From Thermoanaerobaculia bacterium (GTDB taxonomy: Bacteria; Acidobacteriota; Thermoanaerobaculia; Gp7-AA8), in contig DASXHZ010000029.1 of assembly GCA_036488085.1 (NCBI GenBank), forward strand, positions 42,860 through 106,859: a stretch of 64,000 bases of DNA. The letters are read 5' to 3'. Positions within the stretch are counted from its first letter, which is position 1; every line of letters begins with the position of its first letter. Positions 1-64,000 of the stretch are shown here, piece after piece. The position numbers were made by a program, and so were the translations under genes. Under the pieces are notes generated by a model. The model was not told where the DNA came from. It searched no databases and worked only from the letters and a program-made list of their open reading frames with translations.

Positions 1-203
1 TGTCCGCCGCTGACGATGCGGCGGACGTCGGCGCGCTGCTCGTCGTTCAGACGCGATCCGTGCTTCGTGAAGACCCAGTTGATCCTCGCTTCGACTTCGG
101 CGTTCGGCTGAATCTGTGCAGGCGCCGCCGGCTCGGCCGAGGCAGCGCGCGCCAACGCGCTGGCCGCGATGAGGCTGCCGAACGCCCTGCGCGAAATCCT
201 CAC
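1..203 (-). CDS. Partial CDS (N-terminal part only; continues past window start) with Tat-like signal peptide (SRRAFGSLIAASALARAASA); function unknown
   Basis: Reverse-strand translation from GTG at 203 gives VRISRRAFGSLIAASALARAASAEPAAPAQIQP... with no stop before the window edge. The GTG overlaps the stop of the upstream gene (GTGA). RR-x-F twin-arginine-like motif followed by a hydrophobic stretch and AxA. Confidence 0.3.
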   Translation of the reverse strand, partial: MRISRRAFGSLIAASALARAASAEPAAPAQIQPNAEVEARINWVFTKHGSRLNDEQRADVRRIVSGG

Positions 204-922
204 CGCCGCGCTCCGCGTCCGTGGAACTGCTCATGCCGTTGCGGACGGTCCGCCTTCGGGCGCCGCGGCTCGTTCTCCGCCGGCACGACCTCGACCCCTT
301 CGCTGCCCCGCCGTCCCGCACCGCCTCGCCGCGCCTTCTCGAGCGTCATCAGGAAGCCGAACGCCGGATCCTTGAACTGCATATGCCGCAGCAGGTTCCA
401 GTGCTTTCGCACGTACCGTTGCAGGTAGTCGAGCACATGACCGAGGGAGACGATCCGGCATGGAGGAACCTCGGAACCGGGGGGAAACGCGCCGAACGCG
501 ATGAGGCGCACCACGTAACCTGACCCGAGCGTGGCCGAGCCGGTGGCGAGCAGATCGTGGACGGCCCGCTCTTCCTCCCCGGCGTTCGGGACCAGGCGCG
601 AGATCACCACCTTCAGCACCGCGGGATCGCGGAAACCGGTGTTGATGTTGACGCGCCCCTCTTTCACTTCGCCGATGATCATGTCGACGCTGTCGGGAGT
701 CACGCCGAGGCCCGAGTCGACCTCGCTGACGTCGAGACCTTGCGGCTGGCGGCGCCGGCCCGGCGAGGGAAGGCCGCTCGGAAACCGGAATGCGAGGATG
801 TCGACGTCCGTGATCATCTGCGCGCCGTTGCGGCCCGCGCGCGCGATGATCGGATACTCCGCCGACGTGAAGTAGCCGTTGAGTTGAAGGTACGCCTGCA
901 CCAATGCGACAGCGTGATCCAT
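200..922 (-). CDS. Hypothetical protein with PD-(D/E)XK nuclease-like motif (DVDILAF ... IGEVKEG) and Arg-rich C-terminal tail
   Basis: 240-aa ORF. The D-x(n)-E-V-K pattern is reminiscent of restriction-endonuclease-like fold proteins. Start codon uncertain. Confidence 0.45.
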   Translation of the reverse strand: MDHAVALVQAYLQLNGYFTSAEYPIIARAGRNGAQMITDVDILAFRFPSGLPSPGRRRQPQGLDVSEVDSGLGVTPDSVDMIIGEVKEGRVNINTGFRDPAVLKVVISRLVPNAGEEERAVHDLLATGSATLGSGYVVRLIAFGAFPPGSEVPPCRIVSLGHVLDYLQRYVRKHWNLLRHMQFKDPAFGFLMTLEKARRGGAGRRGSEGVEVVPAENEPRRPKADRPQRHEQFHGRGARR

Positions 923-1017
923 GCGCGCATCATCGCATGGCTCCTGTTACCATGAAGGAACTCAGACGCCAGTGGCCAGTCGCCGGTTGACAGAGCTGTT
1001 TTCTGGCCACTGGCAAC

Positions 1018-1428
1018 TTGCCACCGGCCACCAAAACACGCATGGCCAATAACGGATCCGCGCCCAAGAAGCTGCTATACGACTGTTCCAAGTGCCCGGC
1101 GTACTGCTGCACGTACGACAGCATCGTCGTCGAGAGACGCGACCTGAAACGGCTCGCGAAGCACTTCGGAATCGACGAAGAGACCGCGCAACGCCGCTTC
1201 ACCAAGACCAAAGAAGGCGAGCAGGTCCTCCGTCACCACAAGGACGAGGTCTTCGGCAGCGCATGCATGTTCCTCGACCTCAAGACGCGCCGCTGCACGG
1301 TTTACGACGCGCGCCCGGGCGTCTGCCACGAATACCCCGACGCGGCGCGTTGCGGCTACTACGAGTTCCTTAGATGGGAGCGAACCCATCAGGGGGATGA
1401 CGAGTTCATCCCGATGAAGCCATACTAA
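1018..1428 (+). CDS. YkgJ/UPF0153-family putative zinc/iron-chelating protein (CxxCxxCC motif)
   Basis: CSKCPAYCC motif plus additional conserved Cys (RRCTVYDARPGVC). Size and pattern typical of PF03692-type proteins. True start may be the internal M at ~1042. Confidence 0.7.
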   Translation: MPPATKTRMANNGSAPKKLLYDCSKCPAYCCTYDSIVVERRDLKRLAKHFGIDEETAQRRFTKTKEGEQVLRHHKDEVFGSACMFLDLKTRRCTVYDARPGVCHEYPDAARCGYYEFLRWERTHQGDDEFIPMKPY

Positions 1429-1469
1429 GGAAAGAGCCGACTCGAGAGGAAGCGAACGGTAGTAGTTAT

Positions 1470-2447
1470 TTGTTGCACAGACGCATGAGGCAGGCGCTAT
1501 TGGTCGTGGCCGCCATGCTGCTCGCCGGCTGCGCGTTCGCGCAGGAGCAGCATTACGCCGAGAACGTCTCGGTCGGCTACGTCATGGTCCCGTTCACCGT
1601 CTTCGGCGCCCACAACGCGCCGCTCACCGACGTTCACGAAAAGGACGTGGAACTGTTCGTCGACGGCATACGGGTTAAGAGCGACCTCTTCGAGAGCGCC
1701 CTCAACGCGCCGATTTCCTACACCATCCTCCTCGACGGCTCCGGATCCATGGCCCTCGCGGGGAAGATGGAGGCAGCACGGGCCGCGATCGACGCCCTCA
1801 TGGCGCACCGGCAGCCTGACGACGATTTCGCGCTCTACGTCTTCGACGACAAAGAAGCGCATGAGGTCGTCCCGTTCACGAAGGACGGCAACGCCATCGA
1901 GACGGCGATCCGCGGCGTGAAGCCGTTCGGGAAAACGGCGTTTTTCGACGCCCTCGCCACGATGCCGGAGCGGAGCCGCCTCGGCCGCAACCCCACCCGC
2001 GCCATCATCCTGCTCAGCGACGGTATCGACAACAACTCTCACCTGACACGGGCCGAGCTCGACGGACAGCTCGAAGGGGTCGCGATTCCGATCTACGCCC
2101 TCGGTCTCCGCGAGCCGTCCGAGCTCAGCCTCGCCTCTACTGCGTCGGCATCGCCGAATGAGGCGCTCTCCGACATCCAACTCCTCGAGCAGATCTCGAA
2201 CGTCACCGGCGGGCGGCTCTTCCTCGGGAACGAGCCGCAACAACTCGCCGCCGCCGTCGATACGCTGAACCAAAATCTCCGAGCCCAATACTTACTCGGG
2301 TTTACTCCCACAGGAAAAGGTGCAGTAAAGTACCGCCGCATCTCGCTCAAGGTCGCCGGTCGCGTGCGTTCCGTCCGCGTCCGAGCGGGCTATCGCGGAA
2401 CTGAGCCGCCCACGCTCACCGCGGAAAAAGAAAGGAAGAAAAGCTGA
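1470..2447 (+). CDS. von Willebrand factor type A (VWA) domain lipoprotein
   Basis: Signal peptide with lipobox (LLAGCA). MIDAS motif DGSGSM and downstream conserved T/D residues (LLSDGIDN). Confidence 0.8.
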   Translation: MLHRRMRQALLVVAAMLLAGCAFAQEQHYAENVSVGYVMVPFTVFGAHNAPLTDVHEKDVELFVDGIRVKSDLFESALNAPISYTILLDGSGSMALAGKMEAARAAIDALMAHRQPDDDFALYVFDDKEAHEVVPFTKDGNAIETAIRGVKPFGKTAFFDALATMPERSRLGRNPTRAIILLSDGIDNNSHLTRAELDGQLEGVAIPIYALGLREPSELSLASTASASPNEALSDIQLLEQISNVTGGRLFLGNEPQQLAAAVDTLNQNLRAQYLLGFTPTGKGAVKYRRISLKVAGRVRSVRVRAGYRGTEPPTLTAEKERKKS

Positions 2448-3073
2448 TGAATCGATATGTCAAAGGACTGTCCCTCGGAATCCTCACGGCCGCGCTCGTA
2501 GGCTGCGCGACCAACAAGTCGGTCGACGAGAAGATCAACGCTCGCGTCGCCGAGACGGAAGCGAAGTCGAACCAGAAGATCGAGTCGGTCGCGGGTCAGG
2601 TCGAGCAGGTGCAGCAGCACCAGAAGGAACAGGACGCCCAGCTCGCCTCGCTCTCGCAGGAAGCGAAGGACGCCCTCAAGCGCGCCACCGACGCCGGCGT
2701 GCTGGCGAAAGGAAAAGTCGCCTTCCAGCAGACTTTCGGCGAAGACCGCGTGAAGTTCAAACTGAACAAGTATGAGCTCGACGACACCGCCAAGGCCGCT
2801 CTCGACGAATTCGCGACGAAGGTGAAAGGCCTGACCGATCAGTACTACATCGAGATCCAGGGCCACACCGACGACACCGGCGGAAAGCGCTACAACGAAG
2901 ACCTCGGCGAGCACCGTGCGGAAGCCGTCCGCCGCTACCTCTCGCGCTCGGCCAATCTCCCACTGATGCGCATGTCGACCATCAGCTACGGCGATACCCT
3001 CCCGGTCGCCCCGAACAAGACCCGCGCCGGCCGCGCCCAGAACCGCCGCGTCGTGATCGTGGTTCTGGAATAG
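2447..3073 (+). CDS. OmpA-family peptidoglycan-associated lipoprotein
   Basis: Lipobox LVGCA. Coiled-coil linker. C-terminal OmpA_C-like domain (YYIEIQGHTDDTGGKRYNEDLGEHRAEAVRRYL ... NRRV). ATGA start/stop overlap with the upstream VWA gene. Confidence 0.85.
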   Translation: MNRYVKGLSLGILTAALVGCATNKSVDEKINARVAETEAKSNQKIESVAGQVEQVQQHQKEQDAQLASLSQEAKDALKRATDAGVLAKGKVAFQQTFGEDRVKFKLNKYELDDTAKAALDEFATKVKGLTDQYYIEIQGHTDDTGGKRYNEDLGEHRAEAVRRYLSRSANLPLMRMSTISYGDTLPVAPNKTRAGRAQNRRVVIVVLE

Positions 3074-3085
3074 CCTCTCTCGTGT

Positions 3086-3116
3086 GGGCGCGGGCTGTCA
3101 GCCCGCGCCTTTTTGT
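3086..3116 (+). terminator. Rho-independent terminator downstream of VWA-OmpA operon
   Basis: GGCGCGGGC-tgtca-GCCCGCGCC hairpin followed by TTTTTG. Confidence 0.6.
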
Positions 3117-4321
3117 CAGTTCTGCGCTGGCGCGAGGGCATCAGCCACCGCCTCGGCTACGAGGCGATATCCGGCCGGTGAATAGTGCCCGTTGAAGAGC
3201 GATCCGACGCCATGCTGTTTCGCATAGGCAACGAGACGGGGGGTCGGGTCGATGATGTTGAATCCGCTCAACCGCTTCAGGTGTGCTTGCCAGGGATCGG
3301 GTTGTCCGTTCATCACACTCGTGATCGTGTCCTGGAGGGGCAGATAGACGAGGAAGAATGGCTTGCCGCTCCGCGTCACTTCGTCGCGGTAGCGTTCGAG
3401 CAGAGCGACCGTCACATTCGTTGACTCGCCGTACGGACCGAGGGCGGAAGCGGTGCGCGCCGCATCGGCAGCTTCTTTCTTCGCGACGAAACCGTCGACG
3501 AGCGTACAGATCAATTTGCTCGGCGCGAACCATCGACGCTGGTACTTGCTCCCGTAATACAGCTCGTAATGTGCGAGAGGCCACCTATCGAAGTTGCGCA
3601 AAGTTTTAACGACATCCTCGGGCGCCGGCGTCGGATCGTCGATCAATTGCAACGCACCGTTGCGGAGAAGGAATCTCGGCTTTGCGAACGGAATCCCAGT
3701 GCCCGGAAACGCCACGATCCGAAAAAGCGTGACGTCGCGCGTCAAGTTCTCCATTTGAAGGCCCTGCACGACGACGCTCGCGTCGAAGCGCGCAGCGTCT
3801 CGCGCGTAGCGTAAGTAGGCCTGATCGAACCCGTATCCGCCGACGGCGAAGTCGAGTACCTCGGCATTCTTGCCGCGCTCTTTGAGCAGACGCTCGACCT
3901 GTCGGGCGGGTGAATCCTCGAGACCGGCATTGAACCCGAACATGAACGAGTCGCCGGTCCAGATCACCCGATACGTTCCCGGCCGCATTGCGGCGGTGTA
4001 GTCGTCGTTGGAGCGCAAACCGTACGCGTTGACGCAATAGAGGTGATCGTCGGTACACGCTCGCGGACGGTTGGTCCACCCGAGCTGCGGGTCGTACATC
4101 ATGAAACCGTTCGGATTGGCGTTGTATTGGTCGATCAGCCTCTTCGCTTGGGCTACCGGCAGCGCGTATGGACGAACCGGCTTGTCGCGGAAGTAGAACG
4201 TCCCATCGGCGTCGAAATGACCCCGCATCCGGACGTAAAGTTCGCCCACTCCGACGGCGAGCGCGAGGGAGAGGAGAAAGAAAACGAGGCTGAAGATCGA
4301 TGCCCGACGCTGGTTCGGCAT
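3116..4321 (-). CDS. SGNH/GDSL-type hydrolase family protein (AlgX/AlgJ/DltD-like), N-terminal membrane anchor
   Basis: N-terminal TM segment. GDS block WTGDSFMFG. Overall SGNH architecture. Last gene of the carbamoyltransferase operon. Confidence 0.7.
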   Translation of the reverse strand: MPNQRRASIFSLVFFLLSLALAVGVGELYVRMRGHFDADGTFYFRDKPVRPYALPVAQAKRLIDQYNANPNGFMMYDPQLGWTNRPRACTDDHLYCVNAYGLRSNDDYTAAMRPGTYRVIWTGDSFMFGFNAGLEDSPARQVERLLKERGKNAEVLDFAVGGYGFDQAYLRYARDAARFDASVVVQGLQMENLTRDVTLFRIVAFPGTGIPFAKPRFLLRNGALQLIDDPTPAPEDVVKTLRNFDRWPLAHYELYYGSKYQRRWFAPSKLICTLVDGFVAKKEAADAARTASALGPYGESTNVTVALLERYRDEVTRSGKPFFLVYLPLQDTITSVMNGQPDPWQAHLKRLSGFNIIDPTPRLVAYAKQHGVGSLFNGHYSPAGYRLVAEAVADALAPAQN

Positions 4322-4327
4322 GCTGAC

Positions 4328-4480
4328 TCAGAAGAGCGAGTAAATGAACGGCGCGATCGCGGAGCCGGCTGTCAGAGTGATGATCGCGCTCAGCACGAGA
4401 AGGATGAGAAACACCGGTACTAGCCACAATTTCTTGCGCTCGCGCACGAAGTCCCAAAACTCGTGAAGAAAATCGATCAT
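4328..4480 (-). CDS. Small (50 aa) single-TM protein, DUF5989-like, conserved partner of SxtJ/carbamoyltransferase
   Basis: ATG at 4480, stop at 4328. MIDFLHEFWDFVRERKKLWLVPVFLILLVLSAIITLTAGSAIAPFIYSLF. Not in the ORF table (<60 aa). Tightly packed between the SxtJ stop (4485) and the SGNH start (4321). Confidence 0.6.
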   Translation of the reverse strand: MIDFLHEFWDFVRERKKLWLVPVFLILLVLSAIITLTAGSAIAPFIYSLF

Positions 4481-4484
4481 CGGA

Positions 4485-4898
4485 TCAGAACTGCTTCTCG
4501 ACGTGCCGGTCGCCGTACGAGTGCGGCTTCACCTCGATCCAGTACGAATCCGCACGCCGGTGTCGCTCGATCGGAGATTTTCGCAGCAGCCGCATGATGA
4601 TTCCGAGCGGCGTTACGACGAGGAAGAATACCACCGCCAGGATGATCGCGGTCTGCACCCTGCCGAGCACTTCCGCGAACGCCATCCAGGCTCGATAGAC
4701 CGGAGTCAGACGGAGCGGCGCGACTAAGCCGAGGACGATCAACAGCGCCCCGAGCAGCATGATGGCGAGGGACCACGTGGATGAATGACGCCACTGCCGA
4801 ATCGCGCCGAGGATGACGAAGCAGCCTCCTACGAGGAGCGCGAAGTGCAGCAGTGTCGTTCGCGAAATCACGGCGCTCTCAGTCGAGCTCGAACTCAT
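4485..4898 (-). CDS. SxtJ-family membrane protein
   Basis: The ORF frame 4485..5105 contains MSSSSTE... (M70), a hydrophobic membrane protein with the characteristic C-terminus ...RADSYWIEVKPH. It overlaps the carbamoyltransferase stop by ~20 nt. The upstream part of the listed ORF is an alternate-frame artefact. Confidence 0.65.
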   Translation of the reverse strand: MSSSSTESAVISRTTLLHFALLVGGCFVILGAIRQWRHSSTWSLAIMLLGALLIVLGLVAPLRLTPVYRAWMAFAEVLGRVQTAIILAVVFFLVVTPLGIIMRLLRKSPIERHRRADSYWIEVKPHSYGDRHVEKQF

Positions 4899-6699
4899 GC
4901 CGCTCCTTTCTCGCGACGGCGAGCCCGACTTGGTCCTTGCGCACGAGAAGACAGTGTCCGATGACGAGCGCGTCCATCTCCGTGTGTACGAAGCAGCGGT
5001 ACGCTTCGTCCGGACTGCAGACGATTGGCTCGCCGCGAACATTGAAGGAGGTGTTGACGAGAATGGGGCAGCCGGTGAGATCGCGAAATGCCTCGATGAG
5101 CGCATGAAAACGAGGATTTGTCTCGCGGTGAACCGTCTGCACGCGGGCGGAATAGTCGATGTGCGTGACGGCGGGGATCGTCGAGCGCGGCACGTTCAAC
5201 TTGTCGATGCCGAAGAGGTGCGACTCTTCTTCGCTCATCGCAATGCGGTGCTCCTCTCGTACGCTGGCGACGAGCATCATGTAGGGACTCTCGACGTCGA
5301 GGTCGAACCAATTTCGTGACTCTTCGGCGAGCACTGCCGGTGCAAACGGACGAAACGACTCCCGATACTTGATCTTGAGGTTCATCCGCTTCTGCATGTC
5401 GCGGTCGCGCGGGTCGCCGAGAATCGATCGCGCGCCGAGAGCCCGCGGGCCGAACTCCATACGCCCGCTCATCCAGCCGACCACCGCGCCCTCGCTGAGA
5501 AGCTTTGCGACCGCCGGAATCAGCTCGTCATCGCGCATCGCCGAGAAGGTCGCTCCCTCTTTCGTGAGTGCCGCTTCGATTTCATCGGCCGCGTACTCCG
5601 GCCCGAGGTACGAACCCTCCTGGGAGTCGGACGACCCGCCGGCCATCCGTTCGCTGCCGAGGTATTGATGCCACGCCGCGTAGGCAGCTCCAAGAGCGCC
5701 GCCTGCGTCGCCGGCCGCCGGCTGCATCCAGAGCTTTTCGAAAGGACCCTCGCGAAGAATGCGGCCGTTTCCGACGCAGTTGAGCGCTACTCCGCCGGCG
5801 AGGCAAAGGTTGGGAAGCTGGGTCACACGATGGACGTGAGCCGCGATTCGCAGCATGACGTCTTCGGTCACTTTTTGGATGCTGGCCGCGAGATCGAGGT
5901 CGCGCTGCGTCAGCTTCGACTCCGGATCGCGCGGTAGGCCGCCGAACAGGCGATGGAACCGTTCGTTCGTCATCGTCACGCCTTGCGCGAAGTTGAAATA
6001 GTCGAGATCGAGCCGGAACGAGCCGTCCTCTTTGATGTCGATCAGATGCTCGCGAATCGCCGCCTCGTAAACCGGCGATCCATATGGCGCCAGACCCATG
6101 ACCTTGTATTCACCGGAGTTCACCTTGAACCCGGTGTAGTAGGTGAACGCGGAATAGAGCAGGCCAATCGAATGCGGGAACCGAATCTCCGCCAGCGGCG
6201 TGAGGCGATTGCCCCGTCCCGTCCAGTAGCTCGTCGTCGCCCATTCGCCGACGCCGTCAAAGCAGATGACCGCCGCCTCGTCGAACGGCGAGGGAAAAAA
6301 AGCGCTCGCGGCATGCGCCTCGTGATGTTGCGTGAAGAGAATCTTCCCCTCGTAACCGGTGAACTGCCGGATCTCGCGCGGCATGTGGAGCTTTTCCTTG
6401 AGCCACAGCGGCATCGACTTGAGGAACGAGGTGAGGCCGAAAGGGGCGACGCCGACGTACGTGCTGAGGAGGCGCTCGAATTTCAGAAGCGGCTTGTCAT
6501 AGAAGACGAGGTAATCGACGTCGTTGATCGAGGAGAGGCCGCCCTGGCGCAGCACATAGTCGACGGCATGGATGGGAAATCCGTGGTCGTTCTTCTTGCG
6601 CGTGAATCGCTCTTCCTGCGCCGCGCCCACGAGTGCTCCGTCGCGCAGGAGGCACGCGGCCGAGTCGTGGTAGTAGGCGGAGATGCCGAGAATGTCCAT
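4879..6699 (-). CDS. Carbamoyltransferase (NodU/CmcH/Kae1-like N-domain plus C-terminal carbamoyltransferase domain)
   Basis: The real start is MDILGISAYYHDSAA, the typical Kae1/NodU N-terminus. HHEAHAASAF and other conserved blocks are present. 607 aa. The ORF table extends the frame upstream into the xth gene. Confidence 0.9.
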   Translation of the reverse strand: MDILGISAYYHDSAACLLRDGALVGAAQEERFTRKKNDHGFPIHAVDYVLRQGGLSSINDVDYLVFYDKPLLKFERLLSTYVGVAPFGLTSFLKSMPLWLKEKLHMPREIRQFTGYEGKILFTQHHEAHAASAFFPSPFDEAAVICFDGVGEWATTSYWTGRGNRLTPLAEIRFPHSIGLLYSAFTYYTGFKVNSGEYKVMGLAPYGSPVYEAAIREHLIDIKEDGSFRLDLDYFNFAQGVTMTNERFHRLFGGLPRDPESKLTQRDLDLAASIQKVTEDVMLRIAAHVHRVTQLPNLCLAGGVALNCVGNGRILREGPFEKLWMQPAAGDAGGALGAAYAAWHQYLGSERMAGGSSDSQEGSYLGPEYAADEIEAALTKEGATFSAMRDDELIPAVAKLLSEGAVVGWMSGRMEFGPRALGARSILGDPRDRDMQKRMNLKIKYRESFRPFAPAVLAEESRNWFDLDVESPYMMLVASVREEHRIAMSEEESHLFGIDKLNVPRSTIPAVTHIDYSARVQTVHRETNPRFHALIEAFRDLTGCPILVNTSFNVRGEPIVCSPDEAYRCFVHTEMDALVIGHCLLVRKDQVGLAVARKERHEFELD

Positions 6700-6760
6700 G
6701 TTCGAGCGGATGGTTCGAGCAAATGTTCGAGCGGATTCGCTGGGAGGATACTTCCTCGGC

Positions 6761-7510
6761 TCACTCGAACGTCGCCACGACCGGTGCGTGATCGCTCGTC
6801 CCGATCTCGCGGTACGACGGACACGCCGTCGCGCGCTCCGCAAGCGCGTTACTCGCGAGCACATAGTCGAGCCGCCAGCCGATGTTCCGCTGGCGCATGT
6901 TCCGCCACGGCGCCCACCAACTGAAGTACTCCTCGTCTGCGGGATAGAGCTTGCGGCCGACGTCGGCGAGGCCGCCGTCGCGCAGCAGCTCCTCGAACAT
7001 CCCGCGCTCTTCGGGCAACTGGCCGATCGCGCGCGGCTTCCGCTCCTTCGGATGAACGTCCATCTCGCTCCGTGCGATGTTCATGTCGCCGCAGATGACG
7101 AGCTGCCGCCCGGCCTCGCGCATCGACCGCGCGTACGCGATCAGCTCTCGGAAAAAAGCGATCTTCGCCGTGAAATCCTTGCCCCCATTCGGAACGTAAA
7201 CCGATGCAACCGTCGTCTCCCCGATTTCCGCCTGAACGATGCGCGTCTCGCTGTCGAAGTGCGGATGCGAGAACTTCGGCTCTCCCGGGAACGCCGCGCG
7301 CCGCACGTGCAGCCCGACGCCCGAGTAGGCTGCCTCGCCGTGCCAGTAACACGCATAGCCTTCGAGATCGCAGATCGAAGGCGGAATCTGCTCCTGCTTC
7401 GCCTTCAACTCCTGCAGACAGACGACGTCCGGCTGCTCCGCCGTGACCCAATCGAGGAACTGCTCGTGCCGGGCGCGAATCCCGTTCACGTTCCAAGTCG
7501 CGATTTTCAT
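6761..7510 (-). CDS. xthA: Exodeoxyribonuclease III
   Basis: MKIATWNVNGIRAR N-terminus. Full ExoIII/EEP-family signature through the C-terminal SDHAPV. Confidence 0.9.
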   Translation of the reverse strand: MKIATWNVNGIRARHEQFLDWVTAEQPDVVCLQELKAKQEQIPPSICDLEGYACYWHGEAAYSGVGLHVRRAAFPGEPKFSHPHFDSETRIVQAEIGETTVASVYVPNGGKDFTAKIAFFRELIAYARSMREAGRQLVICGDMNIARSEMDVHPKERKPRAIGQLPEERGMFEELLRDGGLADVGRKLYPADEEYFSWWAPWRNMRQRNIGWRLDYVLASNALAERATACPSYREIGTSDHAPVVATFE

Positions 7511-7519
7511 AGCGGGCAT

Positions 7520-7942
7520 TCTAGAGGGCGTGATCCGTGATCCGGGTCAGGGATCACGAGTAACGGGTAACGGCTCACGGGTGTCGACTGGCCCCGACGT
7601 GCTCTGCCATGGCACGTTCTTCCCTTCCACTGGCTAAATTGTTGATTCGACCGGCGCAAAGAGTGAAACGCACATCGCGAAATGACCCAAAATCAGCAGA
7701 AAGGTCCCTGACCGCGAGGGTCGAGACGCTCGCGATTACGTCAGAACGAGCTCGCGCTAAGGCCTAACCGGGTAACGGATCACGGATAACGGATCGCGCC
7801 CGAGTGACCCCTCACGGCGCCACGATGTCTCACGACGCGGACGCGTCGGCACGTAAGTCGCTGCAAATTCGGCCGAAATCCCGGCGCCACTTCTTGCAAG
7901 CGACCCGGGCGGCAGCTACCGCCGCACACTCAAGGAGCGTTC
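7520..7942. promoter_or_regulatory. 420-bp divergent intergenic region (xth <-> OMP gene) rich in short repeats
   Basis: Inverted repeat GTGATCC-N7-GGATCAC at ~7537-7557. Recurring GTAACGG / GATCACGG / GATAACGG units (7561-7580, 7769-7795). 10-bp palindrome TGCCATGGCA. GGAG RBS before the 7943 start. Confidence 0.3.
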
Positions 7943-8608
7943 ATGAAACGAGTCGTTCTTCTCATTTTCGCCGCTGTTCTCCTCACACCATCGCTGTTCG
8001 CACAGAACTGGCGCGGCCGCGGTTACTACGACAACCGCCCGCGCGACAACGCATTCGAGCTCGAGCCGTTCGTCGGCTACCGGTGGGGCGGGACGATCTT
8101 CGCCGACACCACCACCCTCTACGGCGGTCACGACGTCGACCTCCAGAGTTCCGCGAACCTCGGCCTCAACTTCGCCATCCCGACCGGCGTCAACGGGATG
8201 AAGGTCGAACTGATGGTGAACCACCAGTCGTCCACCCTCGGCCACGGCAGCGGAACACTCTTCACGCCTGGCAACAACGTCGGTGACTTCGGGGTCACCT
8301 ACTACCACGCCGGGCTGCTGGTGCCCTTCAACCAGTCGCGCGGCGCGACACCGTTCGTGATCGTCAGCGCCGGGATGACGAATCTCGATCCGAAGATGTC
8401 GGGCGTTTCGTCGTCGAACAAGTTCTCGGCCTCGGCGGGTATCGGCGTCAAGGTGCCGATCAATCCGAGCATTTCCCTTCGCGGGGAAGTGCGCGGCTAC
8501 TTCACCGCCGTCGGAAGTAACAGCGGCTGCAACCGTTGTTCGTACGGGTACTCGGACAACAACTTCTACCAAGGCGAAGCGAACCTGGGCGTAGTTTTCA
8601 GATTTTAA
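7943..8608 (+). CDS. Outer-membrane beta-barrel protein (OmpA-like TM barrel / porin family)
   Basis: Signal peptide (LFAQN). Alternating amphipathic beta-strand pattern. C-terminal aromatic signature ...GVVFRF. Confidence 0.8.
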   Translation: MKRVVLLIFAAVLLTPSLFAQNWRGRGYYDNRPRDNAFELEPFVGYRWGGTIFADTTTLYGGHDVDLQSSANLGLNFAIPTGVNGMKVELMVNHQSSTLGHGSGTLFTPGNNVGDFGVTYYHAGLLVPFNQSRGATPFVIVSAGMTNLDPKMSGVSSSNKFSASAGIGVKVPINPSISLRGEVRGYFTAVGSNSGCNRCSYGYSDNNFYQGEANLGVVFRF

Positions 8609-8620
8609 ACGACTTACCGT

Positions 8621-8642
8621 AGGGCGGGCCGCAGCCCGCCCT
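8621..8642 (+). terminator. Stem-loop downstream of OMP gene (possible terminator)
   Basis: AGGGCGGGC-cgca-GCCCGCCCT perfect hairpin. Weak T-tract. Confidence 0.4.
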
Positions 8643-8674
8643 ATCTGGCCCACCGGTTGCATACGTCCGCGTGT

Positions 8675-8878
8675 ATGAGCGGAACGGAACTGCACGAGCA
8701 ACGGATGGCGCTCGGATACAGCCGCAATCTTCTCGCTGAGATCCTGCAGGTCGAGCCGGAACAGCTCGCGTCGTGGGAGCGCGGTGATGCCGCGATCGAC
8801 GACGACGACATCCAGTTCGCCCTCCGGGCGCTGGCGCGCACCAGGCGCGGCGCCGCTACTGCCAGCGAAAGATTTTGA
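8675..8878 (+). CDS. Small XRE-family helix-turn-helix protein
   Basis: LHEQRMALGYSRNLLAEILQVEPEQLASWERGDAAID matches the HTH_XRE pattern. The 3' end overlaps the convergent ABC permease. Confidence 0.45.
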   Translation: MSGTELHEQRMALGYSRNLLAEILQVEPEQLASWERGDAAIDDDDIQFALRALARTRRGAATASERF

Positions 8879-9902
8879 GGCCAATCGCGAACGACGCCAC
8901 GCCCCACACCGCCAGCACCAGCAGCGGGCCGGTGAGGTGACTGAGCGGCACCGCCTCATTCATCACGCCGCGTAACGCGTCGTTCAACGCCGTCAACGGC
9001 AGCGCACGAATCACCGGTTTCACCGCATCCGGGAACCGCTCGTACGAAAAGAAGACGCCGGAGCAGATCCACATCGGCACCATCACCAGGTTCATGAGCC
9101 CGCTCACCGCCTCGATCGTCCGGGCGCGTGAGGCGCCGAGGATGCCCAGGCCGGAGAACGAGAAGCCGCCGACAAGGCAGACGAGGATCAGCAGCGCGAT
9201 CGAACCGTTCACCCGCACGTTGAAGACGATCCATCCAAACGCCACGAGGATCGTCACCTCGGTCACGAGGAACACGAGACGCGAGAGGAACTGCGCGAAG
9301 AGGTAGTCCGTCTTCTTCATCGGCGTCGCGACCAGACGCTTGAGCAGCTTCCGCATGCGCGCGTTCACGATCGTGAAGCCCATCCCCCACATACCGGTCG
9401 ACATCAGGTTCATCCCGATCAGTCCAGGCATCAGGAAGTCGATGTAGCGCGATCCCTGCTCGGTGACGTGCACTTCGCTCGCGCGGAACACGTCGCGGCG
9501 CCCCGCCGCCCTTTGCAGCGCGTCGTCCGCCTCGATCCGCGCCGTCCGCGCCTCGGGGCGTGTCTGATCGAGGTGGAAGACGGGCATTGCGTCGCCGTCT
9601 ATGAGCAGCGAGATTTTCCCTGTCCGCAATTCCGCGCGCCCTTCGTCGGCACTGACGAGGCGCGGAAGTAGCGCGGGCGACTGCGCCAGGGCACGCATAC
9701 GCGCCTGCGCCGCCGGCCCGTTCACCACCGCGATCGGAACGCGGTCGGGCGCTTTGGCGCGGAAGGCGAAGCCGAGCGCCAACGCGAGCAGCAGCGGGAA
9801 TCCGAAGACCCAGAAGATCGCCTCGGTTTCGCGCAGGAACTCCTTCGTGCGAACGCTCGTGAGCTCCACGAGCGGGGAACGCACGCCGCCGTTGCTACGC
9901 AT
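8856..9902 (-). CDS. ABC-2 type transporter permease
   Basis: Six predicted TM segments. ABC-2 family topology. 8-nt overlap with the upstream ATPase gene. Confidence 0.85.
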   Translation of the reverse strand: MRSNGGVRSPLVELTSVRTKEFLRETEAIFWVFGFPLLLALALGFAFRAKAPDRVPIAVVNGPAAQARMRALAQSPALLPRLVSADEGRAELRTGKISLLIDGDAMPVFHLDQTRPEARTARIEADDALQRAAGRRDVFRASEVHVTEQGSRYIDFLMPGLIGMNLMSTGMWGMGFTIVNARMRKLLKRLVATPMKKTDYLFAQFLSRLVFLVTEVTILVAFGWIVFNVRVNGSIALLILVCLVGGFSFSGLGILGASRARTIEAVSGLMNLVMVPMWICSGVFFSYERFPDAVKPVIRALPLTALNDALRGVMNEAVPLSHLTGPLLVLAVWGVASFAIGLKIFRWQ

Positions 9903-10812
9903 CGCGAAGCTCCCTTCCCGTCAGCGAGACGAACAAGTCTTCGAGCGACGCCGCATGGGTCGAGAGTGTGATGAGCTTCGAGCCGCTCCGCCCGATCACG
10001 CTGATGAGTTGCGGCACCGCAACCGCCAGCGAGTCGACGCGGAGCTGCCATGAATTGCCGCGCGGTGAGCAGCCGTGGCACCCGGGCAGGTCGTTGAACA
10101 CCTCGGGCGGCAGCGGCGGATCGCTCGTGAACTCGATGATGTTCGCCGCCTCGAGCTTCGCGATCAGGTCCTTTGGCGTGCCGAGGGCGATGAGATGGCC
10201 GTGGTCGACGATCGCGATGCGGTCGCAGAGCCGCTCCGCCTCTTCCATGTAATGCGTCGTGAGCAGGATCGTGCCGCCACGCTCGCGGAATCGCTGCACC
10301 ACTTCCCACAGCTGCAGCCGCGACTGCGGATCGAGGCCGGTGGTCGGCTCGTCGAGGAAGAGAACGTCGGGGTTCCCGACGAGCGCGCATGCCACCGCGA
10401 GGCGCTGCTTCTGGCCGCCGGAGAGCTTGCCGAAACGCGCATTCCGCTTCTCGTCGAGCGACAAGTCGCGCATCAGCTCCTCGGGATCGCGGCCGTTCCG
10501 GTAGAACGAGCGGAAGAGCGTCAGGATCTCGATGACCGTGAGCTTCTCGTGAAGCTGCGTCTCCTGGAGCGAGATCCCGATGCGCTCGCGCAACTCCTGC
10601 GCGTGCCCGTTCCACGTCAGTCCGAGGATGCGGACGTCGCCGGAGTCGGCGGGCTGCAAGCCTTCCAGGATCTCGATCGTCGTCGTCTTGCCGGCGCCGT
10701 TGGGGCCGAGCAGGCCGAACGTCTCCCCTGCCTCGACGACGAGGTCGAGTCCGTCGACGGCCTTCACGTCGGCGTAGTACTTCCTCAGGTTGAGACACTC
10801 GATTGCGGGCAT
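9895..10812 (-). CDS. ABC transporter ATP-binding protein
   Basis: Walker A GPNGAGKTT, signature LSGGQKQR, Walker B LFLDEPTTGLD, H-loop. Start placed at ATG 10812 (MPAIECLNL...). Confidence 0.9.
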   Translation of the reverse strand: MPAIECLNLRKYYADVKAVDGLDLVVEAGETFGLLGPNGAGKTTTIEILEGLQPADSGDVRILGLTWNGHAQELRERIGISLQETQLHEKLTVIEILTLFRSFYRNGRDPEELMRDLSLDEKRNARFGKLSGGQKQRLAVACALVGNPDVLFLDEPTTGLDPQSRLQLWEVVQRFRERGGTILLTTHYMEEAERLCDRIAIVDHGHLIALGTPKDLIAKLEAANIIEFTSDPPLPPEVFNDLPGCHGCSPRGNSWQLRVDSLAVAVPQLISVIGRSGSKLITLSTHAASLEDLFVSLTGRELRDA

Positions 10813-10839
10813 TGGACCGCGGGAACATAACATGCTGGG

Positions 10840-11793
10840 ATGCGCGCCGCGATCGTCGAGGGTAAAGAGTTCCGCATTGCTGATGTCGACCCCCCGAAGC
10901 TCGGGCCGAACGACTTGAGGATTCGCGTGCGTGCCACGGCGGTGAACCGCGCCGACCTGCTACAGCGCGAAGGCCACTATCCACCGCCGCCCGGTGCGTC
11001 GGACATCATCGGACTCGAATGTTCGGGCACGGTCATCGAAAGCGGCGATAACGTGCGCGGATGGTCCAAAGGCGATCGTGCGATGTCGCTGCTGCCAGGC
11101 GGAGGGTATGCGGAGGAGGTGGCCGTCGACGCTGGATCGGCGATGCATGTGCCGGAGGCGCTGAGCGACGAAGAAGCGGCAGCGATCCCGGAAGTGTTCC
11201 TCACCGCATTCAGCAACATCTTCCTCTTCGCGCGGGCCAAGCGCGGTGAGTCGATCCTCATTCACGGCGGCGGGAGCGGCGTCGGCACCGCGGCAACGAC
11301 GCTCTGCAAGCTGAATGAGATGCGGGTGGTCGTCACCGCCGGCTCCGACGAGAAATGCGCGCAGTGTCTCCAACACGGAGCCGACGTGGCGATCAACTAT
11401 CGAACCGAGGATTTCGCGGAGAAGGCGAACGGCGTCGACATCGTGCTCGACCACATCGGAGCGAAGTACCTCGCCCGCGATCTCGATGCGCTGGCCGCCG
11501 GCGGGCGGGTCGTGGTCATCGGCTCGATGGGCGGCGAGAAGGTCGCGACGATCGACGTGAGCCGGCTGCTCGGCAAGCGGCAGCAGATCATCGGCTCGAC
11601 GCTTCGTGCACGTCCGGTCGAGGAGAAGGCCGCGATCGTCACGGCATTCATCGACCGCTTCGGCACCGCGCTCAGCCACGGCCGGATCAAACCCGCCATC
11701 GATCGCATCTACGAGCTGCACGAAGTCGAAGAAGCGCACCGCCGCATGGCCGCCGACCACTTTGGCAAAGTCGTGCTGCGCGTGAGCCGTTAA
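10840..11793 (+). CDS. NAD(P)H:quinone oxidoreductase, PIG3/MDR family
   Basis: Zn-independent MDR pattern. GxGxxG-like GGGSGVGTAA. Quinone oxidoreductase-like N-terminus. Confidence 0.85.
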   Translation: MRAAIVEGKEFRIADVDPPKLGPNDLRIRVRATAVNRADLLQREGHYPPPPGASDIIGLECSGTVIESGDNVRGWSKGDRAMSLLPGGGYAEEVAVDAGSAMHVPEALSDEEAAAIPEVFLTAFSNIFLFARAKRGESILIHGGGSGVGTAATTLCKLNEMRVVVTAGSDEKCAQCLQHGADVAINYRTEDFAEKANGVDIVLDHIGAKYLARDLDALAAGGRVVVIGSMGGEKVATIDVSRLLGKRQQIIGSTLRARPVEEKAAIVTAFIDRFGTALSHGRIKPAIDRIYELHEVEEAHRRMAADHFGKVVLRVSR

Positions 11794-12302
11794 CGGAGCA
11801 AGGAGACGGAGCTGCACCCCTTGAGCTTTGCCCACCTCCGCCAACGTGGCGTGATCTCGCGAGGAGCGTGGCCGGCGATCAGGGCGCGGACGGTGTCGTC
11901 CTGGCAACTGAAGAGCGTGAAACGGTCGATGTCCGTCATGCCCGAGACCGCGTAGTCGACGGCCGTCCAGCCGTCTAAATCGCGAAGGCCGGGGTTGGCG
12001 CCGCGCGCGAGCAGAAGGCGGACGATCGGCGTATAGCCGTAGCCGGCCGCCATCATCAGCGGCGTCATGCTGTTGACGGCGAGATTCGGGTCGGCGTGAC
12101 CGTCGAGCAGCGCCTCCACCGAGCCGAGCTGGTTCTTGTGAATGGCGTGCAAGAGCGGCGTCCAGTCGTTGACCCCTTCGGCCGCATTCGGATCGGCGCC
12201 GCGCGCCAGCATCGCCCTCACTGCCTGGACGTCGCCGCTCCGGACGGATTCGATGAAACCGCTTATCGCGAGCAGGAGGATGAAGGAAATGAGCCGTCGC
12301 AT
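11790..12302 (-). CDS. Ankyrin-repeat protein with signal peptide
   Basis: Repeated G-x-TPLH/A-x-x-G-H-x-x-hh-x-hLL-x-x-GAD/NPN motifs. N-terminal signal peptide MRRLISFILLLAIS. Confidence 0.8.
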   Translation of the reverse strand: MRRLISFILLLAISGFIESVRSGDVQAVRAMLARGADPNAAEGVNDWTPLLHAIHKNQLGSVEALLDGHADPNLAVNSMTPLMMAAGYGYTPIVRLLLARGANPGLRDLDGWTAVDYAVSGMTDIDRFTLFSCQDDTVRALIAGHAPREITPRWRRWAKLKGCSSVSLLR

Positions 12303-12333
12303 GCCGCTAATGTGCAGCGCAGAAGCCCGCAAG

Positions 12334-12843
12334 TCAAGCGCTTGCTGTTACAAAGTGAAGCCCGCCCCAGAGCTTCAGATCGACGAGCACGCCTTCCCTC
12401 TCACGCTCCCGAAGCCACCGCTCGACTTTCGCGCGCGGCACGACGTGAACGGTGATCTTCTCGCCTTCGACACCGCCGCCCTTGCCCGCGTGCGTGACGC
12501 CATACGCGCGGTAGAAACTGACGATTTCCGATGTGATTCCCGGCGAGGACGGTCCCCGTGCGAGCAACTCGACGCGCTCGCAGCGGAAGCCGCTCTCCTC
12601 TTCGAGCTCCTTCTTCGCGGTCGCCGCCGGATCGTTCTCTCCGTCGTCGCCGACCAGTCCGGCGGGCCAGTCGATCACCCGCGCATCGACGGGACGCCGG
12701 TACTGTTCGGTGAGGATGACCTCGTCATCCTCCGTCAGCGCGATCACCGCGACCGCCTCGGTCGCCTTCTTTCGCTCGACGTACTCCCATTCATCGCGTT
12801 CGAGAACGAGTATCCGTTCTCCTTCGAAAATCTGGTGCGTCAT
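12334..12843 (-). CDS. NUDIX hydrolase
   Basis: Nudix box GLVGDDGENDPAATAKKELEEESG. Confidence 0.85.
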   Translation of the reverse strand: MTHQIFEGERILVLERDEWEYVERKKATEAVAVIALTEDDEVILTEQYRRPVDARVIDWPAGLVGDDGENDPAATAKKELEEESGFRCERVELLARGPSSPGITSEIVSFYRAYGVTHAGKGGGVEGEKITVHVVPRAKVERWLREREREGVLVDLKLWGGLHFVTASA

Positions 12844-12852
12844 GGGGGATGC

Positions 12853-13896
12853 TCAATCAAAGAGCGTTCCCTGCGCCGTCTGGCGGCGGAACGCGGCCGC
12901 AGAGAGGTGCCAATCTCGTTCATTGAGACCGAGCCGCCGGCAGGTGACGTCGAAAATCGCCTCGATCTGCTGCGCGAAGATGCCGCGTCCGCGGCCGCGC
13001 ACCCCCCACTGCGCCTCGTAGAGCGCACCGCCGCGCAGCTCGCGAATGCGGTTGAGGACCTTCTCCTTGCGGTCGGGGAAGTGTTCCTCCAGCCACCGCT
13101 CGAAAAGCGGGGCGACGGCCCACGGAAGACGCAGCACGACGAAGCCGGCGAAGCTCGCGCCGGCATCGCGCGCCGCCTCCAGGATCTTCGGAAGCTCGTG
13201 CTCGTTGATCGCCGGGATGAGCGGCGCGACCATGACGGTGGCGGGAATCCTGTTCTTCGCCAGCGTCTCGATGGCCGCGAGGCGCCGCTCCGGTGTCGAC
13301 GCCCGCGGCTCCATGATGTTCGCGAGCTTCGGATCGAGCGTCGTGATCGAGACGGCGACCGACGCTGCGTCGTACTGCGCCAGCGCGCCGAGGTGATCGA
13401 CGTCGCGCGTGACGAGGTGGTTCTTGGTGATCATCGCCGTCGGATTGCGGAAGTCGGCGAGGACGGCCAGACAGCGCCGCGTGATCTCCAGCTTCCGTTC
13501 GACCGGCTGGTAGGGATCGGTGACGCCGCTGATCGCGATCGTCTGGGGCTGCCACTTCGGCGAGAGCAACTCTTCACGCAGTAGCTCGGGCGCGTCTTCC
13601 TTCACCATGATCTTGGTCTCGAAATCGAGGCCGGCGGAGAACCCAAGATACTCATGCGTGGGGCGCGCGAAGCAGTACGAGCAGCCGTGCTCGCAGCCGC
13701 GATACGGGTTGACGCTGTAATTGAAGCCGACGTCGGGCGAGTCATTGCTCGTGATGATCGTACGCGTCGGATCGCGGAGATAGACCGTCCGCGGCACGCT
13801 CTCATCGCGCTCCGCCTCATCGTCGACGACGTACGCGAGCTTTTCGAATCGATTCTGAGGATTCCAGCTCGCACCCCTACCGTGGATCGCACTCAT
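12853..13896 (-). CDS. Radical SAM protein, PA0069 family (SplB-like DNA-repair photolyase-type)
   Basis: Start ATG at 13896 (MSAIHGRGASWNPQNRFE...). CxxxCxxC motif CEHGCSYC. The ORF table merges this with an upstream antisense artefact (to 14919). Confidence 0.85.
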   Translation of the reverse strand: MSAIHGRGASWNPQNRFEKLAYVVDDEAERDESVPRTVYLRDPTRTIITSNDSPDVGFNYSVNPYRGCEHGCSYCFARPTHEYLGFSAGLDFETKIMVKEDAPELLREELLSPKWQPQTIAISGVTDPYQPVERKLEITRRCLAVLADFRNPTAMITKNHLVTRDVDHLGALAQYDAASVAVSITTLDPKLANIMEPRASTPERRLAAIETLAKNRIPATVMVAPLIPAINEHELPKILEAARDAGASFAGFVVLRLPWAVAPLFERWLEEHFPDRKEKVLNRIRELRGGALYEAQWGVRGRGRGIFAQQIEAIFDVTCRRLGLNERDWHLSAAAFRRQTAQGTLFD

Positions 13897-13931
13897 GACC
13901 GTTCCGAGCGTATCGCGCCCGTCAAGAAATT

Positions 13932-15167
13932 CTACGTGGCGTGGATTTCGCGCACTTCGCGTAGTTTCTTGGAGCGAAGCAGCACGGTGGCCACCACGAT
14001 CAGGGTCATGGTTCCGCCGAAAATCACGGAAGGGACGGTACCCATGAGGCGCGCGGCGACGCCCGACTCGAAGGCGCCGATCTCGTTCGAGGCGCCGATG
14101 AAAATCTGGTTCACGGAGGAGACGCGGCCGAGGAGGTTTTGCGGCGTGATGGTCTGCAGCAGTGTCCCGCGAATGATGACGCTGACGTTGTCCGCCATGC
14201 CGCTGACCGTCAGGAGCGCGAGCGAGAGCCAGAAGTTGCGCGACACCGCGAACGCGATCATCGTGACGCCGAAAATCGCGACGGCGGCGAACAGCGAGTA
14301 GCCGGCGCGGCGCATCGGCGGACGGTGCGCGATGATCATTCCGGTCACCAGCGATCCGATCGCGGGCGCCGCGCGAAGAATCCCGAGCCCTTGCGGTCCG
14401 ACGCCGAGCAGCTTCGCGAAGATCGGCAACAGCGCGACCGCGCCGCCGAAGAGCACCGAGAAGAGGTCGAGCGTCATCGCGGCCAACAACACGGGCTGAT
14501 TCCAGATGAAGCGGATCCCGACCCGCAGGCTCTCGGAGATCGGCATCTCCTCTTTCACTTGCGGACGGCTGCGGTGCGTCACGATCGTGAGCGCGAAGAG
14601 GCCGAGCGCATAGAGGACCGTGACGCCCCCATACGCGAGCCGCGCGCTGCCGAAGCCATACGCGAGACCTCCCGCCGCGGGGCCGACCACCGCCGCGAAC
14701 TGCCACGTCGAGCTGCGCCAGGCGACGGAGTTCGGATACAACTCGCGCGGCACGACGTCCGCCGTGAATGCGTTGAACGCCGGCCGCGTGAAGCTGCGCG
14801 CAATTCCGCTGACGAAGATGACGAGGTAGATCGGCCAGACGTGTCCCTGCGCGATGAGGCCCATCTGCGTGAAGACCAGCAGCGCGATGCCCGACAACAG
14901 CATCCCGAACGTGCCGCATAGAGCTATGAAGCGCCGCTCCGCGCGATCCGCCACATGTCCCGCATAGAGCGCCACGCTGATGAACGGCAGCGCCTCAGCG
15001 AGACCGATCATGCCGAGCGAGAGCGGGTCGCGCGTTACCTCGAAAACCTGCCAGCCGACCACGACGATCTGCGCCTCGCGCGCGACCGTGGTGGTCGCGT
15101 AGCTGAGGATGAGGCGGAGAAAGTTCGGGATTCGTAAGGACGCGTAGGGGTCGTGGTCCAAGCTCAA
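13932..15167 (-). CDS. MFS transporter
   Basis: 12-TM MFS pattern starting ...LRIPNFLRLILSY. The listed ATG at 15296 would overlap the divergent tetR by 100 nt. A TTG at 15167 or 15161 fits better. Confidence 0.8.
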   Translation of the reverse strand: MSLDHDPYASLRIPNFLRLILSYATTTVAREAQIVVVGWQVFEVTRDPLSLGMIGLAEALPFISVALYAGHVADRAERRFIALCGTFGMLLSGIALLVFTQMGLIAQGHVWPIYLVIFVSGIARSFTRPAFNAFTADVVPRELYPNSVAWRSSTWQFAAVVGPAAGGLAYGFGSARLAYGGVTVLYALGLFALTIVTHRSRPQVKEEMPISESLRVGIRFIWNQPVLLAAMTLDLFSVLFGGAVALLPIFAKLLGVGPQGLGILRAAPAIGSLVTGMIIAHRPPMRRAGYSLFAAVAIFGVTMIAFAVSRNFWLSLALLTVSGMADNVSVIIRGTLLQTITPQNLLGRVSSVNQIFIGASNEIGAFESGVAARLMGTVPSVIFGGTMTLIVVATVLLRSKKLREVREIHAT

Positions 15168-15170
15168 ATT

Positions 15171-15185
15171 CGAACTATAGTTTCG
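15171..15185. promoter_or_regulatory. Palindromic operator candidate CGAACTATAGTTTCG in TetR/MFS divergent region
   Basis: Perfect 10-bp palindrome AACTATAGTT centred between the MFS start (15167) and the tetR ATG (15193). Typical autoregulated TetR-efflux arrangement. Confidence 0.4.
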
Positions 15186-15192
15186 CAGAACG

Positions 15193-15801
15193 ATGCAACG
15201 GGAGGAGAAATCGGAGCGAAGCCGCAGGCTCGTCCTCGATTCCGCGCTGCGGCTCTTCTCGACCGGCGGCTTCCGGGCGACGAGCGTCCGCGACATCGCG
15301 GAGGCCGCCGGCGTGTCTACCGGAAACCTCTACCACCACTTCCCCGACAAAGAAGCGATCTTCCGGACGCTGCTCGACGAATATCGCGAGATCGTCTCCA
15401 CGGACCAGTTCCCGCTCTATCGCGCATTACAAGGCGGCAGCTTTCCCGACAATCTCGAGGACCTCGGCTTCGCCGCGCGTGACTCGGTCAAACAGTACCG
15501 CCGCTACATGCTGCTGATCTTCGTCGACGTCATCGAGTTCGATGGAACTCACATTCGCGACTTCTACAAGAGCCTCGCGAAGCGTTTCGCGGAGATCGTG
15601 CAGCAGCACCCCGAGGTCAGTGAGCGCGTCCGCGAGAACGTCTCCCCCGCCGCGGCGATGCAGCTCGTGGCGCGAACGTTCATCAGCTACTTCCAGCTCG
15701 AGGTGCTCTTCGGCGTCTCCGAGCCATTCGGCAAGGAGTCGAAGCAGATCGTCACCGACATCGCGGACATGCTTCGCTGCGGAGTCGCGCGGCAGAAATG
15801 A
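15193..15801 (+). CDS. TetR/AcrR-family transcriptional regulator
   Basis: N-terminal HTH FSTGGFRATSVRDIAEAAGVSTGNLYHHF. 202 aa. Confidence 0.9.
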   Translation: MQREEKSERSRRLVLDSALRLFSTGGFRATSVRDIAEAAGVSTGNLYHHFPDKEAIFRTLLDEYREIVSTDQFPLYRALQGGSFPDNLEDLGFAARDSVKQYRRYMLLIFVDVIEFDGTHIRDFYKSLAKRFAEIVQQHPEVSERVRENVSPAAAMQLVARTFISYFQLEVLFGVSEPFGKESKQIVTDIADMLRCGVARQK

Positions 15802-16541
15802 CCTGGAATCCGAGCCAGTACGAGCGCTTCAAGGCGGAGCGCAAACAGCCATTCGTCGATCTCCTCTCCCTCGTCGAACATCGGCCCCACATGCGCGTCG
15901 TCGACCTCGGCTGCGGCACCGGCGAGCTGACGCGCGAGCTGCAGGAGACGCTGAATGCCGAGGAGACCGTCGGAATCGACAACTCCGAGACGATGCTGCT
16001 GAAGTCGAGCAGCTTCGGCGGTGAGACGCTCCATTTCGAGCGCGGCGACATCGAGGCGTTCGTCACCGACCGGCCCTACGACCTCATCTTCTCGAATGCC
16101 GCGCTGCACTGGGTCGAGGACCACGAGTCGCTCTTCACCCGGCTCACGACCTTCCTCGCGCCGCACGGCCAACTCGCAGTGCAGATGCCGGCGAACGAGA
16201 CGCATGCATCTCATCAGACCGCAATGGATGTGGCACGCGAGCTCGGACTCGAGCCACGACGCTCGCCGATGCAGCCTCCTGAGCGGTACGCTGAGATCCT
16301 CCATCGCCTCGGGTTTGCGCGGCAGCACGTGCGCCTGCAGATCTACGGGCACGTGCTCGACTCATCTAGCGACGTCGTCGAGTGGGTCAAGGGAACGCTG
16401 CTCACCGACTACGAGCGCCACGCCGGCGACCGCTGGCCCGAGTTCCTGAAGCGCTACCGCGAGCTCCTTATCGAGCGCATCGGCGAGGGGCACCCGTACT
16501 TTTTCACCTACCGCCGCATCCTGATCTGGGGCAGCCGCTAG
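15798..16541 (+). CDS. tam: Trans-aconitate 2-methyltransferase-like SAM-dependent methyltransferase
   Basis: MTWNPSQYERFKAERKQPFVDLL... start diagnostic of Tam. Motif I VVDLGCGTG. ATGA overlap with tetR. Confidence 0.85.
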   Translation: MTWNPSQYERFKAERKQPFVDLLSLVEHRPHMRVVDLGCGTGELTRELQETLNAEETVGIDNSETMLLKSSSFGGETLHFERGDIEAFVTDRPYDLIFSNAALHWVEDHESLFTRLTTFLAPHGQLAVQMPANETHASHQTAMDVARELGLEPRRSPMQPPERYAEILHRLGFARQHVRLQIYGHVLDSSSDVVEWVKGTLLTDYERHAGDRWPEFLKRYRELLIERIGEGHPYFFTYRRILIWGSR

Positions 16542-16999
16542 TCTTCCGCCAGGATCGTGTGCAGGGCAACGCCGATGGTGATCGACGAGAGGACAAAGAC
16601 CATCGCGAAAAAGGTCACCGACAGCGAGGCCGCCTCTCCCGCGTTCTGAACGAACGTCGCGGGCGTGAAGCTGTGCAGCAACGCCTGAAGCGCCACCCAC
16701 TTCCACGCCATGACCGCTGTCCATCCTCCGGCGACGATCACGTAGGAGAACATCTGAAAGATCTTCAAGGGCCGCGTGGCGCGCTCCGCGGTCATCGTGT
16801 TGCGGAGGAGCTGTGCCTTCAACCAGACGACCTGCGGATCGGGAAGCGGGTGCTCGCGCATGTCGACCGAGGCGAGCTCCTTCATCTGCGGCGACACCAG
16901 CATCGCCGCTTCGCAGTCGGCGCACTGCGCGACATGGGCGCGGAGCGAGTCGGTCCACCGGCCGGCGATCACGTCACGTTCGAATCGGCATTCACTCAT
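16538..16999 (-). CDS. Anti-sigma factor (zf-HC2, membrane-spanning)
   Basis: H-x3-C-x2-C motif (HVAQCADCEA) followed by TM segments. Overlaps the ECF sigma stop by 4 nt. Confidence 0.7.
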   Translation of the reverse strand: MSECRFERDVIAGRWTDSLRAHVAQCADCEAAMLVSPQMKELASVDMREHPLPDPQVVWLKAQLLRNTMTAERATRPLKIFQMFSYVIVAGGWTAVMAWKWVALQALLHSFTPATFVQNAGEAASLSVTFFAMVFVLSSITIGVALHTILAED

Positions 17000-17538
17000 C
17001 GCGATGCCTCCGGTCGGATTCCCGCCTTCGTGAGAAGGTCGGCGAGCCGCTTGCGCGCGCGGAACAGCAGGACGCGGACGCTTCCCGACTTGACGCCGAG
17101 CGCTTCGCCGATCTCAGCATGGTCAGCTTCTTCGACGTGTGCGAGCCAGAGCAGCGCTCGCTCGCGCGGCTTCAGCTCGCCGAACGACCGTGACAGGTCT
17201 TGACGCAGCTCGCCGCGGTCGGCGATGGACGGATTCCGCGGGATCAATGCGTCGAGCTTGATGCGCTCGCGCTTCGCCTCGCGGAAGTGATCGAGCGCCA
17301 GGTTCGTCGCAGCGCGGAACGCGTACCGCCGCGCGTGCTCATCGCTCTCGAACGTCGGGTTCGCACGCAGGAAACCGAGGAACGTCTTCTGCAGCAGGTC
17401 GTCCGCCGTGGCGGCATCGCCCGTCATGCGGAAGATGTACGACCAGAGGCTTCCGGCCGTCTTCCGATAGAAGGCTTCGAACTGCGCTTCGTTCATTGGT
17501 CTTTGCGGCGCGCGCCGGCCGCCGCTGACCTGTTCCAT
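16996..17538 (-). CDS. RNA polymerase sigma-70 ECF-subfamily factor
   Basis: Region 2 (FEAFYRKTAGSLWSYIFRMTGDAATADDLLQKTF) and region 4 HTH (LKPRERALLWLAHVEEADHAEIGEALGVKSGSVRVLLFRARKRL). Alternative ATG starts at 17496 and 17577. Confidence 0.85.
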   Translation of the reverse strand: MEQVSGGRRAPQRPMNEAQFEAFYRKTAGSLWSYIFRMTGDAATADDLLQKTFLGFLRANPTFESDEHARRYAFRAATNLALDHFREAKRERIKLDALIPRNPSIADRGELRQDLSRSFGELKPRERALLWLAHVEEADHAEIGEALGVKSGSVRVLLFRARKRLADLLTKAGIRPEASR

Positions 17539-17584
17539 TTCTAGCGACGCTGGCAACACGAGAGCCTCGGCAAACATGGGGATG

Positions 17585-18046
17585 CTACGGCTGAGTCGGT
17601 GGCTGCTGAGGCTGATCGAAGACGCCCCATTCGCGCCCCAGGCGCTTCGTGAGAATGACACTCGCGAGATAGCCGAGACCGAGGGCCAGAAGGAGCAGAC
17701 CCGGGTAGAGCATGCCGCGCTCGTACGTCACGAGCGAGAGAATGATGAACGCACAGCCGAGGAACGAGAGCACCGTCGCGTTGCGAATGCCGCTCAGCAT
17801 CCGGTCCTGCGTCATCATCTTCGGCGCGGACTCGATCTCGCCGAGGAACTTGCGGCCCTGCGGCGACTGCAGGAAGCTGACGAACTCCGGACCGCTACCG
17901 AACTTATCGATGAGGCGCGCCTGCACCTCTGCTTGATAGCGAACCTTGTCGCTCTTCGATTTCGAGCTGAAGTAGGAGATCGCGATCATCATCGCGCAGA
18001 ACCCGAGCCCTAATGTGATCGGGATCATGTAGACGCTCATTTCCAT
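17585..18046 (-). CDS. Membrane protein of unknown function, first gene of the ECF sigma operon
   Basis: Start ATG 18046 preceded by GGAGG. Two TM segments flank a soluble loop (MEMSVYMIPITLGLGFCAMMIAISYF ... LLLLALGLGYLASVIL). The upstream part of the listed ORF is not coding. Confidence 0.55.
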   Translation of the reverse strand: MEMSVYMIPITLGLGFCAMMIAISYFSSKSKSDKVRYQAEVQARLIDKFGSGPEFVSFLQSPQGRKFLGEIESAPKMMTQDRMLSGIRNATVLSFLGCAFIILSLVTYERGMLYPGLLLLALGLGYLASVILTKRLGREWGVFDQPQQPPTQP

Positions 18047-18112
18047 GACTGAAGCCTCCGGTGTTTCTTGCACGCTAATACGTGCCCCAGGCCATTTGGT
18101 TAACATCGGGGC

Positions 18113-18544
18113 ATGAGGTTCTCCGTCTCCGAGTACGTCCGATGGGAAGACATCGACGCCGCCGGCATCATCAACTATCAGGCGTACCTCCGCTTTTTCG
18201 GTTTGGCCGAGGTGGAGCTGTTTCGCTCCTGTGGGCTGTCGTACAAGACGCTGAGCGAGGAGATTGGGATCTGGTTGCCGCGGGTGCACGTCGAGTGCGA
18301 CTTCTTCCATCCGGTGACGCTCGATGAGCTGCTGGTCGTCGACGCCTACTTTGGTCACCTCGGGACGAGCTCACTGCACGTGAACTTCGAGGTGCGGTGC
18401 GACTCTGCGCCGGCAAACGTCGTCGCAAAGGGGAAGTACATCGTCGTCAGCGTGAAGAAAGGCGAGTTCGCGCCGACGCCGATACCGCCGCTCGTGCGCG
18501 AAAAGATCGCGGCGTACGTGGAACCGGCGGTCAGAAGCCGATGA
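18113..18544 (+). CDS. Acyl-CoA thioesterase, hotdog fold (YbgC/4HBT family)
   Basis: VRWEDIDAAGIINYQAYLRFF... 4HBT N-terminal signature. 143 aa. Confidence 0.8.
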   Translation: MRFSVSEYVRWEDIDAAGIINYQAYLRFFGLAEVELFRSCGLSYKTLSEEIGIWLPRVHVECDFFHPVTLDELLVVDAYFGHLGTSSLHVNFEVRCDSAPANVVAKGKYIVVSVKKGEFAPTPIPPLVREKIAAYVEPAVRSR

Positions 18545-19541
18545 AGTTCGGCTCCGGGTGCAGCTCGATCCCGAACTTCTCACGCACGCGGGTCTGCACC
18601 AACTCCACGAGTGCGAGGACGTCGCGGGCGGTGGCGCCGCCGCGGTTGACCACCGCCAGGGTGTGCTTTGACGACAAGCCGGCGTTCCCGAGGGTGAACC
18701 CCTTCTCGAATCCGGCGTGCTCGATGAGCCACGCGGCCGAGAGCTTCACCTTCCCATCGCCTGCCGGATAGCTCGGCATCTCTTCGGTCGTGACCGACGG
18801 TTCGACGATCGGGTTCATGAAGAACGATCCGTCGCTTCGCGTGTCGGGATCGTTCCGGTCGAGCACCATACCTTTGCGTTTCCTGATCGCGATCACTGCC
18901 TGGCGGACGGCGCGCAGGTCATCGCCGTCAACCGCCTTCTGCAACTCCGGATAGCGCACGGTCGCGGAGCCGCCCACCTTCAGCCGAAATGTCACCGCGG
19001 TGACCACGTACCGGTCGCGCTCATAGTTCTTGAACAGGCTGGAGCGATATCCGAAGCGGCAATCCCAGTTCGTGAGCGTCTTCACGAGACCATCGCGACG
19101 GTCGAGGACCTCGACGCGCGCGATCGTCTCGCTCACTTCCTGCCCATACGCCCCGACGTTCTGGATCGGCGTCGCTCCGACGCTCCCCGGAATCCCGGAG
19201 AGGCACTCGATCCCCGCCCACCCGCGCAAGACCGCGAATGACACGAAGTCATCCCACACCTCTCCCGCCGCGACGCGGACCATCGCGTACTCGTCCCGGG
19301 CCTGTACCGTCACGCCGCGCAGGTCGACGTGAACGACGAGACCGTCGAATCCGCTGTCCGCGATCAGGAGGTTGCTGCCGCCGCCGAGGATGAAGAGGGG
19401 AAGGGAACGTTCGCGAGCCCAATCGATTGCCTCGCGGAGGGCGTCGATGTCCCTCGCCCGGACGAAGTAGCGCGCCGGCCCGCCGATCCCGATGGTCGTG
19501 AAAGGGGCGAGCGGCACGTGTTGCTCAACGGTGACGGTCAT
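18531..19541 (-). CDS. murB: UDP-N-acetylenolpyruvoylglucosamine reductase
   Basis: FAD-binding L-x-PFTTIGIGGPA ... LGGGSNLL. C-terminal MurB domain. Start chosen at ATG 19541 to avoid a head-on overlap. Confidence 0.9.
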   Translation of the reverse strand: MTVTVEQHVPLAPFTTIGIGGPARYFVRARDIDALREAIDWARERSLPLFILGGGSNLLIADSGFDGLVVHVDLRGVTVQARDEYAMVRVAAGEVWDDFVSFAVLRGWAGIECLSGIPGSVGATPIQNVGAYGQEVSETIARVEVLDRRDGLVKTLTNWDCRFGYRSSLFKNYERDRYVVTAVTFRLKVGGSATVRYPELQKAVDGDDLRAVRQAVIAIRKRKGMVLDRNDPDTRSDGSFFMNPIVEPSVTTEEMPSYPAGDGKVKLSAAWLIEHAGFEKGFTLGNAGLSSKHTLAVVNRGGATARDVLALVELVQTRVREKFGIELHPEPNFIGF

Positions 19542-19569
19542 TCGCGGCGCGCATGTTAACGTTGCCGCC

Positions 19570-20898
<1,329 letters not shown>

Positions 20899-20903
20899 GT
20901 CCG

Positions 20904-21713
20904 CTAGGGCGCCGTCCCCGCGACGGCGAGCTCGTCCCATGCGTCGCCGGTGACGTTGTTGATCGTCGAGCCGTAGGCGGTCCAGCGATTCGACTTCGTG
21001 GCAGCGGGCGTGATGTTGATGATGGAGATAGGGTTGATGCAACACGCGCCGTTCGTGGAAACCTGCGTCATCGTCATCGGCGGCAGCGTAAACGCCGTTC
21101 CGGTCTGCACGGGTGATCCGAGCGGTGGCCCCCATGTGACTCCGAACGTCTGCGCATTCACTGGGTCGAGATTCACGACACCAATGTTCGTGCGGTAGCT
21201 GACCGGATCGTCGGCACCGCCCATCGCAAAGACTCCGGCCGCCGGCGTGTTGATGGTCGCGAGCGGAATGGCAGGCAAATCCTGCGACGTCGTTCCGTTC
21301 GTACCCGGTTGCGGCGTCCAGATACGCGAACTAACGAAAAGGGCGCCGGTCTGATCGATCCCCGTTCCGTCCGAGTTCAGCGCAGCGGTGACGATGATTG
21401 CGCCGAGACCAGTCTGATTCAGATAGTCGCGGACAAAATCGGCGGAACGGATCCCGGTGGAGGCCTTGAGCGTCAGTAGCACCGGCTGTGGCGCTGACAG
21501 ACCGGGCTGCGGCAGCCATTGCAGTTGGACGGTCTGATCGTGATTCGCGAGATTGGCGATCGAGATGTCGGACCGGTAGAACGTCCCGTTCACACCCGGC
21601 GTGCTGCCGGCGGCCGGGATGAGAAGCTGATAACCGGCGCCGAGCGGCTGGACGACGGCGGCCGTCAACGACGTCGCGGCGAGGAGAATTGCAAAAAATG
21701 TGAGTACGCGCAT
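20904..21713 (-). CDS. Secreted protein of unknown function (signal peptide, Gly/Thr/Pro-rich)
   Basis: Signal peptide MRVLTFFAILLAATSLTAA. No recognisable domain. Confidence 0.55.
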   Translation of the reverse strand: MRVLTFFAILLAATSLTAAVVQPLGAGYQLLIPAAGSTPGVNGTFYRSDISIANLANHDQTVQLQWLPQPGLSAPQPVLLTLKASTGIRSADFVRDYLNQTGLGAIIVTAALNSDGTGIDQTGALFVSSRIWTPQPGTNGTTSQDLPAIPLATINTPAAGVFAMGGADDPVSYRTNIGVVNLDPVNAQTFGVTWGPPLGSPVQTGTAFTLPPMTMTQVSTNGACCINPISIINITPAATKSNRWTAYGSTINNVTGDAWDELAVAGTAP

Positions 21714-21748
21714 ACGTCTGACACAAAGCGTACTGCGTGCCACGAAGC

Positions 21749-22267
21749 CTAAAACGAGCGCAACAGGATGCGCTGTTCCCCTTCGTCGGCCACATGCATG
21801 CGGCTGACGCCGGAATTCCAGAAGGCCCAGTCGTGGCTGACGCCGGTGACCATGAGCGACTCGTCGGGGCAGAGCTCGCCGAGGGCGAGGCCGAGGGTCT
21901 GGACGTCAGTCGAGTCCTCGCTGCGTACGACGAATGTCGACTCGAACGGCAGCTCGACGACGACGCCGAGCCGTTCGATTGCTTCGTGCAGTTGCCGGTA
22001 ATCGGCGCCGGGCGTCAGGCTGTGACGGATCAGAAGGAAGTCGCGCGAGGTCGAGAACTGAGTCCGCGCCACGAGCAGCCGGGCATCATGGGCGACGTGC
22101 GAGCGCATCCAGCGGACCAGCAGGGCGGCATGACGAGACTCGTGGAGCCACACCTGCCAGCTTTGATCGAAATTCGGCTCGGCCCCGAGGCGGCGCATCG
22201 CGTGCGAAACGTCGACGGTCAACTCGCCTTCGTAGCAGATCTGGAACAGCTTGATCTCCCCCATCAC
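21749..22267 (-). CDS. Hypothetical cytoplasmic protein
   Basis: 172-aa ORF with coding-like composition. No motif recognised. Confidence 0.45.
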   Translation of the reverse strand: MMGEIKLFQICYEGELTVDVSHAMRRLGAEPNFDQSWQVWLHESRHAALLVRWMRSHVAHDARLLVARTQFSTSRDFLLIRHSLTPGADYRQLHEAIERLGVVVELPFESTFVVRSEDSTDVQTLGLALGELCPDESLMVTGVSHDWAFWNSGVSRMHVADEGEQRILLRSF

Positions 22268-22304
22268 ACCCTCCCAAGGTCAATGCTGTTGGATCAATCG
22301 TAGC

Positions 22305-23600
22305 ATGGCGACGGCGCGCGGCTTCACGAAGAAGAACGTGCTCGACTACTACCGCCGCGCGGCCAGGGTGCTGCTGCCGCACCTGAAGAACGTGCCGCTG
22401 TCGTTCAAGCGCTATCCCGACAGCATCGACGGCGAGTCGTTCTGGGAAAAAGACGCGCCGTCGTTCACGCCGAAGTGGGTGAAGACCCTCGCCGTGTCGC
22501 GCCGCGGCGAGGGAGAAGGCGACATCCACTACATCGTCGTGAATGACGTCAAGACGCTGAGGTGGCTCGTCGAGGTCGGCGGGATCGAGCTGCATCCGTT
22601 TCTGCATCGTGCGCCGAAGCTCGACGTCGCGACGAGCGTGGTCTTCGATCTCGATCCCGGCAGCGGCACGGACATCGATGACTGCTGCGACGTCGCACTG
22701 GTCCTGCGAGACGCCCTCGCGACGCTGAAGCTGAAATCGTTCGCGAAGGTGAGCGGGTCGAAGGGCGTGCAGGTCTACGTCCCGCTCAACACGAACGCCA
22801 CCCATGAAGCGACCGAGGCGTTCGCACGGTTCGTCGCGGACACGCTCGCACGAGCACACCCGAAGGGGATCGTCTCGAAGATGGCGAAGCAACTCCGTAC
22901 GGACCGCGTCTTCATCGACTGGAGCCAGAACGCCGATTACAAGACCACGGTCGCGGTGTACTCGCTCCGCGCCAAGCGCGAGACGCCGTTCGTCTCGATG
23001 CCGCTAGCGTGGAGCGAGGTCAAGAAACACGCGCCCCTCGAGTTCCCACCCGACGCCGCGCTCCGCAGGATCGCGAAGAAGGGCGACCTGTTCGCACCGG
23101 TGTTGAAGCTGAAACAAAAGCTGCCGCGAGGTTTTGGTGTAGCGCCGCCGACTCGGCGGCGTCCAGGCGGCGAGTCGGCGGCGCCACACAGAAGCCTCCC
23201 AAAGGAAGGTTCCCAATCTGGGCGCCGCCTCTTCGTCGTCGTCAAGACCGACCAGGCGGGCGACGAGCTGTGGCTCGACGTCGGCGGCAAGTTCGAGCGG
23301 TGGATCCTCCGGCCGGACCGCGAAGGCGGCTCCAGCCTCATCGCGCGGTTCGCCGGCCAATTCCCTGTCCAGAAGGAGTACTACGCCGGCAAAGTGCCGC
23401 CCGAGTGGCGCAAACGCGTGAAACTCGAAGACGCGGGCGCGTATGAGGTGATCGAGGGGAGCTACGAGCGGCTTCGCCTCGATCTCTGGTTCACCGGGAA
23501 GGTCCTTTTGGGCCAGTGGATTCTCGAAAAGATCAACCCGGAAGAGACGCATCGAAGCTGGCGATTGTCACCCGTCTTGCGTCTACACTCTTCCCGATGA
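22305..23600 (+). CDS. NHEJ-type DNA polymerase/primase, LigD polymerase-domain protein with ~150-aa C-terminal extension
   Basis: LigD-Pol blocks VVFDLDPGSG and SGSKGVQVYVPL. Start MATARGFTKKNVLDYY. C-terminal tail shows weak phosphoesterase-like similarity (see findings). Confidence 0.8.
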   Translation: MATARGFTKKNVLDYYRRAARVLLPHLKNVPLSFKRYPDSIDGESFWEKDAPSFTPKWVKTLAVSRRGEGEGDIHYIVVNDVKTLRWLVEVGGIELHPFLHRAPKLDVATSVVFDLDPGSGTDIDDCCDVALVLRDALATLKLKSFAKVSGSKGVQVYVPLNTNATHEATEAFARFVADTLARAHPKGIVSKMAKQLRTDRVFIDWSQNADYKTTVAVYSLRAKRETPFVSMPLAWSEVKKHAPLEFPPDAALRRIAKKGDLFAPVLKLKQKLPRGFGVAPPTRRRPGGESAAPHRSLPKEGSQSGRRLFVVVKTDQAGDELWLDVGGKFERWILRPDREGGSSLIARFAGQFPVQKEYYAGKVPPEWRKRVKLEDAGAYEVIEGSYERLRLDLWFTGKVLLGQWILEKINPEETHRSWRLSPVLRLHSSR

Positions 23601-25033
23601 GCGACCCCGCCCCCCAGCCCGAGCCGCCGGTGCGCGAGCAGCGCGACACGTGGCTCACGCGCTTCCGTGAGACGCGGCTGATCGTCTGGGGATGGCTGAC
23701 CGACCCCGCGGTGCTCGTCTATCGGCGTGAGGCGACCGGCCGCCACAAGGCGCGCGTCCTCACCGTGGAGTTCTTCCTCTTCGTCCGCGAGGTCGCCCGC
23801 GAGTTCTACGAGATCCAGGGGACGTCGCGCGCCGCGTCACTCGCCTACACGACGCTTCTCTCGCTCATCCCGCTGCTCGTCGCCTTCACCCAGGTCCTCC
23901 GCCGCTACTTCGGAACGCTGTTTCCCGACTTCCAGTCGCAGATCGACAGCGTCCTGAACGTCGTCATACCCTACCAGTCGCCGACGCTCACGTACCACCT
24001 CGCCCGCTTCGCCGAGAACGCGCAGGCCGCCTCGACCCTCGGCGCGATCACGTTCATGGTCATCGCCTTCCGCCTCTTTCTCGCGGTCGAGTCGACCGTG
24101 AATCAGATCTGGAAGGTGCGGAGCGCGCACGGATACCGCCAGAAGATCATGGCGTTCACCATGCTGTTCTTCTGGGGCCCGCTGCTCATGGGCCTCTCGT
24201 TCACGACCACGACGATGCTCGAGCGCAACCGCTACCTGCGCGTGTTGCTCAAGCACGACATCATCTTCGCCATCGCGCCGGTGGTCATCCTCTTCATCGC
24301 GTTCACGATGCTCTTCTGGCTCGTCCCCTCGGCCAAGGTGAAGCTGGAGTCGGCCGCCATCGGAGCGCTCGTCACAACGTCGCTCTTCACCCTCGTCCGC
24401 TGGGCCTTCGGCGTCTACTCCAATCACCTCTTCAGCGGCCGCTTCAACCTGATTTACGGCGCCGTCGGTCTCGCGGTCATCTTCCTGATCGCGATCGAGA
24501 TCATGTGGGTGGTCATCCTCCTCGGCGTCGAGATCAGCTACGTCTTCCAGAACCTCTACGGCGTCCTGCGCGCCACCGAGCAGCGGATCGGCGACGAGCC
24601 GCGCTACGACGTCTACTACGCTCTTCGCGCCCTCATCGAAGTCTGCCGGCGCTTCGACCGCCGCGAAGACATCCCGTCGTCGTACCGCCTCGCCGAGCAG
24701 TTCGGAACGACCGATCCGCAAATGCTGCGCGTGATGCGGAAGCTAGAAGACGCAAAGCTCGTCAAGGTCGTCGGCGGCGACTACCCCGGCTACCTCCCCG
24801 CCTGCGATCCCGACCGCATCACGGTCGAAGAAGTCGTGATGCAGGTGGAGGGCGCGCGGCGCGACATGCCGGAGCTCGAATCCGACAGCGAAGAGCGCCG
24901 CCTCATCCGCGAGCTGATGGACCGCCTCAACGTCTGCCTGACCTCCGCCCTCGACCGCACCACCGTCGGCCAGATCGTCCGGCAGCTTTACTCGCCGCGG
25001 GCGGCGCGGCGGGATGACGCGGCGTCGTCGTGA
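23597..25033 (+). CDS. YihY/BrkB-family inner-membrane protein
   Basis: Conserved YihY core (RAASLAYTTLLSLIPLL ... FLIAIEIMWVVILLGVEISY). Start at MSDPAPQ overlapping the ligD-pol stop. Confidence 0.85.
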   Translation: MSDPAPQPEPPVREQRDTWLTRFRETRLIVWGWLTDPAVLVYRREATGRHKARVLTVEFFLFVREVAREFYEIQGTSRAASLAYTTLLSLIPLLVAFTQVLRRYFGTLFPDFQSQIDSVLNVVIPYQSPTLTYHLARFAENAQAASTLGAITFMVIAFRLFLAVESTVNQIWKVRSAHGYRQKIMAFTMLFFWGPLLMGLSFTTTTMLERNRYLRVLLKHDIIFAIAPVVILFIAFTMLFWLVPSAKVKLESAAIGALVTTSLFTLVRWAFGVYSNHLFSGRFNLIYGAVGLAVIFLIAIEIMWVVILLGVEISYVFQNLYGVLRATEQRIGDEPRYDVYYALRALIEVCRRFDRREDIPSSYRLAEQFGTTDPQMLRVMRKLEDAKLVKVVGGDYPGYLPACDPDRITVEEVVMQVEGARRDMPELESDSEERRLIRELMDRLNVCLTSALDRTTVGQIVRQLYSPRAARRDDAASS

Positions 25034-25043
25034 CGCGTCACGA

Positions 25044-25286
25044 TTACTCGCGTGCGACAGCCGCGGCCAATTCTGTGATGTCCTCGAAGTAGTGCCGATG
25101 CGTTTTTCTCAACGCATCTTCGCTTTCGGCCTGAAGCAAGACGACTTCTCGTTGTATTCCGTCGCGATGCAACTGAAGCTCGCGCTCGAGCCCCGCATTC
25201 TGGGCCAAGAGACGATCACTGTCTGCGTAAGGCCGGATGCTCAAGAGCTCTCCACGTGAGCGATCGTATTCAAGCAAGAAGATCAT
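25044..25286 (-). CDS. Small hypothetical protein (80 aa) overlapping the 3' end of the RelA/SpoT-domain gene; candidate cognate partner
   Basis: ATGA-type overlap region at 25295-25298. Lies in the same low-GC island. No known domain. Confidence 0.45.
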   Translation of the reverse strand: MIFLLEYDRSRGELLSIRPYADSDRLLAQNAGLERELQLHRDGIQREVVLLQAESEDALRKTHRHYFEDITELAAAVARE

Positions 25287-25294
25287 TCGGAACC

Positions 25295-25990
25295 TCAACC
25301 GGGTTTGACCGGCCCGTCAAGCAACAATTGTATGGCTTTCAGAAGCTCATTCCGGCCTGCTCGTAGTCCTTGGGCAATTGCGGCACGGGCTGCGTCAGCT
25401 TGGGCAGGATCCGCCTCCAGTTTTTCGACTTCTTCGATCACTCCAGACGCAACGTCGAGCGCGCGCCTCGTCGATTCCGGACCCCCGCCGTACTTGATTG
25501 CCGGATCGTTCAGGCCGGCGAACTTCTCGCACATTTCAGCCCAAGCATGCTGAAGAGCAGTGCGAATCTGAACTTCGATCGTTTTCCCGCCCTCGCGGAC
25601 GACGAGATGAACTGCTCGGTATCCATGGCTCGGCTTCAGCCGTCGATCCAATACCGTAACGTCATTAAATGCGCGCGCTATTGCTTCGACGGTGCGATCC
25701 TGCTCCCCCATGTCGTCCACAACTGCTCTGCAGCCTGCGATGTCCTGCATCTGCGATAGACGAATCGATTCGCGCTTGAGCTTTTCGGCTATCGAACTGG
25801 TCAGTTTTGAGGGACGCCCTGTGACCGACAAACACGTCACGCGATAGATGCGTTCGACAACCAGGTTGTAGGCCGGTTCGAACGTGAGCTTATATTCATC
25901 AAGAGTTCTCAGGTCAGCCTCATCAAACTCTTGCCGACGCAACCGATCTCCGAGACGGTCGATCTGCGCGTTGCTGAGATGTTTCGCCAC
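25295..25990 (-). CDS. RelA/SpoT-domain protein (small alarmone synthetase-like nucleotidyltransferase; toxSAS-like)
   Basis: Synthetase-domain blocks KLKRESIRLSQMQDIAGCRAVV, GYRAVHLVV, EVQIRTALQHAWAE. 231 aa. No HD hydrolase domain. Locally low GC. Confidence 0.8.
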   Translation of the reverse strand: MAKHLSNAQIDRLGDRLRRQEFDEADLRTLDEYKLTFEPAYNLVVERIYRVTCLSVTGRPSKLTSSIAEKLKRESIRLSQMQDIAGCRAVVDDMGEQDRTVEAIARAFNDVTVLDRRLKPSHGYRAVHLVVREGGKTIEVQIRTALQHAWAEMCEKFAGLNDPAIKYGGGPESTRRALDVASGVIEEVEKLEADPAQADAARAAIAQGLRAGRNELLKAIQLLLDGPVKPG

Positions 25991-26022
25991 GACGGCGAAA
26001 TCTTATCGCGATGATTCGTCTC

Positions 26023-26799
26023 TCAAGTGCGGCGGCGGCCCGCCGCCGCCCCACTGAGCTCCTGACGCCGCTTCCGGATGATGTAGACGCGGCGGAAGGT
26101 CTCGTAGGCGACGGTAGTCATCGTTACCCATAGGAGGCCGGCGGTGACCCCGGCGCCGACGTCGCTGATCCAGTGGACGCCGAGGTAGACGCGAGAGAGG
26201 GCGACGCCGATGACGAGCGTCGTCGCGAGGGCGAGCGCGGCGGCCTTCCAACGCCAGCGGACGTGGGCGCGCAACGCGAGGTACGCGAGCGCACCGAAAA
26301 CGACCGTCGATCCCATCGCGTGGCCGCTTGGGAACGAATAGCCGCTCGCGCGCATGAGCATCTGCGCGACGTCGGGCCGCGCACGCGCGAAGTAGCGCTT
26401 CAGCTCCCAGTCGAGAGCGCCGCCGCCGAGCGACGTGAACCCGAGGTACAACGCCCATCGAAAGCGCTTCCGCACGAGAAAGACGATCAGGACGATGCCG
26501 CCGATCACCGCGACGCCGACCGGCCCGCCGATGGTCGACATCACGTCGAAGAACGATGTCGCACTCGCGAACCGCTTCGCGACCGCCCAGTCATGGACGC
26601 GGGTGTCGATCTTCTGGAGCACGGGACTCTTCGAGTGGACGAGCTCTGCCAGATCGAGGAACTGGTCTCCGGCCCATGCCAAGAGGAGGCCGGCGGCGAC
26701 GAAGATGACGACCACCGGCAGGTAGTCGTGAAATCGCCACCGCGACGCCATCCGGTTCGCGATCACCTTGCCGAACCGGCCGATCGGCGGATGGACCAC
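26023..26799 (-). CDS. PAP2-family phosphatase (membrane)
   Basis: PAP2 motifs KRYFARARP, SFPSGHA, SRVYLGVHWISDV. Confidence 0.85.
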   Translation of the reverse strand: MVHPPIGRFGKVIANRMASRWRFHDYLPVVVIFVAAGLLLAWAGDQFLDLAELVHSKSPVLQKIDTRVHDWAVAKRFASATSFFDVMSTIGGPVGVAVIGGIVLIVFLVRKRFRWALYLGFTSLGGGALDWELKRYFARARPDVAQMLMRASGYSFPSGHAMGSTVVFGALAYLALRAHVRWRWKAAALALATTLVIGVALSRVYLGVHWISDVGAGVTAGLLWVTMTTVAYETFRRVYIIRKRRQELSGAAAGRRRT

Positions 26800-26854
26800 G
26801 CTGAAAACGCCCCAGAGGAGTAGAAAGACAGCGAGGAAGGCGACGTAGAGCAGG

Positions 26855-28657
26855 TTAGAACCCGCCGCTCATGTACTTCCACTGCACGATCTTCTCGTTG
26901 ATCTCGCGCAGGCGTCGGGAAATCATGCGGCAGAGGAGGTTGAGGAACTGCAGCGACGCGTTCGGATCCATCGAGAGGATCTCGTTCAGCGTGGCGCGAT
27001 CGATCGATAGCACCGTGGCGTCGCCCTCGTGCGCCTTGGCGTCGGCGGAGCGCGGCTTGTCGTCGATCAGCGCCATCTCGCCGAAGAAGTCGCCGCGGTC
27101 GAGCACCGCGAGCGCTTCCTCGCCGACGCCGGGGATGAACTTCGAAATGCGGATGCGGCCGTCGAGGACGATGTAGAGCTTCTCGCCCTTCTCCCCCTCG
27201 CGGAACATCATCGACCCCTCGCGGAAGCGCTCTTCGCTGGAGAACGTCGCGAGGAGCTTCATTTCCGCCGCGGAGAGGCCGCGCTCCTTGAAGAGGTCGA
27301 CCTTCTCCTCCGACTTAACGGTGACCTGCGCCATCTCGCGCTTCTTCCCCTCGTCGCGCTTGCGGCCGGCGCCGCGCTTCGCGTCCTCCTGGAAGAAGAG
27401 CTTGAGCTGTTCGTTCGCGTCGCGAACCTTCTCGGCGAGCGACCGCCAGAACGCCCAATGCAGCCCGACGGCGATCTCTTTGTCCTCATCCATCATCTGG
27501 TCGAGGGCGCTGAAGGAGAAGGTGTAGCAGGACGACGACTCCGTCGCGATAGCGTCGCTGGAGCGGTGCGTCCGGTCGATGAAGTTCATCTCCCCGAAGA
27601 TCTGGTCGCCCATCAGCGCGCCGAGGATCTGCGGCCCGAACGGAGTCTCCTTGCGGACCTCGAAACGACCATCGCGGACGACGTAGAAGTCCATCGAACG
27701 GTCATCCTCGCGGAAAACGTAGTCGCTGGAGAGGAACGCGTCGATGTGCGTGAAGCGCGAGAGCCGGAAGATCTGCTCGTCCTTCATGTGCTGGAAGACG
27801 GTGAGCTTCCGGAGCTCGGACGAGACCTGGATGAGGTTCTCGCGCTTCTCGGCGTCGCGCGTGATCTTCTGCGTGATCAGCTTCAGGTCGCGCGAGTCGA
27901 CGCGGAAGAGGCTCTCTTTGCGGCACTCGAGGCGCTCGGTGTGGATCTGCAACTGCTCGACGCGCAGCTTGATCCGCGCGTTGAGCTCCTTCGTCTCGAT
28001 GTTGCTGATGCGCTTGATGGTGTTGATCATCCTGCGCACCGCCTCGGTCGACTCGCCTTTCTGGTCGGTGGCGAGGAGGAACGCGTCGATGAAGTCGTCG
28101 AGCGACTTCTCGAAGTTCTTCAGCTCGAACTCCACGCGGCCCGAGAGCTCCGCGAGACCGCGGTCGAACGGGTTGAGCTGGCGCGACTTCACGATCTCCT
28201 CGTGCGCCGCCGTCCACTCGCCCTGCGAGTAATAGAGGCGGCAGAGGATCTCGTAGACGCGATAGTTGTTGGGCGTCTTCAGCTTCGCGATCTCCAGCAA
28301 TTCGATCGCCTTCGCCGTCTGGTCCTTCGCCATGTGGTACTGCGCGAGGCCGACGTACTGCGAGGCGTCGATCTCATCGCGTGCCCGCTCGGCGGCGACT
28401 TCGAGGCGCACGTCGGCGAACCGCGACTCCTCCGCCTCGCGCTTCTGGTCGCGAACGCGGGCGAGGTTGATGCGGATGGAAACCGAGCCGGGGCGGAGCT
28501 TCTCCGCCATTTCGTAGAGGTGGATCGCCTCGTCGAACATCGACTGGTCGGCGTACCGCCGCGCGAGCGCAAGGATGTCATCGGCATCGATCGCGATCGA
28601 TGCCTCGGGCGTCAGCGTGCGAAACCGCGCACGCGAACCCACCGGCTGCTCGGCCAT
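26855..28657 (-). CDS. TPR-repeat protein with two cyclic-nucleotide-binding (cNMP) domains
   Basis: N-terminal TPR-like helices. Two copies of the cNMP-binding pattern (GDQIFGEMNFID ... and GDFFGEMALIDDKPRSADAKA). Confidence 0.8.
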   Translation of the reverse strand: MAEQPVGSRARFRTLTPEASIAIDADDILALARRYADQSMFDEAIHLYEMAEKLRPGSVSIRINLARVRDQKREAEESRFADVRLEVAAERARDEIDASQYVGLAQYHMAKDQTAKAIELLEIAKLKTPNNYRVYEILCRLYYSQGEWTAAHEEIVKSRQLNPFDRGLAELSGRVEFELKNFEKSLDDFIDAFLLATDQKGESTEAVRRMINTIKRISNIETKELNARIKLRVEQLQIHTERLECRKESLFRVDSRDLKLITQKITRDAEKRENLIQVSSELRKLTVFQHMKDEQIFRLSRFTHIDAFLSSDYVFREDDRSMDFYVVRDGRFEVRKETPFGPQILGALMGDQIFGEMNFIDRTHRSSDAIATESSSCYTFSFSALDQMMDEDKEIAVGLHWAFWRSLAEKVRDANEQLKLFFQEDAKRGAGRKRDEGKKREMAQVTVKSEEKVDLFKERGLSAAEMKLLATFSSEERFREGSMMFREGEKGEKLYIVLDGRIRISKFIPGVGEEALAVLDRGDFFGEMALIDDKPRSADAKAHEGDATVLSIDRATLNEILSMDPNASLQFLNLLCRMISRRLREINEKIVQWKYMSGGF

Positions 28658-28679
28658 AGAGCCCGATATTATCTCGACA

Positions 28680-29771
28680 ATGCAGAAAGCGCTCGTCGTC
28701 CTCCTTTCTGCCCTCTGCCTTCTGCATTCTGCATTCGAGGCCGACAGGCCCGGCCCCGACGGCTTCCTCCTCGCCCTCCCCGGCTACGACTATGCGTTCC
28801 CCCGCGACCACGGCTCGCACGACGGCTACCGCACCGAGTGGTGGTACTACACCGGCCACCTCCGGACGCACGACGGCCACCGCTACGGCTTCGAGCTGAC
28901 GCTTTTCCGCGTCGGTGTTGATCTGAAGCCGGCGGAATCGAATTGGGACCTCCGCCACCTCGCGCTCGCGCACTTCGCGATCACCGACGTCAACGGCAAG
29001 AGCTTCCGCTACTACGAAAAGCTGAACCGCTCGTCGCCGTACACGGCACGCGCAGCGGCCGGCTACCTCGACGTGTTCAACGAAGGATGGCGCGCGATCA
29101 CGTTGCGCGACGGGTCGTGGCGTATCGTCGCGAAGCAGGGGGACGACGCGATCGATCTCGTGCTGCGTTCTCGCAAACCGCCGGCAATCCACGGTGAGAA
29201 CGGCATTTCAGTGAAAGCGGCGGGCGAAGGCTACGCCTCGCACTACTACTCGATGACGCGTCTCGAAGCCTCGGGGAGCGTGAATGGCCATGCATGCATC
29301 GGAGAAGCGTGGATGGACCACGAGTTCGGTTCCTCCTCACTCCGCGAAAACCAGCGCGGGTGGGACTGGTACTCGATCCAGCTCGACAACGACGCCGAGG
29401 TCATGCTGTACGTCATCCGCCGTGCCGACGGGACGCCGGACACCACCTCCTCGGGCTCGGTGATCACCGCCGACGGCCACGTGATACCGATTCATCACGA
29501 CCAGATGCACATCACGTCGAAGCGGCGCTGGACATCAAAGAAGAGCAGCGCAACTTACCCCCTCGACTGGAACGTCGCCATCCCCTCCCTCGGCATCTCG
29601 CTCGCGCTCCATCCGCTCCTCGACGATCAGGAGCTCGTCACCCGCGAGTCGACGCGCGTCACCTATTGGGAGGGGGCGGTGAACGTCACCGGATCGTTCG
29701 ACAACATCGGCGTGAGCGGCGAGGGCTACGTCGAGATGACGGGATACGACCACGCCTTCCGCGCGCCCTGA
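28680..29771 (+). CDS. AttH/CrtC-family (hydroxyneurosporene synthase-like, lipocalin-like) secreted protein
   Basis: Signal peptide. Family signature YDYAFPRDHGSHDGYRTEWWYYTGHL. Confidence 0.75.
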   Translation: MQKALVVLLSALCLLHSAFEADRPGPDGFLLALPGYDYAFPRDHGSHDGYRTEWWYYTGHLRTHDGHRYGFELTLFRVGVDLKPAESNWDLRHLALAHFAITDVNGKSFRYYEKLNRSSPYTARAAAGYLDVFNEGWRAITLRDGSWRIVAKQGDDAIDLVLRSRKPPAIHGENGISVKAAGEGYASHYYSMTRLEASGSVNGHACIGEAWMDHEFGSSSLRENQRGWDWYSIQLDNDAEVMLYVIRRADGTPDTTSSGSVITADGHVIPIHHDQMHITSKRRWTSKKSSATYPLDWNVAIPSLGISLALHPLLDDQELVTRESTRVTYWEGAVNVTGSFDNIGVSGEGYVEMTGYDHAFRAP

Positions 29772-29802
29772 TTCTCTGGTATGTGGAGCCGGCCCCACAC
29801 AC

Positions 29803-31929
29803 TCACACGTTAGCTATGGTCCGCTGCTGGCCGATGCGGCGAATCTCGCGGATGAGTTGGGCGCGGGCGCTCTTGCCCTTCTGCACGAAGCTGGTGACTT
29901 TCGTCTGCAGGTCGCGGCGCTCGTCGGCGGAGATCTCTTTCGAGGTGAGCACGAGGATGGGGATGTTCGCGGTGAGTGGGTCTTCCTTCAGCGTGTCGGC
30001 AACTTCGAAGCCGCTCATGCCAGGCATCATCAGGTCGAGGATGATGACGTCGGGGATGTTCTCGCGGGCGGCGAGGAGTCCCTGTTCGCCGCTGAACGCG
30101 CTCTCGATCGCGAAGCCGGCTGTAGTCAACTCGACGTCGAGGAGCGAGTGCACCGCCGCGTCGTCGTCGATGAGGAGCAGCCGTGGGCGCGCGTCACTGC
30201 GCGTGGCGAGGGAGCGGACGCGCTCGATCAGGCGCTCGCGATCGACCGGCTTCACGAAATAGTCGTCGGCCCCGAGGGCCATGCCGAGGTCGCGGTTCTC
30301 GACGACCGAGATGATGATGATCGGGATGTCGCGCGTCGTGCCGTCCGCCTTCAGGCGCTTGAGCACTTCCCAGCCGTCGAGGCCTGGAAGAACGAGATCG
30401 AGCGTGATCGCCAACGGCCGGAGATCGCCGGCGAGCTTGATCGCCTCCTCGCCGTAACGCGCGCGCGCCGCGGAGTAGCCGGCGGAACGGAGCGCCGAGG
30501 CGATGAGGTCGTAGGCGTTCGGATCGTCTTCGACGACGAGGATGCGATCTTCCGCGGGCTCGAACTCGACCTTGCGCCAGACAACGGCCGCGCGTGAGCG
30601 TACCGGCAGGCGGAATGAGAATGTCGATCCGCGTCCCGGCGAGCTCTCGAGCGCCACGCGACCGCCTTGCAGCTCGACGAACCGTTTGACGAGCGCGAGA
30701 CCGAGGCCGGTGCCGCCGAACTCGCGCCGCACCGTGGCGTCGATCTGCCGGAACTCCTCGAAGATCATCTCGTGGTGGCGCGGATCGATGCCGATCCCCT
30801 CGTCCGCCACCGAGACGTTGATCGATCCCTCCTCCTGCGTCGCGCCGATGAACCGCGCCGAGATCGTGATCGTACTGTCGGCCGGCGAGAACTTGATCGA
30901 GTTCGAGACGAGGTTGAAGAGCACCTGCTTGAACTTCGCGAGGTCGGTCTCGATCAGCGGCAGATCGTTCGGGACGTCGACGACGAAGCGCGGGTACGAC
31001 TTCGTCATGCCGCGGATCATTTGGCAGACGCTCTCGATGACCGGCGCGATCGAGAAGTACTCGGGGAAGATCTCCATCTTCCCGGCCTCGATCTTCGACA
31101 GATCGAGTATGTCGTTGATGATGCCGAGCAGGTGCTGCCCCGAGGCGTGGATGTGCTTGAGGAAGCCGTAGTGCTTCGCCTCAATGGTCGGTTCCAGGCG
31201 GTCGACGAGAATCTCCGAGAAGCCGATGATCGAGTTGAGCGGCGTCCGCAGCTCGTGCGACATGTTCGCGAGAAACTGGCTCTTGAGACGGTCCGACTCC
31301 TGGATGCGGCGGTTGGCGGCCGCGAGCTCGTCGGTGAGGCGCCGTAGCTCGCCGATCTGCTCCTTCTCCTCCGACTCGAGCGCGCGGATGCGGAGCCGCT
31401 TCTGCTGCAGGTCGGCGATCCCCGCCAGGAAGTAGAACGAGGCGCCGAAGAGGAAAAGCATGCGCGTCAGCGCGCGGAAGAAAACGGCGTCCAGCGGCGT
31501 CGCCTGATCCGCGAGCATGAGCATGCCGAGGTACGCGACGGCCGAGCCGGCGCAGACCGCATATGCCGTCCGCTTGTTCGCCGCGAATGCCGCGGCGGCG
31601 GCGGGAGTCAGGTAGAAGAGGTACCACGGGCTGTCGATACCGCCGGTGGCGAATATCGCGGCGGTCACAAGGATGACGTCGGTGGTGAGCCAGAGCGGGT
31701 TCAGAACGTCGCGCGATATCCGGCGACGGAACAGCTCGTAGAACAGGAACGCGATCGCCGACGACGCGATCCAGGTGAAGACCGCGAGCTCGATGCGGAG
31801 CGGAAAGACGCCGAGCGCCGACCCGATGAGCGACACCGCCAGCGCGCCGGTGTAGACGAAGATGTGGCTCTTCTGAACGGCAAGGTCGAAGCGCACCACG
31901 CTTTCGCGCGGCTCGTTGCTGGCTACCAT
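29803..31929 (-). CDS. Hybrid sensor histidine kinase / dual response-regulator receiver protein
   Basis: N-terminal multi-TM sensor. HisKA H-box (FLANMSHELRTPLNSI). HATPase_c N/G boxes. Two REC domains with conserved D (ITLDLVLPGLDG; VIILDLMMPGMSG). Confidence 0.9.
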   Translation of the reverse strand: MVASNEPRESVVRFDLAVQKSHIFVYTGALAVSLIGSALGVFPLRIELAVFTWIASSAIAFLFYELFRRRISRDVLNPLWLTTDVILVTAAIFATGGIDSPWYLFYLTPAAAAAFAANKRTAYAVCAGSAVAYLGMLMLADQATPLDAVFFRALTRMLFLFGASFYFLAGIADLQQKRLRIRALESEEKEQIGELRRLTDELAAANRRIQESDRLKSQFLANMSHELRTPLNSIIGFSEILVDRLEPTIEAKHYGFLKHIHASGQHLLGIINDILDLSKIEAGKMEIFPEYFSIAPVIESVCQMIRGMTKSYPRFVVDVPNDLPLIETDLAKFKQVLFNLVSNSIKFSPADSTITISARFIGATQEEGSINVSVADEGIGIDPRHHEMIFEEFRQIDATVRREFGGTGLGLALVKRFVELQGGRVALESSPGRGSTFSFRLPVRSRAAVVWRKVEFEPAEDRILVVEDDPNAYDLIASALRSAGYSAARARYGEEAIKLAGDLRPLAITLDLVLPGLDGWEVLKRLKADGTTRDIPIIIISVVENRDLGMALGADDYFVKPVDRERLIERVRSLATRSDARPRLLLIDDDAAVHSLLDVELTTAGFAIESAFSGEQGLLAARENIPDVIILDLMMPGMSGFEVADTLKEDPLTANIPILVLTSKEISADERRDLQTKVTSFVQKGKSARAQLIREIRRIGQQRTIANV

Positions 31930-31944
31930 AGGGATGGGAGGATT

Positions 31945-33000
31945 CTAATGCGTCCGGGCGGCGGCAAACCGCTTCAGGAGGTCGCGCAGCTCGGCGCCGA
32001 CCGCTTTTGTTGCCGATTCGCTTGAGGCGTTGGTCGACACCGCGACGGCGACGTTGTCGTGCGGCGCGATGGCGATCACGGTCACGAACGTGTCGGCGCT
32101 GCCCGAATGCGTGGCAACGTCCTCCAAGCCGGCGAAAGTCGCGACGCCGAACCCGAGACCGCTCTTCTTCCGCTTCGTGTGCATCACGGTGGCGGTGGCG
32201 GGTGAGATCAGCGTTTTCTCCCCGCGCATGGCGAGGAGGTGCGCGCGGAGGAACATCGCGAGATCGTCGGTCGACATGTGGAGGTCGCCTGCGGGCGCGA
32301 TGAAGTCCTGGAGCTGATACTTGCCGTGCGGATCGACCGGCTTGAACGCGCCGTTCGCTTCCTCATGCCCCCAGACGCGCGCCGGCCACCCGATTCCCGC
32401 CGACGTCATGTGCAGTGGATCGAAGATGCGGGTGCGAACGAGATCCTCCCACGACCGCTTCGACACCTTCTCGGCGATCGCGGCCGCGACGACGTAGCCG
32501 GCGTTCGAGTATTGGAACTGCGTGCGCGGAGCAACCGCCGGCGGCTGGCTCAGGACGTATTCGGCGAACCCACGGCGGCGCTCCGTCGCGTTTCCCTTCA
32601 GCGGAGGAAGCTTCGCGATCTCCGCGTCTTCGCCGTACGGCGGGAGTCCCGCCTCGTGCGCGAGCAGGTCGGCGACCGTGACGTCCTTGTAGTCAGCGCG
32701 AATCTTCCACTCCGGGAAGACGTCTGCGACCTTCGTCTCCCACCCGACGCGCTTCTCCTCCACCAGCATCGCGATGATCGTTGCCGTGAACGGCTTCGTG
32801 CACGAACCGATATGAAACGCGTCCGCGTTCGTGACCTGCTCCGTCGTCCCAAGCTTCGTCACCCCCGCCGACCCATGCGCCACGATCCCCTCACTCGTCA
32901 CGACCGTCGCCTGCATCGCCGGCAAGTGCACAGCATCAATGCGAGTCTTCAGCTCCGCGGAAAGGTCGACAGTCGCAGCGAGGATGAATGCGGCAAGCAT
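31945..33000 (-). CDS. Serine hydrolase, beta-lactamase (class C / AmpC-like) family
   Basis: SxxK motif (FHIGSCTKPFTA). Signal peptide. Confidence 0.8.
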   Translation of the reverse strand: MLAAFILAATVDLSAELKTRIDAVHLPAMQATVVTSEGIVAHGSAGVTKLGTTEQVTNADAFHIGSCTKPFTATIIAMLVEEKRVGWETKVADVFPEWKIRADYKDVTVADLLAHEAGLPPYGEDAEIAKLPPLKGNATERRRGFAEYVLSQPPAVAPRTQFQYSNAGYVVAAAIAEKVSKRSWEDLVRTRIFDPLHMTSAGIGWPARVWGHEEANGAFKPVDPHGKYQLQDFIAPAGDLHMSTDDLAMFLRAHLLAMRGEKTLISPATATVMHTKRKKSGLGFGVATFAGLEDVATHSGSADTFVTVIAIAPHDNVAVAVSTNASSESATKAVGAELRDLLKRFAAARTH

Positions 33001-33048
33001 TGTGTGAAGTACGGTCCCGACGCGATCGGGTTTCGATCGTTCACGCGC

Positions 33049-34449
33049 CTATTTCGGCGAGCGGATGCGCGGGATCCAGGAGGCATCCGCCGTCTGGCCG
33101 GTGGCGAGGTTTTCGCCGTCGATCGTGAAGCCGATGAAGGCGATGGCCATCTCGTCGGTGGTCGACTCGCCCCAGGAGACCGGCTTCGGGGGGTAGTTCG
33201 GGTTGCGGAGGTTGTTCTCCGAGTTGTCGAAGGTCGCGGTCATCTTGAAGGTGGTGAACGGATAGACCGGCACCGGATTGACGAATCGGTAGACGCCCTG
33301 CCAGTTGAAGTCCCAGTCGTCGATGTTGATCAGGCAGGACTTTTCGCTGCCGAACGACATGTCGACGTTCATCTTCCTGCCGAGGAGGTGCATGTGCGGC
33401 GCGATGAGCCAGAGGTGCGCGGCGACGGGGGTCGTGAATGACGCGGTCACCGGATATGCCGGGTCGTTCGGCGGAATCGTGAACGTGTCGTTGATCAGCG
33501 GCAGGATGCGGAGGAGCTGCTTCGGCTTCTGTTTCGCGAAGTAGATGCCGATCGACGTCTGGTCGGGCTTCGGGGAGCTGTCGTGCGGGTGATAGTGCAC
33601 CTGCAGGACGACGCGCGAATTCGCGGGAAGAAGGAACGCGACGTCCGACGGCAAACTCATCGCCCGCATGCCGGGCGCCCAGCCGCCGAGCGACGCGGCG
33701 CTCGGGTTCTCAATCGTGAAGCCGGGGCCGCCGAACGAGGTGTAGCCGGGACCGGGGTCGTTGGCGTCGAGCGTTGCCGACTCGCCCGTCGTATCGATGT
33801 AGGCGATGACGTGATGGACGCTGGCGCGGTCACCGGGATGGATGTCGATCGCGGAGACGTACGTGTCCGCCGGCAGGTTGGTCGGCAGCGTGAAGCAGCG
33901 ATACATGTCGCCGCTCGCCGGCGGCGTGTACGGGTCGGGATTGGAGAGAACAAGATCGGGCTGGCCGAGGGTCCAGCCGCTGGAGAAATCGATCGGCGTG
34001 GGGAGGTCCTTCGGATCGCCCTCCGGAGCCCCGCCGTTCACCCACTTCACGAGGGTGTCAATGTCGCTCTGCGGCAGCGGCCCGCGCGCTTCGGCGAACT
34101 CGTTGCAACCCTGCACCGGCTTCCACGGCGGCATCTGGTGCGTCTGCACCATGTAGCGGATGTCGAACGCCTCCGGTTTCGCGCTCGCGTAATCCATCAA
34201 CGAGAACGGCGCGATGTCGCCCGGGTGATGGCAGGTCTGGCAGTGGTCCTGAAAAATCCGGACGACTTCCTTGTTGAATGTGGGCCCCGCCGGCACGACC
34301 GGATGCACGACGGCACGTTGCCGCGCGCCGATGAACGTCAGCGCGATGACAGCGGTTGCGAGAAGTGCAGCGGCGCGGTTCAACCGTTTTTTCAGAAGGG
34401 GGGGCAATCTAGTTCCTTTGTTGGAAGGGTAACAACGCGCCCGACACAA
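33049..34449 (-). CDS. Cytochrome c domain fused to copper type II monooxygenase-like (PHM/DBH-like) domain protein
   Basis: CxxCH haem motif (CQTCHH). Downstream HH ... H ... HMH ... M spacing resembles the CuH/CuM ligand pattern of peptidylglycine monooxygenase-like proteins. Confidence 0.55.
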   Translation of the reverse strand: MCRARCYPSNKGTRLPPLLKKRLNRAAALLATAVIALTFIGARQRAVVHPVVPAGPTFNKEVVRIFQDHCQTCHHPGDIAPFSLMDYASAKPEAFDIRYMVQTHQMPPWKPVQGCNEFAEARGPLPQSDIDTLVKWVNGGAPEGDPKDLPTPIDFSSGWTLGQPDLVLSNPDPYTPPASGDMYRCFTLPTNLPADTYVSAIDIHPGDRASVHHVIAYIDTTGESATLDANDPGPGYTSFGGPGFTIENPSAASLGGWAPGMRAMSLPSDVAFLLPANSRVVLQVHYHPHDSSPKPDQTSIGIYFAKQKPKQLLRILPLINDTFTIPPNDPAYPVTASFTTPVAAHLWLIAPHMHLLGRKMNVDMSFGSEKSCLINIDDWDFNWQGVYRFVNPVPVYPFTTFKMTATFDNSENNLRNPNYPPKPVSWGESTTDEMAIAFIGFTIDGENLATGQTADASWIPRIRSPK

Positions 34450-35956
34450 CCTTCCCGTCGACCATCGTCATCGTGGCGCGCGTCTCCGGAAGGCTCGACG
34501 ACGCGATGTGAAAGATGTCCTGCGTCAGCACCGCGAGGTCGGCGAGCTTGCCGGGAGCGAGCGTCCCTTTGTCCTTCTCCGCCATCTCCGCATACGCGCC
34601 GCCGGCGGTGAGGGCGTCGACCGCCTGAGCCACCGTGAGCGACTCGGCGCCGTTGTTCACCGCGTTCTGGATCGCGACGAACGGATTCGACGACCCCCCC
34701 TCGGACCCGAACGCCAGCGGGATCTTGTTCGCGAGGATCGTCTTCAGCGCGAAGACGTTCTGCTGGGCCGGGTAGAAGGAGCGCAGCCCGAAACGCGCCG
34801 GCGTCGCCACGATCACCACGCCCGCCTTCGCGGCGCGCGCGAGGAGGTCCCCGGTGACGCCGTCGCCACGGTCGAGCCGGACACGTGTCGCCGGAGGAAC
34901 CGCCGCCCCGTCGATGGCGTCGAGCACGATACGGATCGCGCGGTCGCCCGCGACGTCGAACAGCGGCTGCTGCACCGACTGCTTCGTCGCGTTCAGCATC
35001 GCCTTGAGCTGGTCGGTCGTGAAGTTGACCTTCCCGTTCTCGTCCTTCGTGCCGGGATAGACCCCGCTGATCGCCGCCGTGTGGTCGAGCGGCGTTCCGT
35101 CGACGACGTACTCCGTCGGATGACCGGCGCTCGACGGCTCGCCGGGAAGCACGAGCTCCATCTCGCGCAGCCGCGCCGCGACCCCCGCGCGCATCGTGGC
35201 TCGATGGAAGCGGGCGTACGGCAGCAGCGAGACGTTCTGGAGCGTCGTCACGCCGTGCAGCAGCGCATCGGCGCCGGCGTCGTGGATCACGGTCTGAACC
35301 TGCTCGTCGTCGGCGAGATCGGCGAGCCGCTGTTTCAGCAGGAAGTGGGCGTACTCGTACGCTTTGCCGTCGACCTTCCCCTGCGCGTCGTGGCCGAACC
35401 AGCCGCCCGCCGGGTCGGCCATGCTGCCGGCGTGAATGCTCGTGAGCGCGCTGTCGCTCCAGACGCCCGCGTGGCCGCTGTTCGTCTCGAGCATCACCCG
35501 CCGGTGTTTGGTGATCGTATCGAGGAACGCCGAGGTCATCCGCGGGTCGCGCAATACCTCGGGGCCGATGATTCCGCCCACCCACACGTCCCCCGCCGAC
35601 TCGCTCGTGATCCATTCGAGCCCGGCGCGCACCTCGTCGAAGCTTGCCGCTTCCGTCGTGGAGATGCGCTGCCGGTCCGGACCGATCGCCAACTGCACGT
35701 GCGCGTCGTTCATACCCGGGATCACCACCGCGCCGCTCAGGTCGTACTTTGACGTGTTGTGGTCGGAGAGCGCGTCGATCTCCGCATCCGTGCCGACCGC
35801 CAGGATCCGCTTGCCGGAGATGGCGATCGCCTGCGCGAAGTGCGCCGGATCGCCGGTGTACACCTTCCCGTGGAGCAGCACGGTGTCGGCGGTCTCGGCG
35901 TAGAGGGGAAGGGAAAGAAGAGAGAGGACGAGGGGAAGGAGGCGGTTCATTGCCAT
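34409..35956 (-). CDS. Amidohydrolase-family (Amidohydro_3) metallo-dependent hydrolase, secreted
   Basis: Signal peptide MAMNRLLPLVLSLLSLPLYA. Metal-binding ...IPGMNDAHVQL and C-terminal amidohydrolase blocks. Confidence 0.8.
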   Translation of the reverse strand: MAMNRLLPLVLSLLSLPLYAETADTVLLHGKVYTGDPAHFAQAIAISGKRILAVGTDAEIDALSDHNTSKYDLSGAVVIPGMNDAHVQLAIGPDRQRISTTEAASFDEVRAGLEWITSESAGDVWVGGIIGPEVLRDPRMTSAFLDTITKHRRVMLETNSGHAGVWSDSALTSIHAGSMADPAGGWFGHDAQGKVDGKAYEYAHFLLKQRLADLADDEQVQTVIHDAGADALLHGVTTLQNVSLLPYARFHRATMRAGVAARLREMELVLPGEPSSAGHPTEYVVDGTPLDHTAAISGVYPGTKDENGKVNFTTDQLKAMLNATKQSVQQPLFDVAGDRAIRIVLDAIDGAAVPPATRVRLDRGDGVTGDLLARAAKAGVVIVATPARFGLRSFYPAQQNVFALKTILANKIPLAFGSEGGSSNPFVAIQNAVNNGAESLTVAQAVDALTAGGAYAEMAEKDKGTLAPGKLADLAVLTQDIFHIASSSLPETRATMTMVDGKVVSGALLPFQQRN

Positions 35957-35978
35957 CTCATTTGGACGGGCGATGAGT

Positions 35979-38534
35979 CTACTCGGTCTTGGTGGCGCTC
36001 GCGAGGTCGATGCGCCCGGCGAGCCGTGCCGGGACGAGGCCGGCAAGCACGGAGGCGGCGAACGTGATCGCGAGCGAGGCGGCGATCAGGGCGGCCGGCG
36101 TGTGAAACTCGATCGTCCAGCCGAACGACTGCTTGTTGATGACGTTGATCAGGATCCAAGACAGTGCGTACCCCATGACGACGCCGGTGAGCGTCGCGGC
36201 GATGCCGAGGAGCGCCGACTCGAGGAGCAGCATCGTGCGCAACTCGCGGAGCGACATGCCGGCGACGCGGAGGAGCGCCAGCTCGCGCGTCCGCTCCAGG
36301 ATCAGCGCCGAGAGCGTGTTGATGATGCCGAGGACCGCTACTACGATCGCGACGCCGAGGAGTGCGTACGTGATGAGGAACGTCTGGTCGAAGATATTCA
36401 TCACCTCGCGGCGGATGGCCGCATTCGTAACCGTGAACGCGCCGTACTTCGCCCCGAACAGCGCCTCGAGACGGCGGCGTGCGGCGTCGCGGTCGACGTT
36501 CGGCTTCAGGTAGAGGATGACCGTGTTGATCCGGTCATCGTCGTACGCGGCGATGTAGTCGGGGCGGTTCATGACGACGACGCCGCGGTCGTTCGAGTAG
36601 TCGCGGTAGATGCCGCAGATCGTGTAGGTGCGCGGGCCGTGCGCGGTCGGAAGCGTGAGCGCGTCGCCGACACCTTTGCCGAACTTCAGCGAGAAACTCT
36701 CCGAGACGAAGACTCCGTGGACGCGGATCATCTCGTAGAGCGCCGGCTTCGATTGGCGCGGCGTCACCATTGGGATGTTGCCGAAAGCGGCCGCCACGCG
36801 CGTGTCGCCGCTGCCGATCGTGACGTAGGCGTCGCGGTAGATGATGTCGCGGCCGTGCACCGGGTCGGCGGCGGCGATGAAGGCGACCTTACGCAGGTCG
36901 TCGAGAATCGCCGGCGGGAAGAGCGCGACGTCGGCGTTGGTGAGCCCCTTCGCCGGACGCAGCCAAAGGTCGGAGCGGACGGTCTGGTCGATCCAGGTGT
37001 TCACCGTGACGCGGAAACTGCCGACCATCAGCGCGACCGCGACCATCATTCCGGTTGCCAACGCGAGCGCGGCAGTGGCGATCGCGGTGCGGCGCAGCGA
37101 GGCGTTTAGCGAGCGCGCCGCGAGCTGGCCGACGATGCCGAACAGGCGACGGAAGGGCGGCGCGGCGATCGCCGCGATGCCGCGCACGATGGCGGGGGCG
37201 AGCATCGAGAAGCCGGCGACGACGAAGAGGACGGAGATGTAGCCCGCGACGGCGATGCCTCTGACAGGTGGGATCCTCGCGACAAGTGCGGCTAGAACGA
37301 AAAACAGTGTAGAGCCGCCGACCTCGGCGGCTCCTCTCCGCCGCCGAGTCGGCGGCGCCACACTGAGGCCGCGCATCATTGACAGGGGGCGGATGCGCGA
37401 GGCTTCAATCGACGGCGCGATGGCGGAGAGGAGGGAGAGCACCACACCGACCGCCACCCCGAGCACGATCACGTCCGGCGTCAGCACGATCGCCTCGGGG
37501 CGCGAGGTCACGTACAACGCATTCACCGTCCGTCCGATGAGCGACAGAATCCCCTCGGCGAGCACGTTCCCGAGGGCGATGCCGAGGACCGAGCCGATGG
37601 CGCCGAAGAGCAGGCCTTCGGAGAGGAAAGCGGCGAAGATCTGCCGCGGGGCGGCGCCGAGCGTCTTGAGAATCCCGACGTCGCGGCGGCGGCGCAGGAT
37701 CGAGATCAGCACCGTGTTGTAGACGAGGAACATCCCGACCAGCAGCGCCACGCCGGCGAGCGCGAAGAGGTTCACGCGGAAGGCACGCAGCATGTTCTCC
37801 ACGCGCTCGTTCCGTCGCGAGGGGCGCTCGAGGCGCGTCGAGGGAGGGAGCGCACGCGCGATCCGCATCGCGATGGTGTCGTCAGGGACGAGCATGTCGA
37901 CGCGCGAAAGGCGGCCGAGCATCCCGAACGCCTTCTGCGCCGTGGCGATGTCGCAGACCACGATCGCGCCGTTGAACGCCGTCGCCGGGCCGCGCGCTTC
38001 GAGAATGCCGCGCACCGTCATCGTCCGCCGGATGCCGAGGATGCTGAGCGTCAGCGGCGAACCGAGCGCCAGGTGATGTTCGCGCGCGTACGGCGCCGGA
38101 ACGATCACCGCGTCGGGTTGAAAAAACGACTGCAGCGCCGCGCCCTGAATGCGCGCGTAGCGATAGTCGCGGAAGTGGAGGTCGCTCAGCAGGTCGACGG
38201 CGAGCATCCGGACCGGTTGCTGGGTGGCGGCTTCCATCCCCTCGACGTCGATGCCTTCCACGTCGATCACCGGCGCGAAGCGGACGCCGTCGTCCCAGAA
38301 GGGCTGCAGCTTCAGCAACAACTCCTCGGGGAGCGTCCCCGCTTCCGGCACGATCTGATAATTCGCGCGGCCGGCGACCGCGTCGACCGACTCGCGGAAC
38401 GCCCGCAACGCGCTCTGGTTCGCGAGCTGGATGGCGACGATGACCGCGACGCCGACGGCGATCCCTGCGACCGTAAGCGCCGTCCGCGTTTTCTCACGAA
38501 CGATCGGGCGGAGGACGAGCGCGCGCGCGATCAT
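35979..38534 (-). CDS. ABC transporter permease, duplicated FtsX/MacB-like domains
   Basis: 851 aa with two FtsX-type 4-TM modules and large periplasmic loops. Overlaps the ATPase gene by 4 nt. Confidence 0.85.
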   Translation of the reverse strand: MIARALVLRPIVREKTRTALTVAGIAVGVAVIVAIQLANQSALRAFRESVDAVAGRANYQIVPEAGTLPEELLLKLQPFWDDGVRFAPVIDVEGIDVEGMEAATQQPVRMLAVDLLSDLHFRDYRYARIQGAALQSFFQPDAVIVPAPYAREHHLALGSPLTLSILGIRRTMTVRGILEARGPATAFNGAIVVCDIATAQKAFGMLGRLSRVDMLVPDDTIAMRIARALPPSTRLERPSRRNERVENMLRAFRVNLFALAGVALLVGMFLVYNTVLISILRRRRDVGILKTLGAAPRQIFAAFLSEGLLFGAIGSVLGIALGNVLAEGILSLIGRTVNALYVTSRPEAIVLTPDVIVLGVAVGVVLSLLSAIAPSIEASRIRPLSMMRGLSVAPPTRRRRGAAEVGGSTLFFVLAALVARIPPVRGIAVAGYISVLFVVAGFSMLAPAIVRGIAAIAAPPFRRLFGIVGQLAARSLNASLRRTAIATAALALATGMMVAVALMVGSFRVTVNTWIDQTVRSDLWLRPAKGLTNADVALFPPAILDDLRKVAFIAAADPVHGRDIIYRDAYVTIGSGDTRVAAAFGNIPMVTPRQSKPALYEMIRVHGVFVSESFSLKFGKGVGDALTLPTAHGPRTYTICGIYRDYSNDRGVVVMNRPDYIAAYDDDRINTVILYLKPNVDRDAARRRLEALFGAKYGAFTVTNAAIRREVMNIFDQTFLITYALLGVAIVVAVLGIINTLSALILERTRELALLRVAGMSLRELRTMLLLESALLGIAATLTGVVMGYALSWILINVINKQSFGWTIEFHTPAALIAASLAITFAASVLAGLVPARLAGRIDLASATKTE

Positions 38535-39211
38535 GCGCGCGTCACGCGTCCATCCGCGACGTCGATCACCGACTGTCCGAACGAGGCGGCGCGCTCCGAG
38601 TGCGTCGCCATCACGATCGTGGCGCGCGTCGCGGCGTGAACGTCGCGCAACAGCTCCAGCACCCGCTCGCCGTTGCGCGAATCGAGATTGCCGGTCGGCT
38701 CGTCGGCGAGGACGAGCGCGGGGCGGTGCACGATGGCGCGGCCGATGGCGACGCGCTGCATCTCGCCGCCGGAGAGCTCGTTCGGCGAATGCGTCGCCCG
38801 GTGCGCCAGGCCGACCTGCTCGAGCACCTCGGACACCCGCGTCCGAACCTCTTCACGCGGACGCTTCGCGAGCGAGAGCGGGAACGCCACGTTCTCGAAC
38901 ACCGTGAGGGTCGGAATCAGATTGAAGAACTGGAACACGAAGCCGAGCCGCAGCCGCCGGAGAGACGTGAGCTGCGCCTCCGACATCGCCGACGTCTCGT
39001 CGTCGCCGAGGAAGAGGCGGCCGGAGGTGGGACGGTCCACGGCGCCGATCAGATTGAGGAGCGTCGACTTACCGCTCCCCGAGGCGCCGCGCAGCACCGC
39101 GAACTCCCCCGTGGCGATCTCCAGCGATACGTCGTCCAGCACCTGCACCGCCGCCGACTCCGCGGTCGGCGAATACGTGTGCGTGACGTGTTCGAGGCGG
39201 ACGCGCATCAT
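38531..39211 (-). CDS. ABC transporter ATP-binding protein (MacB/LolD-like)
   Basis: Walker A GASGSGKST, signature LSGGEMQR, Walker B LVLADEPTGNLD. Confidence 0.9.
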   Translation of the reverse strand: MMRVRLEHVTHTYSPTAESAAVQVLDDVSLEIATGEFAVLRGASGSGKSTLLNLIGAVDRPTSGRLFLGDDETSAMSEAQLTSLRRLRLGFVFQFFNLIPTLTVFENVAFPLSLAKRPREEVRTRVSEVLEQVGLAHRATHSPNELSGGEMQRVAIGRAIVHRPALVLADEPTGNLDSRNGERVLELLRDVHAATRATIVMATHSERAASFGQSVIDVADGRVTRA

Positions 39212-39276
39212 TTGATTCTACGTTGGGCAAATTTCTGCATATGCTTCTCGCGCTGTGAACGAAGGAGGTTTCTCCC

Positions 39277-39576
39277 ATGGTGGAAGAGACGACAACCGCG
39301 AGCCCGGGCGACGGGGCTGACGACAACACCGATGAGACCGCCGGCCGCTTCGGCCGCGCGAAAGACTACGTGAACGAGCAATACGGCCGGGCGTCGGGCA
39401 AAGTGCGCGACGGCTACAACAGCGTGCGCGAGAAGGTCGAAGACGTCGACTTTGGCGCGATCACCGACCAGGTACGGAGCTACGTCCGCTCCAACCCCGG
39501 CAAGGCGCTCCTGATCTCGGTCGGCGTCGGATTCGTCGTCGGCCTGATGCTGCGCCGCGACGACAACGGGGACTGA
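39277..39576 (+). CDS. DUF883/ElaB-YqjD-family membrane-anchored protein
   Basis: Hydrophilic N-terminus, conserved ...NPGKALLISVGVGFVVGLML C-terminal TM anchor. Confidence 0.65.
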   Translation: MVEETTTASPGDGADDNTDETAGRFGRAKDYVNEQYGRASGKVRDGYNSVREKVEDVDFGAITDQVRSYVRSNPGKALLISVGVGFVVGLMLRRDDNGD

Positions 39577-39911
39577 TGATGGCGACGCGCAACAAAGACG
39601 ACGACTTCGAGCGCTCGGCGGCGGGGATGGACTACGAGGACCCGATCCGCGAGCGTGCCGCATCGATCGGCGCCTCCATCGCCGAAAACGGCCCCGAGGT
39701 GATCTTCGAGGAGATCGAGAACCTCTTGCCGGAGGAGTGGCGCGAGCAGATCAAGACCTTCCCGCTCGCCGCGATGCTCCTCGGCCTCGGCGTCGGCATC
39801 TTTCTCGGGATGAAGAAAGGCGACGACATCATTGCCGCCGGCTCCGCTCTCGTGACCTCCGCGGCGATGTCGAACGTGAACGAAGTACTGGGGAAAGTGG
39901 GCAGCCGGTAA
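39576..39911 (+). CDS. Small membrane protein, possible second ElaB-like paralogue
   Basis: Acidic N-terminus plus C-terminal TM (PLAAMLLGLGVGIFLGM). ATGA overlap with the previous gene. Confidence 0.5.
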   Translation: MMATRNKDDDFERSAAGMDYEDPIRERAASIGASIAENGPEVIFEEIENLLPEEWREQIKTFPLAAMLLGLGVGIFLGMKKGDDIIAAGSALVTSAAMSNVNEVLGKVGSR

Positions 39912-39960
39912 TCTGGACACTTGTCACGGCATCGCGCGGACCGCACAATAGGAACGCGCG

Positions 39961-40413
39961 ATGCCGCCGATGCTCCCGCTGCCCGATAACGCCCGGAACT
40001 ACCTCGAGTCGCTGGCTGGCGACGTCCACCGGGCGTATTTTTGGAAGGTGCCGCCGCTGCCGGTGCGGTGGGGGCAGCAGATCACGCGGAAGCGGCGGCG
40101 TTCGATCCGGCTCGGGTCGTACAACCATGTGACGACCGAGATCCGGATCCATCCGCTGTTGCGTGGGGCGAACGTGCCGGCGTACGTGCTCGAGTCGATC
40201 ATCCACCACGAGTACCTGCACCACATATTGGGGCCGCACCACAACCGTCGGTTCCATGCGAACGAGCGGAAGTTCCGGTACTACCGCGAGTCTCAGGAGT
40301 GGATCCGGCGACATCTGTTCCTGCTGCTGGGGCGGAAGCGGAGCGAGCTGCGGTCGCGGAGGGAGATCGCGCCGGCGGCCGAGACGCCGCGCGTACAGCT
40401 CGCGCTGTTCTAG
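39961..40413 (+). CDS. HExxH zinc-metallopeptidase-like protein (DUF45/YgjP/SprT-like)
   Basis: HEYLHH motif within a YgjP-like context. Basic C-terminus. Confidence 0.55.
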   Translation: MPPMLPLPDNARNYLESLAGDVHRAYFWKVPPLPVRWGQQITRKRRRSIRLGSYNHVTTEIRIHPLLRGANVPAYVLESIIHHEYLHHILGPHHNRRFHANERKFRYYRESQEWIRRHLFLLLGRKRSELRSRREIAPAAETPRVQLALF

Positions 40414-40419
40414 CGGTAC

Positions 40420-40645
40420 GGCACCGCGGCACGTGAACTCTCTAAGAGTACAACTGTACTTTATGAGAGTACGCTACGGATCTCAATGCGTACAATTGCC
40501 GTCCCGAGTATGACAGTCGTACATCTTAAGCGTCCGTATCTACTTTTCACCCGCCTATATCTACTCTCAGAGATCCTATTTGTATGTGAGAGGCTCGCAG
40601 TTGTACTTCACATGAGTACATCTGTACTGTCCGTGAGTACGACGG
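40420..40645. repeat. AT-rich (~45% GC) convergent intergenic region with GTAC-rich palindromes
   Basis: AGTACAACTGTACT (40447-40460) and AGTACATCTGTACT (40615-40628), both perfect 6+2+6 palindromes. Additional imperfect copies (TATGACAGTCGTA, GAGTACGACGG). Direct repeat TATCTACT x2. Confidence 0.5.
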
Positions 40646-42244
40646 TCAAACCTCAGCGTCCATGAGGGCGCGAAGGTCCGCGAGTGACGCTGCGTCAACG
40701 CGCTCGCGAGACATCGCCGCGACCATGCGCTCCACGCCCGCTTTATGCCGGCGGTCGAACCGATCGTCGACAGCGACCGGAAACCGCGTGATCGCAGCGG
40801 CTTTCGTCACACGTGGGCGGAGCGTTGAAGCTGCAGGCAGCACCTCCGCCGGCGAGAGCGGCTTGAGAAACTCGCGCCGGACGCGGTTCTTCGCCGCGAT
40901 CGTGGCGACAATCTTCGTCTCGCCGCCGCGCGGCAGGAAGTAGATGGCCCGGACGTTGTCGCGCGTCTGCCCGATACGGTGCGCGCGTCCGTTGCGTTGA
41001 TCGAGCCTCGCGGGGTTCCACGGGATGTCGTAATGCACAACCACGGCGGCGCGCTGCAGGTTGAGCCCCTCGCTGGCGAAGTCGGTGGTGACGACGACGT
41101 CGATCGCGCCGCGCTGGAACGCGTCGATCGCGCCGCGGCCGTCGCGTGCGGTCGCGACGCCGCAATGCAAGCCAGCGGCGACCTGGCGCGCTGTCGCCAC
41201 CGATCCGGTGAAGATCAGCGCCGGCTCGGTCGGTAGCGCGGCGCGCAGAAGGTCCAGTTTGTTCGAACCGTTCCGCTCCGCGAAGGACTGCACGGCGGCG
41301 AGTCGCTGCATTTCGTCGCGGATGGCGCCGGTATCGAGATCCGACGCCGGAGCCCAGACGTCCCAGAAGAGGACCTGCTGAAACGGCTCCCCTTCCTCCT
41401 CGTGCGCGAACGCGCGGCGGTACTCGCGTTTCGTGAGCGGACGCCCGCTCTCGAGCACCCGCTCGTAGAAGCGGAGCTGGCGTTTCACCGACTCGATCAA
41501 TGCGGCCTCGCTCGACTCGAGCCGGCGCCAGAGGAAACGTCGCAGCAGCGGCGCGGCGCCGGTGAGCGGGAACTGCAGCGCGTCGATCGGCGCCGCGACG
41601 ACCGCGTGCCGGATCACGCGCCGCTCGAGGGAACCGAACTGCAGACGCTCCGGAAGGACGCTGCGGTCGCGGCGGATGAGCAGCGCGCCGAGGATGCTTC
41701 CGATCGCGTCGCGATCATGGGTCTCGAATGCGAGATCGATCGACGCCACGCCGCGGCCGAGGAGAATGTCGTCGCGGGCGATCAACGCGAGCAGAGAGTG
41801 AAGGTCACGCGCCGAGTTGCAGAGCGGCATTGCGGTGACGAGGAGGACGCGCGCGGCGAGGGTCCGCCTCGCCAGCGCGTCGTAACGCTGGGTCGCCGGA
41901 TTCCGGAACGCATGCGCCTCGTCGACGATGACGAGACGCGGAACCGCAGGATCGGCGATGCGCGGCGAGCGCGCGAGTGTGTCGTGCGTCTCGATCCGCG
42001 CGTCGACGCCGAATTGCCGGAGCGTCTGCTGCCACTGCACGACCAGCGATGCGGGGACGATGAGCTCCACCTCACCGGCGAATCGTTTCGCCACCGCGGC
42101 GGCAACGAACGACTTCCCGAGGCCCGCCTCGTCGGCGAGGATGACTCCGCCGAACGCGTCGATGGCGGCGACGGCGCGGGAAACCGCCTCGACCTGGTGC
42201 TCAGCGAGCAAGGCGGTGGTCGACGAAGCGGCGGAGCGTCGCAA
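40646..42244 (-). CDS. SNF2-family (SF2) helicase/ATPase, compact form without accessory N-terminal domain
   Basis: Q-motif/motif I ...HQVEAV...ADEAGLGKS, motif II VIVDEAHAFRN, helicase-C block HYDIPWNPARLDQRNGRAHRIGQ. The start is a non-ATG codon (TTG at 42244 or 42211), overlapping the methyltransferase gene. Confidence 0.85.
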   Translation of the reverse strand: MRRSAASSTTALLAEHQVEAVSRAVAAIDAFGGVILADEAGLGKSFVAAAVAKRFAGEVELIVPASLVVQWQQTLRQFGVDARIETHDTLARSPRIADPAVPRLVIVDEAHAFRNPATQRYDALARRTLAARVLLVTAMPLCNSARDLHSLLALIARDDILLGRGVASIDLAFETHDRDAIGSILGALLIRRDRSVLPERLQFGSLERRVIRHAVVAAPIDALQFPLTGAAPLLRRFLWRRLESSEAALIESVKRQLRFYERVLESGRPLTKREYRRAFAHEEEGEPFQQVLFWDVWAPASDLDTGAIRDEMQRLAAVQSFAERNGSNKLDLLRAALPTEPALIFTGSVATARQVAAGLHCGVATARDGRGAIDAFQRGAIDVVVTTDFASEGLNLQRAAVVVHYDIPWNPARLDQRNGRAHRIGQTRDNVRAIYFLPRGGETKIVATIAAKNRVRREFLKPLSPAEVLPAASTLRPRVTKAAAITRFPVAVDDRFDRRHKAGVERMVAAMSRERVDAASLADLRALMDAEV

Positions 42245-45206
42245 GCTCCTTCTGCGTGACGCCGTACAGCTTCGCCACCGCCTGATCGACTTCGTCGTCC
42301 ATGTCCCGGCCGGCGTGAGCGCGACGGGCGAGGCGCGTCAGCGTGGCAGCACTTTCGATCGGCACCAGCGGAAGTTGCGCAACGGTGCGGCCGAACATTC
42401 GAAAATGTGCATCCTTCGCGCGCTCGGCAACGGCGAGCAGCAACGCATTGGCAATGGTGGAGTTGAGGATCGCGCTGAGCGCGTACGCCTCGTCGAGCGA
42501 GGCCGCGTCGATCGAGTAAAGCGTCTGGTTGGGAACGAGCGGCACCGCGCGGCCGTTTACGTCAACGGAGTCGGGCAGCACCGCGGCGGTCATTCCGCGC
42601 GAGACGTCCTTCCACGCGACCTTGATCCCGACATGCTCCGGCTTCACGTAGGCCAGCGAAAAATCAGAAGGGTCGACGCCGCGCGCTGCGGCGAGGTTCC
42701 GCAGCCAACGCGGAGGAGTCTTCCAACCTTTTCGCGGCGGCCACACCATCCACTCCGAAGCGCCGGCACTCCAACGTTTGAGATCGCGTCCGCGCACGCA
42801 GCGCGCGACATGCGCCAGCGGGATGCAGTGGCGTTCACCCGTGATGAGCGCCGAGCCGCGGACGCGGCATTCGCCCAGGAAGAACGCGTGGTTGTCGCCC
42901 GTCTTCACGCCCATGAGCGGGCGGCGGCCGAGCGTGATCGCGAGCGGCCGGTGGGCGGCACGAAGACGGCGCAAAACGGCGGCGGCATCGGTCGGTACGA
43001 GCGCCCACTCGCAGGTCGCCGCGAGGTCTTCGTGCGTGAGGCGAAAGGAAACATCGTCGTCGACGACGAGCACCTGCCCGCGCGGTCGTCTCTTCGCGAG
43101 CGTCAGACCGAGCGGGAACGTGTCGGCGTCGAAATGACGCTTCGCGCTCGCGCTCCAGTCTTCGATCGCAACGACGTCATGCTGCATCGCCGCGCGACGC
43201 AGAGGCGCGGCATATCCGGCATTGAGAATCTTCGCCGGCATCAGCATCGACACGACGCCGCCCTCGGCTGCAAGCGAGAGGGCACGCTCGAAGAAGGCGA
43301 GCGAGAGATCGGGCTGGTGAAATGCGGCGCCGCCGTACGCAGGCCGGAAGAACGCGTATCGATCCGCCACCATCCGTTTCGCGCGCGCGTCGATGCGCGC
43401 GTTGCGGACCCAAGGCGGATTGCCCGCCACGACGTCGAAGCCGCCGCCCGCCATCACCGGCGCGAAGTGGACGTCGAACGAGAAAAAGTCGAGCGTCCCA
43501 TCTTCGATGCGATCGAGCGTGCGGCGATGATCGGCGATACGCGCGTGCAGCTCACGGCAGCGTTCGAGGTCGGCGTTCAGCGCCCGTCCGAAGAGATCGT
43601 GTTGCGGAGCCGTGAGGTGCCGCAACTCCGCCTCATCGGCGTCGATGGAGCGCGCCACGAGATCCGACGCCAGGCGGCGATCGTTCTCGCGAATCAGACG
43701 CGCGAGCGCCGGCCGCTCGTCGCGCGGCGAGTGACGATAGCGGTTGAGCAGGTCGCTCTGCGCGCGCAACGCGTAGACCCATTCGCGATAGATCTCGCCG
43801 CGCGAGTCGCCGAGAAAGTCGGCCGGGCCGAGGAGGGAATTGCCCTGGAGAATGTTCCGGTCGAGGTTCGGAAGGGGCGGGATGTCTTCAACCTCGGCGT
43901 CGGTCGTCGAGACGATGGCGAGCCAGAGCCGCAACTCGCAGAGGCGGACCGCTTCCGGCTTGAGATCGACGCCGTAGAGCGATCGCTCCACGATCTGCTG
44001 GCGAAGGTTCGCGGCAACCGGTACGTTCGCGTCGCCGCTCAGCGTTCGCGTCAGCCGCTCGATGACGCCGAGCGACGACAGCAAGAATGCCCCCGAGCCG
44101 CACGCGGGATCGAGAACCGTGATCGACTCTAGTCGCCCGAGCTTCTCCAGCGAGTCGCCTTCGCCGAGCCACTCGACGACCGCCCGTTCGGTGAGCACGT
44201 CGACGATCTCTCGCGGCGTGTAGAAGCTGCCGCTTGCCGCACGTTCGCCGGCGGCCATGAGCGACTCGAACACTTTGCCGAGCATCTCCGGGTCGACATG
44301 CGTGCCGGCGGAGTCGCGTTCGTTGCTCGAAAAGTCGAACCGTTCGAAAACGTCTTCGATGATGCGGCGCATCAAATCGTCATCGACGTCGAGCGACGGC
44401 TGCCGCCATTCGAATGCCGACGGCTCGAAAAGACCGCCATTCAGATACGGGATGCGGCCGAGCCGCAGCGCGGTGATATCGCGATCGCGCAGCGGCGTGT
44501 TGAGACAGCCGAAGAAGAGTGGCGAGAGCACAGTCGCGAAAAATTCGCGCTGCTGCAGCCGGTCGAACAGGAACCGGCGCTCGCCGTTGAGCCACCCTTT
44601 CTCCTGAACGAACGACAGAAACAGCAATCGCGACAGGATCAGCAGCGCCTCGGCGTCACACGCATCGCGCGACTCCTGGGCGCAGCTCGCGGCAAGCGAC
44701 TTCGCAACCTCTCCTACGGCGTCGCGGAATCGCTCGAAGAATCGCCGCGTGACCGATTCGCGGTCGAGCGCGAGGTCGAAGACCTTCGCCAGCGCGTTCG
44801 GCTCCGTCGCCGCGAGGAGATTGAGGCGGTCGATCGCGTGCGATGACGGCGATTCGAGATCGACGTCGAGACGCCGAAGCGTGCGATGTGGCGACAGGTC
44901 GTAGACCGATAATGAGCCATGGCGCTCGTGCAGCACGGCGGACTTCGTCAGCACGTTGTACTCGCGATACGTCTTCAGGAACTCGAACAGCGCTCCCTCT
45001 TCCGCGTCGCCGCGGAGATGAAAGAGATCGAAGCGGCGCAGGCGCGCCGCGAGTGAGAACGAAGACGTACCGTTCCAGCCAACGGCAACACCGGCGCGGC
45101 GCCACTCGGCGGGATCGATGGCCACCGACGCAATCGCGTACCCGAGGTCGCGAAAGAGGGCGAGGGTGTCGCCGTGCAGCTCACGGATGCGCGCGGCGGT
45201 CAGCAC
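42201..45206 (-). CDS. PglX/MmeI-like (Type IIL / BREX-type) gamma-class N6-adenine DNA methyltransferase, 1001 aa
   Basis: Motif X/I FYTPREIVDVL ... LDPACGSGAFL. Motif IV VVAGNPPWV. Upstream helical block LLILSRLLFLSFVQEKGWL typical of the MmeI/PglX family. Characteristic C-terminal ...AKLYGVTQKELATL. Confidence 0.85.
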   Translation of the reverse strand: MLTAARIRELHGDTLALFRDLGYAIASVAIDPAEWRRAGVAVGWNGTSSFSLAARLRRFDLFHLRGDAEEGALFEFLKTYREYNVLTKSAVLHERHGSLSVYDLSPHRTLRRLDVDLESPSSHAIDRLNLLAATEPNALAKVFDLALDRESVTRRFFERFRDAVGEVAKSLAASCAQESRDACDAEALLILSRLLFLSFVQEKGWLNGERRFLFDRLQQREFFATVLSPLFFGCLNTPLRDRDITALRLGRIPYLNGGLFEPSAFEWRQPSLDVDDDLMRRIIEDVFERFDFSSNERDSAGTHVDPEMLGKVFESLMAAGERAASGSFYTPREIVDVLTERAVVEWLGEGDSLEKLGRLESITVLDPACGSGAFLLSSLGVIERLTRTLSGDANVPVAANLRQQIVERSLYGVDLKPEAVRLCELRLWLAIVSTTDAEVEDIPPLPNLDRNILQGNSLLGPADFLGDSRGEIYREWVYALRAQSDLLNRYRHSPRDERPALARLIRENDRRLASDLVARSIDADEAELRHLTAPQHDLFGRALNADLERCRELHARIADHRRTLDRIEDGTLDFFSFDVHFAPVMAGGGFDVVAGNPPWVRNARIDARAKRMVADRYAFFRPAYGGAAFHQPDLSLAFFERALSLAAEGGVVSMLMPAKILNAGYAAPLRRAAMQHDVVAIEDWSASAKRHFDADTFPLGLTLAKRRPRGQVLVVDDDVSFRLTHEDLAATCEWALVPTDAAAVLRRLRAAHRPLAITLGRRPLMGVKTGDNHAFFLGECRVRGSALITGERHCIPLAHVARCVRGRDLKRWSAGASEWMVWPPRKGWKTPPRWLRNLAAARGVDPSDFSLAYVKPEHVGIKVAWKDVSRGMTAAVLPDSVDVNGRAVPLVPNQTLYSIDAASLDEAYALSAILNSTIANALLLAVAERAKDAHFRMFGRTVAQLPLVPIESAATLTRLARRAHAGRDMDDEVDQAVAKLYGVTQKELATLRRFVDHRLAR

Positions 45207-45301
45207 CGCTGTTCACCCGTCGCGAACGCCCGCCAGATCGCCGGCCCGTCGATGCGGACATCCTTCGCTCCTCGGAAGAGGACGAATAGACTTCGCCCCC
45301 G

Positions 45302-46966
45302 ATGGTCCGATGGGCGTACATGAAGCGGTTCCTGGCAGGGGCGCTCTTCGGCCTCTACGCCGCGCACCTCCTCTATCTGCTCAACCCGCAGGTGGAGGTC
45401 ACGCCCGCGAAGCTCATCGGCGTCACGCTCTTCTACGCCGCCATCGGCGGTCTCCTCTTCGGCACCGCCCTCTGGCTCCTGCGCATCGCGCGCGTCCGCC
45501 TCTTCGGCAAGCCGGCCACGAACGGCTACCGCCCCCACGGCTTCGGCTTCATCGTCCTCGCCGCCTTCATCGCCGCGACGGTCTACTGGATCCACCTCGA
45601 CGCCGTGCGCGCCTATCTCCCGATCGACGCCGTGCACCTGCTCATCAAGGCGACGAACCTGATCACACTCGTGGCGTTCATCTTCCTGCTGCTCTGGTTC
45701 TTCGAGCGCAACGCAAGCCGGCGCGTCTCCCGCGCCATCTTCGTGACCGCGCTGCTCACCGTGGTCGTCTCGTCGGTCTTCCTCTACGAGCGCCGCGATA
45801 CGTACCGGACGGAGAAGAAGAGCGTGGTGGTCGCGAACATCGGGACGATCGCCGGCGAGCGGCCGGTGATCGTGGTCGCGATCCGCAGTCTCCCCTACGA
45901 CTGGATCGTGCAGCTCGCCGGCGAAGGGAACCTCCCGTTCTTCGACGCGGCCCGCCAGCACGCCTACTTCGCCCGCATGGAGCCGTTCGCCACCTCGAGC
46001 GACAAGGCGCTGTGGGCCTCGCTCGCGACTGGGAAGCTGCCATACCGGCACGGCGTGACCGGGAGCTACTCGTATACGACTCCGCTCAACCGCGACGAGC
46101 CGTTCCTGCTCCTGCCGAGCGGCGTCGGCTTCCACGTCTGGGGCCTGCTCCCCCCCGTGGAGCGCATCTCGGCCTCGCTCCCCTCGGGGAACGCGCTGCC
46201 GCTCTGGACGATGTTCGAGCGCCTCTCGTTCCACGCCGCCGTCGTGAATTGGCCGAAGGCACAGCGCGGGAGCGCCAGCATCGTCGTGACGGACGCCGCG
46301 ATCCGCACCGCCCCGTACGTGAACGTCGCCAATATCGCGACGCTCGCGCAGAAGTTCGACGGCACCGGGAAGGCACGGCCGCGCATCCTCCGCGGGCTGG
46401 CGGCCGACGTCGATGCCGTCAATATGCTCCGCAGCATCGCGGCGCAGCGGACGCTCGGGCTGAACGTCGTCGCTTTGGACGGCTTCTCGGAGGCGCAGCG
46501 CGCGCTGCACATCTACGCGAACGCTCTCCCTCCCCGCACTTCGATGAAGGGGGAGGCGCTCCGTGCCTACGTCGTGCAGCTCGATGCGCTGCTCGCCGGC
46601 GTCGCCCGCGACTATCCGGACCATGTGCTGGTGGTGACTTCGCCCAGCGGCCCGGCCGCCCCTCCCCTCCCCGTCACGCCGTACGCGTTCGTCCGCGAGG
46701 CGCTCGCGGTCGACGATCCCGGCGCCGACGACGGATTCGTGGTGATCACCGGCATCGGCACCACGCACCGCGACAACCCCGCCGCGGCGAAGGTCGACGA
46801 CATCGTGCCGACGACGCTGTTCGCCGCCGGTCTCCCCGCCGGCCGCGACATGGACGGCTCGGTGCTCACCGCCGCGTTCGACGACGCTTTCCTGCGGCGC
46901 AATGCGCTCTCGCTCATCGCCACGTATGAGGCGAAGCAGATCGTGGTGCGGCGGGGCGGTCCGTAG
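45302..46966 (+). CDS. Membrane-anchored alkaline-phosphatase-superfamily protein (nucleotide pyrophosphatase/phosphodiesterase-like)
   Basis: Four to five N-terminal TM helices. AP-superfamily block ...SLATGKLPYRHGVTG. The long minus-strand ORF 45200..47050 is an antisense artefact. Confidence 0.65.
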   Translation: MVRWAYMKRFLAGALFGLYAAHLLYLLNPQVEVTPAKLIGVTLFYAAIGGLLFGTALWLLRIARVRLFGKPATNGYRPHGFGFIVLAAFIAATVYWIHLDAVRAYLPIDAVHLLIKATNLITLVAFIFLLLWFFERNASRRVSRAIFVTALLTVVVSSVFLYERRDTYRTEKKSVVVANIGTIAGERPVIVVAIRSLPYDWIVQLAGEGNLPFFDAARQHAYFARMEPFATSSDKALWASLATGKLPYRHGVTGSYSYTTPLNRDEPFLLLPSGVGFHVWGLLPPVERISASLPSGNALPLWTMFERLSFHAAVVNWPKAQRGSASIVVTDAAIRTAPYVNVANIATLAQKFDGTGKARPRILRGLAADVDAVNMLRSIAAQRTLGLNVVALDGFSEAQRALHIYANALPPRTSMKGEALRAYVVQLDALLAGVARDYPDHVLVVTSPSGPAAPPLPVTPYAFVREALAVDDPGADDGFVVITGIGTTHRDNPAAAKVDDIVPTTLFAAGLPAGRDMDGSVLTAAFDDAFLRRNALSLIATYEAKQIVVRRGGP

Positions 46967-46971
46967 CGCGC

Positions 46972-47571
46972 TCAACGCTCCACCCAATTCTTTCCGCCGA
47001 GATATCGGAGGATGCGCACTTTGGCGCTGACGCCGTACACCCGCGCACACCAGATCTCGCCGTTGCTGTCAGTGAGGTAGATGCTCCCGGACGTCGCCGC
47101 GCCGATGGGGGAAAAAGAGCAGATGGCCGAGGTGCCGAATTGCACCGGCGAGTCGGTCGGCTTGAGCTTGTCGCCGTCGGGATCGATGATCGTCTTCGAC
47201 GGGACGGCGATGGAGGCGAAACGGACGGTGTTGAGGACCCGCTTCGGCCGCGCGATCATTTTGTCGATGCCGCTGTCGATCTCCGCGGTCTTGATGCCAT
47301 TGCCGTTGCGGTCGTCGTAGAGGGAGTACATCCAGACGGCGCCGCTCTTCGTGAAGCGGACGCCGACGTTGCGCCCGCTCGTGATGGCGCGCATGCGCGC
47401 GCCGCGAAAGACGCTCTGCAGTTCCTCGGCTGCCGCATGGACGGCGGCATGCCGCTGCAGCGTGAGCCATGACGGCATCGCGATGGCGCTGAAGAGGCCA
47501 ACGATGGCGATGACTGTGAGGAGCTCGGTGATGGTGTAGCCGGAGTTGAGGTTCGGTCTGCGATTGGACAC
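46972..47571 (-). CDS. Prepilin-type N-terminal cleavage/methylation domain protein (pseudopilin, GspH/FimT-like)
   Basis: Class III signal GYTITELLTVIAIVGLFSAIAMP. Confidence 0.75.
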   Translation of the reverse strand: MSNRRPNLNSGYTITELLTVIAIVGLFSAIAMPSWLTLQRHAAVHAAAEELQSVFRGARMRAITSGRNVGVRFTKSGAVWMYSLYDDRNGNGIKTAEIDSGIDKMIARPKRVLNTVRFASIAVPSKTIIDPDGDKLKPTDSPVQFGTSAICSFSPIGAATSGSIYLTDSNGEIWCARVYGVSAKVRILRYLGGKNWVER

Positions 47572-47604
47572 ACGTTCTCCTTTCTGGGTTGCGGGGTTGC
47601 GTGG

Positions 47605-47669
47605 GATGCGCGCCGCGTTACTCGGCGGCGCGCATCGAAGGTAAGAGCGCGCCGCGTTCGCGGCGCGCT
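47605..47669. repeat. Two tandem GC-rich perfect hairpins sharing core GCGCGCCGCG...CGCGGCGCGC
   Basis: Hairpin 1: 11-bp stem GATGCGCGCCG / CGGCGCGCATC (47605-47636). Hairpin 2: 11-bp stem AGCGCGCCGCG / CGCGGCGCGCT with TT loop (47646-47669). Located between the comEA stop and the pilin-like gene start. Confidence 0.5.
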
Positions 47670-47685
47670 TAGGTGGTGGGACGGC

Positions 47686-48030
47686 CTACTTCGAGGCCGT
47701 GGGGGTGGGCTTGCGCGTCTTGCGCGGGGAGGAGACTTTCGCCGTCAGCGTCGTCTTGCCTTCGACGGCGAGGTAGGCGCTCAGCTTGTCGAACCGCTTC
47801 TGGCCGAAGCCTTTCACCTGCATCAGGTCCGTCGCCTTGTGGAACGGCCCGTGCGCGGTGCGGTAGTCGATGATCTGCTGCGCTGCCTTGACGCCGATGC
47901 GCGGGAGGTATCCGAGTTGCGCGGCGTCGGCGGTGTTGAGGTTGACCACACCCGGCACGTCGGCGAGGGCCGCCGTGGCGAGCGAGAGGATGAGGATTCC
48001 GAGAAGCAGGATCGCGGGGGACTTCCGCAT
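47686..48030 (-). CDS. comEA: ComEA-family helix-hairpin-helix DNA-binding protein
   Basis: Signal peptide plus HhH block VNLNTADAAQLGYLPRIGVKAAQQIIDYRTAHGPF...KGFGQKRFDKL. Confidence 0.8.
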   Translation of the reverse strand: MRKSPAILLLGILILSLATAALADVPGVVNLNTADAAQLGYLPRIGVKAAQQIIDYRTAHGPFHKATDLMQVKGFGQKRFDKLSAYLAVEGKTTLTAKVSSPRKTRKPTPTASK

Positions 48031-48310
48031 GGGTCTTGTTCTCCTTTCGATTGTTTTGGTTGTGTTGTTTGGTTGACTGTCGATGCGTTGTTTGGCTGAT
48101 TACCCACACTTGAACTTCCATCTGTCTCTTCTGATCACGCCTTATCTCTCTTCGGCACCACCTCCTTTCGCCGGGACGTAGTTCAAGCGGTCCGCCGAAG
48201 TGGCAGATCAGCGCAAGTGGTTGCGCGGTTACGGGGTTACGCGGTTTGGAGGGGTTGGCGGGGCGTCAAGAAACGACTACGCGGGGGAGCGGACGCAAAG
48301 GTTCTTGACG

Positions 48311-49960
48311 TCAGCGTCTGACGAATCGCAGCTTTCGGAGGCGGACGTTCAGCGCGTCAACGGCGATCACTCTGTAATGACGATCGCGGACGAAGTGCAG
48401 AAACCATTGGCCGCTCTCGTAGCCGTCGGCGAAGAGCTGCGTGAGAGGCTCGTCATCGAACCGCGGGCGGCGAAGTACGAGGTGGCCGTTCTGCACGAGG
48501 AATGTCCATGACGCACCGACCTCGTCGGACACATAGAGGCCCGCGATATCGCGGGATACGGCATGGTCGTGCGATCCGCTCTGCATGCGAACGAACGACG
48601 TCACCGCCGATCCGATATGGCGCTCCAGGCGCCGCGGCAATGCGTCACCAGCCGGCGAGAAGGCGAGAAAAATGTCCGGCGGCTCTCCCTTTACGCCGAA
48701 GACATTGGGGTTGACCGGAACCAGCTCGTACGTGTCGTGGTCTGAATCCGTCACCATCACTTTCCCGGCGGCGACGGTCACGACGTTGTAGCTGCCATCG
48801 CGATCGTTCCAGTAGGTGCCGGCGACGCGCGCGAGCTCGGCCGGCGATACCGTCACCTGCGCAGACCCGGCTGCGGCTGTCGCCGGTTGCGTATCGAGGC
48901 CGAGGACGGCGCCCGCGATTTGCCGCGGAAGCTGGTGTGCGTTCCGGCGGACGTTGCAGAGTTGAGCGATGGCGAGATGGTCGTCCGGGAACATCATCAA
49001 GTCGCCCACATACCCCGCCTGCGCACCGTCATGCTGGATCACACGGTGACCGCGGTAGGTGCGCAGTTCGAGGCCGCCTGCGTAACCGGTCGGCGTACCG
49101 TCGGCGAGATGTCCCTCGCGCTGCAGGTCGTCCATTGCCGCACCAAGGATCGCCGGATGCTCGAAGCTCGCCGCCCAGATGGCGAGATCGTGGCCCGTCG
49201 TGAAGAGATTGGCGGCGCCGACCTGGGAGGAGTCCGGAATTGCGATGTGGAGCGCATCGTGCTCGCGGACATAGCCCGATGCGCGTCCCGGAACCGGCTC
49301 CGAAGCGTCATCGCGGAAGAGCGTCTCCGTCATCCCGAGCGGCTTGAAAATGCGCTCGGCTGCGAAGGCACGGAGTGACTTGCCCGACACGCGGCGGACG
49401 ATGATCGCCAGAAGGTCGTAGCCGGTGTCGCTGTAGAGAAACTCGCTCCCCGGCGCGAAGTTCGCCGTCCGCTGACGCGCGATAATCGAGAAAACATCCG
49501 CCTCCGTAATGTGGTCTTCCCAGGTGTGGAGTCCCGCGGCCTTCAGCAGCTCCATGTCGTCTTTGAGGCCGCTGGTGTGTCCGAGAAGCTGCCGGATAGT
49601 GACGGGACGCGCGTACACGGGAAGCTCTGGAAGGTACCGGCGAACGTCGGCGTCGATGTCGAGCCGTCCCTCCCTGGCGAGAAGGAACACGGCGAGCGCC
49701 GTGAACTGCTTGGCGATCGATCCGGCGAGGAAGACCGTATGGTTGTTGATTGGCACTCGGAGCTCGACGTTCGCAAGGCCGACGGAGCGCTCATAGACGA
49801 TTGCACCGTCCTGAACGACGGCCACGGAACATCCCGGCTCGCCGGCCGATCCCGTCTTCGAGACTAGGTCGTCGACGATTGCCGCCGGTTTCCAGTCGGC
49901 CCGCGCCGCCGCGGCAAGGAACGCGACCACGATGACGAACGCCGCTCTAAAGCGTTTCAT
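48311..49960 (-). CDS. Serine hydrolase, beta-lactamase/PBP4-like family, with C-terminal extension
   Basis: Signal peptide. SxxK (LAGSIAKQFTA). YxN-like and HxG-like blocks. 549 aa. Confidence 0.8.
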   Translation of the reverse strand: MKRFRAAFVIVVAFLAAAARADWKPAAIVDDLVSKTGSAGEPGCSVAVVQDGAIVYERSVGLANVELRVPINNHTVFLAGSIAKQFTALAVFLLAREGRLDIDADVRRYLPELPVYARPVTIRQLLGHTSGLKDDMELLKAAGLHTWEDHITEADVFSIIARQRTANFAPGSEFLYSDTGYDLLAIIVRRVSGKSLRAFAAERIFKPLGMTETLFRDDASEPVPGRASGYVREHDALHIAIPDSSQVGAANLFTTGHDLAIWAASFEHPAILGAAMDDLQREGHLADGTPTGYAGGLELRTYRGHRVIQHDGAQAGYVGDLMMFPDDHLAIAQLCNVRRNAHQLPRQIAGAVLGLDTQPATAAAGSAQVTVSPAELARVAGTYWNDRDGSYNVVTVAAGKVMVTDSDHDTYELVPVNPNVFGVKGEPPDIFLAFSPAGDALPRRLERHIGSAVTSFVRMQSGSHDHAVSRDIAGLYVSDEVGASWTFLVQNGHLVLRRPRFDDEPLTQLFADGYESGQWFLHFVRDRHYRVIAVDALNVRLRKLRFVRR

Positions 49961-49996
49961 GCGGTAGAGAACCGTCGCTTATACTCATTTCCAGAC

Positions 49997-51031
49997 ATGA
50001 AAGAAAAGCGTGAGATCTATCGCTTTCTTCACGTCACTCCCCGCCGGATCTTCGAACAGCTCGATCAGTACGTGGTCGGGCAGCGCCACGCGAAGGAGGC
50101 GCTCGCAGTCGCGGCGTACAACCACCTCAAACGGATCGAGTACCTCAAGTTTGGCGGCGAGACGACCATCCGCAAGTCGAACATCCTGATGATCGGGCCC
50201 TCGGGATCGGGCAAGACGTACCTGGCCCGCACGCTCGCGAAGATCCTCGACGTTCCCTTCGCCTACAACGACGCCACCGCGTTCACGGAAGCGGGCTACT
50301 ACGGCGAGGATGTGGAAGTCGCCATCGGACGCCTCCTCCACAGCACGAACCAGAACGTGGACGCGGCGGAGAACGGGATCGTCTTCATCGACGAGATCGA
50401 CAAGATCGCACGCCGCGGCGGCGGTCCGCGCACCGGCGCCGGCAATCGCGACATCGGCGGCGAAGGGGTGCAGCAGGCGCTCCTCAAGCTGCTGGAAGGC
50501 GAGAAGGTCTTCGTGCCGATGAACGTCACGGCGCACTGGAACAAGTACGACTATGTCGAGGTCGACATCTCGAACGTGTTGTTCATCTGCGCCGGCTCGT
50601 TCTCGGACCTCAACGACGCGCCGGAAACGAAGCCGATCGGGTTCTTCGGCGAGGGGATCGGCCGCGACCGCGAGCCGACGAACGATGATCTCGTGAAGTA
50701 CGGCTTCGTCCCGGAGATCCTCGGCCGCCTACCGATCCGCGTCCGCCTCGAGCCGCTCGGCGCGAACGAGCTGGTGTCGATCCTCACGGAACCGCGCGAG
50801 GCGATGATCCCGGAGTACCAGCGCCTCTGCGCCCTCGACCAGATCCAGCTCGACTTCACGCGCGACGCGCTGCTCGAGATCGCGGGCGCCGCGATGCACC
50901 AACGCCTCGGCGCCCGCGCGCTGCGCGCGATCATGGAGAAGGTGATGCATCCGATTCTCTTCTCCGGCCCGGAGCGCGCCGGCGAGCGCATCACGATCGA
51001 AGCCGATCAGGTACGGCGCGCTCTCGCGTAG
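49997..51031 (+). CDS. ClpX-family AAA+ ATPase lacking the N-terminal zinc-binding domain
   Basis: ClpX core conservation. Walker A GPSGSGKT, Walker B FIDEIDKI, GEGVQQALLKLLEG, an IGF-like loop (PIGFFGEGIG), sensor-2 GARALR. No C4 zinc-finger N-domain. Confidence 0.8.
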   Translation: MKEKREIYRFLHVTPRRIFEQLDQYVVGQRHAKEALAVAAYNHLKRIEYLKFGGETTIRKSNILMIGPSGSGKTYLARTLAKILDVPFAYNDATAFTEAGYYGEDVEVAIGRLLHSTNQNVDAAENGIVFIDEIDKIARRGGGPRTGAGNRDIGGEGVQQALLKLLEGEKVFVPMNVTAHWNKYDYVEVDISNVLFICAGSFSDLNDAPETKPIGFFGEGIGRDREPTNDDLVKYGFVPEILGRLPIRVRLEPLGANELVSILTEPREAMIPEYQRLCALDQIQLDFTRDALLEIAGAAMHQRLGARALRAIMEKVMHPILFSGPERAGERITIEADQVRRALA

Positions 51032-51042
51032 ACTCTCGAATC

Positions 51043-51906
51043 ATGCAGATGATCGCGATCACGGCGAAAGCGACTTCAGCCGCGGCGCTCGATTACGCGC
51101 GCCATGTCGGCGAGGAGCTGGCGCAACGCGGGTTCACCGTCATCTGGGACGACGTCACCGCCGCGGCGCTCGGCGACGGGCTGCGCTCCTGTCCGAAGAC
51201 GGAGCTCGCGGCGGCCGCCGACCTGCTCATCACGTTCGGTGGCGACGGCACGCTGCTCTCCGTGGCGCGCCACGCGCCCGAGCACGTCCCAATCCTCGGC
51301 GTGAACATGGGAACGCTCGGCTTCCTCACGGAAGTGCGCGTCGAGGAGTTTCCGGAGATGCTGGAGCGCGTGCTCGCCGGCGAGCATTTTGTCGAGCCGC
51401 GCGTGACGTTCGACGTCTCGATCCGCGGCCCGCAACGCGATGAGTCGGCGCGCTACCGCGTGCTGAACGACGTCGTCATCAATAAGGGCGCGGTGGCACG
51501 CATCATCGAGATGAAGGTGACGGTGGCGGGGAACTTCGTCTCGACGTTCCGCGGGGATGGGCTGATCGTCTCGACCCCGACCGGCTCGACGGCCTACAAC
51601 CTTTCGGCGGGCGGTCCGATCATCTATCCGACGATGGGGGCGGTGGTGCTGACGCCGATCTGTCCGCACATGCTGACGAACCGGCCGATCGTGCTGCCGG
51701 ACGAGTTGGACGTCGAGATCGCGATCACGAAGGATGTCGAGGGGCATGACATCTATCTCACGCTTGACGGCCAGCAAGGAATCGCAGTGACGCCCTCGGA
51801 TCGCATCTGCGTCCGCAAGTCGGCGCATCCGATCCTGCTGGTGCAGTCGCCCGACAAGAATTACTTCGACGTGCTGCGGAACAAACTGAAGTGGGGGGAA
51901 GCGTGA
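51043..51906 (+). CDS. nadK: NAD(+) kinase
   Basis: GGDGTLL and NxGxLGFL motifs. 287 aa. Confidence 0.9.
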   Translation: MQMIAITAKATSAAALDYARHVGEELAQRGFTVIWDDVTAAALGDGLRSCPKTELAAAADLLITFGGDGTLLSVARHAPEHVPILGVNMGTLGFLTEVRVEEFPEMLERVLAGEHFVEPRVTFDVSIRGPQRDESARYRVLNDVVINKGAVARIIEMKVTVAGNFVSTFRGDGLIVSTPTGSTAYNLSAGGPIIYPTMGAVVLTPICPHMLTNRPIVLPDELDVEIAITKDVEGHDIYLTLDGQQGIAVTPSDRICVRKSAHPILLVQSPDKNYFDVLRNKLKWGEA

Positions 51907-53594
51907 TGAGTTGCCGGTTGCCAGTTGCCGGTTGCCGGATCGCGGCCCTCCTTGTGCTCGCCGCCTGCACGAATACGCCAGCACCCAAAAGCATGACGAA
52001 GACGAACGACTTGATCCTCATCGGCGGCACGGTGGCCGTCGGTCCGCAGCAGACGCCGCAGAAGTACGTCGCGATCTACGTGAGCGACGGCGTGATCCGC
52101 GACATCGGTACGCCGGACGCGATCCGGAAGGCGCATCCGAACACGAACGAGATCGGCGCGCCGAACGCCACGATTCTTCCCGGTCTCACCGACGCGCACG
52201 GGCACCTCTACGGCCTCGGCCTGTCGCTCGATCTCGTGAATCTGGTCGGATCGGCTTCGTATGACGAAGCGATCGCACGGGTGAAAGAGCGCACGGGCAG
52301 CGTTCCCGCGGGTGACTGGGTGCGTGGACGCGGATGGGACCAGAACCGCTGGCCGGTGAAAGAGTTCCCGACCGCCGCGCCGCTCGACGCCGCGATCCCC
52401 GATCATCCGGTGTGGCTCAAGCGCGTCGACGGCCACGCGGGCGTCGCGAACAGTGCCGCGATGCGCGCGGCCGGCATCACGCGCGAGACGAAGGACCCCG
52501 AGGGGGGGCGGATCATCCGCGATGCCTCAGGGAATCCAACTGGGACGTTCATCGACGACGCGCAGGAGCTGATCGAGAGCAAGATCCCGGCGCCGAGCTT
52601 CGCGCAGCGGAAGCAGCAGGTGCTCAACGCCGCGAAAGACATCGCGCGCAACGGCCTCACGGAGATGCACGACGCCGGTGCGGACGGCGAGACGATCCGC
52701 GCGATGCGCGAGCTGGTCGACGAGGGCCGCTTCCCGATCCGCATCTACACGATGCTTTCCGGTGACGACCCGAAACTGCTCGCGGAGTGGTTCGCGAAGG
52801 GAACGCTGATCGACCACGGCGGACGGCTGACGATCCGCTCCGTCAAGCTGTACGCGGACGGCGCGCTCGGCTCGCGCGGCGCGCTGCTGCTGGCGCCGTA
52901 CAGCGACGATCCTTCCAACACAGGTTTGCACGTCACGAAGCCGGAGGTCATCGGCGCCATCGCGAAGGAGGCGCGGACTCACGGGTTCCAGGTGAACACG
53001 CACGCAATTGGCGACGGCGCCGTGCACGAGGTGATCGGCGAGTACGAGACGGCGGGCGTGACGCCGCAGGACCGCTTCCGGATCGAGCACTTTCAGATCG
53101 TGCCGCCCGAGGACTTCGGGCGCATCGCGCGCGACGGGATCATCGCGTCGATGCAGCCGACGCACGCCACGAGCGACATGCCGTGGGCGGAGCGGCGCGT
53201 CGGACCGGAACGGATCAAGGGCGCCTACGCGTGGCGGACGGTGCTCAACAGCGGCGCGCGGCTGGCACTCGGATCGGACTTTCCCGTTGAAGACGTGAAT
53301 CCGTTCTTCGGTATCTACTCGGCGGTGACTCGCCAGGACCAGCAAGGCAATCCGCCCGGCGGCTGGATGCCGGAGCAGAAGCTGACGCTGGCCGAGGCGA
53401 TCCGTGGGTTCACGAGCGACGCTGCGTATGCGGCGTTCCAGGAAGACTCCCGCGGCACGATCGAGGTCGGCAAGCTCGCCGACTTCACGATCGTCGACGG
53501 CGATCTCTACACCGCGCCGGCGAGCACGCTGTTCAAGACGAGGGTGATGTACACGATCGTGAACGGCGAGGTGGTTTACCAGGCACCGTCCTAG
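51906..53594 (+). CDS. Amidohydrolase-family (Amidohydro_3) lipoprotein
   Basis: Start ATG 51906 overlapping the nadK stop. Lipoprotein signal ...LLVLAAC. HGH... metal-binding and C-terminal amidohydrolase blocks. Confidence 0.85.
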   Translation: MSCRLPVAGCRIAALLVLAACTNTPAPKSMTKTNDLILIGGTVAVGPQQTPQKYVAIYVSDGVIRDIGTPDAIRKAHPNTNEIGAPNATILPGLTDAHGHLYGLGLSLDLVNLVGSASYDEAIARVKERTGSVPAGDWVRGRGWDQNRWPVKEFPTAAPLDAAIPDHPVWLKRVDGHAGVANSAAMRAAGITRETKDPEGGRIIRDASGNPTGTFIDDAQELIESKIPAPSFAQRKQQVLNAAKDIARNGLTEMHDAGADGETIRAMRELVDEGRFPIRIYTMLSGDDPKLLAEWFAKGTLIDHGGRLTIRSVKLYADGALGSRGALLLAPYSDDPSNTGLHVTKPEVIGAIAKEARTHGFQVNTHAIGDGAVHEVIGEYETAGVTPQDRFRIEHFQIVPPEDFGRIARDGIIASMQPTHATSDMPWAERRVGPERIKGAYAWRTVLNSGARLALGSDFPVEDVNPFFGIYSAVTRQDQQGNPPGGWMPEQKLTLAEAIRGFTSDAAYAAFQEDSRGTIEVGKLADFTIVDGDLYTAPASTLFKTRVMYTIVNGEVVYQAPS

Positions 53595-53661
53595 GTCAAC
53601 ATCAGAACGAAGCCGGGTATACTTCCCGCACAGCATCTCCCCTTAAATCTGGAGGACACCC

Positions 53662-54705
53662 ATGGCCGAGCGGTCGAATACCGCCGGGTTGATCGAGTTT
53701 GCGATCAACTTGAAACGAAGTTCACACCAACTGCTCAGTTGCCTTGACGTGGTTTACGGTGCGTTCCTCTCATATTTTCTCTGGGTCGTTGGTCAGACGA
53801 TTACTTCCTATTTTGAGCGGCCAACTGCTCCGGCCGGCTTTAAATTAGTGTGCATGTCGTTGATGTTTCTCTTCATCATCGAGGACTTCAGGGACGTGAA
53901 GCTCATCACGTCCATCTGCGGCTATCACCTCTCGTCATTTCGATTCTTCCTCGACATCGCCATAGTCCTTATACTTTTTACGACTACTCTTTTCCTGTTT
54001 GGCAAGAACCCCAATGCGCAACCTAACAGAAACTTTCTGTTTTCCTTTGCCATCGTTTTCTTTCTGTGCACAGCTTGGGCTCTTCTGCTCACGAAAGACA
54101 AACGTGACGTTCCGCCAAACTACAGTGTCGCCGTCGCTGCATCTCACTTTGTCGTGGGGTGCACTTGGCTGGTTCTCTGGGCGTTCGTTTCGCAGGCCGG
54201 AGTGCTCTGGCGACTCCCGCTCGTGAGTCCGGCCGTGCGCCTCATCATGATCGCCGTGTTTTCCATCTACTACATCATGGCGTCATGGCTCTTCGGATCG
54301 CTACGACGTCGCGGCATACCAGTGGACGACTACGGCGAGATGATCGTGCCGAAAGTAGCGCGAAACGTCGTCGCGCTCTTCCGGTCGGCGGCAGGCGTGT
54401 TCCGCAGCGGTCTCTCACGCGGAGAGCCTAGATGGAGATGGTTTCGCGGTCAGCCCCGCTCGACTTCTAATCACTACGTCGTCGTGGCGCAATTTGCTGA
54501 CGGCACCTCGACGCCGATGCAGCTCACCGACTATGTCAACCTTCAGGTACGCCGCGGTCACCACTGTGTTTATGTAACTGAAGACGGCGCCGCGCATGAG
54601 GGTGACGGAGCTACAATTCGGTTAACGGCCACCCCAGAACAGGACCAAAAGGCTCAGTTTCTCGTACAAGAGAAGAATCCGCCTTCTGAAAGGCATCGGA
54701 CATGA
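53662..54705 (+). CDS. Multi-TM membrane protein of unknown function with ~100-aa C-terminal soluble domain, low-GC island
   Basis: GGAGG RBS 8 nt upstream. About six hydrophobic helices. Local GC ~50% versus ~68% genome-wide. No recognisable domain. Confidence 0.55.
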   Translation: MAERSNTAGLIEFAINLKRSSHQLLSCLDVVYGAFLSYFLWVVGQTITSYFERPTAPAGFKLVCMSLMFLFIIEDFRDVKLITSICGYHLSSFRFFLDIAIVLILFTTTLFLFGKNPNAQPNRNFLFSFAIVFFLCTAWALLLTKDKRDVPPNYSVAVAASHFVVGCTWLVLWAFVSQAGVLWRLPLVSPAVRLIMIAVFSIYYIMASWLFGSLRRRGIPVDDYGEMIVPKVARNVVALFRSAAGVFRSGLSRGEPRWRWFRGQPRSTSNHYVVVAQFADGTSTPMQLTDYVNLQVRRGHHCVYVTEDGAAHEGDGATIRLTATPEQDQKAQFLVQEKNPPSERHRT

Positions 54706-54872
54706 GTACGTTGTATTATTTTGTTTTCGCTGTTGGCCTTGTCGGGATCGTCCTTGGTTTCGTCGGCCTTCACCTCAGCCTTCGGCGTTTCGAGGACGAT
54801 TTCCACGACGAAGTGCGCCATCATGCCGACGGCGGCAATCAGATGACCCTCCCCCGCCTCCAGATAAAGAAC
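54702..54872 (+). CDS. Small (56 aa) single-TM protein overlapping the upstream gene (ATGA)
   Basis: ATG 54702 overlaps TGA 54703-54705. MSTLYYFVFAVGLVGIVLGFVGLHLSLRRF... Below the ORF-table size cutoff. Confidence 0.35.
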
Positions 54873-54877
54873 AAGGG

Positions 54878-56098
54878 CTAGCGCATCGCCTGTTTTTCGA
54901 ACCAGCGCTTGAGCGGGAGCGTCTTCGCCAGCGCGGCGCCGTGGAGAAAGTGCTCGCGGGCGCGTTCGGTGTCGCCGGCGCGGCGGGAGAGCTCGCCGAG
55001 GGTGGAGTAGAGGGGGATGTAGTCGCGGAGGTCGTTCGCCAGCGGGATCGCGGCGGCGAGGCCGTGCTCCGGACCTTCGACCATCGCGAGCGCCACGGCG
55101 CGATTGAGCGCGACGACCGGCGACGGGGCGATCTGCATCAGGTCGTCGTAGAGGCCGAGAATGTGCGGCCAGTTCGCCGGCTCGTTGAGATGCTCGACGG
55201 CGATCGCGGCTTCGATGTGGAAGCGCGTGAGCTCGTCGCCCGCCGCGGCGAGTCCGAAGTGCTGCAGGCCGCGTGCGATCGCGTCGCCGTCCCACTGCGA
55301 GCGGTCCTGCTCGTCGAGCAGCAACATGTCTCCCGCGGCATCGACGCGGACGGCGAGACGGGCGCGCTGGAGGTGCATCAGCGCCGCGAGCGCATGAATC
55401 TTCGGCAACGATGTCGCCTCATGCGCCGTCAGCTCCTCGGTGAGTCGGATCGCCTCCTCGACGAGATCGCGGCGCACGAGGTCGTCGCCTGCCGTCGCGG
55501 AGTAGCCCTCGTTGAACATCAGATAGACGACGTCCAGGAGAGAGTCCAACCGCCGCGGCAGTTCGTCGCGCGACGGGAGCTCCAGCTCGATCGTGTTCTC
55601 GCGGAGGAAGCGCTTCGCGCGGACGAGCCGCTGCGCGATCGCCTCGGGCTTCGCGAGCAGCGCCCGCGCGATCTCGTCGACGCCGAAGCCGCAGACGCAT
55701 TTGAGCGTCAGCGCGAGCCGCGACTCCGGCGGGAGCTGCGGGTCGCAGCACATGAGCATCATCTGCAGGTCGTCGTCTTCGAGCTCGTGCGAGAAGCGGC
55801 CGCCGGTCTCGGCGCGCGCGGTGAAGGCGTCGACGATGGCGCGCTCTTTCTCGCGAAAGTTGGTGTCACGGCGCAGGCGGTCGATGGCGCGGTTCCGTGC
55901 GACGCGAAAGAGCCACGCGGCGGGATCGTCCGGCACGCCGCCGAACGGCCACTGCGCCAGGGCGGTTGCCATCGCCTCCTGCACGACGTCCTCGGCGAGA
56001 TCGAGCCGATCGGCGCCGAGGACGCGTGTCAGGGTGGCGGTGATCCGTGCCGCGTTGCGGCGGAACAGGTGATCGACCAGCGCCGGAACGTCGCTCAC
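54878..56098 (-). CDS. RNA polymerase sigma factor (ECF-type with large C-terminal extension), YciI-associated
   Basis: Region 2 (DVVQEAMATALAQW...WLFRVARNRAIDRLRR) and region 4 (LPPESRLALTLKCVCGFGVDEIARALLAKPEAIAQRLVRAKRFL), followed by a ~230-aa C-terminal domain. Confidence 0.8.
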   Translation of the reverse strand: MSDVPALVDHLFRRNAARITATLTRVLGADRLDLAEDVVQEAMATALAQWPFGGVPDDPAAWLFRVARNRAIDRLRRDTNFREKERAIVDAFTARAETGGRFSHELEDDDLQMMLMCCDPQLPPESRLALTLKCVCGFGVDEIARALLAKPEAIAQRLVRAKRFLRENTIELELPSRDELPRRLDSLLDVVYLMFNEGYSATAGDDLVRRDLVEEAIRLTEELTAHEATSLPKIHALAALMHLQRARLAVRVDAAGDMLLLDEQDRSQWDGDAIARGLQHFGLAAAGDELTRFHIEAAIAVEHLNEPANWPHILGLYDDLMQIAPSPVVALNRAVALAMVEGPEHGLAAAIPLANDLRDYIPLYSTLGELSRRAGDTERAREHFLHGAALAKTLPLKRWFEKQAMR

Positions 56099-56451
56099 GG
56101 ACGGCGCATGTCCTCCACTTCGCGGATCTCGACGGTGCCGAAGTCGAAGTGCGGGCAGTCGCGGACGAGATCGATCACCTCGTCGTAGTTGTCGGCCTCG
56201 ATCGCGAAGTAGCCGCCGAGGATCTCCTTCGTCTCCGTGTATGGGCCGTCCATCACCACGATCTTCGAGTCGTCGCGGCGGAGGACGCGGCCCTGATGGT
56301 CGCGAAGCTTGTCGCTCGCGACGTACTTGCCTGTCTTGCGGAGCTTCTCGCTCCAGGCGCCGTAACGCGCGATGAGGTTCTGGATCTGTTCGGGGCTGAG
56401 GTTGTCGAGGCCGTGTCCGTCGCCGCGGAGGAGTAAGAGGTATTTCGCCAT
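56095..56451 (-). CDS. YciI-like (YCII/DGPF-related) protein
   Basis: MAKYLLLLRGD... 118 aa. Canonical partner upstream of this sigma class. ATGA overlap. Confidence 0.8.
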   Translation of the reverse strand: MAKYLLLLRGDGHGLDNLSPEQIQNLIARYGAWSEKLRKTGKYVASDKLRDHQGRVLRRDDSKIVVMDGPYTETKEILGGYFAIEADNYDEVIDLVRDCPHFDFGTVEIREVEDMRRP

Positions 56452-56536
56452 GGTGTTTCTCCTTTCGTCAGTTTAGAGACGAACGAGAGATGGCGGAATC
56501 GACACGAGTCTGTGCAGCGCCGCCGAGTCGGCGGCG

Positions 56537-57454
56537 CTACACCTCGACATCTTCGAAATGCGTCAGGGCGCGGAAAGCCTGGTAGCGCTCGTGGATGTCG
56601 TTGAGGGTGATCTCGCGGAGGCGGTCGAGGGAGAACTTCTCGACGGTGAACGACGCGAGGACGCTGCCGAAGACGATGGCGCGGCGCATCTCGCGCTCGT
56701 GGACGTGCTCGCGCGAGGCGAGGTAGCCGAGAAAGCCGCCCGCGAAGGTGTCGCCGGCGCCGGTCGGATCGAAGACAGTCTCGAGCGGGTACGCGGGGGC
56801 GGCGAAGATGGCGTCGCGCGTCACCATCAGCACGCCGTACTCGCCGCGCTTGATGACGAGCGTTTGCGGCCCGAGCGTGAGGATCTGCCGCGCTCCCTTC
56901 ACGAGGTTCGCCTCTTCCGTGTACTGCCGCACCTCGGCCTCGTTGATGATGACGAGATCGACCTCGCGGAGAATCCGCGTGAGCGAGCCCTTCGCCGTCG
57001 CGATCCAGAGGTTCATCGTATCGAGGGCCACGACGCGCGGCCGCTTGCACTGGTGCAGAACGTCGTGCTGCAGGTCCGGCTGGATGTTCGCGAGGAAGAG
57101 GACGTCGGCGTTGCGCTGGCGCTCGCTGAGCTCCGGCCGGAAGTTCGCGAAAACGTTGAGCTGCGTCTCGCGCGTCTTCGCGACGTTGAGGTCGAATCCG
57201 TACTCGCCGCTCCAGAAGAAGGTCTTCTCCCCTGCGACGCGATGCAGCCCCTCGGTATTGATATTGCGGCCGCTGAAGATCGCCGCGTCGTTCTCGCTGA
57301 AGTCGTCGCCGACGACCGCCACGAGATCGACTTCCGTGAAGAACGACGCCGCGACGGAGAAGTAGGTGGCGGAGCCGCCGAGGCATCGCTCGACCTTTCC
57401 GAAGGGAGTCTGGAGTGCGTCGAATGCGACGCTGCCGACGACGGTGATGGGCAT
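56537..57454 (-). CDS. PfkB-family carbohydrate/nucleoside kinase
   Basis: Ribokinase-fold. C-terminal DPTGAGDTFAGGFL anion-hole motif. Confidence 0.8.
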   Translation of the reverse strand: MPITVVGSVAFDALQTPFGKVERCLGGSATYFSVAASFFTEVDLVAVVGDDFSENDAAIFSGRNINTEGLHRVAGEKTFFWSGEYGFDLNVAKTRETQLNVFANFRPELSERQRNADVLFLANIQPDLQHDVLHQCKRPRVVALDTMNLWIATAKGSLTRILREVDLVIINEAEVRQYTEEANLVKGARQILTLGPQTLVIKRGEYGVLMVTRDAIFAAPAYPLETVFDPTGAGDTFAGGFLGYLASREHVHEREMRRAIVFGSVLASFTVEKFSLDRLREITLNDIHERYQAFRALTHFEDVEV

Positions 57455-57463
57455 TGCTGTCCT

Positions 57464-58327
57464 TTAGAAAATGTATTTGCCGATGATGGGAGCGAGGTCC
57501 TGCACCGCCTTCGGCGAGATGCGCGTCCGGTCTGTGATGATGGCGTACTGCAGCGCACTGCCGCAGCCGCAGTCGCGCTTCCGCTTGGCGGCACGCGGGA
57601 CGGTGGCACGGATGATCTTCTGCGCCATCTCGGCGTTGGCGCGGAGGTAGCCGAGGATCTGCTCGACGCTGACGTCGCCGGACTCGTGCCAGCAGTCGTA
57701 GTCGGTGACGAGCGCCATGGTGACGTAGCAGAGCTCCGCCTCGCGCGCGAGCTTCGCCTCGGTCAGGTTGGTCATGCCGATGACGTCGACGTTCCAGGAG
57801 CGATACAGGTTCGACTCGGCGCGGGTCGAGAACTGCGGCCCTTCCATGCAGATGTACGTGCCGCCTTCGTGGATCTTCGCCCCCTGCTCCCGGCCTGTTT
57901 CCGCCATGAGCATCGCGGCGCCGGCACAGATCGGATCGGCGAACGCCACGTGCGCCACGATCCCGTTGCCGAAGAAGGTGTCGGGCCGATGGCGCGTGCG
58001 GTCGATGAACTGATGCGGGAAGACGATGTCGGTCGGCGCGTAGGCTTCTTTCATCGAGCCGACCGCGCTCGCGGAGAGGATCGTGTGCACGCCGAGGGTC
58101 TTGAAGCCGTAGATGTTCGCGCGGTAATTGACCTCGGTCGGCGTGTAGCGATGGCCACGGCCGTGTCTCGCAAGGAACGCGACCTTCACCCCGTCGATGT
58201 CGCCGAGAACGTAGGCGTCCGAGGGATCGCCGAACGGCGTCGGGATCACGAGCTCCTTCATGACGTTCAGACCGTCCATGTCGTAGAGGCCGGAGCCGCC
58301 GATGATGCCGATGGGGATTTCTGTCAT
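57464..58327 (-). CDS. mtnP: S-methyl-5'-thioadenosine phosphorylase
   Basis: IGIIGGSGLY N-terminus. PNP/MTAP family blocks. ATGA overlap with the upstream oxidoreductase. Confidence 0.9.
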   Translation of the reverse strand: MTEIPIGIIGGSGLYDMDGLNVMKELVIPTPFGDPSDAYVLGDIDGVKVAFLARHGRGHRYTPTEVNYRANIYGFKTLGVHTILSASAVGSMKEAYAPTDIVFPHQFIDRTRHRPDTFFGNGIVAHVAFADPICAGAAMLMAETGREQGAKIHEGGTYICMEGPQFSTRAESNLYRSWNVDVIGMTNLTEAKLAREAELCYVTMALVTDYDCWHESGDVSVEQILGYLRANAEMAQKIIRATVPRAAKRKRDCGCGSALQYAIITDRTRISPKAVQDLAPIIGKYIF

Positions 58328-59256
58328 CGCTTGAACTTCCTCATCGATTCGTCGATCGCGGCGGCGACACGGATGGCGAGATCGACGGCGGCGAGGCCGT
58401 CTTCACCGGCGACGATGGGGCGGAAGCGGTCGCGGACGCAGCCTAGGAACGCTTCGAGCTCGGCGCGGAGCGGCTCCTTCTTCTCGACCGTGATCTCGAG
58501 CGGGCGAATGCTGCGCTCCACGAGCTTGTAGCCCTTCACTTCCTGCTCTTTCGTGTCGACCGAGATGTAGGAGTCGCTGCCGAAGAAGCGGACCTTGCGC
58601 ACGCGATCCTGCGAGACGCGGCTCGCTGTGAGGTTCGCGACCGCGCCGTTCGCGAGCTCGAGGCGGACGTTCGTGATGTCGACTTTGTCGGTCAGCACCG
58701 GAACGCCGACGGCGCGGATGTCCGACACCTCCTGCCTCAGGAGCGACAGGACGAGGTTGATGTCGTGAATCATGAGGTCGAGCAGGACGTCGACGTCGAG
58801 CGAGCGGGAGACGAAGACGCCGAGACGCTCGGCCTCGAAGTAGCGAACCTGTCCGAGGTGATCGGCAACTGCCGTGATCGCCGGGTTGTAGCGCTCGACG
58901 TGGCCGACCTGGAGCACGCGGTCATGCTTCTTCGCGGCATCGATCAGCTTCTGCGCGTCGGCGACGGTCGCCGCGATCGGCTTCTCGACCAGGACGTCGA
59001 CGCCCGCTTCGAGCAACTCACCCGCAACCGCGAGGTGCGAGGTCGTCGTCGTGGCGACGACGGCGGCATCGATCTCTTTCTTCAGCGCCGCGACGGAGTC
59101 GAAGCGGCGGATGTTCAGCGTCGACGTCACCTCGTTCGCCGCGTCATCGCGCGGATCGACGAAGCCGACGACCGTCGCCTCCGGCATCTCGGTGAGGATC
59201 CGCGCGTGCACGCGGCCGAGGGAGCCGGTGCCGATGATGCCGACTCGTGTCGTCAA
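58324..59256 (-). CDS. Gfo/Idh/MocA-family NAD(P)-dependent oxidoreductase, translationally coupled to lpxA
   Basis: TTG start at 59256 overlapping the lpxA TGA (TTGA). Rossmann block RVGIIGTGSLG. The upstream 88 codons of the listed ORF overlap lpxA in another frame. Confidence 0.8.
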   Translation of the reverse strand: MTTRVGIIGTGSLGRVHARILTEMPEATVVGFVDPRDDAANEVTSTLNIRRFDSVAALKKEIDAAVVATTTTSHLAVAGELLEAGVDVLVEKPIAATVADAQKLIDAAKKHDRVLQVGHVERYNPAITAVADHLGQVRYFEAERLGVFVSRSLDVDVLLDLMIHDINLVLSLLRQEVSDIRAVGVPVLTDKVDITNVRLELANGAVANLTASRVSQDRVRKVRFFGSDSYISVDTKEQEVKGYKLVERSIRPLEITVEKKEPLRAELEAFLGCVRDRFRPIVAGEDGLAAVDLAIRVAAAIDESMRKFKR

Positions 59257-60032
59257 CGGATCACGCCTCTCTTCGAGCTGCGCACGAACTCCACCAGGTA
59301 TCGCGCCTCGGGATAGAGGCCGAGATCGTTCTCGATCTGGAGCAGCGCATCCTCCGTCTTCAGCTTCGACCGGATGAGGAGCTTGTATGCGCGCTGCAGC
59401 GCCTCGATCGTCTCCTTCGGGAAGCCTTTCCGCTCGAGGCCGATCGTGTTGATGCCGTAGCTGCCGTTGTCGCGCGCGGCGACCGTCTTCGCGTACGGGA
59501 GGACGTCCTGCGTGCACATCGTGCCGCCGCCAATGAACGCATGCTCGCCGACGCGGCAGAACTGATGGACCGCGGAGAAGGCGCCGACCTGCGCGTAGTC
59601 GCCGACTTCGACGTGTCCCGCAAGTGTGGCGCAGTTGGCGAAGATCGTGTTGTTGCCGACGTGGCAGTCGTGCGCCACGTGCGCGTACGCCATGAAGAAG
59701 TTGCTGTTGCCGATCGTCGTGAGGCCGCCGCCGCCGGCCGTGCCGCGGTTCAGCGTCACGAATTCGCGGAAGACGTTGTCGTTGCCGATCACGAGCTCGG
59801 TGCGCTCTTCGTGGTACTTGAGGTCCTGCGGCGGACCCCCGATCGACGCGTGGCCGTAGAAGTGATTGCGCTCACCGATCGTGGCCGGACCTTCGATCCG
59901 TGTGTACGGGCCCACGGTGGTACCGCTGCCGATCGTGACGCTCGGACCGACCAGTGCGAACGCGCCGACGGTGACGTCATCGGCGAGCAGGGCATCAGGC
60001 GAAACGGATGCAAGAGGATCGATCCGCGTCAT
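59253..60032 (-). CDS. lpxA: Acyl-ACP--UDP-N-acetylglucosamine O-acyltransferase
   Basis: Left-handed beta-helix hexapeptide repeats. Start [12 protein letters not shown]. Confidence 0.9.
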   Translation of the reverse strand: MTRIDPLASVSPDALLADDVTVGAFALVGPSVTIGSGTTVGPYTRIEGPATIGERNHFYGHASIGGPPQDLKYHEERTELVIGNDNVFREFVTLNRGTAGGGGLTTIGNSNFFMAYAHVAHDCHVGNNTIFANCATLAGHVEVGDYAQVGAFSAVHQFCRVGEHAFIGGGTMCTQDVLPYAKTVAARDNGSYGINTIGLERKGFPKETIEALQRAYKLLIRSKLKTEDALLQIENDLGLYPEARYLVEFVRSSKRGVIR

Positions 60033-60472
60033 GCCGGCCGCTCCGTCATCACGCTGAGCATCTCGGCCTCGGCCACGATCGCGCCGTCGACTTTCGCCTC
60101 GCCGCGCATGCGCACGGTGCTCGCGCGCTTCTGCAGGACGGTGCACTCCATGATGAGTTGATCGCCGGGGATGACCGGCTTGCGGAAGCGCGCCTTGTCG
60201 ACACCGCCGAAGAGGAAGAGCTTCTTGTCGCGGTCTTCAATGTCCTTCAGAAAGAGCACTGCACAACACTGCGCCATCGCCTCGACGATGAGGACGCCGG
60301 GCATGACCGGATTGCCGGGGAAGTGGCCCTGGAAAAACTGCTCGTTCGCCGACACGTTCTTGAGGCCGACGATGCGTTTGCCGTCCTCGTATTCGAGGAT
60401 GCGGTCGACCAGCAGCATCGGATAGCGATGCGGCAGGAGCTTCATGATCTCGAGGATGTTCAACATAGTCAC
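60029..60472 (-). CDS. fabZ: 3-hydroxyacyl-ACP dehydratase
   Basis: [13 protein letters not shown] ... [13 protein letters not shown] hotdog signature. Confidence 0.9.
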
Positions 60473-61449
60473 TTTCTCTTGGTGAGCCGCCGCAACGCGC
60501 CTTCGCGCCGCGCGAACTCGCGGAACGGTACCGCCGGAATGCCCATCACCTTCGCGCCATCGGGAACGTCTTCGAGGACGGCGCTCTTCGCGGCGACCTG
60601 GACGTGGTTGCCGATCTTGAGGTGTCCCGCGAAACCCGACTGCCCGGCGACCATCACGTAGTTGCCGATCTCGGTCGAGCCGGCGATGCCGACCTGGGAG
60701 ACGAGGAAGCAGTGCTTCCCGATCTTCACGTTGTGGCCGACCTGCACGAGGTTGTCGATCTTCGTCCCCTCGCCAATCACCGTCTCGCCGAGGGCGGCGC
60801 GGTCGATCGTGGAGCCGGCGCCGATTTCGACATCGTCTTCGATGCGGACGATCCCGACCTGCGGAATCTTGTGATGGCGTCCGCCCGAAGTGGCGAACCC
60901 GTAGCCGTCACTGCCGATCACCACGCCGCTGTGCAGGATGCAGCGCTTGCCGACGCGGCACGCGTGGTAGACGGAAACGTGCGGATAGAGGATCGAACCG
61001 TCACCGATGGTGGCGCCGTCTTCGATCGCCACGTGGGAGTAGATGGTGACGTCGTCGCCGACCACGACGTCGTTCCCGATCGACGTGAAAGCGCCGACTC
61101 GGACGTTCGAGCCGAGCTTCGCCGAGGGAGCGACCGAGGCCATCGCGGAAACGCCGACGGGCGGTTTCGGCCGGTTGTCGAACCACTTCGCAAGCGTCTG
61201 AGCCATCGCGAGGTAGGGGTCTTTCACCCGGATCCATCGCACGTCGTCGCCGGGAAGATCGTTCGAGACGAGGATCGCCGCCGCGCGGGTCGAGCCGACC
61301 TGCGGCGCGTACTTGGGATTGTGCAGGAAACTGATCTGCCTTTCGGTGGCGTCGGCGAGCGCAGCTACGCCTTCGACGCGCTGCTCGCGCGGGCCATGAA
61401 ACGTGCCGCCGACGAAGTCGGCGATCTCACCGAGAGTCACCTCCGACAC
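60469..61449 (-). CDS. lpxD: UDP-3-O-acylglucosamine N-acyltransferase
   Basis: Hexapeptide-repeat LbH domain. Start set at GTG 61449 ([12 protein letters not shown]), downstream of the skp terminator. Confidence 0.85.
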
Positions 61450-61470
61450 GGGCGCGCATTCTAGGCCAAA

Positions 61471-61500
61471 ACGCAAAAAAGCCGCGGTTTCCCGCGGCCT
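61471..61500 (-). terminator. Rho-independent terminator after skp (minus strand)
   Basis: On the minus strand GGCCGCGGG-aaa-CCGCGGC is followed by TTTTTTGCGTTTT. Confidence 0.55.
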
Positions 61501-61522
61501 TTCACAGGTGCGATGTCCCTTG

Positions 61523-62053
61523 TTACTTGGCGGGAGCCGGCGACTGCGCCGCATCGAACCGCTTGATCACCGGCTCGGTGATGTCGATCGCGTCGGAGGC
61601 GTAGACGAGGCCGGACTCGAACTTGTTGAAGATCGCCGCGAGCCCCATCTCCTTACCGATGGCGTCGATGACCGGCTTGATCTTCAGTTCGAGGGCGGCG
61701 AGCTCCTTGTCGCGGGCCTCACCGACCTCCCGGTCGGCGTCCTGCGCGTAGCGCTGCATCGAGATGCGCTTGTCCGAGAGCTGTTTCTGCAAGTCCGTCA
61801 GCTTGTCTTCGGAGAGCGAGAGTTTCTTGGTGTTGATGTCGTTCTCGAGCGCCTTCGCCTCTTCGTCCATCTTCTGGGCGCGGGCGACCCGCTCGTCCTG
61901 CATCTTCTTCAGGCGCTCGTACGCGGCCTTGCCCAACGTCGAGCTCTGGAGCACACGCTGTACGTCGATGACCGCGATCCGCTGCGGCGCGCCTTGCGCG
62001 AAGGCGGGGACCGACAGCGCCGCCACCGCGACTGCAACTAGGAACTTCTTCAT
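61523..62053 (-). CDS. skp: OmpH/Skp-family periplasmic chaperone
   Basis: Signal peptide. Coiled-coil-rich Skp-like sequence. Position between bamA and lpxD. Confidence 0.85.
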
Positions 62054-62144
62054 GGGGGATCTCCTTCTTGCTGATTCACGCCGTGGACGGCGCCGATTAT
62101 TCGCTGGCTTTGGACCGGTTGCGGAAAACTAAATAGAACGCTTC

Positions 62145-64000
62145 TTAGTACGTATTCCCAATCGTGAACTGGATGCTCTGGAACTTGTCGCCCGGCTGCG
62201 GCCGTATGTTGTGCGCGAAGATGAAGCGCAGCGGGAACTGGAAAATCGGCAGGAAAATGCGCAGCTCGGCGCCTGCCGTGTAGCGCGTCTTCGAGAGTTG
62301 CCACTTGTCCGCGTAACCGTAAGCCTGGCCGGCGTCAGCCCAGATGACGAAGCGGAGCGGGTCGTTGATCTTGATGATGTATTCGCTGTTGACGACGTCG
62401 TACTTATATCCGCCCGCCGGCTGCGTGATGCCGCCGATGACCTGCGTCGGCCCGAGGGTGTAGCTCTCGAATCCGCGAACGGAGTACTCGCCGCCGACGA
62501 GGAAACGCTCCGTCTCCGGAACGCAGAGCTCCTTGTTCGTCGCCTCGAGCTCCTCGCGGCTGTTCGAGCAGTCCTTGGAGAGCGGATAGATGCGCCCTGC
62601 CTCGGCGTTGATGCTGAACGTCGTCCGCTTCGACTGGCGGAAGAACTTAGTGAGGTTCAGCGTCGGCTTCAGCGCGTGAATCGAGCCGCCGAGCGGGCCG
62701 CCCGAATACGCCAGGGAGAAGACCGCTTTGCCGCCGCGCGTGGTGTCGTACGGGTTGTCGCGCGAGTCGAACGCATACGACGGCGCGACGCTCGACACGG
62801 TGTAGTTGTAGTCGGCGATGTCGGCGACAGGAACGTTGCCGTTCGAGTCGGGAGCGGACGTGATCTCGTAGTGGATCTTCGCGCGCTCCGCTGCATAGAC
62901 GAGCGAAAGGCTGTCGAAGCGATGGAGGCGATAGCCGTAAGCGATCGAGCCGCCCTTGCCGCGGTTCTCGTATCCGACCGCCGCCGGGTAGACCGTGTTG
63001 CGGTTGAAGATCGAGATGCCGAGGGAGTTCGGCGTGTCCATGAACCAGGGATTGGCGTACGACAGTGCGTAGTACGTGACGCGAGTGCCCTTCTGGGCGC
63101 TCAGCGAGAGGTTCTCCCCTTGCCCGAGGAAGTTGCGCGTCGCGAACTGCGACTGCAGGAAGAAGCCGCCGCCCTCGGAGTAGCCGCCGCCGAACTGGAC
63201 GTCGTTCTTCCCTTCCTCGTTGCCCTTCACGTTGATGTCGACCGTCTTCGTGTCGGGGTTCACCTTGAAGTCGGGGTTGTCCGTCACCTTGAAGTAGCCG
63301 AGCTGGCCGAGCTTGTAGAGGCTCTGCTTGAAGGTCTCCATGTCCATGATCGAGCCTTCCTCGAGGAAGATCTCGCGGCGGAGCACCTTGTCCTTCGTGA
63401 CGGTGTTGCCCTGGAACTCGAGGCGGCCCATGCGGAACTGGTCGCCTTCGTAGACGTTCAGCTTCACGTCGATGACGTTGTTCGGCTTGTTGACGTACTC
63501 GGGGTTCACGTACGCGTAGATGTAGCCGCGCATGCGGTACGCCTCGCCGAACGCGTCGACGCGGTCCTGGATCGGTTTGCGGCGGATGACCTGGCCCTTC
63601 TTGGTCGGCCAGTTTCCGATGATCTCCTGGTTGGTGAAGACGCTGTTCCCGGACACGCTGACGTCGCCGAATGTGTGGACGGTACCTTCCGTGATCGGGA
63701 TGAGGAGCTTCACGCGCGGCTTCTTGGTGTTCTTGCCGACCGTCGTGATCTTCGGATCGCCGAATACGACGTCGAAGTAGCCGAAGTCCTCGTAGTAGTT
63801 CTTCAGTCGCTCCATGTCCTCGTCGAGCTTCGACGGGATGTAGAGGTCCTTCTTTCGAATCCAGGTGATGATGTTGTGGGTCTTGATCTCTTTCATCTCC
63901 GAGCGAAGGCGGCGCGAGGAGAAGTGGTGGTTGCCCGTGAAGTCGATCGCCGCGATCTTCGCCTTGATGCCTTCGTCGATGTTGAAGAGGATCTTCTTCT
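62145..64000 (-). CDS. bamA: Outer-membrane protein assembly factor BamA (C-terminal part; N-terminal POTRA region runs off the window)
   Basis: C-terminal beta-barrel ending ...FTIGNTY. POTRA-like sequence upstream. The reading frame stays open to position 64000. Confidence 0.85.
   Translation of the reverse strand, partial: KKILFNIDEGIKAKIAAIDFTGNHHFSSRRLRSEMKEIKTHNIITWIRKKDLYIPSKLDEDMERLKNYYEDFGYFDVVFGDPKITTVGKNTKKPRVKLLIPITEGTVHTFGDVSVSGNSVFTNQEIIGNWPTKKGQVIRRKPIQDRVDAFGEAYRMRGYIYAYVNPEYVNKPNNVIDVKLNVYEGDQFRMGRLEFQGNTVTKDKVLRREIFLEEGSIMDMETFKQSLYKLGQLGYFKVTDNPDFKVNPDTKTVDINVKGNEEGKNDVQFGGGYSEGGGFFLQSQFATRNFLGQGENLSLSAQKGTRVTYYALSYANPWFMDTPNSLGISIFNRNTVYPAAVGYENRGKGGSIAYGYRLHRFDSLSLVYAAERAKIHYEITSAPDSNGNVPVADIADYNYTVSSVAPSYAFDSRDNPYDTTRGGKAVFSLAYSGGPLGGSIHALKPTLNLTKFFRQSKRTTFSINAEAGRIYPLSKDCSNSREELEATNKELCVPETERFLVGGEYSVRGFESYTLGPTQVIGGITQPAGGYKYDVVNSEYIIKINDPLRFVIWADAGQAYGYADKWQLSKTRYTAGAELRIFLPIFQFPLRFIFAHNIRPQPGDKFQSIQFTIGNTY

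Follow-up and report, generated by a model that had tools for sequence, protein, structure and literature searches.

A probable unfused CapRel/PhRel-type toxin-antitoxin cassette in a low-GC island of a Thermoanaerobaculia genome

A two-gene island in the chromosome of an acidobacterial (Thermoanaerobaculia) metagenome-assembled genome is likely to be a CapRel/PhRel-type toxSAS toxin-antitoxin pair. It lies in a stretch of 64,000 nucleotides, the whole of which is referred to below as the window. The identification is based on the homology of both encoded proteins, the intact catalytic residues of the larger one, the conserved pairing of the two genes, their foreign composition and the unrelated contexts in which the pair recurs. 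A first-pass annotation of the window had proposed a toxSAS-type pair at this position, and this proposal is supported by a 109-bit score on the profile PDC-S33, by CapRelSJ46 as the top match in the PDB, and by a score on the RelQ equivalog of just 32.7 bits, where the cut-off is 320.

The island and its surroundings

The island contains two genes, both on the minus strand:

25295..25990, minus strand: putative toxin gene with a GTG start, encoding a stand-alone RelA/SpoT synthetase (toxSYNTH) of 231 aa that is assigned to the CapRel/PhRel clade
25044..25286, minus strand: putative antitoxin gene, encoding a protein of 80 aa that is homologous to ATphRel/ATcapRel and has a predicted pseudo-zinc-finger-like (pZFD-like) fold

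The GC content of the island (25044-25990) is 56.1% as against 64.6% for the whole window, which ranks it among the lowest 1.3% of the window's 950-bp windows. GC3 is also low, at 0.58 in the synthetase gene and 0.62 in the small ORF compared with 0.83-0.93 in five flanking genes. The low-GC island described in the first-pass annotation is upheld. The neighbours named there are likewise confirmed by Pfam: they are a PAP2 phosphatase and a BrkB/YihY protein (PF03631) that here carries a fused Rrf2 domain. The flanks of the cassette consist of housekeeping genes, with neither a defence island nor a prophage around it. A search of the island ends for direct repeats, for tRNA genes and for Rfam families returned nothing meaningful, and no promoter-like site was found at the locus. 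Two plus-strand ORFs within the island (81 aa, 25014-25259; 129 aa, 25370-25759) are regarded as spurious in view of the strong conservation of the genes on the minus strand.

A palindrome at the junction between the BrkB gene and the small ORF had been taken to mark the island boundary and to span both convergent stop codons. The sequence CGTGACGCGTCACG is present at this junction, its full extent being a 16-bp palindrome (25028-25043), but it covers the BrkB stop codon only, and the stop codon of the small ORF (25044-25046) falls just outside it. Palindromes of 14 bp are as frequent in the window as expected by chance (12 observed versus 12.1 +/- 3.6 in first-order Markov simulations), and this one is missing from the equivalent junction in the syntenic relative L001. 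Given its chance frequency, its lack of conservation in that relative and the absence of a T-run after it, the palindrome was rejected as an island boundary or terminator.

Affinities of the synthetase

The sole Pfam match of the 231-aa protein is PF04607 RelA_SpoT (E=7e-15), with no HD, TGS or ACT domain detected by Pfam. This agrees with its earlier description as a stand-alone synthetase core, and all the motifs quoted in that description are present. Its AlphaFold2 model (pLDDT 89) comprises one SYNTH domain with helices at the N- and C-terminus. The following features can be placed on the gene:

25562..25816, minus strand: catalytic core residues, invariant in 38 homologues
25814-25816, minus strand: R59, catalytic core residue
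25742-25744, minus strand: D83, catalytic core residue
25727-25729, minus strand: R88, catalytic core residue
25619-25621, minus strand: Y124 of the G-loop, catalytic core residue
25562-25576, minus strand: E139, Q141 and R143 of the EVQIRT motif, catalytic core residues
25298..25480, minus strand: residues 171-231, hypervariable C-terminal helical tail with two predicted helices

R59, D83, R88, Y124 and E139 are invariant across the 38 homologues, and D83 and E139 correspond to the Mg-binding catalytic Asp and Glu of RSH enzymes. By reading of the sequences, R59, D83, R88 and Y124 are the counterparts of R79, D111, R116 and Y155 of CapRelSJ46, and Y124 further corresponds to Y143 of PhRel; roles have been given for R79, R116 and Y155 of CapRelSJ46 (PMC9712102) and for PhRel Y143 (PMC7229694).

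The protein scores 109.5 bits (E=5.6e-32) on the PADLOC profile PDC-S33, over positions 6-237. A literature search for 'PDC-S33' yielded no papers, and the profile was recognised as that of fused CapRel through its scoring of CapRelSJ46, which it matches end to end (E=7e-87); PhRel reaches 82 bits on it. When a profile of the toxin family was run against PDB sequences, CapRelSJ46 was the top match (E=1.8e-14, 57 bits) with the N-terminal helices included in the alignment, and RelQ came next (6e-13, 52 bits) with coverage of the core only. Further, a tblastn search of phage genomes placed gp29 of Phrann (PhRel) first, with 35.5% identity and E=1e-12, and the SJ46 CapRel second, while hhalign aligned the protein with PhRel over 178 columns (probability 99.1%, E=8e-19). 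Foldseek with the AlphaFold2 model again returned CapRelSJ46 (7ztb) at the top (E=1e-10, TM 0.65-0.69), with weaker matches to RelP (3e-7), RelQ (1e-6), Tas1 (1.9e-4) and FaRel2 (3.5e-4). In a neighbour-joining tree with one partial outgroup sequence, the window family is sister to a PhRel-like actinobacterial group in 67/100 bootstraps and is monophyletic and separate from that group in 100/100.

These comparisons bear directly on an alternative reading, in which the protein would be a housekeeping synthetase of the RelQ/RelP type making (p)ppGpp for stress, and the small protein a non-essential regulator. The window protein shares its SYNTH fold and catalytic motifs with RelQ/RelP, and over 115 core columns its identity to B. 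subtilis RelQ (42%) equals that to PhRel-like proteins (39-42%), the value for CapRelSJ46 being 34%; hence, the core alone cannot separate it from the housekeeping small alarmone synthetases. RelQ and RelP are also significant both by profile (RelQ 6e-13) and by Foldseek (1e-6 to 3e-7), though in profile, hhalign and Foldseek comparisons alike they are outscored by CapRel and PhRel. The score of 32.7 bits on the RelQ equivalog (NF053588 GTPPhKinYjbM) does not reach the cut-off of 320, and the N-terminal helices (SKxQIDRLG) shared with CapRel and PhRel lie outside the RelQ alignments, RelQ having neither these helices nor an antitoxin partner. Indeed, RelQ and RelP are non-toxic and lack a toxin-antitoxin-like pairing (PMC7229694), whereas the partner encoded here is homologous to the validated antitoxin ATphRel. 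The location of the locus amid housekeeping genes, at a position that is also occupied in a relative with flanking proteins 70-94% identical, could be expected of a resident gene; however, the strict pairing, the foreign GC3 and the unrelated contexts in many phyla fit a mobile cassette instead. On balance, a housekeeping role appears improbable.

The small gene and its junction with the synthetase

Two further features, both read from the sequence, concern the small gene, which in the CapRel/PhRel reading encodes the antitoxin:

25287..25296, minus strand: junction, with GAGG (25293-25296) over the TGA stop and a 6-nt spacer to the antitoxin ATG
25086..25103, minus strand: T62-H63-R-H-Y66-F67 motif, putative active-site plug equivalent to YXXY

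The 80-aa ORF starts with the ATG at 25286, 8 nt past the synthetase stop (25295-25297), and is preceded by its own GAGG. An overlap of 4 nt between the two genes, as originally reported, arises only if the small ORF is read as 84 aa with a TTG start at 25298 and has to be replaced by the 8-nt gap, as 60/60 antitoxin homologues start at an M-I/L-F matching the ATG at 25286. Many of the related loci have start/stop overlaps, and others have gaps ranging from a few nt to about 30, an arrangement consistent with coupled translation.

It had also been supposed that a downstream neutraliser of 80 aa lies outside the described antitoxin classes. This supposition is contradicted by the homology of the small protein to ATphRel (Phrann gp30; hhalign 96%, E=4e-9), by its match to the C-terminal, antitoxin part of the fused-CapRel profile from PADLOC (PDC-S33 positions 265-338), and by its predicted fold, for which the nearest solved structure is ATfaRel2. 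As the small gene falls in a known antitoxin family, the cassette is best viewed as a new example and not as a new kind of system. With the family HMM, matches at about 1e-9 were also obtained to the small genes that follow a synthetase on plasmids of Arthrobacter and Pseudarthrobacter. A fused Nostoc protein, which is itself also a match to the window synthetase, aligns with the HMM through its C-terminal domain (1.5e-4). When the antitoxin was searched against PDB sequences, by phmmer and by profile, the sole match was to an endoglycosidase and is likely spurious. The family comprises 1244 clusters at 50% identity, its members match no Pfam model, and almost all of the 150 members listed are stand-alone proteins of 75-100 aa.

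Conservation across the antitoxin body stands at 56%, and within the motif H63 and F67 are found in 73/73 sequences and T62 and Y66 in 72/73. This T-H-x-R-Y-F segment aligns with THSRYF of ATphRel and with AYPNYF (Y352/Y355) of CapRelSJ46; a plug motif of the YXXY type is accordingly present in the form HxxY(F), a variant that ATphRel carries too. Judging from this alignment, we infer that the HxxYF plug is the counterpart of the YXXY of CapRel, by which the pZFD of CapRelSJ46, a fused toxin-antitoxin, blocks the ATP site (PMC9712102).

Comparison with characterised toxSAS systems

PhRel:ATphRel (gp29:gp30 of Mycobacterium phage Phrann) and the unfused CapRel:ATcapRel of Mycobacterium sp. AB308 are validated TA pairs with homologous antitoxins (PMC7229694). 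The Phrann pair shares with the window pair its gene order, a toxin followed after a gap of 7-8 nt by an antitoxin of 71-80 aa. Homology between the toxins extends over ~178 columns including the N-terminal helix, with PSHGYRAVH here in place of PHSGYRAVH, and that between the antitoxins over nearly their full length, with F-L-I/L-E-Y/F-D/N-R and T-H-x-R-Y-F in common. The two pairs differ in that identity is just about 31-39%, that PhRel measures 292 aa as opposed to 231 aa with a different C-terminal tail, and that the Phrann pair is borne on a prophage, where it acts in defence, whereas the window pair is chromosomal in Thermoanaerobaculia. Moreover, the window family, unlike PhRel, spans many Gram-negative and candidate phyla.

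Both window ORFs match the fused profile of CapRelSJ46 (PDB 7ZTB) in the right order, and CapRel and the window family alike exist in a split form and, rarely, in a fused one (P0108 in the latter case). In contrast to the single polypeptide of fused CapRel, the window pair consists of two ORFs, the first closed by a stop codon and the second opened by its own ATG after 8 nt; the first residue of the plug motif is His in place of Tyr, and in direct sequence comparison the window antitoxin resembles the SJ46 pZFD only marginally. For FaRel2:ATfaRel2 (Coprobacillus sp. D7; PDB 8PU3) sequence similarity is undetectable (7% identity), FaRel2 being a distant structural match to the window toxin. The validated relatives of the cassette work in mycobacterial phage and in Salmonella.

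Pairing of the two genes and spread of the module

Across 88 loci from many phyla, 87 of the 93 synthetase genes are followed at once by the small gene in the same orientation, which bears out the co-occurrence with RelA/SpoT homologues raised in the first-pass annotation. Two of the remaining six have no room for it, in three it is displaced or frameshifted, and one is a fused CapRel. The two-gene module is carried by at least 520 GTDB species in many phyla, its genomic contexts vary from locus to locus, and its GC content lies below that of its flanks in 77/79 loci. The window clade is large, and its members come chiefly from Acidobacteriota, Planctomycetota, Nitrospirota and candidate phyla.

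Another explanation, that the two ORFs are the pseudogene remains of a fused CapRel broken by a nonsense mutation or frameshift, can be weighed against this distribution. The ORFs do match successive parts of the single-protein profile PDC-S33, and P0108, a close homologue of 326 aa, is fused in frame. Nevertheless, single-ORF fusions number 0 within the clade as against the two-gene arrangement of 87/93 synthetase matches, and 119 of the 120 best synthetase homologues measure 166-269 aa. The listed homologues of the antitoxin, for their part, are nearly all stand-alone proteins of 75-100 aa with the same starting Met, while the small gene is equipped with an ATG and a GAGG of its own, and both proteins are strongly conserved. 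Since the split is maintained throughout the clade, a broken fused gene was rejected as an explanation, and its probability can be put close to nil.

Proposed mechanism and the substrate of the toxin

Under the preferred reading, the island would be a horizontally acquired two-gene type II cassette in which the CapRel/PhRel toxSAS family appears unfused. Its larger product, of 231 aa, is predicted to be an active RelA/SpoT-type pyrophosphokinase toxin which, by homology, most likely moves pyrophosphate from ATP onto the 3' CCA ends of uncharged tRNA, a modification that would stop translation. The 80-aa pZFD-type antitoxin would be made from the same mRNA and bind the toxin, with H63 and Y66 of its T-H-x-R-Y-F motif wedging between the adenine-stacking R59 and R88 and thereby closing off the donor site for ATP. 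Were the antitoxin lost or displaced, as might happen in phage infection, the toxin would be set free. Toxicity, action on tRNA, plugging of the active site and a possible part in defence are all what we infer for the cassette; a defence role is plausible by analogy, and the chances that the cassette serves in phage defence appear about even.

With regard to the substrate, we lean slightly towards tRNA. Translation is the specific target of inhibition by PhRel and CapRel (bioRxiv 10.1101/2021.04.30.441581), and the toxSAS enzymes that target tRNA are coupled to pZFD antitoxins (PMC11782079). According to Kurata et al. (bioRxiv 10.1101/2021.04.30.441581), tRNA-using toxSAS have no sequence signature, and the sequence does not reveal the substrate. 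This leaves room for a toxSAS pair whose toxin makes (pp)pApp, depleting ATP in the manner of FaRel and Tas1 without modification of tRNA, and the toxin core has indeed diverged little from synthetases that pyrophosphorylate nucleotides. FaRel/Tas1-type toxins are neutralised by an adjacent small alarmone hydrolase (HD domain) or a Tis1-like immunity protein. However, Tas1 is a far weaker Foldseek match than CapRel (E=1.9e-4 versus 1e-10), FaRel structures are absent from the matches, and in the loci examined gene by gene with Pfam neither an HD-domain small alarmone hydrolase nor any other known antitoxin domain adjoins the pair. Further, the partner is of the pZFD type and has retained a Y-containing plug motif, a motif linked to the inhibition of tRNA-targeting toxSAS at the donor site and lost from the pZFD of AT2faRel (Dominguez-Molina et al., PMC11782079). 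A (pp)pApp-making toxin is hence regarded as rather unlikely.

Counted against the toxSAS reading as a whole are the 42% core identity to RelQ, the conserved antitoxin body, the housekeeping context and the lack of a promoter-like site.

A variable tail as a possible sensor

Mean pairwise identity over 73 loci is 14% in the toxin tail as compared with 64% in the core, and the length of the tail ranges from 33 to 128 aa over the same loci. In the window toxin, AlphaFold2 predicts helices in this region at residues 172-193 and 200-225. The most variable element is therefore a different one in the two families: in CapRelSJ46 it is the pZFD, which evolves fast and recognises a phage protein, whereas in the window clade the pZFD antitoxin is conserved, with an invariant T-H-x-R-Y-F, and the variability lies in the C-terminal tail of the toxin. 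A conserved antitoxin combined with a hypervariable toxin tail suggests that the tail could be the recognition element. It is conceivable, if doubtful, that the window clade differs from CapRelSJ46 in its activation logic in this way, the tail recognising the trigger or setting specificity; if so, sensing would have been transferred between the partners inside a single homologous family.

Implications for annotation and distribution

The identification would extend the validated CapRel/PhRel toxSAS family to Acidobacteriota and to many environmental phyla with few cultured members. It also offers a likely function for a large family of 'hypothetical proteins' of roughly 80 aa, and an annotation as toxSAS toxin and antitoxin would be preferable to that of a 'GTP pyrophosphokinase' beside a hypothetical protein. 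In the branch to which the window pair belongs, as in ATphRel, the plug motif takes the form HxxYF instead of YxxY.

Organization of the cassette

The low-GC region of the window holds two minus-strand genes, flanked by a membrane-protein gene and a phosphatase gene:

23516-25033, plus strand: BrkB/YihY-Rrf2 fusion gene, one flank of the cassette
25044-25286, minus strand: predicted antitoxin gene, 80-aa ORF, ATG start
25295-25990, minus strand: predicted toxin gene, 231-aa synthetase, GTG start
26023-26799, minus strand: PAP2 phosphatase gene, other flank of the cassette

The sole domain match of the 231-aa protein is PF04607 RelA_SpoT (E=7e-15), in agreement with its description in the first-pass annotation as a synthetase-only protein. 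The 4-nt overlap of the two ORFs described there holds only for an 84-aa reading of the small ORF from a TTG at 25298. The true gap between the synthetase TGA stop codon and the start of the 80-aa ORF is 8 nt; a GAGG that overlaps the synthetase stop codon precedes the ATG by six nt, and all 60 homologues of the small ORF begin at a methionine matching this ATG. The toxin gene lies 32 nt from the upstream PAP2 gene, and a search for a sigma-70-like promoter at the cassette found none. The 3' end of PAP2 carries a GC-rich inverted repeat (26026-26055; 14-nt arms 2 nt apart, AGTGCGGCGGCGGC..GCCGCCGCCCCACT), some 35 nt ahead of the toxin start codon and without a following T-run; this repeat could weaken read-through from that gene into the cassette. 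The other neighbor, on the plus strand at 23516-25033 and labeled YihY earlier, joins a BrkB/YihY membrane domain (PF03631) to an Rrf2-type helix-turn-helix domain (PF02082) at its C-terminus, an architecture also found in two related loci, L001 and L004.

Affinities of the synthetase

The synthetase is closest to CapRel and PhRel in all whole-protein comparisons. When a 38-member family profile was compared with PDB sequences, CapRelSJ46, the fused toxSAS of Salmonella phage SJ46 (7ZTB, 9ERV), ranked first (E=1.8e-14) with a match spanning positions 4-191, and thus the N-terminal helices, followed by RelQ (6e-13) over the core only. Among 50,697 phage records searched with tblastn, the top match was gp29 (PhRel) of Mycobacterium phage Phrann (35.5% identity, E=1e-12), followed by the SJ46 CapRel. 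Alignment of the family with PhRel by hhalign gave a probability of 99.1% (E=8e-19, 178 columns), with common stretches running from SKxQIDRLG through IKYGGG and including PSHGYRAVH against PHSGYRAVH. The AlphaFold2 model of the toxin (pLDDT 89.3, pTM 0.85) likewise recovered CapRelSJ46 in Foldseek (E=1e-10, TM 0.65-0.69, about 249 columns), with RelP (3e-7), RelQ (1e-6), Tas1 (2e-4) and FaRel2 (3.5e-4) behind it.

On the RelQ equivalog model the toxin scores 32.7 bits against a cut-off of 320. The core alone does not separate the toxin from RelQ, however: over 115 core columns identity to B. subtilis RelQ (42%) is as high as to PhRel-like proteins (39-42%) and higher than to CapRelSJ46 (34%). 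In a simple neighbor-joining tree with one partial outgroup sequence, the window's family was monophyletic in 100/100 bootstraps, and its sister, provisionally, was the PhRel-like actinobacterial group in 67/100 and CapRel in 30/100.

Inspection of the alignment shows that R59, R88, Y124, D83 and E139 are invariant in the synthetase family. R59 and R88 are the counterparts of the adenine-stacking arginines R79 and R116 of CapRel, and Y124 is that of the G-loop tyrosine (CapRel Y155, PhRel Y143); D83 and E139 we take to be the Mg-binding residues expected of RSH enzymes.

The small partner as a predicted ATphRel-type antitoxin

The first-pass annotation regarded the 80-aa partner as belonging to no described class of antitoxin. 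The window shares its layout with Phrann, where 7 nt separate gp29 from the downstream gp30 (ATphRel, 71 aa). The gp30 sequence (MPGFLIEFNRRTRERRVREF...LETLKRTHSRYFTG) is visibly alignable with that of the window (MIFLLEYDRSRGELLSIRPY...EDALRKTHRHYFED). A profile of the 60-sequence antitoxin family aligned with gp30 by hhalign over 62 columns, nearly its full length, with a probability of 96% (E=4e-9); the partner is therefore of a known antitoxin type, and the earlier view of its class was wrong. Further matches of the family HMM are a 76-aa gene that follows a synthetase gene on an Arthrobacter plasmid (5e-9), the C-terminal domain of a 347-aa Nostoc fusion protein (residues 301-362; 1.5e-4), and, on the Pseudarthrobacter psychrotolerans plasmid NZ_CP047899.1, the ORF L092:2322-2573 (1.6e-9), which follows a gene annotated as 'GTP pyrophosphokinase family protein'. 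The last ORF is missing from the gene table, the PLSDB table being incomplete, and is probably an antitoxin gene which the table omitted or which was never annotated.

Homology links ATphRel and ATcapRel with the pZFD at the C-terminus of fused CapRel (PMC7229694, PMC9712102). A YXXY motif goes between two arginines and thereby blocks the ATP donor site, as predicted for CapRelSJ46 and observed in the crystal structure of FaRel2:ATfaRel2 (PMC9712102, PMC11782079). Direct hhalign comparison of the antitoxin with CapRelSJ46 was weak (E=0.012), yet it found the correct region (residues 307-362) and placed H63 and Y66 of the window on Y352 and Y355 of CapRel. Across 73 loci this motif is almost invariant (T62 72/73, H63 73/73, Y66 72/73, F67 73/73). 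Judged from sequence, the 80-aa protein is predicted to be a variant of the ATphRel type, in which HxxY replaces YxxY. Its AlphaFold2 model (pLDDT 88) comprises, in order, strands 2-8 and 13-20, helix 22-42, strand 47-52, helix 56-62, a short turn at HxxYF and helix 70-78; Foldseek with this small model returned nothing significant. Three larger homologous proteins, P0216, P0221 and P0189, carry the antitoxin domain, two at the N-terminus (of 244 and 267 aa) and one at residues 110-185 of 193 aa, and could represent either antitoxins with several domains or artefacts of gene calling.

Both ORFs also match a single PADLOC profile of 349 positions, PDC-S33, the synthetase at positions 6-237 (E=5.6e-32) and the small ORF at positions 265-338 (E=6e-7). 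The identity of this profile was established by scoring reference proteins on it: the Phrann PhRel scored 1e-23, and CapRelSJ46 matched end to end (residues 11-370 of 373, E=7e-87); therefore, PDC-S33 represents the fused CapRel protein. By these matches, the window encodes, as separate genes, the two modules of this single-protein defence system. The most variable region of CapRel is its pZFD, which determines phage specificity (PMC9712102). The pattern is reversed in the window's family: the antitoxin body is conserved (mean pairwise identity 56%), as is the toxin core (64%), whereas the C-terminal two-helix tail of the toxin is hypervariable (14% identity, 33-128 aa in length). Speculatively, specificity or trigger sensing may reside in this tail.

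Functional implications

The two genes have their homologues in a validated toxin-antitoxin pair, and the catalytic residues are intact. The island is quite probably a CapRel/PhRel-type toxSAS toxin-antitoxin pair, as first proposed, and in its predicted form an unfused system with an ATphRel-type pZFD antitoxin. Such systems are already known; the pair is of modest interest as a new member in an environmental phylum. By analogy with the family, the toxin would move pyrophosphate from ATP onto the 3'-terminal CCA of tRNA, blocking aminoacylation. Translation is the specific target of inhibition by PhRel and CapRel (bioRxiv 10.1101/2021.04.30.441581), and the PDB deposit 7ZTB is labeled tRNA pyrophosphokinase. 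As the substrate is not readable from sequence, (pp)pApp or (p)ppGpp might instead be the product, with lower probability than tRNA modification. Under the tRNA-directed reading, the antitoxin would bind the toxin in trans, with H63 and Y66 occluding the ATP donor site, until a trigger such as phage infection released the toxin and arrested the cell.

Distribution and genomic contexts

Synthetase homologues number more than 2454 at E<=1e-5. Among the best 120, 119 are 166-269 aa long; the remaining one, P0108 (326 aa, encoded on a metagenome contig of 4,064 bp), carries the antitoxin fused in frame, with a short Ser-rich linker replacing the end of the toxin tail. This natural fusion shows that the clade interconverts between split and fused forms, as has been reported for CapRel. 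The antitoxin profile recovered 1244 clusters at 50% identity, and almost all of the 150 listed are stand-alone proteins of 75-100 aa. When one genome was scanned for each GTDB species, relatives of the module turned up in at least 520 species, with hosts including Acidobacteriota, Planctomycetota, Nitrospirota, Chloroflexota, Omnitrophota, Elusimicrobiota, Gemmatimonadota, Cyanobacteriota and Dormiibacterota, as well as several proteobacterial classes.

The genes are strictly paired and arranged for coupled translation. Conservation of the small ORF next to synthetase homologues was borne out in 88 loci, where it lies directly downstream on the same strand for 87 of 93 synthetase genes, with gaps ranging from ATGA-type overlaps up to a few tens of nt. 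Two of the six exceptions lack contig room, three show displacement or a frameshift, and the last is the fused CapRelSJ46 itself.

The cassette combines a foreign base composition with unrelated contexts in different genomes. The window's antitoxin is 100% identical to a protein of a Thermoanaerobaculia metagenome-assembled genome, which marks such a genome as the source of the window. A 70%-identical relative occupies the same PAP2/BrkB site, with flanking proteins 70-94% identical to those of the window. In another Thermoanaerobaculia genome the pair lies between lipid A-type biosynthesis genes and LytTR/LiaF-type regulatory/membrane genes, and in further loci it adjoins sigma-54 regulator and ABC-transporter genes, or genes for UvrD helicase and leucyl-tRNA synthetase. 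At L091:2153-7831, it sits amid several PIN-domain genes and a Phd/YefM-type antitoxin gene, in what looks like a toxin-antitoxin island.

Base composition and island edges

The compositional anomaly noted at first pass is real: the island has 56.1% GC against 64.6% for the window, placing it among the lowest 1.3% of 950-bp windows, and GC3 is 0.58 and 0.62 for its two genes against 0.83-0.93 in five neighboring genes. Module GC is below flank GC in 77 of 79 loci, by a mean of 7.8 points. The palindrome reported at the boundary is present, as 16 bp (25028-25043), but covers the BrkB stop codon only, rather than convergent stops. It is uninformative because the window's twelve 14-bp palindromes equal the number expected from first-order Markov simulations (12.1 +/- 3.6), because it spans only that stop, and because it is absent at the equivalent junction of the syntenic relative L001. 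Among repeats, tRNA genes and Rfam families, none was found to mark the island ends.

The lowest-GC region of the window is a second one, 53300-54800 (about 54% GC in 950-bp windows), which may be another foreign insertion. It contains a plus-strand 347-aa ORF (53662-54705) whose product resembles a membrane protein with several passes and a soluble C-terminal portion; no Pfam match was significant (DUF4131, E=0.016). A segment of the LigD primase-polymerase gene (22251-23600), at 23123-23233, matched several hairpin RNA models, among them mir-9456 and GA-cis, on both strands, all below gathering scores, which suggests a long near-perfect palindrome or hairpin within the coding sequence.

Follow-up and report, generated by a model that had tools for sequence, protein, structure and literature searches.

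The stretch of DNA analysed here, referred to as the window, has a length of 64 kb and carries at 40414-40645 an intergenic spacer of 232 bp with a GC content of 48%, which is bounded by the stop codon of an HExxH gene (40411-40413) on one side and by that of an SNF2 helicase gene (40646-48) on the other. The original prediction had placed an AT-rich convergent intergenic region here, and this was confirmed, the GC content being 44-51% along the spacer versus about 65-73% in the flanks. The plus-strand operon before the spacer encodes a 99-aa DUF883-like protein, a 111-aa protein and the HExxH protein and shows native codon usage, and the module on the helicase side consists of genes for an alkaline-phosphatase-superfamily protein, a 1001-aa type IIG-like methyltransferase and the SNF2 helicase. 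The HExxH protein is conserved across the class; orthologues of the helicase, 50-60% identical, occur in about 60 MAGs of Thermoanaerobaculia (Acidobacteriota), and one metagenome contig is identical to window positions 38880-46239. The neighbourhood of the spacer consists of chromosomal housekeeping genes. ARAGORN revealed no tRNA or tmRNA, and a scan of 20 small ORFs of the window for regulators yielded no more than one TetR and one ECF sigma factor, and no BlaI/CopY-type gene. The features of the locus, in positions of the window, are the following:

39961-40413, plus strand: HExxH (SprT/YgjP-like) gene, 150 aa, whose stop codon is followed by the array (context).
40414-40645, no strand: whole AT-rich spacer with about 10-11 tandem 21-bp units (autocorrelation, arm scores, GC profile).
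40434-40474, plus strand: operator-like block O1, TGAACTC-tctaa-GAGTACA-ac-TGTACTT-tatga-GAGTACG, four half-sites with 5-2-5 spacing (arms 13/14 and 12/14; 33.9 bits).
40447-40460, no strand: AGTACAACTGTACT, central dyad of O1, which is also where a 12-2-12-like inverted repeat has its core, with the hexamer TACAAC at the -10 position (exact match).
40476-40601, no strand: six decayed in-phase units (7-9/14), including GCGTACAATTGC (40488-40499) and the TCTACT units at 40539 and 40560 (TATCTACT repeats).
40602-40642, plus strand: operator-like block O2, TGTACTT-cacat-GAGTACA-tc-TGTACTG-tccgt-GAGTACG (arms 13/14 and 12/14; 30.6 bits).
40615-40628, no strand: AGTACATCTGTACT, central dyad of O2, with the hexamer TACATC at the -10 position (exact match).
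40646-42211, minus strand: SNF2 helicase gene, 521 aa, last gene of the three-gene methylase/helicase island and unlinked to the array (context).

Base autocorrelation of the spacer revealed its top peak at lag 21 (z 6.4-6.8), and all of the eight strongest lags are multiples of 21. The spacer is an array of about 10-11 tandem 21-bp units, in which each unit is a variably decayed 7-5-7 palindrome of the form TGTACTC-N5-GAGTACA; when the phase is set at 40434, ten units result. Units in phase score 7-13 of the 14 arm positions overall, compared with an average of 3.5 for random 19-mers of the same composition; those at 40434, 40455, 40602 and 40623 reach 13, 12, 13 and 12, and the six inner ones are strongly decayed (7-9/14). 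The array was not reported by TRF because its units are too degenerate, and elsewhere in the 64 kb no other unit of at least 11/14 was found.

Both perfect palindromic 14-mers of the original prediction, AGTACAACTGTACT at 40447-40460 and AGTACATCTGTACT at 40615-40628, were recovered at these coordinates and are unique in the 64 kb, and so were the degenerate copies, the two TATCTACT repeats and an ORF of 59 codons (40486-40665). The 14-mers represent junctions between adjacent intact units (GAGTACA-NN-TGTACT) and are the only exact matches of AGTACANNTGTACT in the window, with none in 100 shuffles; allowing up to three mismatches added a single unrelated site. GTAC occurs 11 times within 40393-40637 (245 bp), against a window mean of ~0.7 per 250 bp, which makes this interval the sole outlier of its kind in the 64 kb. 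O1 and O2 have the same orientation and lie 168 bp apart, i.e., 8 x 21 bp or ~16 helical turns. They are identical at 25 of 28 arm positions versus 4 of 12 spacer positions (Fisher p = 7e-4), and conservation is therefore confined to the contact positions. A direct repeat (D1) was also detected, supporting O2.

A small protein gene had been considered for the spacer, and the 59-codon ORF, or its 51-codon version from 40510, might encode, for example, a small membrane toxin controlled by the palindromes. Its frame is open, it has an ATG start, and the ATG at 40510 is preceded, at a distance of 13 nt, by an intact TACAAT (40491-40496). A -35 hexamer is missing, however, and the translated sequence has no homologue among 1.84 billion representative proteins and no family match. 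Its GC3 of 0.43 differs clearly from the 0.78-0.93 of the native genes, and a comparison with the closest related locus (L143, see below) revealed three non-synonymous and two synonymous changes. Since 21 bp correspond to seven codons, the open frame is a by-product of the repeat, just as it had been suspected that the composition of this ORF is dictated by the repeats. A peptide gene is thus most unlikely here.

Further insight was provided by the occurrence of the same motif in public DNA. The search pattern GAGTACANNTGTACTNNNNNNGAGTAC (19 bases) was derived from O1 and O2, both of which match it, and was found in 54 public contigs, one of them viral and 53 from metagenomes. In about 20 of the 54, matches on both strands are located 11 bp apart, and these paired opposite-strand matches reveal a 38-bp palindrome, GTACTCattttGAGTACAatTGTACTCaaaatGAGTAC. 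Five low-GC metagenome matches (L102, L109, L121, L126 and L130) represent minisatellites with a 21-bp period and were disregarded, being probably due to chance. The motif adjoins or overlaps the start of a homologous gene of ~200 codons in 33 of the 54 contigs, and the opening codons ATG-AGT-AC of this gene form the last half-site of the palindrome. The encoded protein of ~200 aa combines an N-terminal MarR/ArsR-type winged helix with a C-terminal NTP_transf_2/Polbeta domain (GS...DxD) and is called wHTH-MNT in the following; its N-domain finds its closest sequence matches in BigR, SmtB and ArsR, its C-domain in the antitoxin MntA. In the loci checked, the next gene overlaps it and has ~150 codons. 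Three of the ~150-aa homologues were scanned against Pfam HEPN, of which one reached the threshold and two were weakly HEPN-like only. Judged from this gene content, the 38-bp palindrome is predicted to be the operator for operons of the wHTH-MNT/HEPN type, which are a variant of the HEPN/MNT toxin-antitoxin systems, and the N-domain matches to BigR, SmtB and ArsR suggest that a repressor of the ArsR fold binds it. The view that repeated palindromes of this kind mark a regulator-binding type of array is supported.

The sites associated with operons share the layout GTACTC-N5-GAGTACA-N2-TGTACTC-N5-GAGTAC, with the -10 box (TACAAT) in the centre and the ATG in the last half-site. The central hexamer reads TACAnT in 16 of 20 non-redundant operators, a TTGACA-like (TTGnnn) -35 hexamer is located 17 nt upstream of the -10 box in at least 10 loci, and the ATG follows 10 nt after the -10 box in genuine sites. 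Due to these positions, the operator is predicted to coincide with the promoter and with the beginning of an mRNA that is nearly leaderless. The leftmost half-site, which is absent from the search pattern, was found in the operon loci and in the window as well.

In the reverse direction, a protein-first search with a profile of eight regulators retrieved more than 5000 relatives, labelled as "nucleotidyltransferase domain-containing protein" or "ArsR family regulator" and originating from MAGs of Acidobacteriaceae, Vicinamibacterales, Rokubacteria and Propionibacteriaceae. Among the best 120 of these, 96 start with MST or MRT (ATG-AGT/AGA-AC), while about 25 are over-long gene calls reading "VLILSTIVLxM[SR]T", i.e., the translated operator; in a high-GC subgroup, an M/V-[SGR]-T start was seen in 87 of 120. 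Three loci retrieved via the protein alone all carry the operator or a close variant. This search confirmed the predicted link between operator and wHTH-MNT gene. For one of the three loci, L138, the operator centre is identical to GCGTACAATTGC at 40488-40499 of the window, and the array therefore contains a third, decayed operator centre. A member of the regulator family from Thermoanaerobaculia was not among the matches listed.

These results also bear on the proposal that the palindromes are LexA (SOS) boxes of the cyanobacterial or Gram-positive type controlling an unannotated SOS gene. Both 14-mers formally fit the RGTAC-N3-DGTWCB type, i.e., the consensus RGTACNNNDGTWCB quoted in PMC3091678. 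This consensus is that of cyanobacteria and may not be the one of Thermoanaerobaculia. Like LexA boxes (GAAC-N4-GTTC / RGTACNNNDGTWCB class), the sites are 14-bp palindromes with GTAC-N4-GTAC cores, and some SOS promoters, such as that of E. coli lexA, carry tandem boxes with a spacing of 21 bp. It is the context that did not hold: the sites lie between two 3' ends and not in a promoter, the gene at the motif is wHTH-MNT in 33 of 54 contigs, and no SOS gene is nearby in the window or in the 54 motif contigs. With approximate E. coli sequences as queries, neither lexA nor recA was detected in the 64-kb window. The 54 motif contigs, searched with approximate E. coli queries, had no lexA homologue and a single recA-like match ~6 kb from the motif, so that the expected position upstream of lexA/recA-type genes was not seen. 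Moreover, the organism is an acidobacterium, and the LexA box reported for Acidobacterium capsulatum is described as being of alphaproteobacterial origin (title cited in PMC4951493). In alphaproteobacteria, the motif is GTTC-N7-GTTC. A function as SOS boxes is therefore hardly credible, and we regard it as the least probable of all explanations considered here.

The closest known counterparts are the HEPN/MNT systems (HepT/MntA, type VII). For example, in Shewanella SO_3165/3166 the antitoxin binds palindromes over the operon promoter (PMC4621449), and in operons of this kind the MNT gene comes first and is overlapped by the HEPN gene (PMC3710099). The wHTH-MNT loci display the same order, with the MNT gene first, an overlapping HEPN-like gene and a palindrome at the promoter, but the wHTH-MNT family has an N-terminal ArsR-like wHTH, whereas SO_3165 is without a predicted DNA-binding domain (PMC4621449). 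The window in turn is unlike the autoregulatory operators of HEPN/MNT systems in that its operator is multiplied and no operon is attached. In the literature searched, we found no description of a 38-bp operator with embedded -10 box and ATG, or of wHTH-fused MNT antitoxins binding it. Proteins of the SmtB/ArsR family bind 12-2-12 inverted repeats (PMC8790569), which is in line with the 12-2-12 central dyad ATTTTGAGTACA-AT-TGTACTCAAAAT of genuine wHTH-MNT sites. In contrast to SmtB/ArsR sites, those of wHTH-MNT have no metal-sensing context but extra flanking half-sites, and the C-terminal domain of their regulator is a nucleotidyltransferase.

Some resemblance exists to other operators with similar cores. 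The 14-mers of the window contain TACAACTGTA and TACATCTGTA, which resemble the "cop box" TACANNTGTA of CopY/BlaI, and YefM-YoeB is described with paired palindromes having a GTAC core (TGTACA) (sources for cop box and YefM-YoeB: PMC7253601, PMC1802561). The spacing of half-sites differs from both, and the ORFs scanned in the window include no BlaI/CopY-type gene. A YefM-type operator was rejected, as the hexamer TGTACA is absent from the spacer.

Compared with genuine operators, the two blocks of the window retain the architecture of the binding site and have lost that of the promoter. O1 and O2 both show four alternating GAGTAC-type half-sites with 5-2-5 spacing (38-40 bp), and the 12-2-12 inverted repeat is present, its arms matching at 9/12 positions in O1 and 6/12 in O2 versus 12/12 in genuine sites. 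At the -10 position, a C replaces the final T in both O1 (TACAAC) and O2 (TACATC); the -35 position is occupied by GCGGCA/CTCGCA, and ORFs at the start positions have only 10-17 codons. By tblastn, no homologue of the wHTH-MNT regulator was detected in the 64-kb window, and the six related loci described below are without one as well. When 20 genuine operators were used to build a 38-bp matrix, it gave 33.9 bits for O1 and 30.6 bits for O2 in comparison with 53-66 bits for genuine operators, scores that are partly circular because the training sites had been found with a window-derived pattern, whereas the left half-site, the ATG and the protein-first search are independent of it. Outside O1 and O2, the best score in the window is ~10 bits, and 1.23 Mb of Thermoanaerobaculia DNA contained no match of at least 15 bits. 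Taken together, this shows the spacer to be an orphan, multiplied copy of a wHTH-MNT operator, without its gene and without a credible promoter. With no regulator gene, usable promoter or start codon left, the array drives no gene.

Six related loci were available for an alignment of the orthologous spacers, by which the array was found in L143/L144 and L140/L141 and not in L139 and L142. In L143/L144, the HExxH protein is 99% identical (98.9% at the nucleotide level over 10.9 kb), and both the methylase/helicase module and the array are present. L139 (HExxH protein 93% identical, 88-90% at the nucleotide level) has the module but cleanly lacks the array: its alignment with the window is interrupted at 40411 and 40645, leaving the two stop codons 1 bp apart, and neither terminal inverted repeats nor a target duplication were detected at the boundaries of this clean indel. 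The opposite applies to L140/L141 (HExxH protein 92% identical), where the module is absent, a gene for an HtrA-type protease comes next and an array of homologous type is present. In these, 250 bp with a periodicity of 21 bp (z 6.5) follow directly after the HExxH stop codon, and units of 14/14, 12/14 and 12/14 occur at positions differing from those of the intact units of the window. L142, with an HExxH protein of 85% identity, has neither module nor array and reveals GC-rich hairpins in its place. As the array is present in L140, where the module is missing, and absent from L139, where the module exists, it goes with the HExxH gene and not with the island; it is thus a feature of the 3' flank of this gene in one narrow lineage of Thermoanaerobaculia, independent of the methylase/helicase island.

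This distribution also argues against an iteron, a centromere-like site or an attachment site used by a mobile element, for example the methylase/helicase island; an attachment site had been suggested for the edge of this module. Indeed, tandem 21-bp direct repeats in an AT-rich stretch between converging genes are reminiscent of iteron or partition-site arrays as well as of REP/BIME elements, and the island next to the array is variable. No rep, par or integrase gene was present among the ORFs annotated around the site, though, the array is missing from L139 in spite of its island and present in L140, which has no island, and it is missing at 55 other island loci. In these 55 further helicase loci, no downstream unit is better than 10/14, and GTAC-N4-GTAC or a unit of at least 11/14 was seen downstream of the helicase gene in none of the about 60 orthologous loci. 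In some of the helicase loci, clusters of GTAC are located inside a sigma-factor gene. The spacer displayed no similarity to phages or plasmids in blastn, and a megablast of 6 kb against plasmids matched only ABC-transporter motifs. An iteron, centromere-like or attachment site is very unlikely on these grounds. Unlike for iteron or centromere arrays, no replication or partition gene was found with the array, and it is single-copy in all DNA examined. The dispersed copies typical of REP/BIME elements were likewise not seen, with no other unit of at least 11/14 in the 64 kb and no matrix match of at least 15 bits in 1.23 Mb.

The position directly behind the HExxH stop codon in two lineages with different downstream genes would also suit an element acting at the RNA level, in which the palindromic units form hairpins where the transcript of the HExxH operon ends and function as a REP-like stabiliser, a terminator or a small RNA. 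Each unit could form a 7-bp stem, GC-rich hairpins occupy the same place in L142, and the folding z-scores are -2.6 for the minus strand and -1.8 for the plus strand. These z-scores are modest, however, and apart from one weak match there is no U-tract terminator. No Rfam match was obtained at the gathering threshold or at E <= 5, and with the weak folding a known RNA is not supported. Further copies, as seen in REP families, are missing from the 64 kb and from 1.23 Mb of Thermoanaerobaculia DNA, and the exact 5-2-5 geometry of the half-sites is that of a protein operator. We therefore consider a function as an RNA element quite unlikely.

With respect to sequence evolution, the arrays of the window and L143 are identical at 226 of 232 positions (97.4%), which equals the identity at third codon positions; of the six changes, one is located in a core arm. 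The window and L140 arrays share 59% identity (~5 sd above shuffles) versus 67.5% at third codon positions, although tandem arrays from different lineages cannot be aligned reliably owing to the possible gain and loss of units. The array thus is a fast-evolving element that changes at about the rate of silent sites, and it is dispensable and can be lost.

Whether such an array is still bound by a protein or represents a pure relic is a matter of weighing the same observations. As a relic, it would consist of the promoter and operator remains of a lost wHTH-MNT/HEPN cassette that were expanded by slippage into a 21-bp minisatellite and are now decaying without effective binding. This agrees with a divergence from L143 at the synonymous rate and from L140 of at least that, with the clean loss in L139 that left the stop codons 1 bp apart, with the strong decay of the six inner units and with the state of the promoter, where the -10 T was lost in both blocks, the -35 is missing and the start positions open only ORFs of 10-17 codons. 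It agrees less well with the conservation of O1 and O2 in their arms but not their spacers (p = 7e-4), with the uneven decay (outer units 12-13/14 versus inner units 7-9/14), with the persistence of a 14/14 unit in L140 despite a divergence of ~32% at third positions and with the absence of any traces of the regulator coding sequence from the window. We regard a pure relic as possible but doubtful.

We see about an even chance for the reading we prefer, namely that the orphan operator-like array is still bound in trans, acting as a roadblock, an insulator or a sink. Its sites are of the type by which proteins with an ArsR-like wHTH and an MNT domain, antitoxin-type partners of HEPN proteins, are predicted to repress their own operons. 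Behind the HExxH gene, the 21-bp half-operator has been multiplied to about 10 units, of which only the two outer pairs stayed near the consensus. A family member encoded elsewhere in the genome may still bind the two outer blocks of four half-sites each, and as O1 and O2, at a distance of 16 turns, point to the same side of the helix, binding could be cooperative or looped. When bound, the blocks could separate the two converging genes as a roadblock or insulator, or they could serve as a sink that takes up the regulator.

Arm-only conservation, uneven decay, the perfect unit of L140 and the helical phase of O1 and O2 are points in favour of binding. Counted against it are the neutral-rate divergence, the loss in L139, the absence in L142, the lack of a regulator homologue in the window and six related loci and of Thermoanaerobaculia among the named family matches listed, and matrix scores of 31-34 bits versus 53-66 in genuine operators, as well as the fact that different units are kept intact in the arrays of the window and L140. 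This evidence against binding fits a decaying relic equally well. A more specific version, in which the array is a maintained platform without a gene, with two in-phase double operators loading wHTH-MNT antitoxin as a sink or roadblock, slippage causing turnover and selection keeping a few units at consensus, appears rather unlikely. If the sink existed, the array would set the level of free antitoxin and hence the threshold for release of the HEPN toxin.

Sites of the operator type also occur without their genes in other contigs. L125 has a second site after a GNAT-like gene, and L083, L103 and L120 show the same arrangement of gene plus site, all without a regulator gene; with these orphan operators, the window is not a one-off. 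If proteins bind such orphan sites, the chromosomal targets of toxin-antitoxin regulators are not limited to the operons that encode them. For the genuine loci, one 38-bp palindrome unites the predicted operator with the -10 box and with the start codon, the mRNA being near-leaderless, which makes up a compact control region that appears to be common to more than 5000 genes of the ArsR-like wHTH plus MNT antitoxin type from several phyla. For the window itself, a tempting but wrong SOS/LexA annotation and a spurious small ORF are removed.

A promoter scan of the spacer additionally revealed a sigma-70-like site on the minus strand, TTGAGA-17-TAAAGT (40486-40458), which overlaps O1 and would give rise to a transcript running antisense to the HExxH gene at its 3' end.

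The AT-rich spacer behind the HExxH gene borders a three-gene module that spans positions 40646-46966 of the window and consists of the following genes:

40646-42211, minus strand: SNF2 helicase, 521 aa
42201-45206, minus strand: type IIG-like methyltransferase, 1001 aa
45302-46966, plus strand: alkaline-phosphatase-superfamily protein

About 60 Thermoanaerobaculia species keep this module, yet in L140 and L142, two closely related loci carrying the HExxH gene, the corresponding site lacks it; the module therefore behaves as a variable, inserted island. Its parts resemble BREX/DISARM components, but the remaining genes of those systems are absent. The longest helicase ORF comprises 532 codons and shares 44 nt (42201-42244) with the stop-codon end of the methyltransferase gene; this version was chosen by the gene caller on the related locus L139, while on L143 and a further compared locus, L001, the called start gives 521 codons and an overlap of 11 nt. 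A second AT-rich stretch of the window (53600-54700, 45-52% GC) holds a plus-strand ORF of 347 codons (53662-54705), which is of non-native composition and has no Pfam match.

Within the spacer, a sigma-70-like site (TTGAGA-17-TAAAGT, 40458-40486, minus strand) overlaps the operator-like block O1, with one such site found versus 0.1 expected in shuffles. Transcription from it would run antisense into the 3' end of the HExxH gene.

Operators of the type that overlaps the start of wHTH-MNT genes (ArsR-like winged helix plus nucleotidyltransferase) were also seen without a regulator gene in public contigs matching the search pattern taken from the operator-like blocks of the spacer, namely in L125 (6833-6870) and near one contig end in L083, L103, and L120. 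All four sit directly 3' of a GNAT-like gene; about 60 nt downstream of the L125 operator is a gene with a putative glycosyltransferase/TPR-like product, as read from the sequence. The occurrence of such operators without a regulator gene suggests that regulators of this family have targets outside their own operon. Three further contigs, L095 (133-200), L100 (41-110), and L129 (860-960), display four to six GAGTAC half-sites at a spacing of about 10-11 bp, followed downstream by a small gene that has a ribosome-binding site. In none of the three was a wHTH-MNT gene detected, and the half-site may be used there by a different regulator. The large ORFs of L100 are putatively phage-like according to their translation.

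In another fetched locus (L137, 131-6639), one wHTH-MNT gene and a downstream gene form a pair within an apparent integrative element, together with serine recombinase, Prim-Pol/D5 primase, and sigma-70-like genes, a setting that fits the idea of mobile wHTH-MNT cassettes.

The search pattern also matched five contigs of 37-40% GC (L102, L109, L121, L126, and L130) with long 21-bp tandem repeats, e.g., GAGTACATGTGTACTTGTGCT, which are probably unrelated minisatellites.

What the first reader, a model, noticed from the sequence alone, without database searches (positions are those of the whole stretch)
40646..45206. Orphan PglX/MmeI-like N6-adenine methyltransferase overlapping a compact SNF2 helicase: candidate minimal defense/restriction module
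A 1001-aa gamma-class N6A methyltransferase carries the MmeI/PglX hallmark helical block (RLLFLSF..EKGWL), the FYTPREIV / LDPACGSGAFL / NPPW motifs, and a ~400-aa C-terminal target-recognition-like region.

It is followed on the same strand by a 532-aa SNF2-family ATPase whose TTG start lies inside the methyltransferase 3' end (11-44 nt overlap, different frame).

Methyltransferase plus SF2-helicase pairings occur inside BREX (PglX with BrxH) and DISARM class 1 (DrmMI with DrmD). Here none of the other obligatory components is within 20 kb: no PglZ, BrxC or BrxL, and no DrmA, DrmB or DrmC.

The flanking AP-superfamily gene is membrane-anchored, divergently oriented, and pyrophosphatase-like, so it is not PglZ-like. 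The helicase lacks the long N-terminal domains of DrmD.

This could be a two-gene ATP-dependent restriction/modification system, for example an MmeI-like enzyme whose cleavage or translocation is driven by a separate SNF2 motor.
Basis: partly seen in the sequence, partly recalled or inferred. Interest (0 to 1): 0.75.

Follow-up and report, generated by a model that had tools for sequence, protein, structure and literature searches.

The report
Nuclease-less methyltransferase plus SNF2 motor pair
A DNA adenine methyltransferase and a minimal SNF2 motor protein form a two-gene unit that is kept at the same chromosomal spot across a whole lineage of soil Acidobacteria, and unlike its relatives in phage-defence islands it has no recognisable DNA-cutting domain, so it looks more like a motor-assisted DNA-marking device than a restriction enzyme.

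Summary
There is a 1001-aa PglX/MmeI-type gamma-class N6-adenine methyltransferase at 42201-45206(-). A 521/532-aa SNF2 ATPase at 40646-42244(-) overlaps its 3' end by 11 or 44 nt. No BREX or DISARM partner lies anywhere in the 64-kb window.

The pair is not an orphan oddity. In Thermoanaerobaculia the helicase follows the methyltransferase in 17/17 genome loci and 51/52 metagenome loci. The position is always the same: divergent from a membrane AP-superfamily gene, inside a colinear housekeeping block. Both genes diverge about as fast as NAD kinase, and the catalytic motifs are invariant.

Methyltransferase-SNF2 pairs recur in Gemmatimonadota, Myxococcota, Cyanobacteria, Campylobacterota and CPR. 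The cyanobacterial, campylobacterotal and CPR versions sit in defence-like contexts, and their ~1050-1100-aa helicases carry an N-terminal PLD nuclease. The window's helicase is a bare SNF2 core. The methyltransferase N-terminal domain shows no nuclease signature.

Most likely this is a vertically fixed, nuclease-less derivative of an R-M-like methyltransferase/helicase-nuclease pair, working as an ATP-assisted DNA-marking module. Nuclease-free defence remains a serious rival. I classify it as a new variant of a known kind, of moderate interest.

The parts
42201..45206 (-). N6-adenine DNA methyltransferase, 1001 aa, with PglX/MmeI/Type IIG-like architecture but no nuclease.
   Evidence: ORF, translation. 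Pfam hits Eco57I, N6_Mtase and MmeI_Mtase. PADLOC gives REase_MTase_IIG 5.7e-44 and DrmMI 1.5e-26. The AF2 model's best PDB folds are BREX PglX/BrxX 8q56/9ewz, CamA, BpuSI and MmeI. More than 120 full-length orthologue clusters at 61-92% identity.
44817..45206 (-). N-terminal alpha/beta domain of the methyltransferase (residues 1-130), of unknown function and not a recognisable nuclease.
44307..44816 (-). Helical connector (residues ~131-300) containing the RLLFLSFVQEKGWL block.
   Evidence: Sub-threshold MmeI_hel and DUF7814 hits at residues 191-268. The profile aligns residues 189-436 to MmeI 5hr4. Mean pairwise identity among orthologues is 76%.
43107..44306 (-). Catalytic gamma-class methyltransferase domain (residues ~301-700). 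It carries motif I DPACGSGAFL, a ~100-aa helical-hairpin insertion (residues ~469-567), and motif IV NPPW at 595-598.
   Evidence: D365-L375 and N595-W598 are invariant in 28 orthologues. The helical insertion is shared by the wider family.
42204..43106 (-). C-terminal target-recognition-like region (residues ~701-1001).
   Evidence: Conserved at 56-68% pairwise identity among orthologues, with no sign of swapping. It is covered by the whole-chain structural alignments to PglX/BrxX. It has no Pfam TRD hit.
40646..42244 (-). Minimal SNF2-family ATPase, 532 aa from the TTG at 42244 or 521 aa from the TTG at 42211. It consists of the two RecA lobes and a ~90-aa lineage-specific tail.
   Evidence: The best PADLOC hits (DrmD 2.6e-32, DpdE, BrxH) and NCBIfam hits are all partial and far below cut-off. 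The nearest PDB sequence is the 500-aa Sulfolobus SNF2 core 1z63. Walker A G40-S44, D107EAH110 and motif VI Q415-Q425 are invariant in 28 orthologues. It lacks the ~220-260-aa N-terminal and ~150-220-aa C-terminal extensions of relatives.
42201..42244 (-). Overlap of the methyltransferase 3' end with the helicase start (44 nt, or 11 nt from 42211), suggesting translational coupling.
   Evidence: Sequence. Orthologous loci show an 11-nt overlap (L001) or an 18-nt gap (L003).
45207..45301 (.). 95-nt divergent intergenic region between the methyltransferase and the AP-like gene, presumed to hold a shared promoter.
   Evidence: only 14-26 nt in L001 and L003. The consensus promoter scan found nothing there.
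45302..46966 (+). Membrane-anchored AP-superfamily (NPP-like) protein. It is a tightly linked neighbour, and functional membership of the module is unproven.
   Evidence: Weak Phosphodiest hit 6.4e-6. No PADLOC hit. TM-rich N-terminus. The methyltransferase is adjacent and divergent in 72 of 75 metagenome loci fetched through this gene, plus one more with a ~500-nt gap. It is absent next to the Gemmatimonadota pairs.

Best explanation
The two genes form one operon. It encodes a PglX/Type IIG-like N6-adenine methyltransferase and a stripped-down SNF2 ATPase that act together.

The module descends from a widespread R-M-like pair in which the SNF2 helicase carries a PLD nuclease. In Thermoanaerobaculia, and similarly in Gemmatimonadota and Myxococcota, the nuclease and accessory domains are absent. 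The pair has become a vertically inherited, position-fixed chromosomal module.

The mechanism I consider most likely is inferred, not shown. The methyltransferase recognises a short, probably asymmetric, site through its conserved C-terminal region and methylates adenine. The SNF2 motor uses ATP to load, reposition or translocate the methyltransferase on DNA. The module therefore marks DNA but does not cut it. Its present role would be lineage-wide epigenetic self-marking (regulation, replication or repair cues) rather than classical restriction.
For: **Shown**
- Both ORFs and their motifs are intact, with overlapping stop and start.
- The pair is conserved. The helicase lies directly downstream in 17/17 Thermoanaerobaculia genome loci and in 51/52 metagenome loci that were fetched through a different gene.
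- The chromosomal position is constant within a colinear block: AP-like gene, ComEA-like gene, AAA ATPase, NAD kinase, amidohydrolase, PfkB, PNP.
- Identity to the window scales with the housekeeping neighbours. In the closest locus it is HEL 80, MT 85, AAA 94 and NADK 94. In distant loci it is HEL ~57, MT 56-64, NADK 64-75 and amidohydrolase 61-74.
- SAM-binding and NPPW motifs, and the Walker A, DEAH and motif VI residues, are invariant.
- The TRD-like region is conserved with no swapping.
- The pair recurs across phyla, and only these two genes are shared.
- Relatives in Cyanobacteria, Campylobacterota and CPR have PLDc_2/NgoFVII-type PLD + SNF2 helicases and lie next to OLD/AAA ATPases, GmrSD or viperin.
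- The window helicase is the bare SNF2 core. No HKD motif occurs in either protein.
- The methyltransferase N-domain has no nuclease signature.
- There are no mobile-element or defence genes around the pair, and base composition there is like the rest of the window.

**From the literature**
- PglX-type methyltransferases can need ATPase partners to methylate, as in MANTIS MtsABC (bioRxiv 10.64898/2026.09.23.753747).
Against: - No experiment or methylome supports any activity.
- Every typed relative belongs to a defence or R-M family, so a defence role is the default expectation.
- Defence systems can be vertically stable in some lineages.
- The direction of evolution (nuclease loss versus gain) was not tested with a rooted phylogeny.
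- A physical methyltransferase-helicase interaction was not modelled.
- The N-domain has many lineage-invariant charged residues whose role is unknown.
- One related locus (L170) has lost the methyltransferase, so the module is dispensable at least there.
- How complete the module's presence is across all Thermoanaerobaculia genomes was not measured. The loci were retrieved through the methyltransferase itself or through its neighbour.
Confidence: 0.45

Rival explanations
1. The pair is a nuclease-free anti-phage or anti-plasmid system in the style of BREX or DISARM. The methyltransferase marks self DNA. On unmethylated sites the methyltransferase-SNF2 complex translocates and blocks replication or transcription of invading DNA without cutting it.
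For: - The closest typed families are DrmD/DrmMI, BrxH/PglX, DpdE and Type IIG enzymes.
- The best structural match of the methyltransferase is BREX PglX/BrxX.
- Distant relatives sit in defence islands.
- In class 1 DISARM, deleting drmD and drmMI almost abolished protection against one phage. Deleting drmABC did not abolish protection against two other phages (bioRxiv 10.1101/2021.12.28.474362).
- The ATPase motifs are under strong constraint.
Against: - The locus is fixed and synteny is colinear over family-level divergence.
- The TRD does not diversify.
- There is no defence-island context and no other defence partner in the 64-kb window.
- All accessory domains seen in defence relatives have been lost.
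Confidence: 0.3
2. This is the first reader's model: a true two-gene ATP-dependent restriction-modification enzyme, like a split Type ISP or Type III enzyme. DNA would be cleaved either by the novel N-terminal domain of the methyltransferase or by a nuclease encoded elsewhere.
For: - The N-domain is confidently folded (pLDDT 92).
- It carries lineage-invariant D59, K87, D102 and D113.
- The relatives are R-M-like, with a helicase-fused PLD nuclease.
Against: - There is no (D/E)xK motif, because the residue two positions before K87 is variable.
- The invariant residues are not conserved in homologous N-domains of other phyla.
- Pfam gives no match in the N-terminal ~190 residues, nuclease or otherwise, and there is no HKD motif.
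- No nuclease gene is conserved next to the pair.
Confidence: 0.1
3. The adjacency has no functional coupling. The methyltransferase would be an ordinary orphan enzyme, and the SNF2 protein a separate housekeeping remodeller (RapA-like) that happens to lie downstream.
For: - RapA and other SNF2 remodellers appear among the PDB and NCBIfam matches of the helicase.
- Synteny alone can persist by vertical descent.
Against: - The same pairing recurs in unrelated genomic contexts in at least six phyla, with both gene orders, while every other neighbour changes.
- Stop and start overlap or nearly abut.
- The RapA match covers only the C-terminal helicase motifs: 51 bits against a cut-off of 576.
Confidence: 0.07
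4. The pair is a decaying remnant of a larger BREX or DISARM locus.
For: Only two of the five or six components typical of those systems are present.
Against: - Hundreds of full-length orthologous pairs exist with invariant catalytic motifs and housekeeping-like divergence.
- No related locus shows the missing components.
Confidence: 0.03

Closest known systems
Methyltransferase + PLD(HKD)-SNF2 helicase pairs in Cyanobacteria, Campylobacterota and CPR (methyltransferases matched by PADLOC 'REase_MTase_IIG' models, helicases by 'C3a139 HKD+Snf2')
   Same: The methyltransferase is homologous at 25-30% identity over residues ~100-990. The SNF2 core is homologous. The genes are on the same strand, adjacent or nearly so.
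   Different: - Those helicases are ~1050-1125 aa, with an N-terminal PLD nuclease and a C-terminal extension.
- Their loci carry OLD/AAA/SMC ATPases, GmrSD or other defence genes, and some are on plasmids.
- The window pair has none of this and is chromosomally fixed.
Class 1 DISARM (DrmD + DrmMI with DrmA, DrmB and DrmC)
   Same: An SNF2-like helicase is paired with an N6-adenine methyltransferase. DrmD is the best PADLOC hit of the helicase, and DrmMI is among the top hits of the methyltransferase.
   Different: - The core DrmA, DrmB (DUF1998) and DrmC (PLD) are absent from the window and from related loci.
- NCBIfam DrmD scores are 107-110 bits against cut-offs of 610-950.
- The helicase is about half the size of DrmD.
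BREX (PglX/BrxX, with BrxHII in type 3) and the DUF499-centred BREX-related / Hma systems
   Same: - The methyltransferase's best structural matches are PglX/BrxX.
- Type-3 BREX and the BR systems pair an N6-methyltransferase with an SNF2 helicase (PMC12839542).
   Different: - There is no PglZ, BrxC/DUF499 ATPase, BrxA/B/L or DUF3780.
- PglX NCBIfam scores are 40-45 bits against cut-offs of 400-900.
- The helicase lacks the TUDOR, REase and HKD modules described for BR helicases.
Type IIG/IIL enzymes (MmeI, DrdV, BpuSI)
   Same: The order helical connector, gamma-class N6A methyltransferase, C-terminal recognition region is shared.
   Different: There is no N-terminal PD-ExK nuclease. The protein is also encoded with an ATPase partner, which those single-chain, ATP-independent enzymes do not need (established knowledge).
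Type III and Type ISP restriction-modification enzymes
   Same: The logic of a methyltransferase with its own recognition domain working with an SF2 ATPase motor is shared. The summed size of the pair (~1530 aa) resembles a Type ISP polypeptide (established knowledge).
   Different: - Type III Res and Type ISP enzymes carry a PD-ExK/Mrr nuclease, and none is present here.
- The Type III methyltransferase is beta-class.
- Type ISP is one polypeptide with the reverse domain order.
Lineage-conserved orphan adenine methyltransferases (CamA of C. difficile, Dam, CcrM)
   Same: - There is no cognate nuclease.
- The gene is conserved throughout a lineage at a fixed locus.
- CamA is the best PDB sequence match of the methyltransferase profile (5e-15).
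   Different: Those enzymes are stand-alone and much smaller. None is encoded with a dedicated SNF2 ATPase.

Membership tests
Type IIG/IIL R-M enzyme (MmeI family) | N-terminal PD-(D/E)xK endonuclease domain in the same polypeptide | tested here: not met
Type IIG/IIL R-M enzyme (MmeI family) | Gamma-class N6A methyltransferase with motif I (D/E/S)xFxGxG and motif IV NPPY/W, preceded by a helical connector | tested here: met
   DPACGSGAFL and NPPW are present. MmeI_Mtase scores 31.2 bits against a cut-off of 27. The profile aligns residues 189-436 to MmeI 185-429.
Type IIG/IIL R-M enzyme (MmeI family) | MmeI-type TRD and C-terminal domains | tested here: inconclusive
   There is no Pfam MmeI_TRD or MmeI_C hit at E<0.01. 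Whole-chain Foldseek alignments to PglX and MmeI cover the C-terminus, but at low TM-score (0.33-0.37) and with a model pLDDT of 70.
BREX | PglZ alkaline-phosphatase-family protein and a BrxC/PglY ATPase in the locus | tested here: not met
   The PADLOC scan of the other 55 window proteins gives no such hit. The adjacent AP-superfamily gene has no PglZ or PADLOC hit and is membrane-anchored. No such partner is conserved in related loci.
BREX | The methyltransferase reaches a PglX family model threshold | tested here: not met
   NCBIfam BREX-1/2/5/6 PglX models score 40-45 bits against cut-offs of 400-900.
DISARM class 1 | Core triplet DrmA (helicase), DrmB (DUF1998) and DrmC (PLD), as defined in bioRxiv 10.1101/2021.12.28.474362 | tested here: not met
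   None of the three is found in the window, and none is a conserved neighbour in related loci.
DISARM class 1 | The helicase reaches the DrmD model threshold | tested here: not met
   NF038317 and NF038318 score 107-110 bits against cut-offs of 610 and 950, with partial matches only.
DUF499-centred BREX-related (Hma) systems | Tripartite core of DUF499 AAA+ ATPase, N6-methyltransferase and SNF2 helicase (PMC12839542) | tested here: not met
   No large ATPase gene lies beside the pair. The neighbours are an AP-like membrane protein and small convergent genes. No Hma or BrxC-type hit occurs among the window proteins.
Type ISP R-M | A single polypeptide carrying Mrr-type nuclease, SF2 ATPase, methyltransferase and TRD | tested here: not met
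   There are two polypeptides, with the methyltransferase gene first, and no Mrr or PD-ExK domain was detected.
SNF2 family ATPase | SNF2-type motifs I, II (DExH), III, V and VI in two RecA lobes | tested here: met
   SNF2-rel_dom scores 44.2 bits against a cut-off of 24.9, and Helicase_C scores 61.9 bits. The motifs are invariant in 28 orthologues. The best PDB matches are SNF2 remodellers.
Lineage-conserved orphan methyltransferase | No cognate restriction nuclease; conserved across the lineage at one locus | tested here: inconclusive
   No nuclease domain or nuclease gene was found in or beside the pair. Linkage is 97-98% in loci retrieved through the neighbouring gene. A nuclease elsewhere in the genome cannot be excluded from a 64-kb window.
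Any R-M or epigenetic system | Demonstrated methylation of a defined motif | not testable with these tools
   This needs SMRT or ONT methylome data, or an in vitro assay.

The most novel reading that the evidence does not exclude
This would be a bacterial counterpart of remodeller-dependent DNA methylation, as in eukaryotic DDM1/LSH with DNMTs. A former defence methyltransferase/helicase-nuclease pair has been domesticated into a core-genome epigenetic system. The methyltransferase can modify chromosomal DNA only when a dedicated SNF2 motor loads or moves it. The system is fixed across Thermoanaerobaculia and has evolved in parallel in Gemmatimonadota and Myxococcota.
Probability: 0.3. Interest if true: 0.8.

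Novelty: new variant of a known kind. Interest (0 to 1): 0.5.

Why it matters
Methyltransferase-SNF2 partnerships are known only as parts of larger defence systems (DISARM class 1, type-3 BREX, DUF499/Hma systems) or fused to nucleases.

Here the partnership is reduced to its bare minimum, has lost every recognisable nuclease, and is fixed in the chromosome of abundant soil bacteria. That gives a clean natural test of what the methyltransferase-motor core does on its own. The open question is whether the ATPase is needed for methylation, as recently shown for AAA+ partners in MANTIS, or whether a motor plus a methyltransferase can exclude foreign DNA without cutting it.

Either answer would inform the unresolved mechanisms of BREX and DISARM. 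If the module is epigenetic, it would be a rare documented case of a defence system domesticated together with its motor.

Tried and rejected
1. **PglZ-like role for the adjacent AP-superfamily gene.** Rejected. It has no PglZ or PADLOC hit, it is membrane-anchored with an NPP-like motif, and it is absent next to the Gemmatimonadota pairs.
2. **Identity with PADLOC's Hma system.** Rejected. There is no third ATPase gene. Hma is described with a different methyltransferase/ATPase set (PMC8565338) and is DUF499-centred (PMC12839542).
3. **A small third gene downstream of the helicase.** The minus-strand ORFs 39829-40314 and 39208-39663 have no family hits and no homologues in related loci. GC3 analysis instead favours three plus-strand genes convergent on the helicase.
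5. **Mobile-element origin.** Only relatives at 30% identity or less occur on plasmids. The single 62%-identical 'viral' contig carries the same chromosomal trio. The window holds no tRNA.
6. **Consensus promoter and terminator scan.** It gave nothing interpretable.
7. **Tool failures.** A first whole-protein AF2 job failed and was rerun. The AFDB50 fold library was unavailable.
8. **Strict HxKxxxxD regex.** It missed PLD domains that Pfam had detected, so its negative results for the intermediate Gemmatimonadota helicases (L018-L022, ~1030-1180 aa) are not conclusive.
9. **Literature searches.** Searches for this exact two-gene module or for an Acidobacteriota methylome found nothing specific.
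Full report
**Observation.** Both ORFs exist exactly as described: 42201..45206(-), 1001 aa, GTG start; and 40646..42244(-), 532 aa, TTG start. The methyltransferase has RLLFLSFVQEKGWL, FYTPREIV, LDPACGSGAFL and GNPPW. The helicase has GLGKS, DEAH and the SNF2 motif VI.

Pfam assigns Eco57I, N6_Mtase and MmeI_Mtase to the first protein, and SNF2-rel_dom, Helicase_C and ResIII to the second.

The helicase frame has a TTG at 42244, directly preceded by AGGAG, which gives a 44-nt overlap. It also has an in-frame TTG at 42211, which gives an 11-nt overlap. Public gene calls of near-identical proteins use both starts, 532 and 521 aa. They are named 'N-6 DNA methylase' and 'DEAD/DEAH box helicase' of a Thermoanaerobaculia MAG (HEY2091492.1 and HEY2091491.1).

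**Family placement.**
- In PADLOC the methyltransferase scores best against Type IIG models (5.7e-44), then DrmMI (1.5e-26), and weakly against PglX. The helicase scores best against DrmD (2.6e-32), DpdE and BrxH.
- All NCBIfam matches are partial and far below their curated cut-offs. PglX models reach 40-45 bits against 400-900. DrmD models reach 107-110 bits against 610-950.
- A profile of orthologues finds the orphan enzyme CamA (5e-15), MmeI (3.5e-9, residues 189-436 to 185-429), BsaXI and PglX in the PDB.
- An AF2 model (pLDDT 70) is most similar to BREX PglX/BrxX, then CamA, BpuSI and MmeI.
- The helicase's nearest solved sequence is the 500-aa Sulfolobus SNF2 core, followed by eukaryotic remodellers and RapA.

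**Context in the window.**
- GC3-based gene calling indicates that the pair is a two-gene operon. Three small plus-strand genes (39277-40413) converge on the helicase. A membrane-anchored AP-superfamily gene (45302-46966) diverges from the methyltransferase across 95 nt.
- A PADLOC scan of the other 55 predicted proteins gives no DrmA/B/C, PglZ, BrxC or BrxL.
- The 20 largest genes are ordinary: ABC transporters, amidohydrolase, beta-lactamase-fold proteins, a histidine kinase, carbamoyltransferase, Omp85, MurB, LpxD and LigD.
- The window holds no tRNA, and base composition around the pair is like the rest of the window.

**Census in the same lineage.**
- Protein searches return more than 120 clusters of full-length methyltransferase orthologues (61-92% identity, ~1000 aa). 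They return a matching set of helicase orthologues (57-92%), many on the same contigs.
- In 17 of 17 Thermoanaerobaculia loci the helicase lies directly downstream on the same strand. The AP-like gene is divergently upstream wherever there is enough sequence to tell.
- As an independent test I fetched 80 metagenome loci through the AP-like gene.
  - Of 75 loci with enough upstream sequence, 72 have the methyltransferase adjacent and divergent, and one more has it after a ~500-nt gap.
  - Of 52 loci with at least 3.6 kb upstream, 51 have the helicase.
  - The one clear exception, L170, retains only a ~60-aa N-terminal remnant of the methyltransferase.
- The surrounding block is colinear in about 50 loci: a ComEA-like gene, AAA ATPase, NAD kinase, amidohydrolase, PfkB and PNP.
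- Identity to the window scales together across genes. In the closest locus it is HEL 80, MT 85, AP 88, AAA 94 and NADK 94. In distant loci it is HEL ~57, MT 56-64, NADK 64-75 and amidohydrolase 61-74.
- This is the pattern of vertical descent at a fixed position, not of a mobile cassette.
- Plasmids hold only relatives at 30% identity or less. The single close 'viral' hit carries the same chromosomal trio.

**Census beyond the lineage.**
- The genome scan also recovered methyltransferase homologues at 25-39% identity in Gemmatimonadota, Myxococcota/Bradymonadales, Cyanobacteria, Chloroflexota, Campylobacterota and CPR. Most have an SNF2 homologue next to them.
- Clustering all neighbouring ORFs shows that only the methyltransferase (72 loci) and the helicase (50 loci) are shared. 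There is no third conserved partner.
- The helicases fall into three size tiers.
  - About 1045-1125 aa, with a ~220-260-aa N-terminal and a ~170-220-aa C-terminal extension.
  - About 730-840 aa, with only the C-terminal extension.
  - About 520-560 aa, the bare core, in Thermoanaerobaculia.
- In the three large-tier helicases tested (Nostoc, Sulfurovum, Woesebacteria), the N-terminal extension is a PLDc_2/NgoFVII-type PLD nuclease. PADLOC's best model for these proteins is 'HKD+Snf2'.
- The methyltransferases partnered with two of these helicases (Nostoc, Sulfurovum) match Type IIG models at 1e-113 to 1e-147. Loci of this tier also carry SMC/AAA_15/OLD-TOPRIM ATPases, GmrSD, NFACT, viperin or NucS, which is a defence-island context.
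- The Gemmatimonadota and Bradymonadales helicases tested have no PLD domain. The flanks examined for two Gemmatimonadota loci are ordinary genes: S9 peptidase, Ser/Thr kinase, DUF402, PhoU, Na/Pi transporter, HAD and MFS. These flanks show lineage-level synteny.
- An exhaustive HMMER search shows a continuum of related helicases, with 625 representative clusters at E<=1e-30. It includes further compact (~560-600 aa) forms at 36-58% identity.

**Is there a nuclease?**
- The first 130 residues of the methyltransferase fold confidently (pLDDT 92) into an alpha/beta domain.
- Foldseek finds nothing at E<1e-3. A profile search of PDB sequences finds nothing.
- There is no (D/E)xK motif, because the residue two positions before the invariant K87 is variable.
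- The residues that are invariant within Thermoanaerobaculia are D59, K87, D102 and R110-R111-D113. They are not conserved in the homologous N-domains of Gemmatimonadota and Myxococcota.
- Neither protein has an HKD motif.
- A nuclease role for this domain is therefore unsupported, though not excluded.

**Integrity.** In 28 orthologues each, the following are invariant: the SAM-binding loop D365-L375, N595-P-P-W598, Walker A G40-S44, D107-E-A-H110 and motif VI Q415-Q425. The C-terminal recognition-like region is conserved at 56-68% pairwise identity, without swapping. The module is maintained by selection, so it is not a remnant.

**Interpretation.** What is shown is a conserved, co-inherited methyltransferase-SNF2 operon without a recognisable nuclease, related to nuclease-bearing R-M-like pairs elsewhere. 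What follows is inferred.
- The two proteins act together, as suggested by cross-phylum co-occurrence and stop/start overlap.
- The methyltransferase marks a conserved site.
- The motor loads or moves the methyltransferase on DNA.

PglX-type methyltransferases are known to depend on ATPase partners in MANTIS. I favour an epigenetic, self-marking role (0.45) because of the fixed locus, housekeeping-like divergence, the stable TRD and the loss of nuclease and accessory domains.

A nuclease-free defence role like BREX or DISARM is the main rival (0.30). In Serratia class 1 DISARM, deleting drmD and drmMI nearly abolished protection against one phage. A cryptic or trans-acting nuclease (0.10), mere adjacency (0.07) and decay (0.03) are less likely.

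**Comparison and novelty.** Methyltransferase-SNF2 partnerships are established in class 1 DISARM, in type-3 BREX and in the DUF499/Hma 'BREX-related' systems. The logic resembles Type III and Type ISP enzymes. The window pair fails the defining features of each of these: it has no DrmABC, no PglZ or BrxC, no DUF499 and no nuclease.

It is best described as a new, minimal, nuclease-less and lineage-fixed variant of a known kind. I found no paper describing this two-gene module.

**Caveats.**
- The loci were retrieved through the methyltransferase or its neighbour, so the fraction of all Thermoanaerobaculia genomes that carry the module is unknown.
- The direction of domain loss is inferred from distribution, not from a rooted tree.
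- The PLD status of the intermediate ~1030-1180-aa Gemmatimonadota helicases (L018-L022) was not tested with profiles.
- No complex model or functional data exist.

Noticed in passing
window 45302-46966 (+): This is a membrane-anchored AP-superfamily protein with about four TM helices, a weak Phosphodiest hit and an NPP-like 'WASLATGKLPYRHG' motif. It is more conserved than the methyltransferase (70% mean column identity). It is linked divergently to the methyltransferase in 73 of 75 metagenome loci, with only 14-95 nt between the two start codons. It has no PDB sequence relative and no defence-family hit. Whether the linkage is functional or only syntenic is open.
   Followed up: partly
L170:7786-7959 (metagenome contig Ga0247679_1000200): This is the only related locus in which the methyltransferase is reduced to a ~60-aa N-terminal remnant beside an intact AP-like gene, followed by unrelated sequence. 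It could be a natural loss of the module or an assembly join.
   Followed up: partly
window 48311-49960 (-): A 549-aa beta-lactamase-fold gene is inserted into the otherwise colinear ComEA-like / AAA ATPase / NAD kinase block. It is absent at this position from all 52 related loci tabulated.
   Followed up: no
window 38531-40645: Synteny breaks immediately downstream of the helicase. Related genomes carry GH113 or MutS_V, a sigma-54 activator, DUF192 and rhomboid at this position. The window instead has three small plus-strand genes of unknown function (39277-39576, 39576-39911, 39961-40413) and a MacB-type ABC transporter.
   Followed up: partly
window, unmapped (genes other than 40646-45206): The PADLOC scan of the other 55 proteins gave hits to mad3 (2 proteins, 1.9e-31), mad8 (2 proteins), mad2 (1.5e-17), PycC (1.4e-18), TIR-effector/PycTIR (3e-14), SduA (8.8e-12), AriA and ZorB. 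I could not map them to genes. Some probably reflect generic domains, such as the histidine kinase at 29803-31929, the cNMP-binding TPR protein at 26858-28657 and ABC ATPases.
   Followed up: partly
L018-L022 (Gemmatimonadota), helicase ORFs of ~1030-1180 aa: This subgroup of Gemmatimonadota has long helicases with N-terminal extensions of ~190-340 aa and no strict HxKxxxxD motif. The same regex also missed Pfam-confirmed PLD domains, so whether these extensions are nucleases is unknown. They may represent an intermediate step between the defence-type and minimal pairs.
   Followed up: no
L086-L111 (IMG/VR contigs): Distant Eco57I-type methyltransferase homologues (23-30% identity) on viral or proviral contigs are usually preceded, about 3 kb upstream, by an SNF2-like segment. 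The methyltransferase-SNF2 association therefore also exists on mobile elements, possibly as fusion proteins.
   Followed up: no
window 23516-25030 (+) and 22251-23597 (+): There is a BrkB-family membrane protein fused to an Rrf2-type regulator domain, next to a LigD primase-polymerase-domain gene. Both are unrelated to the finding.
   Followed up: no
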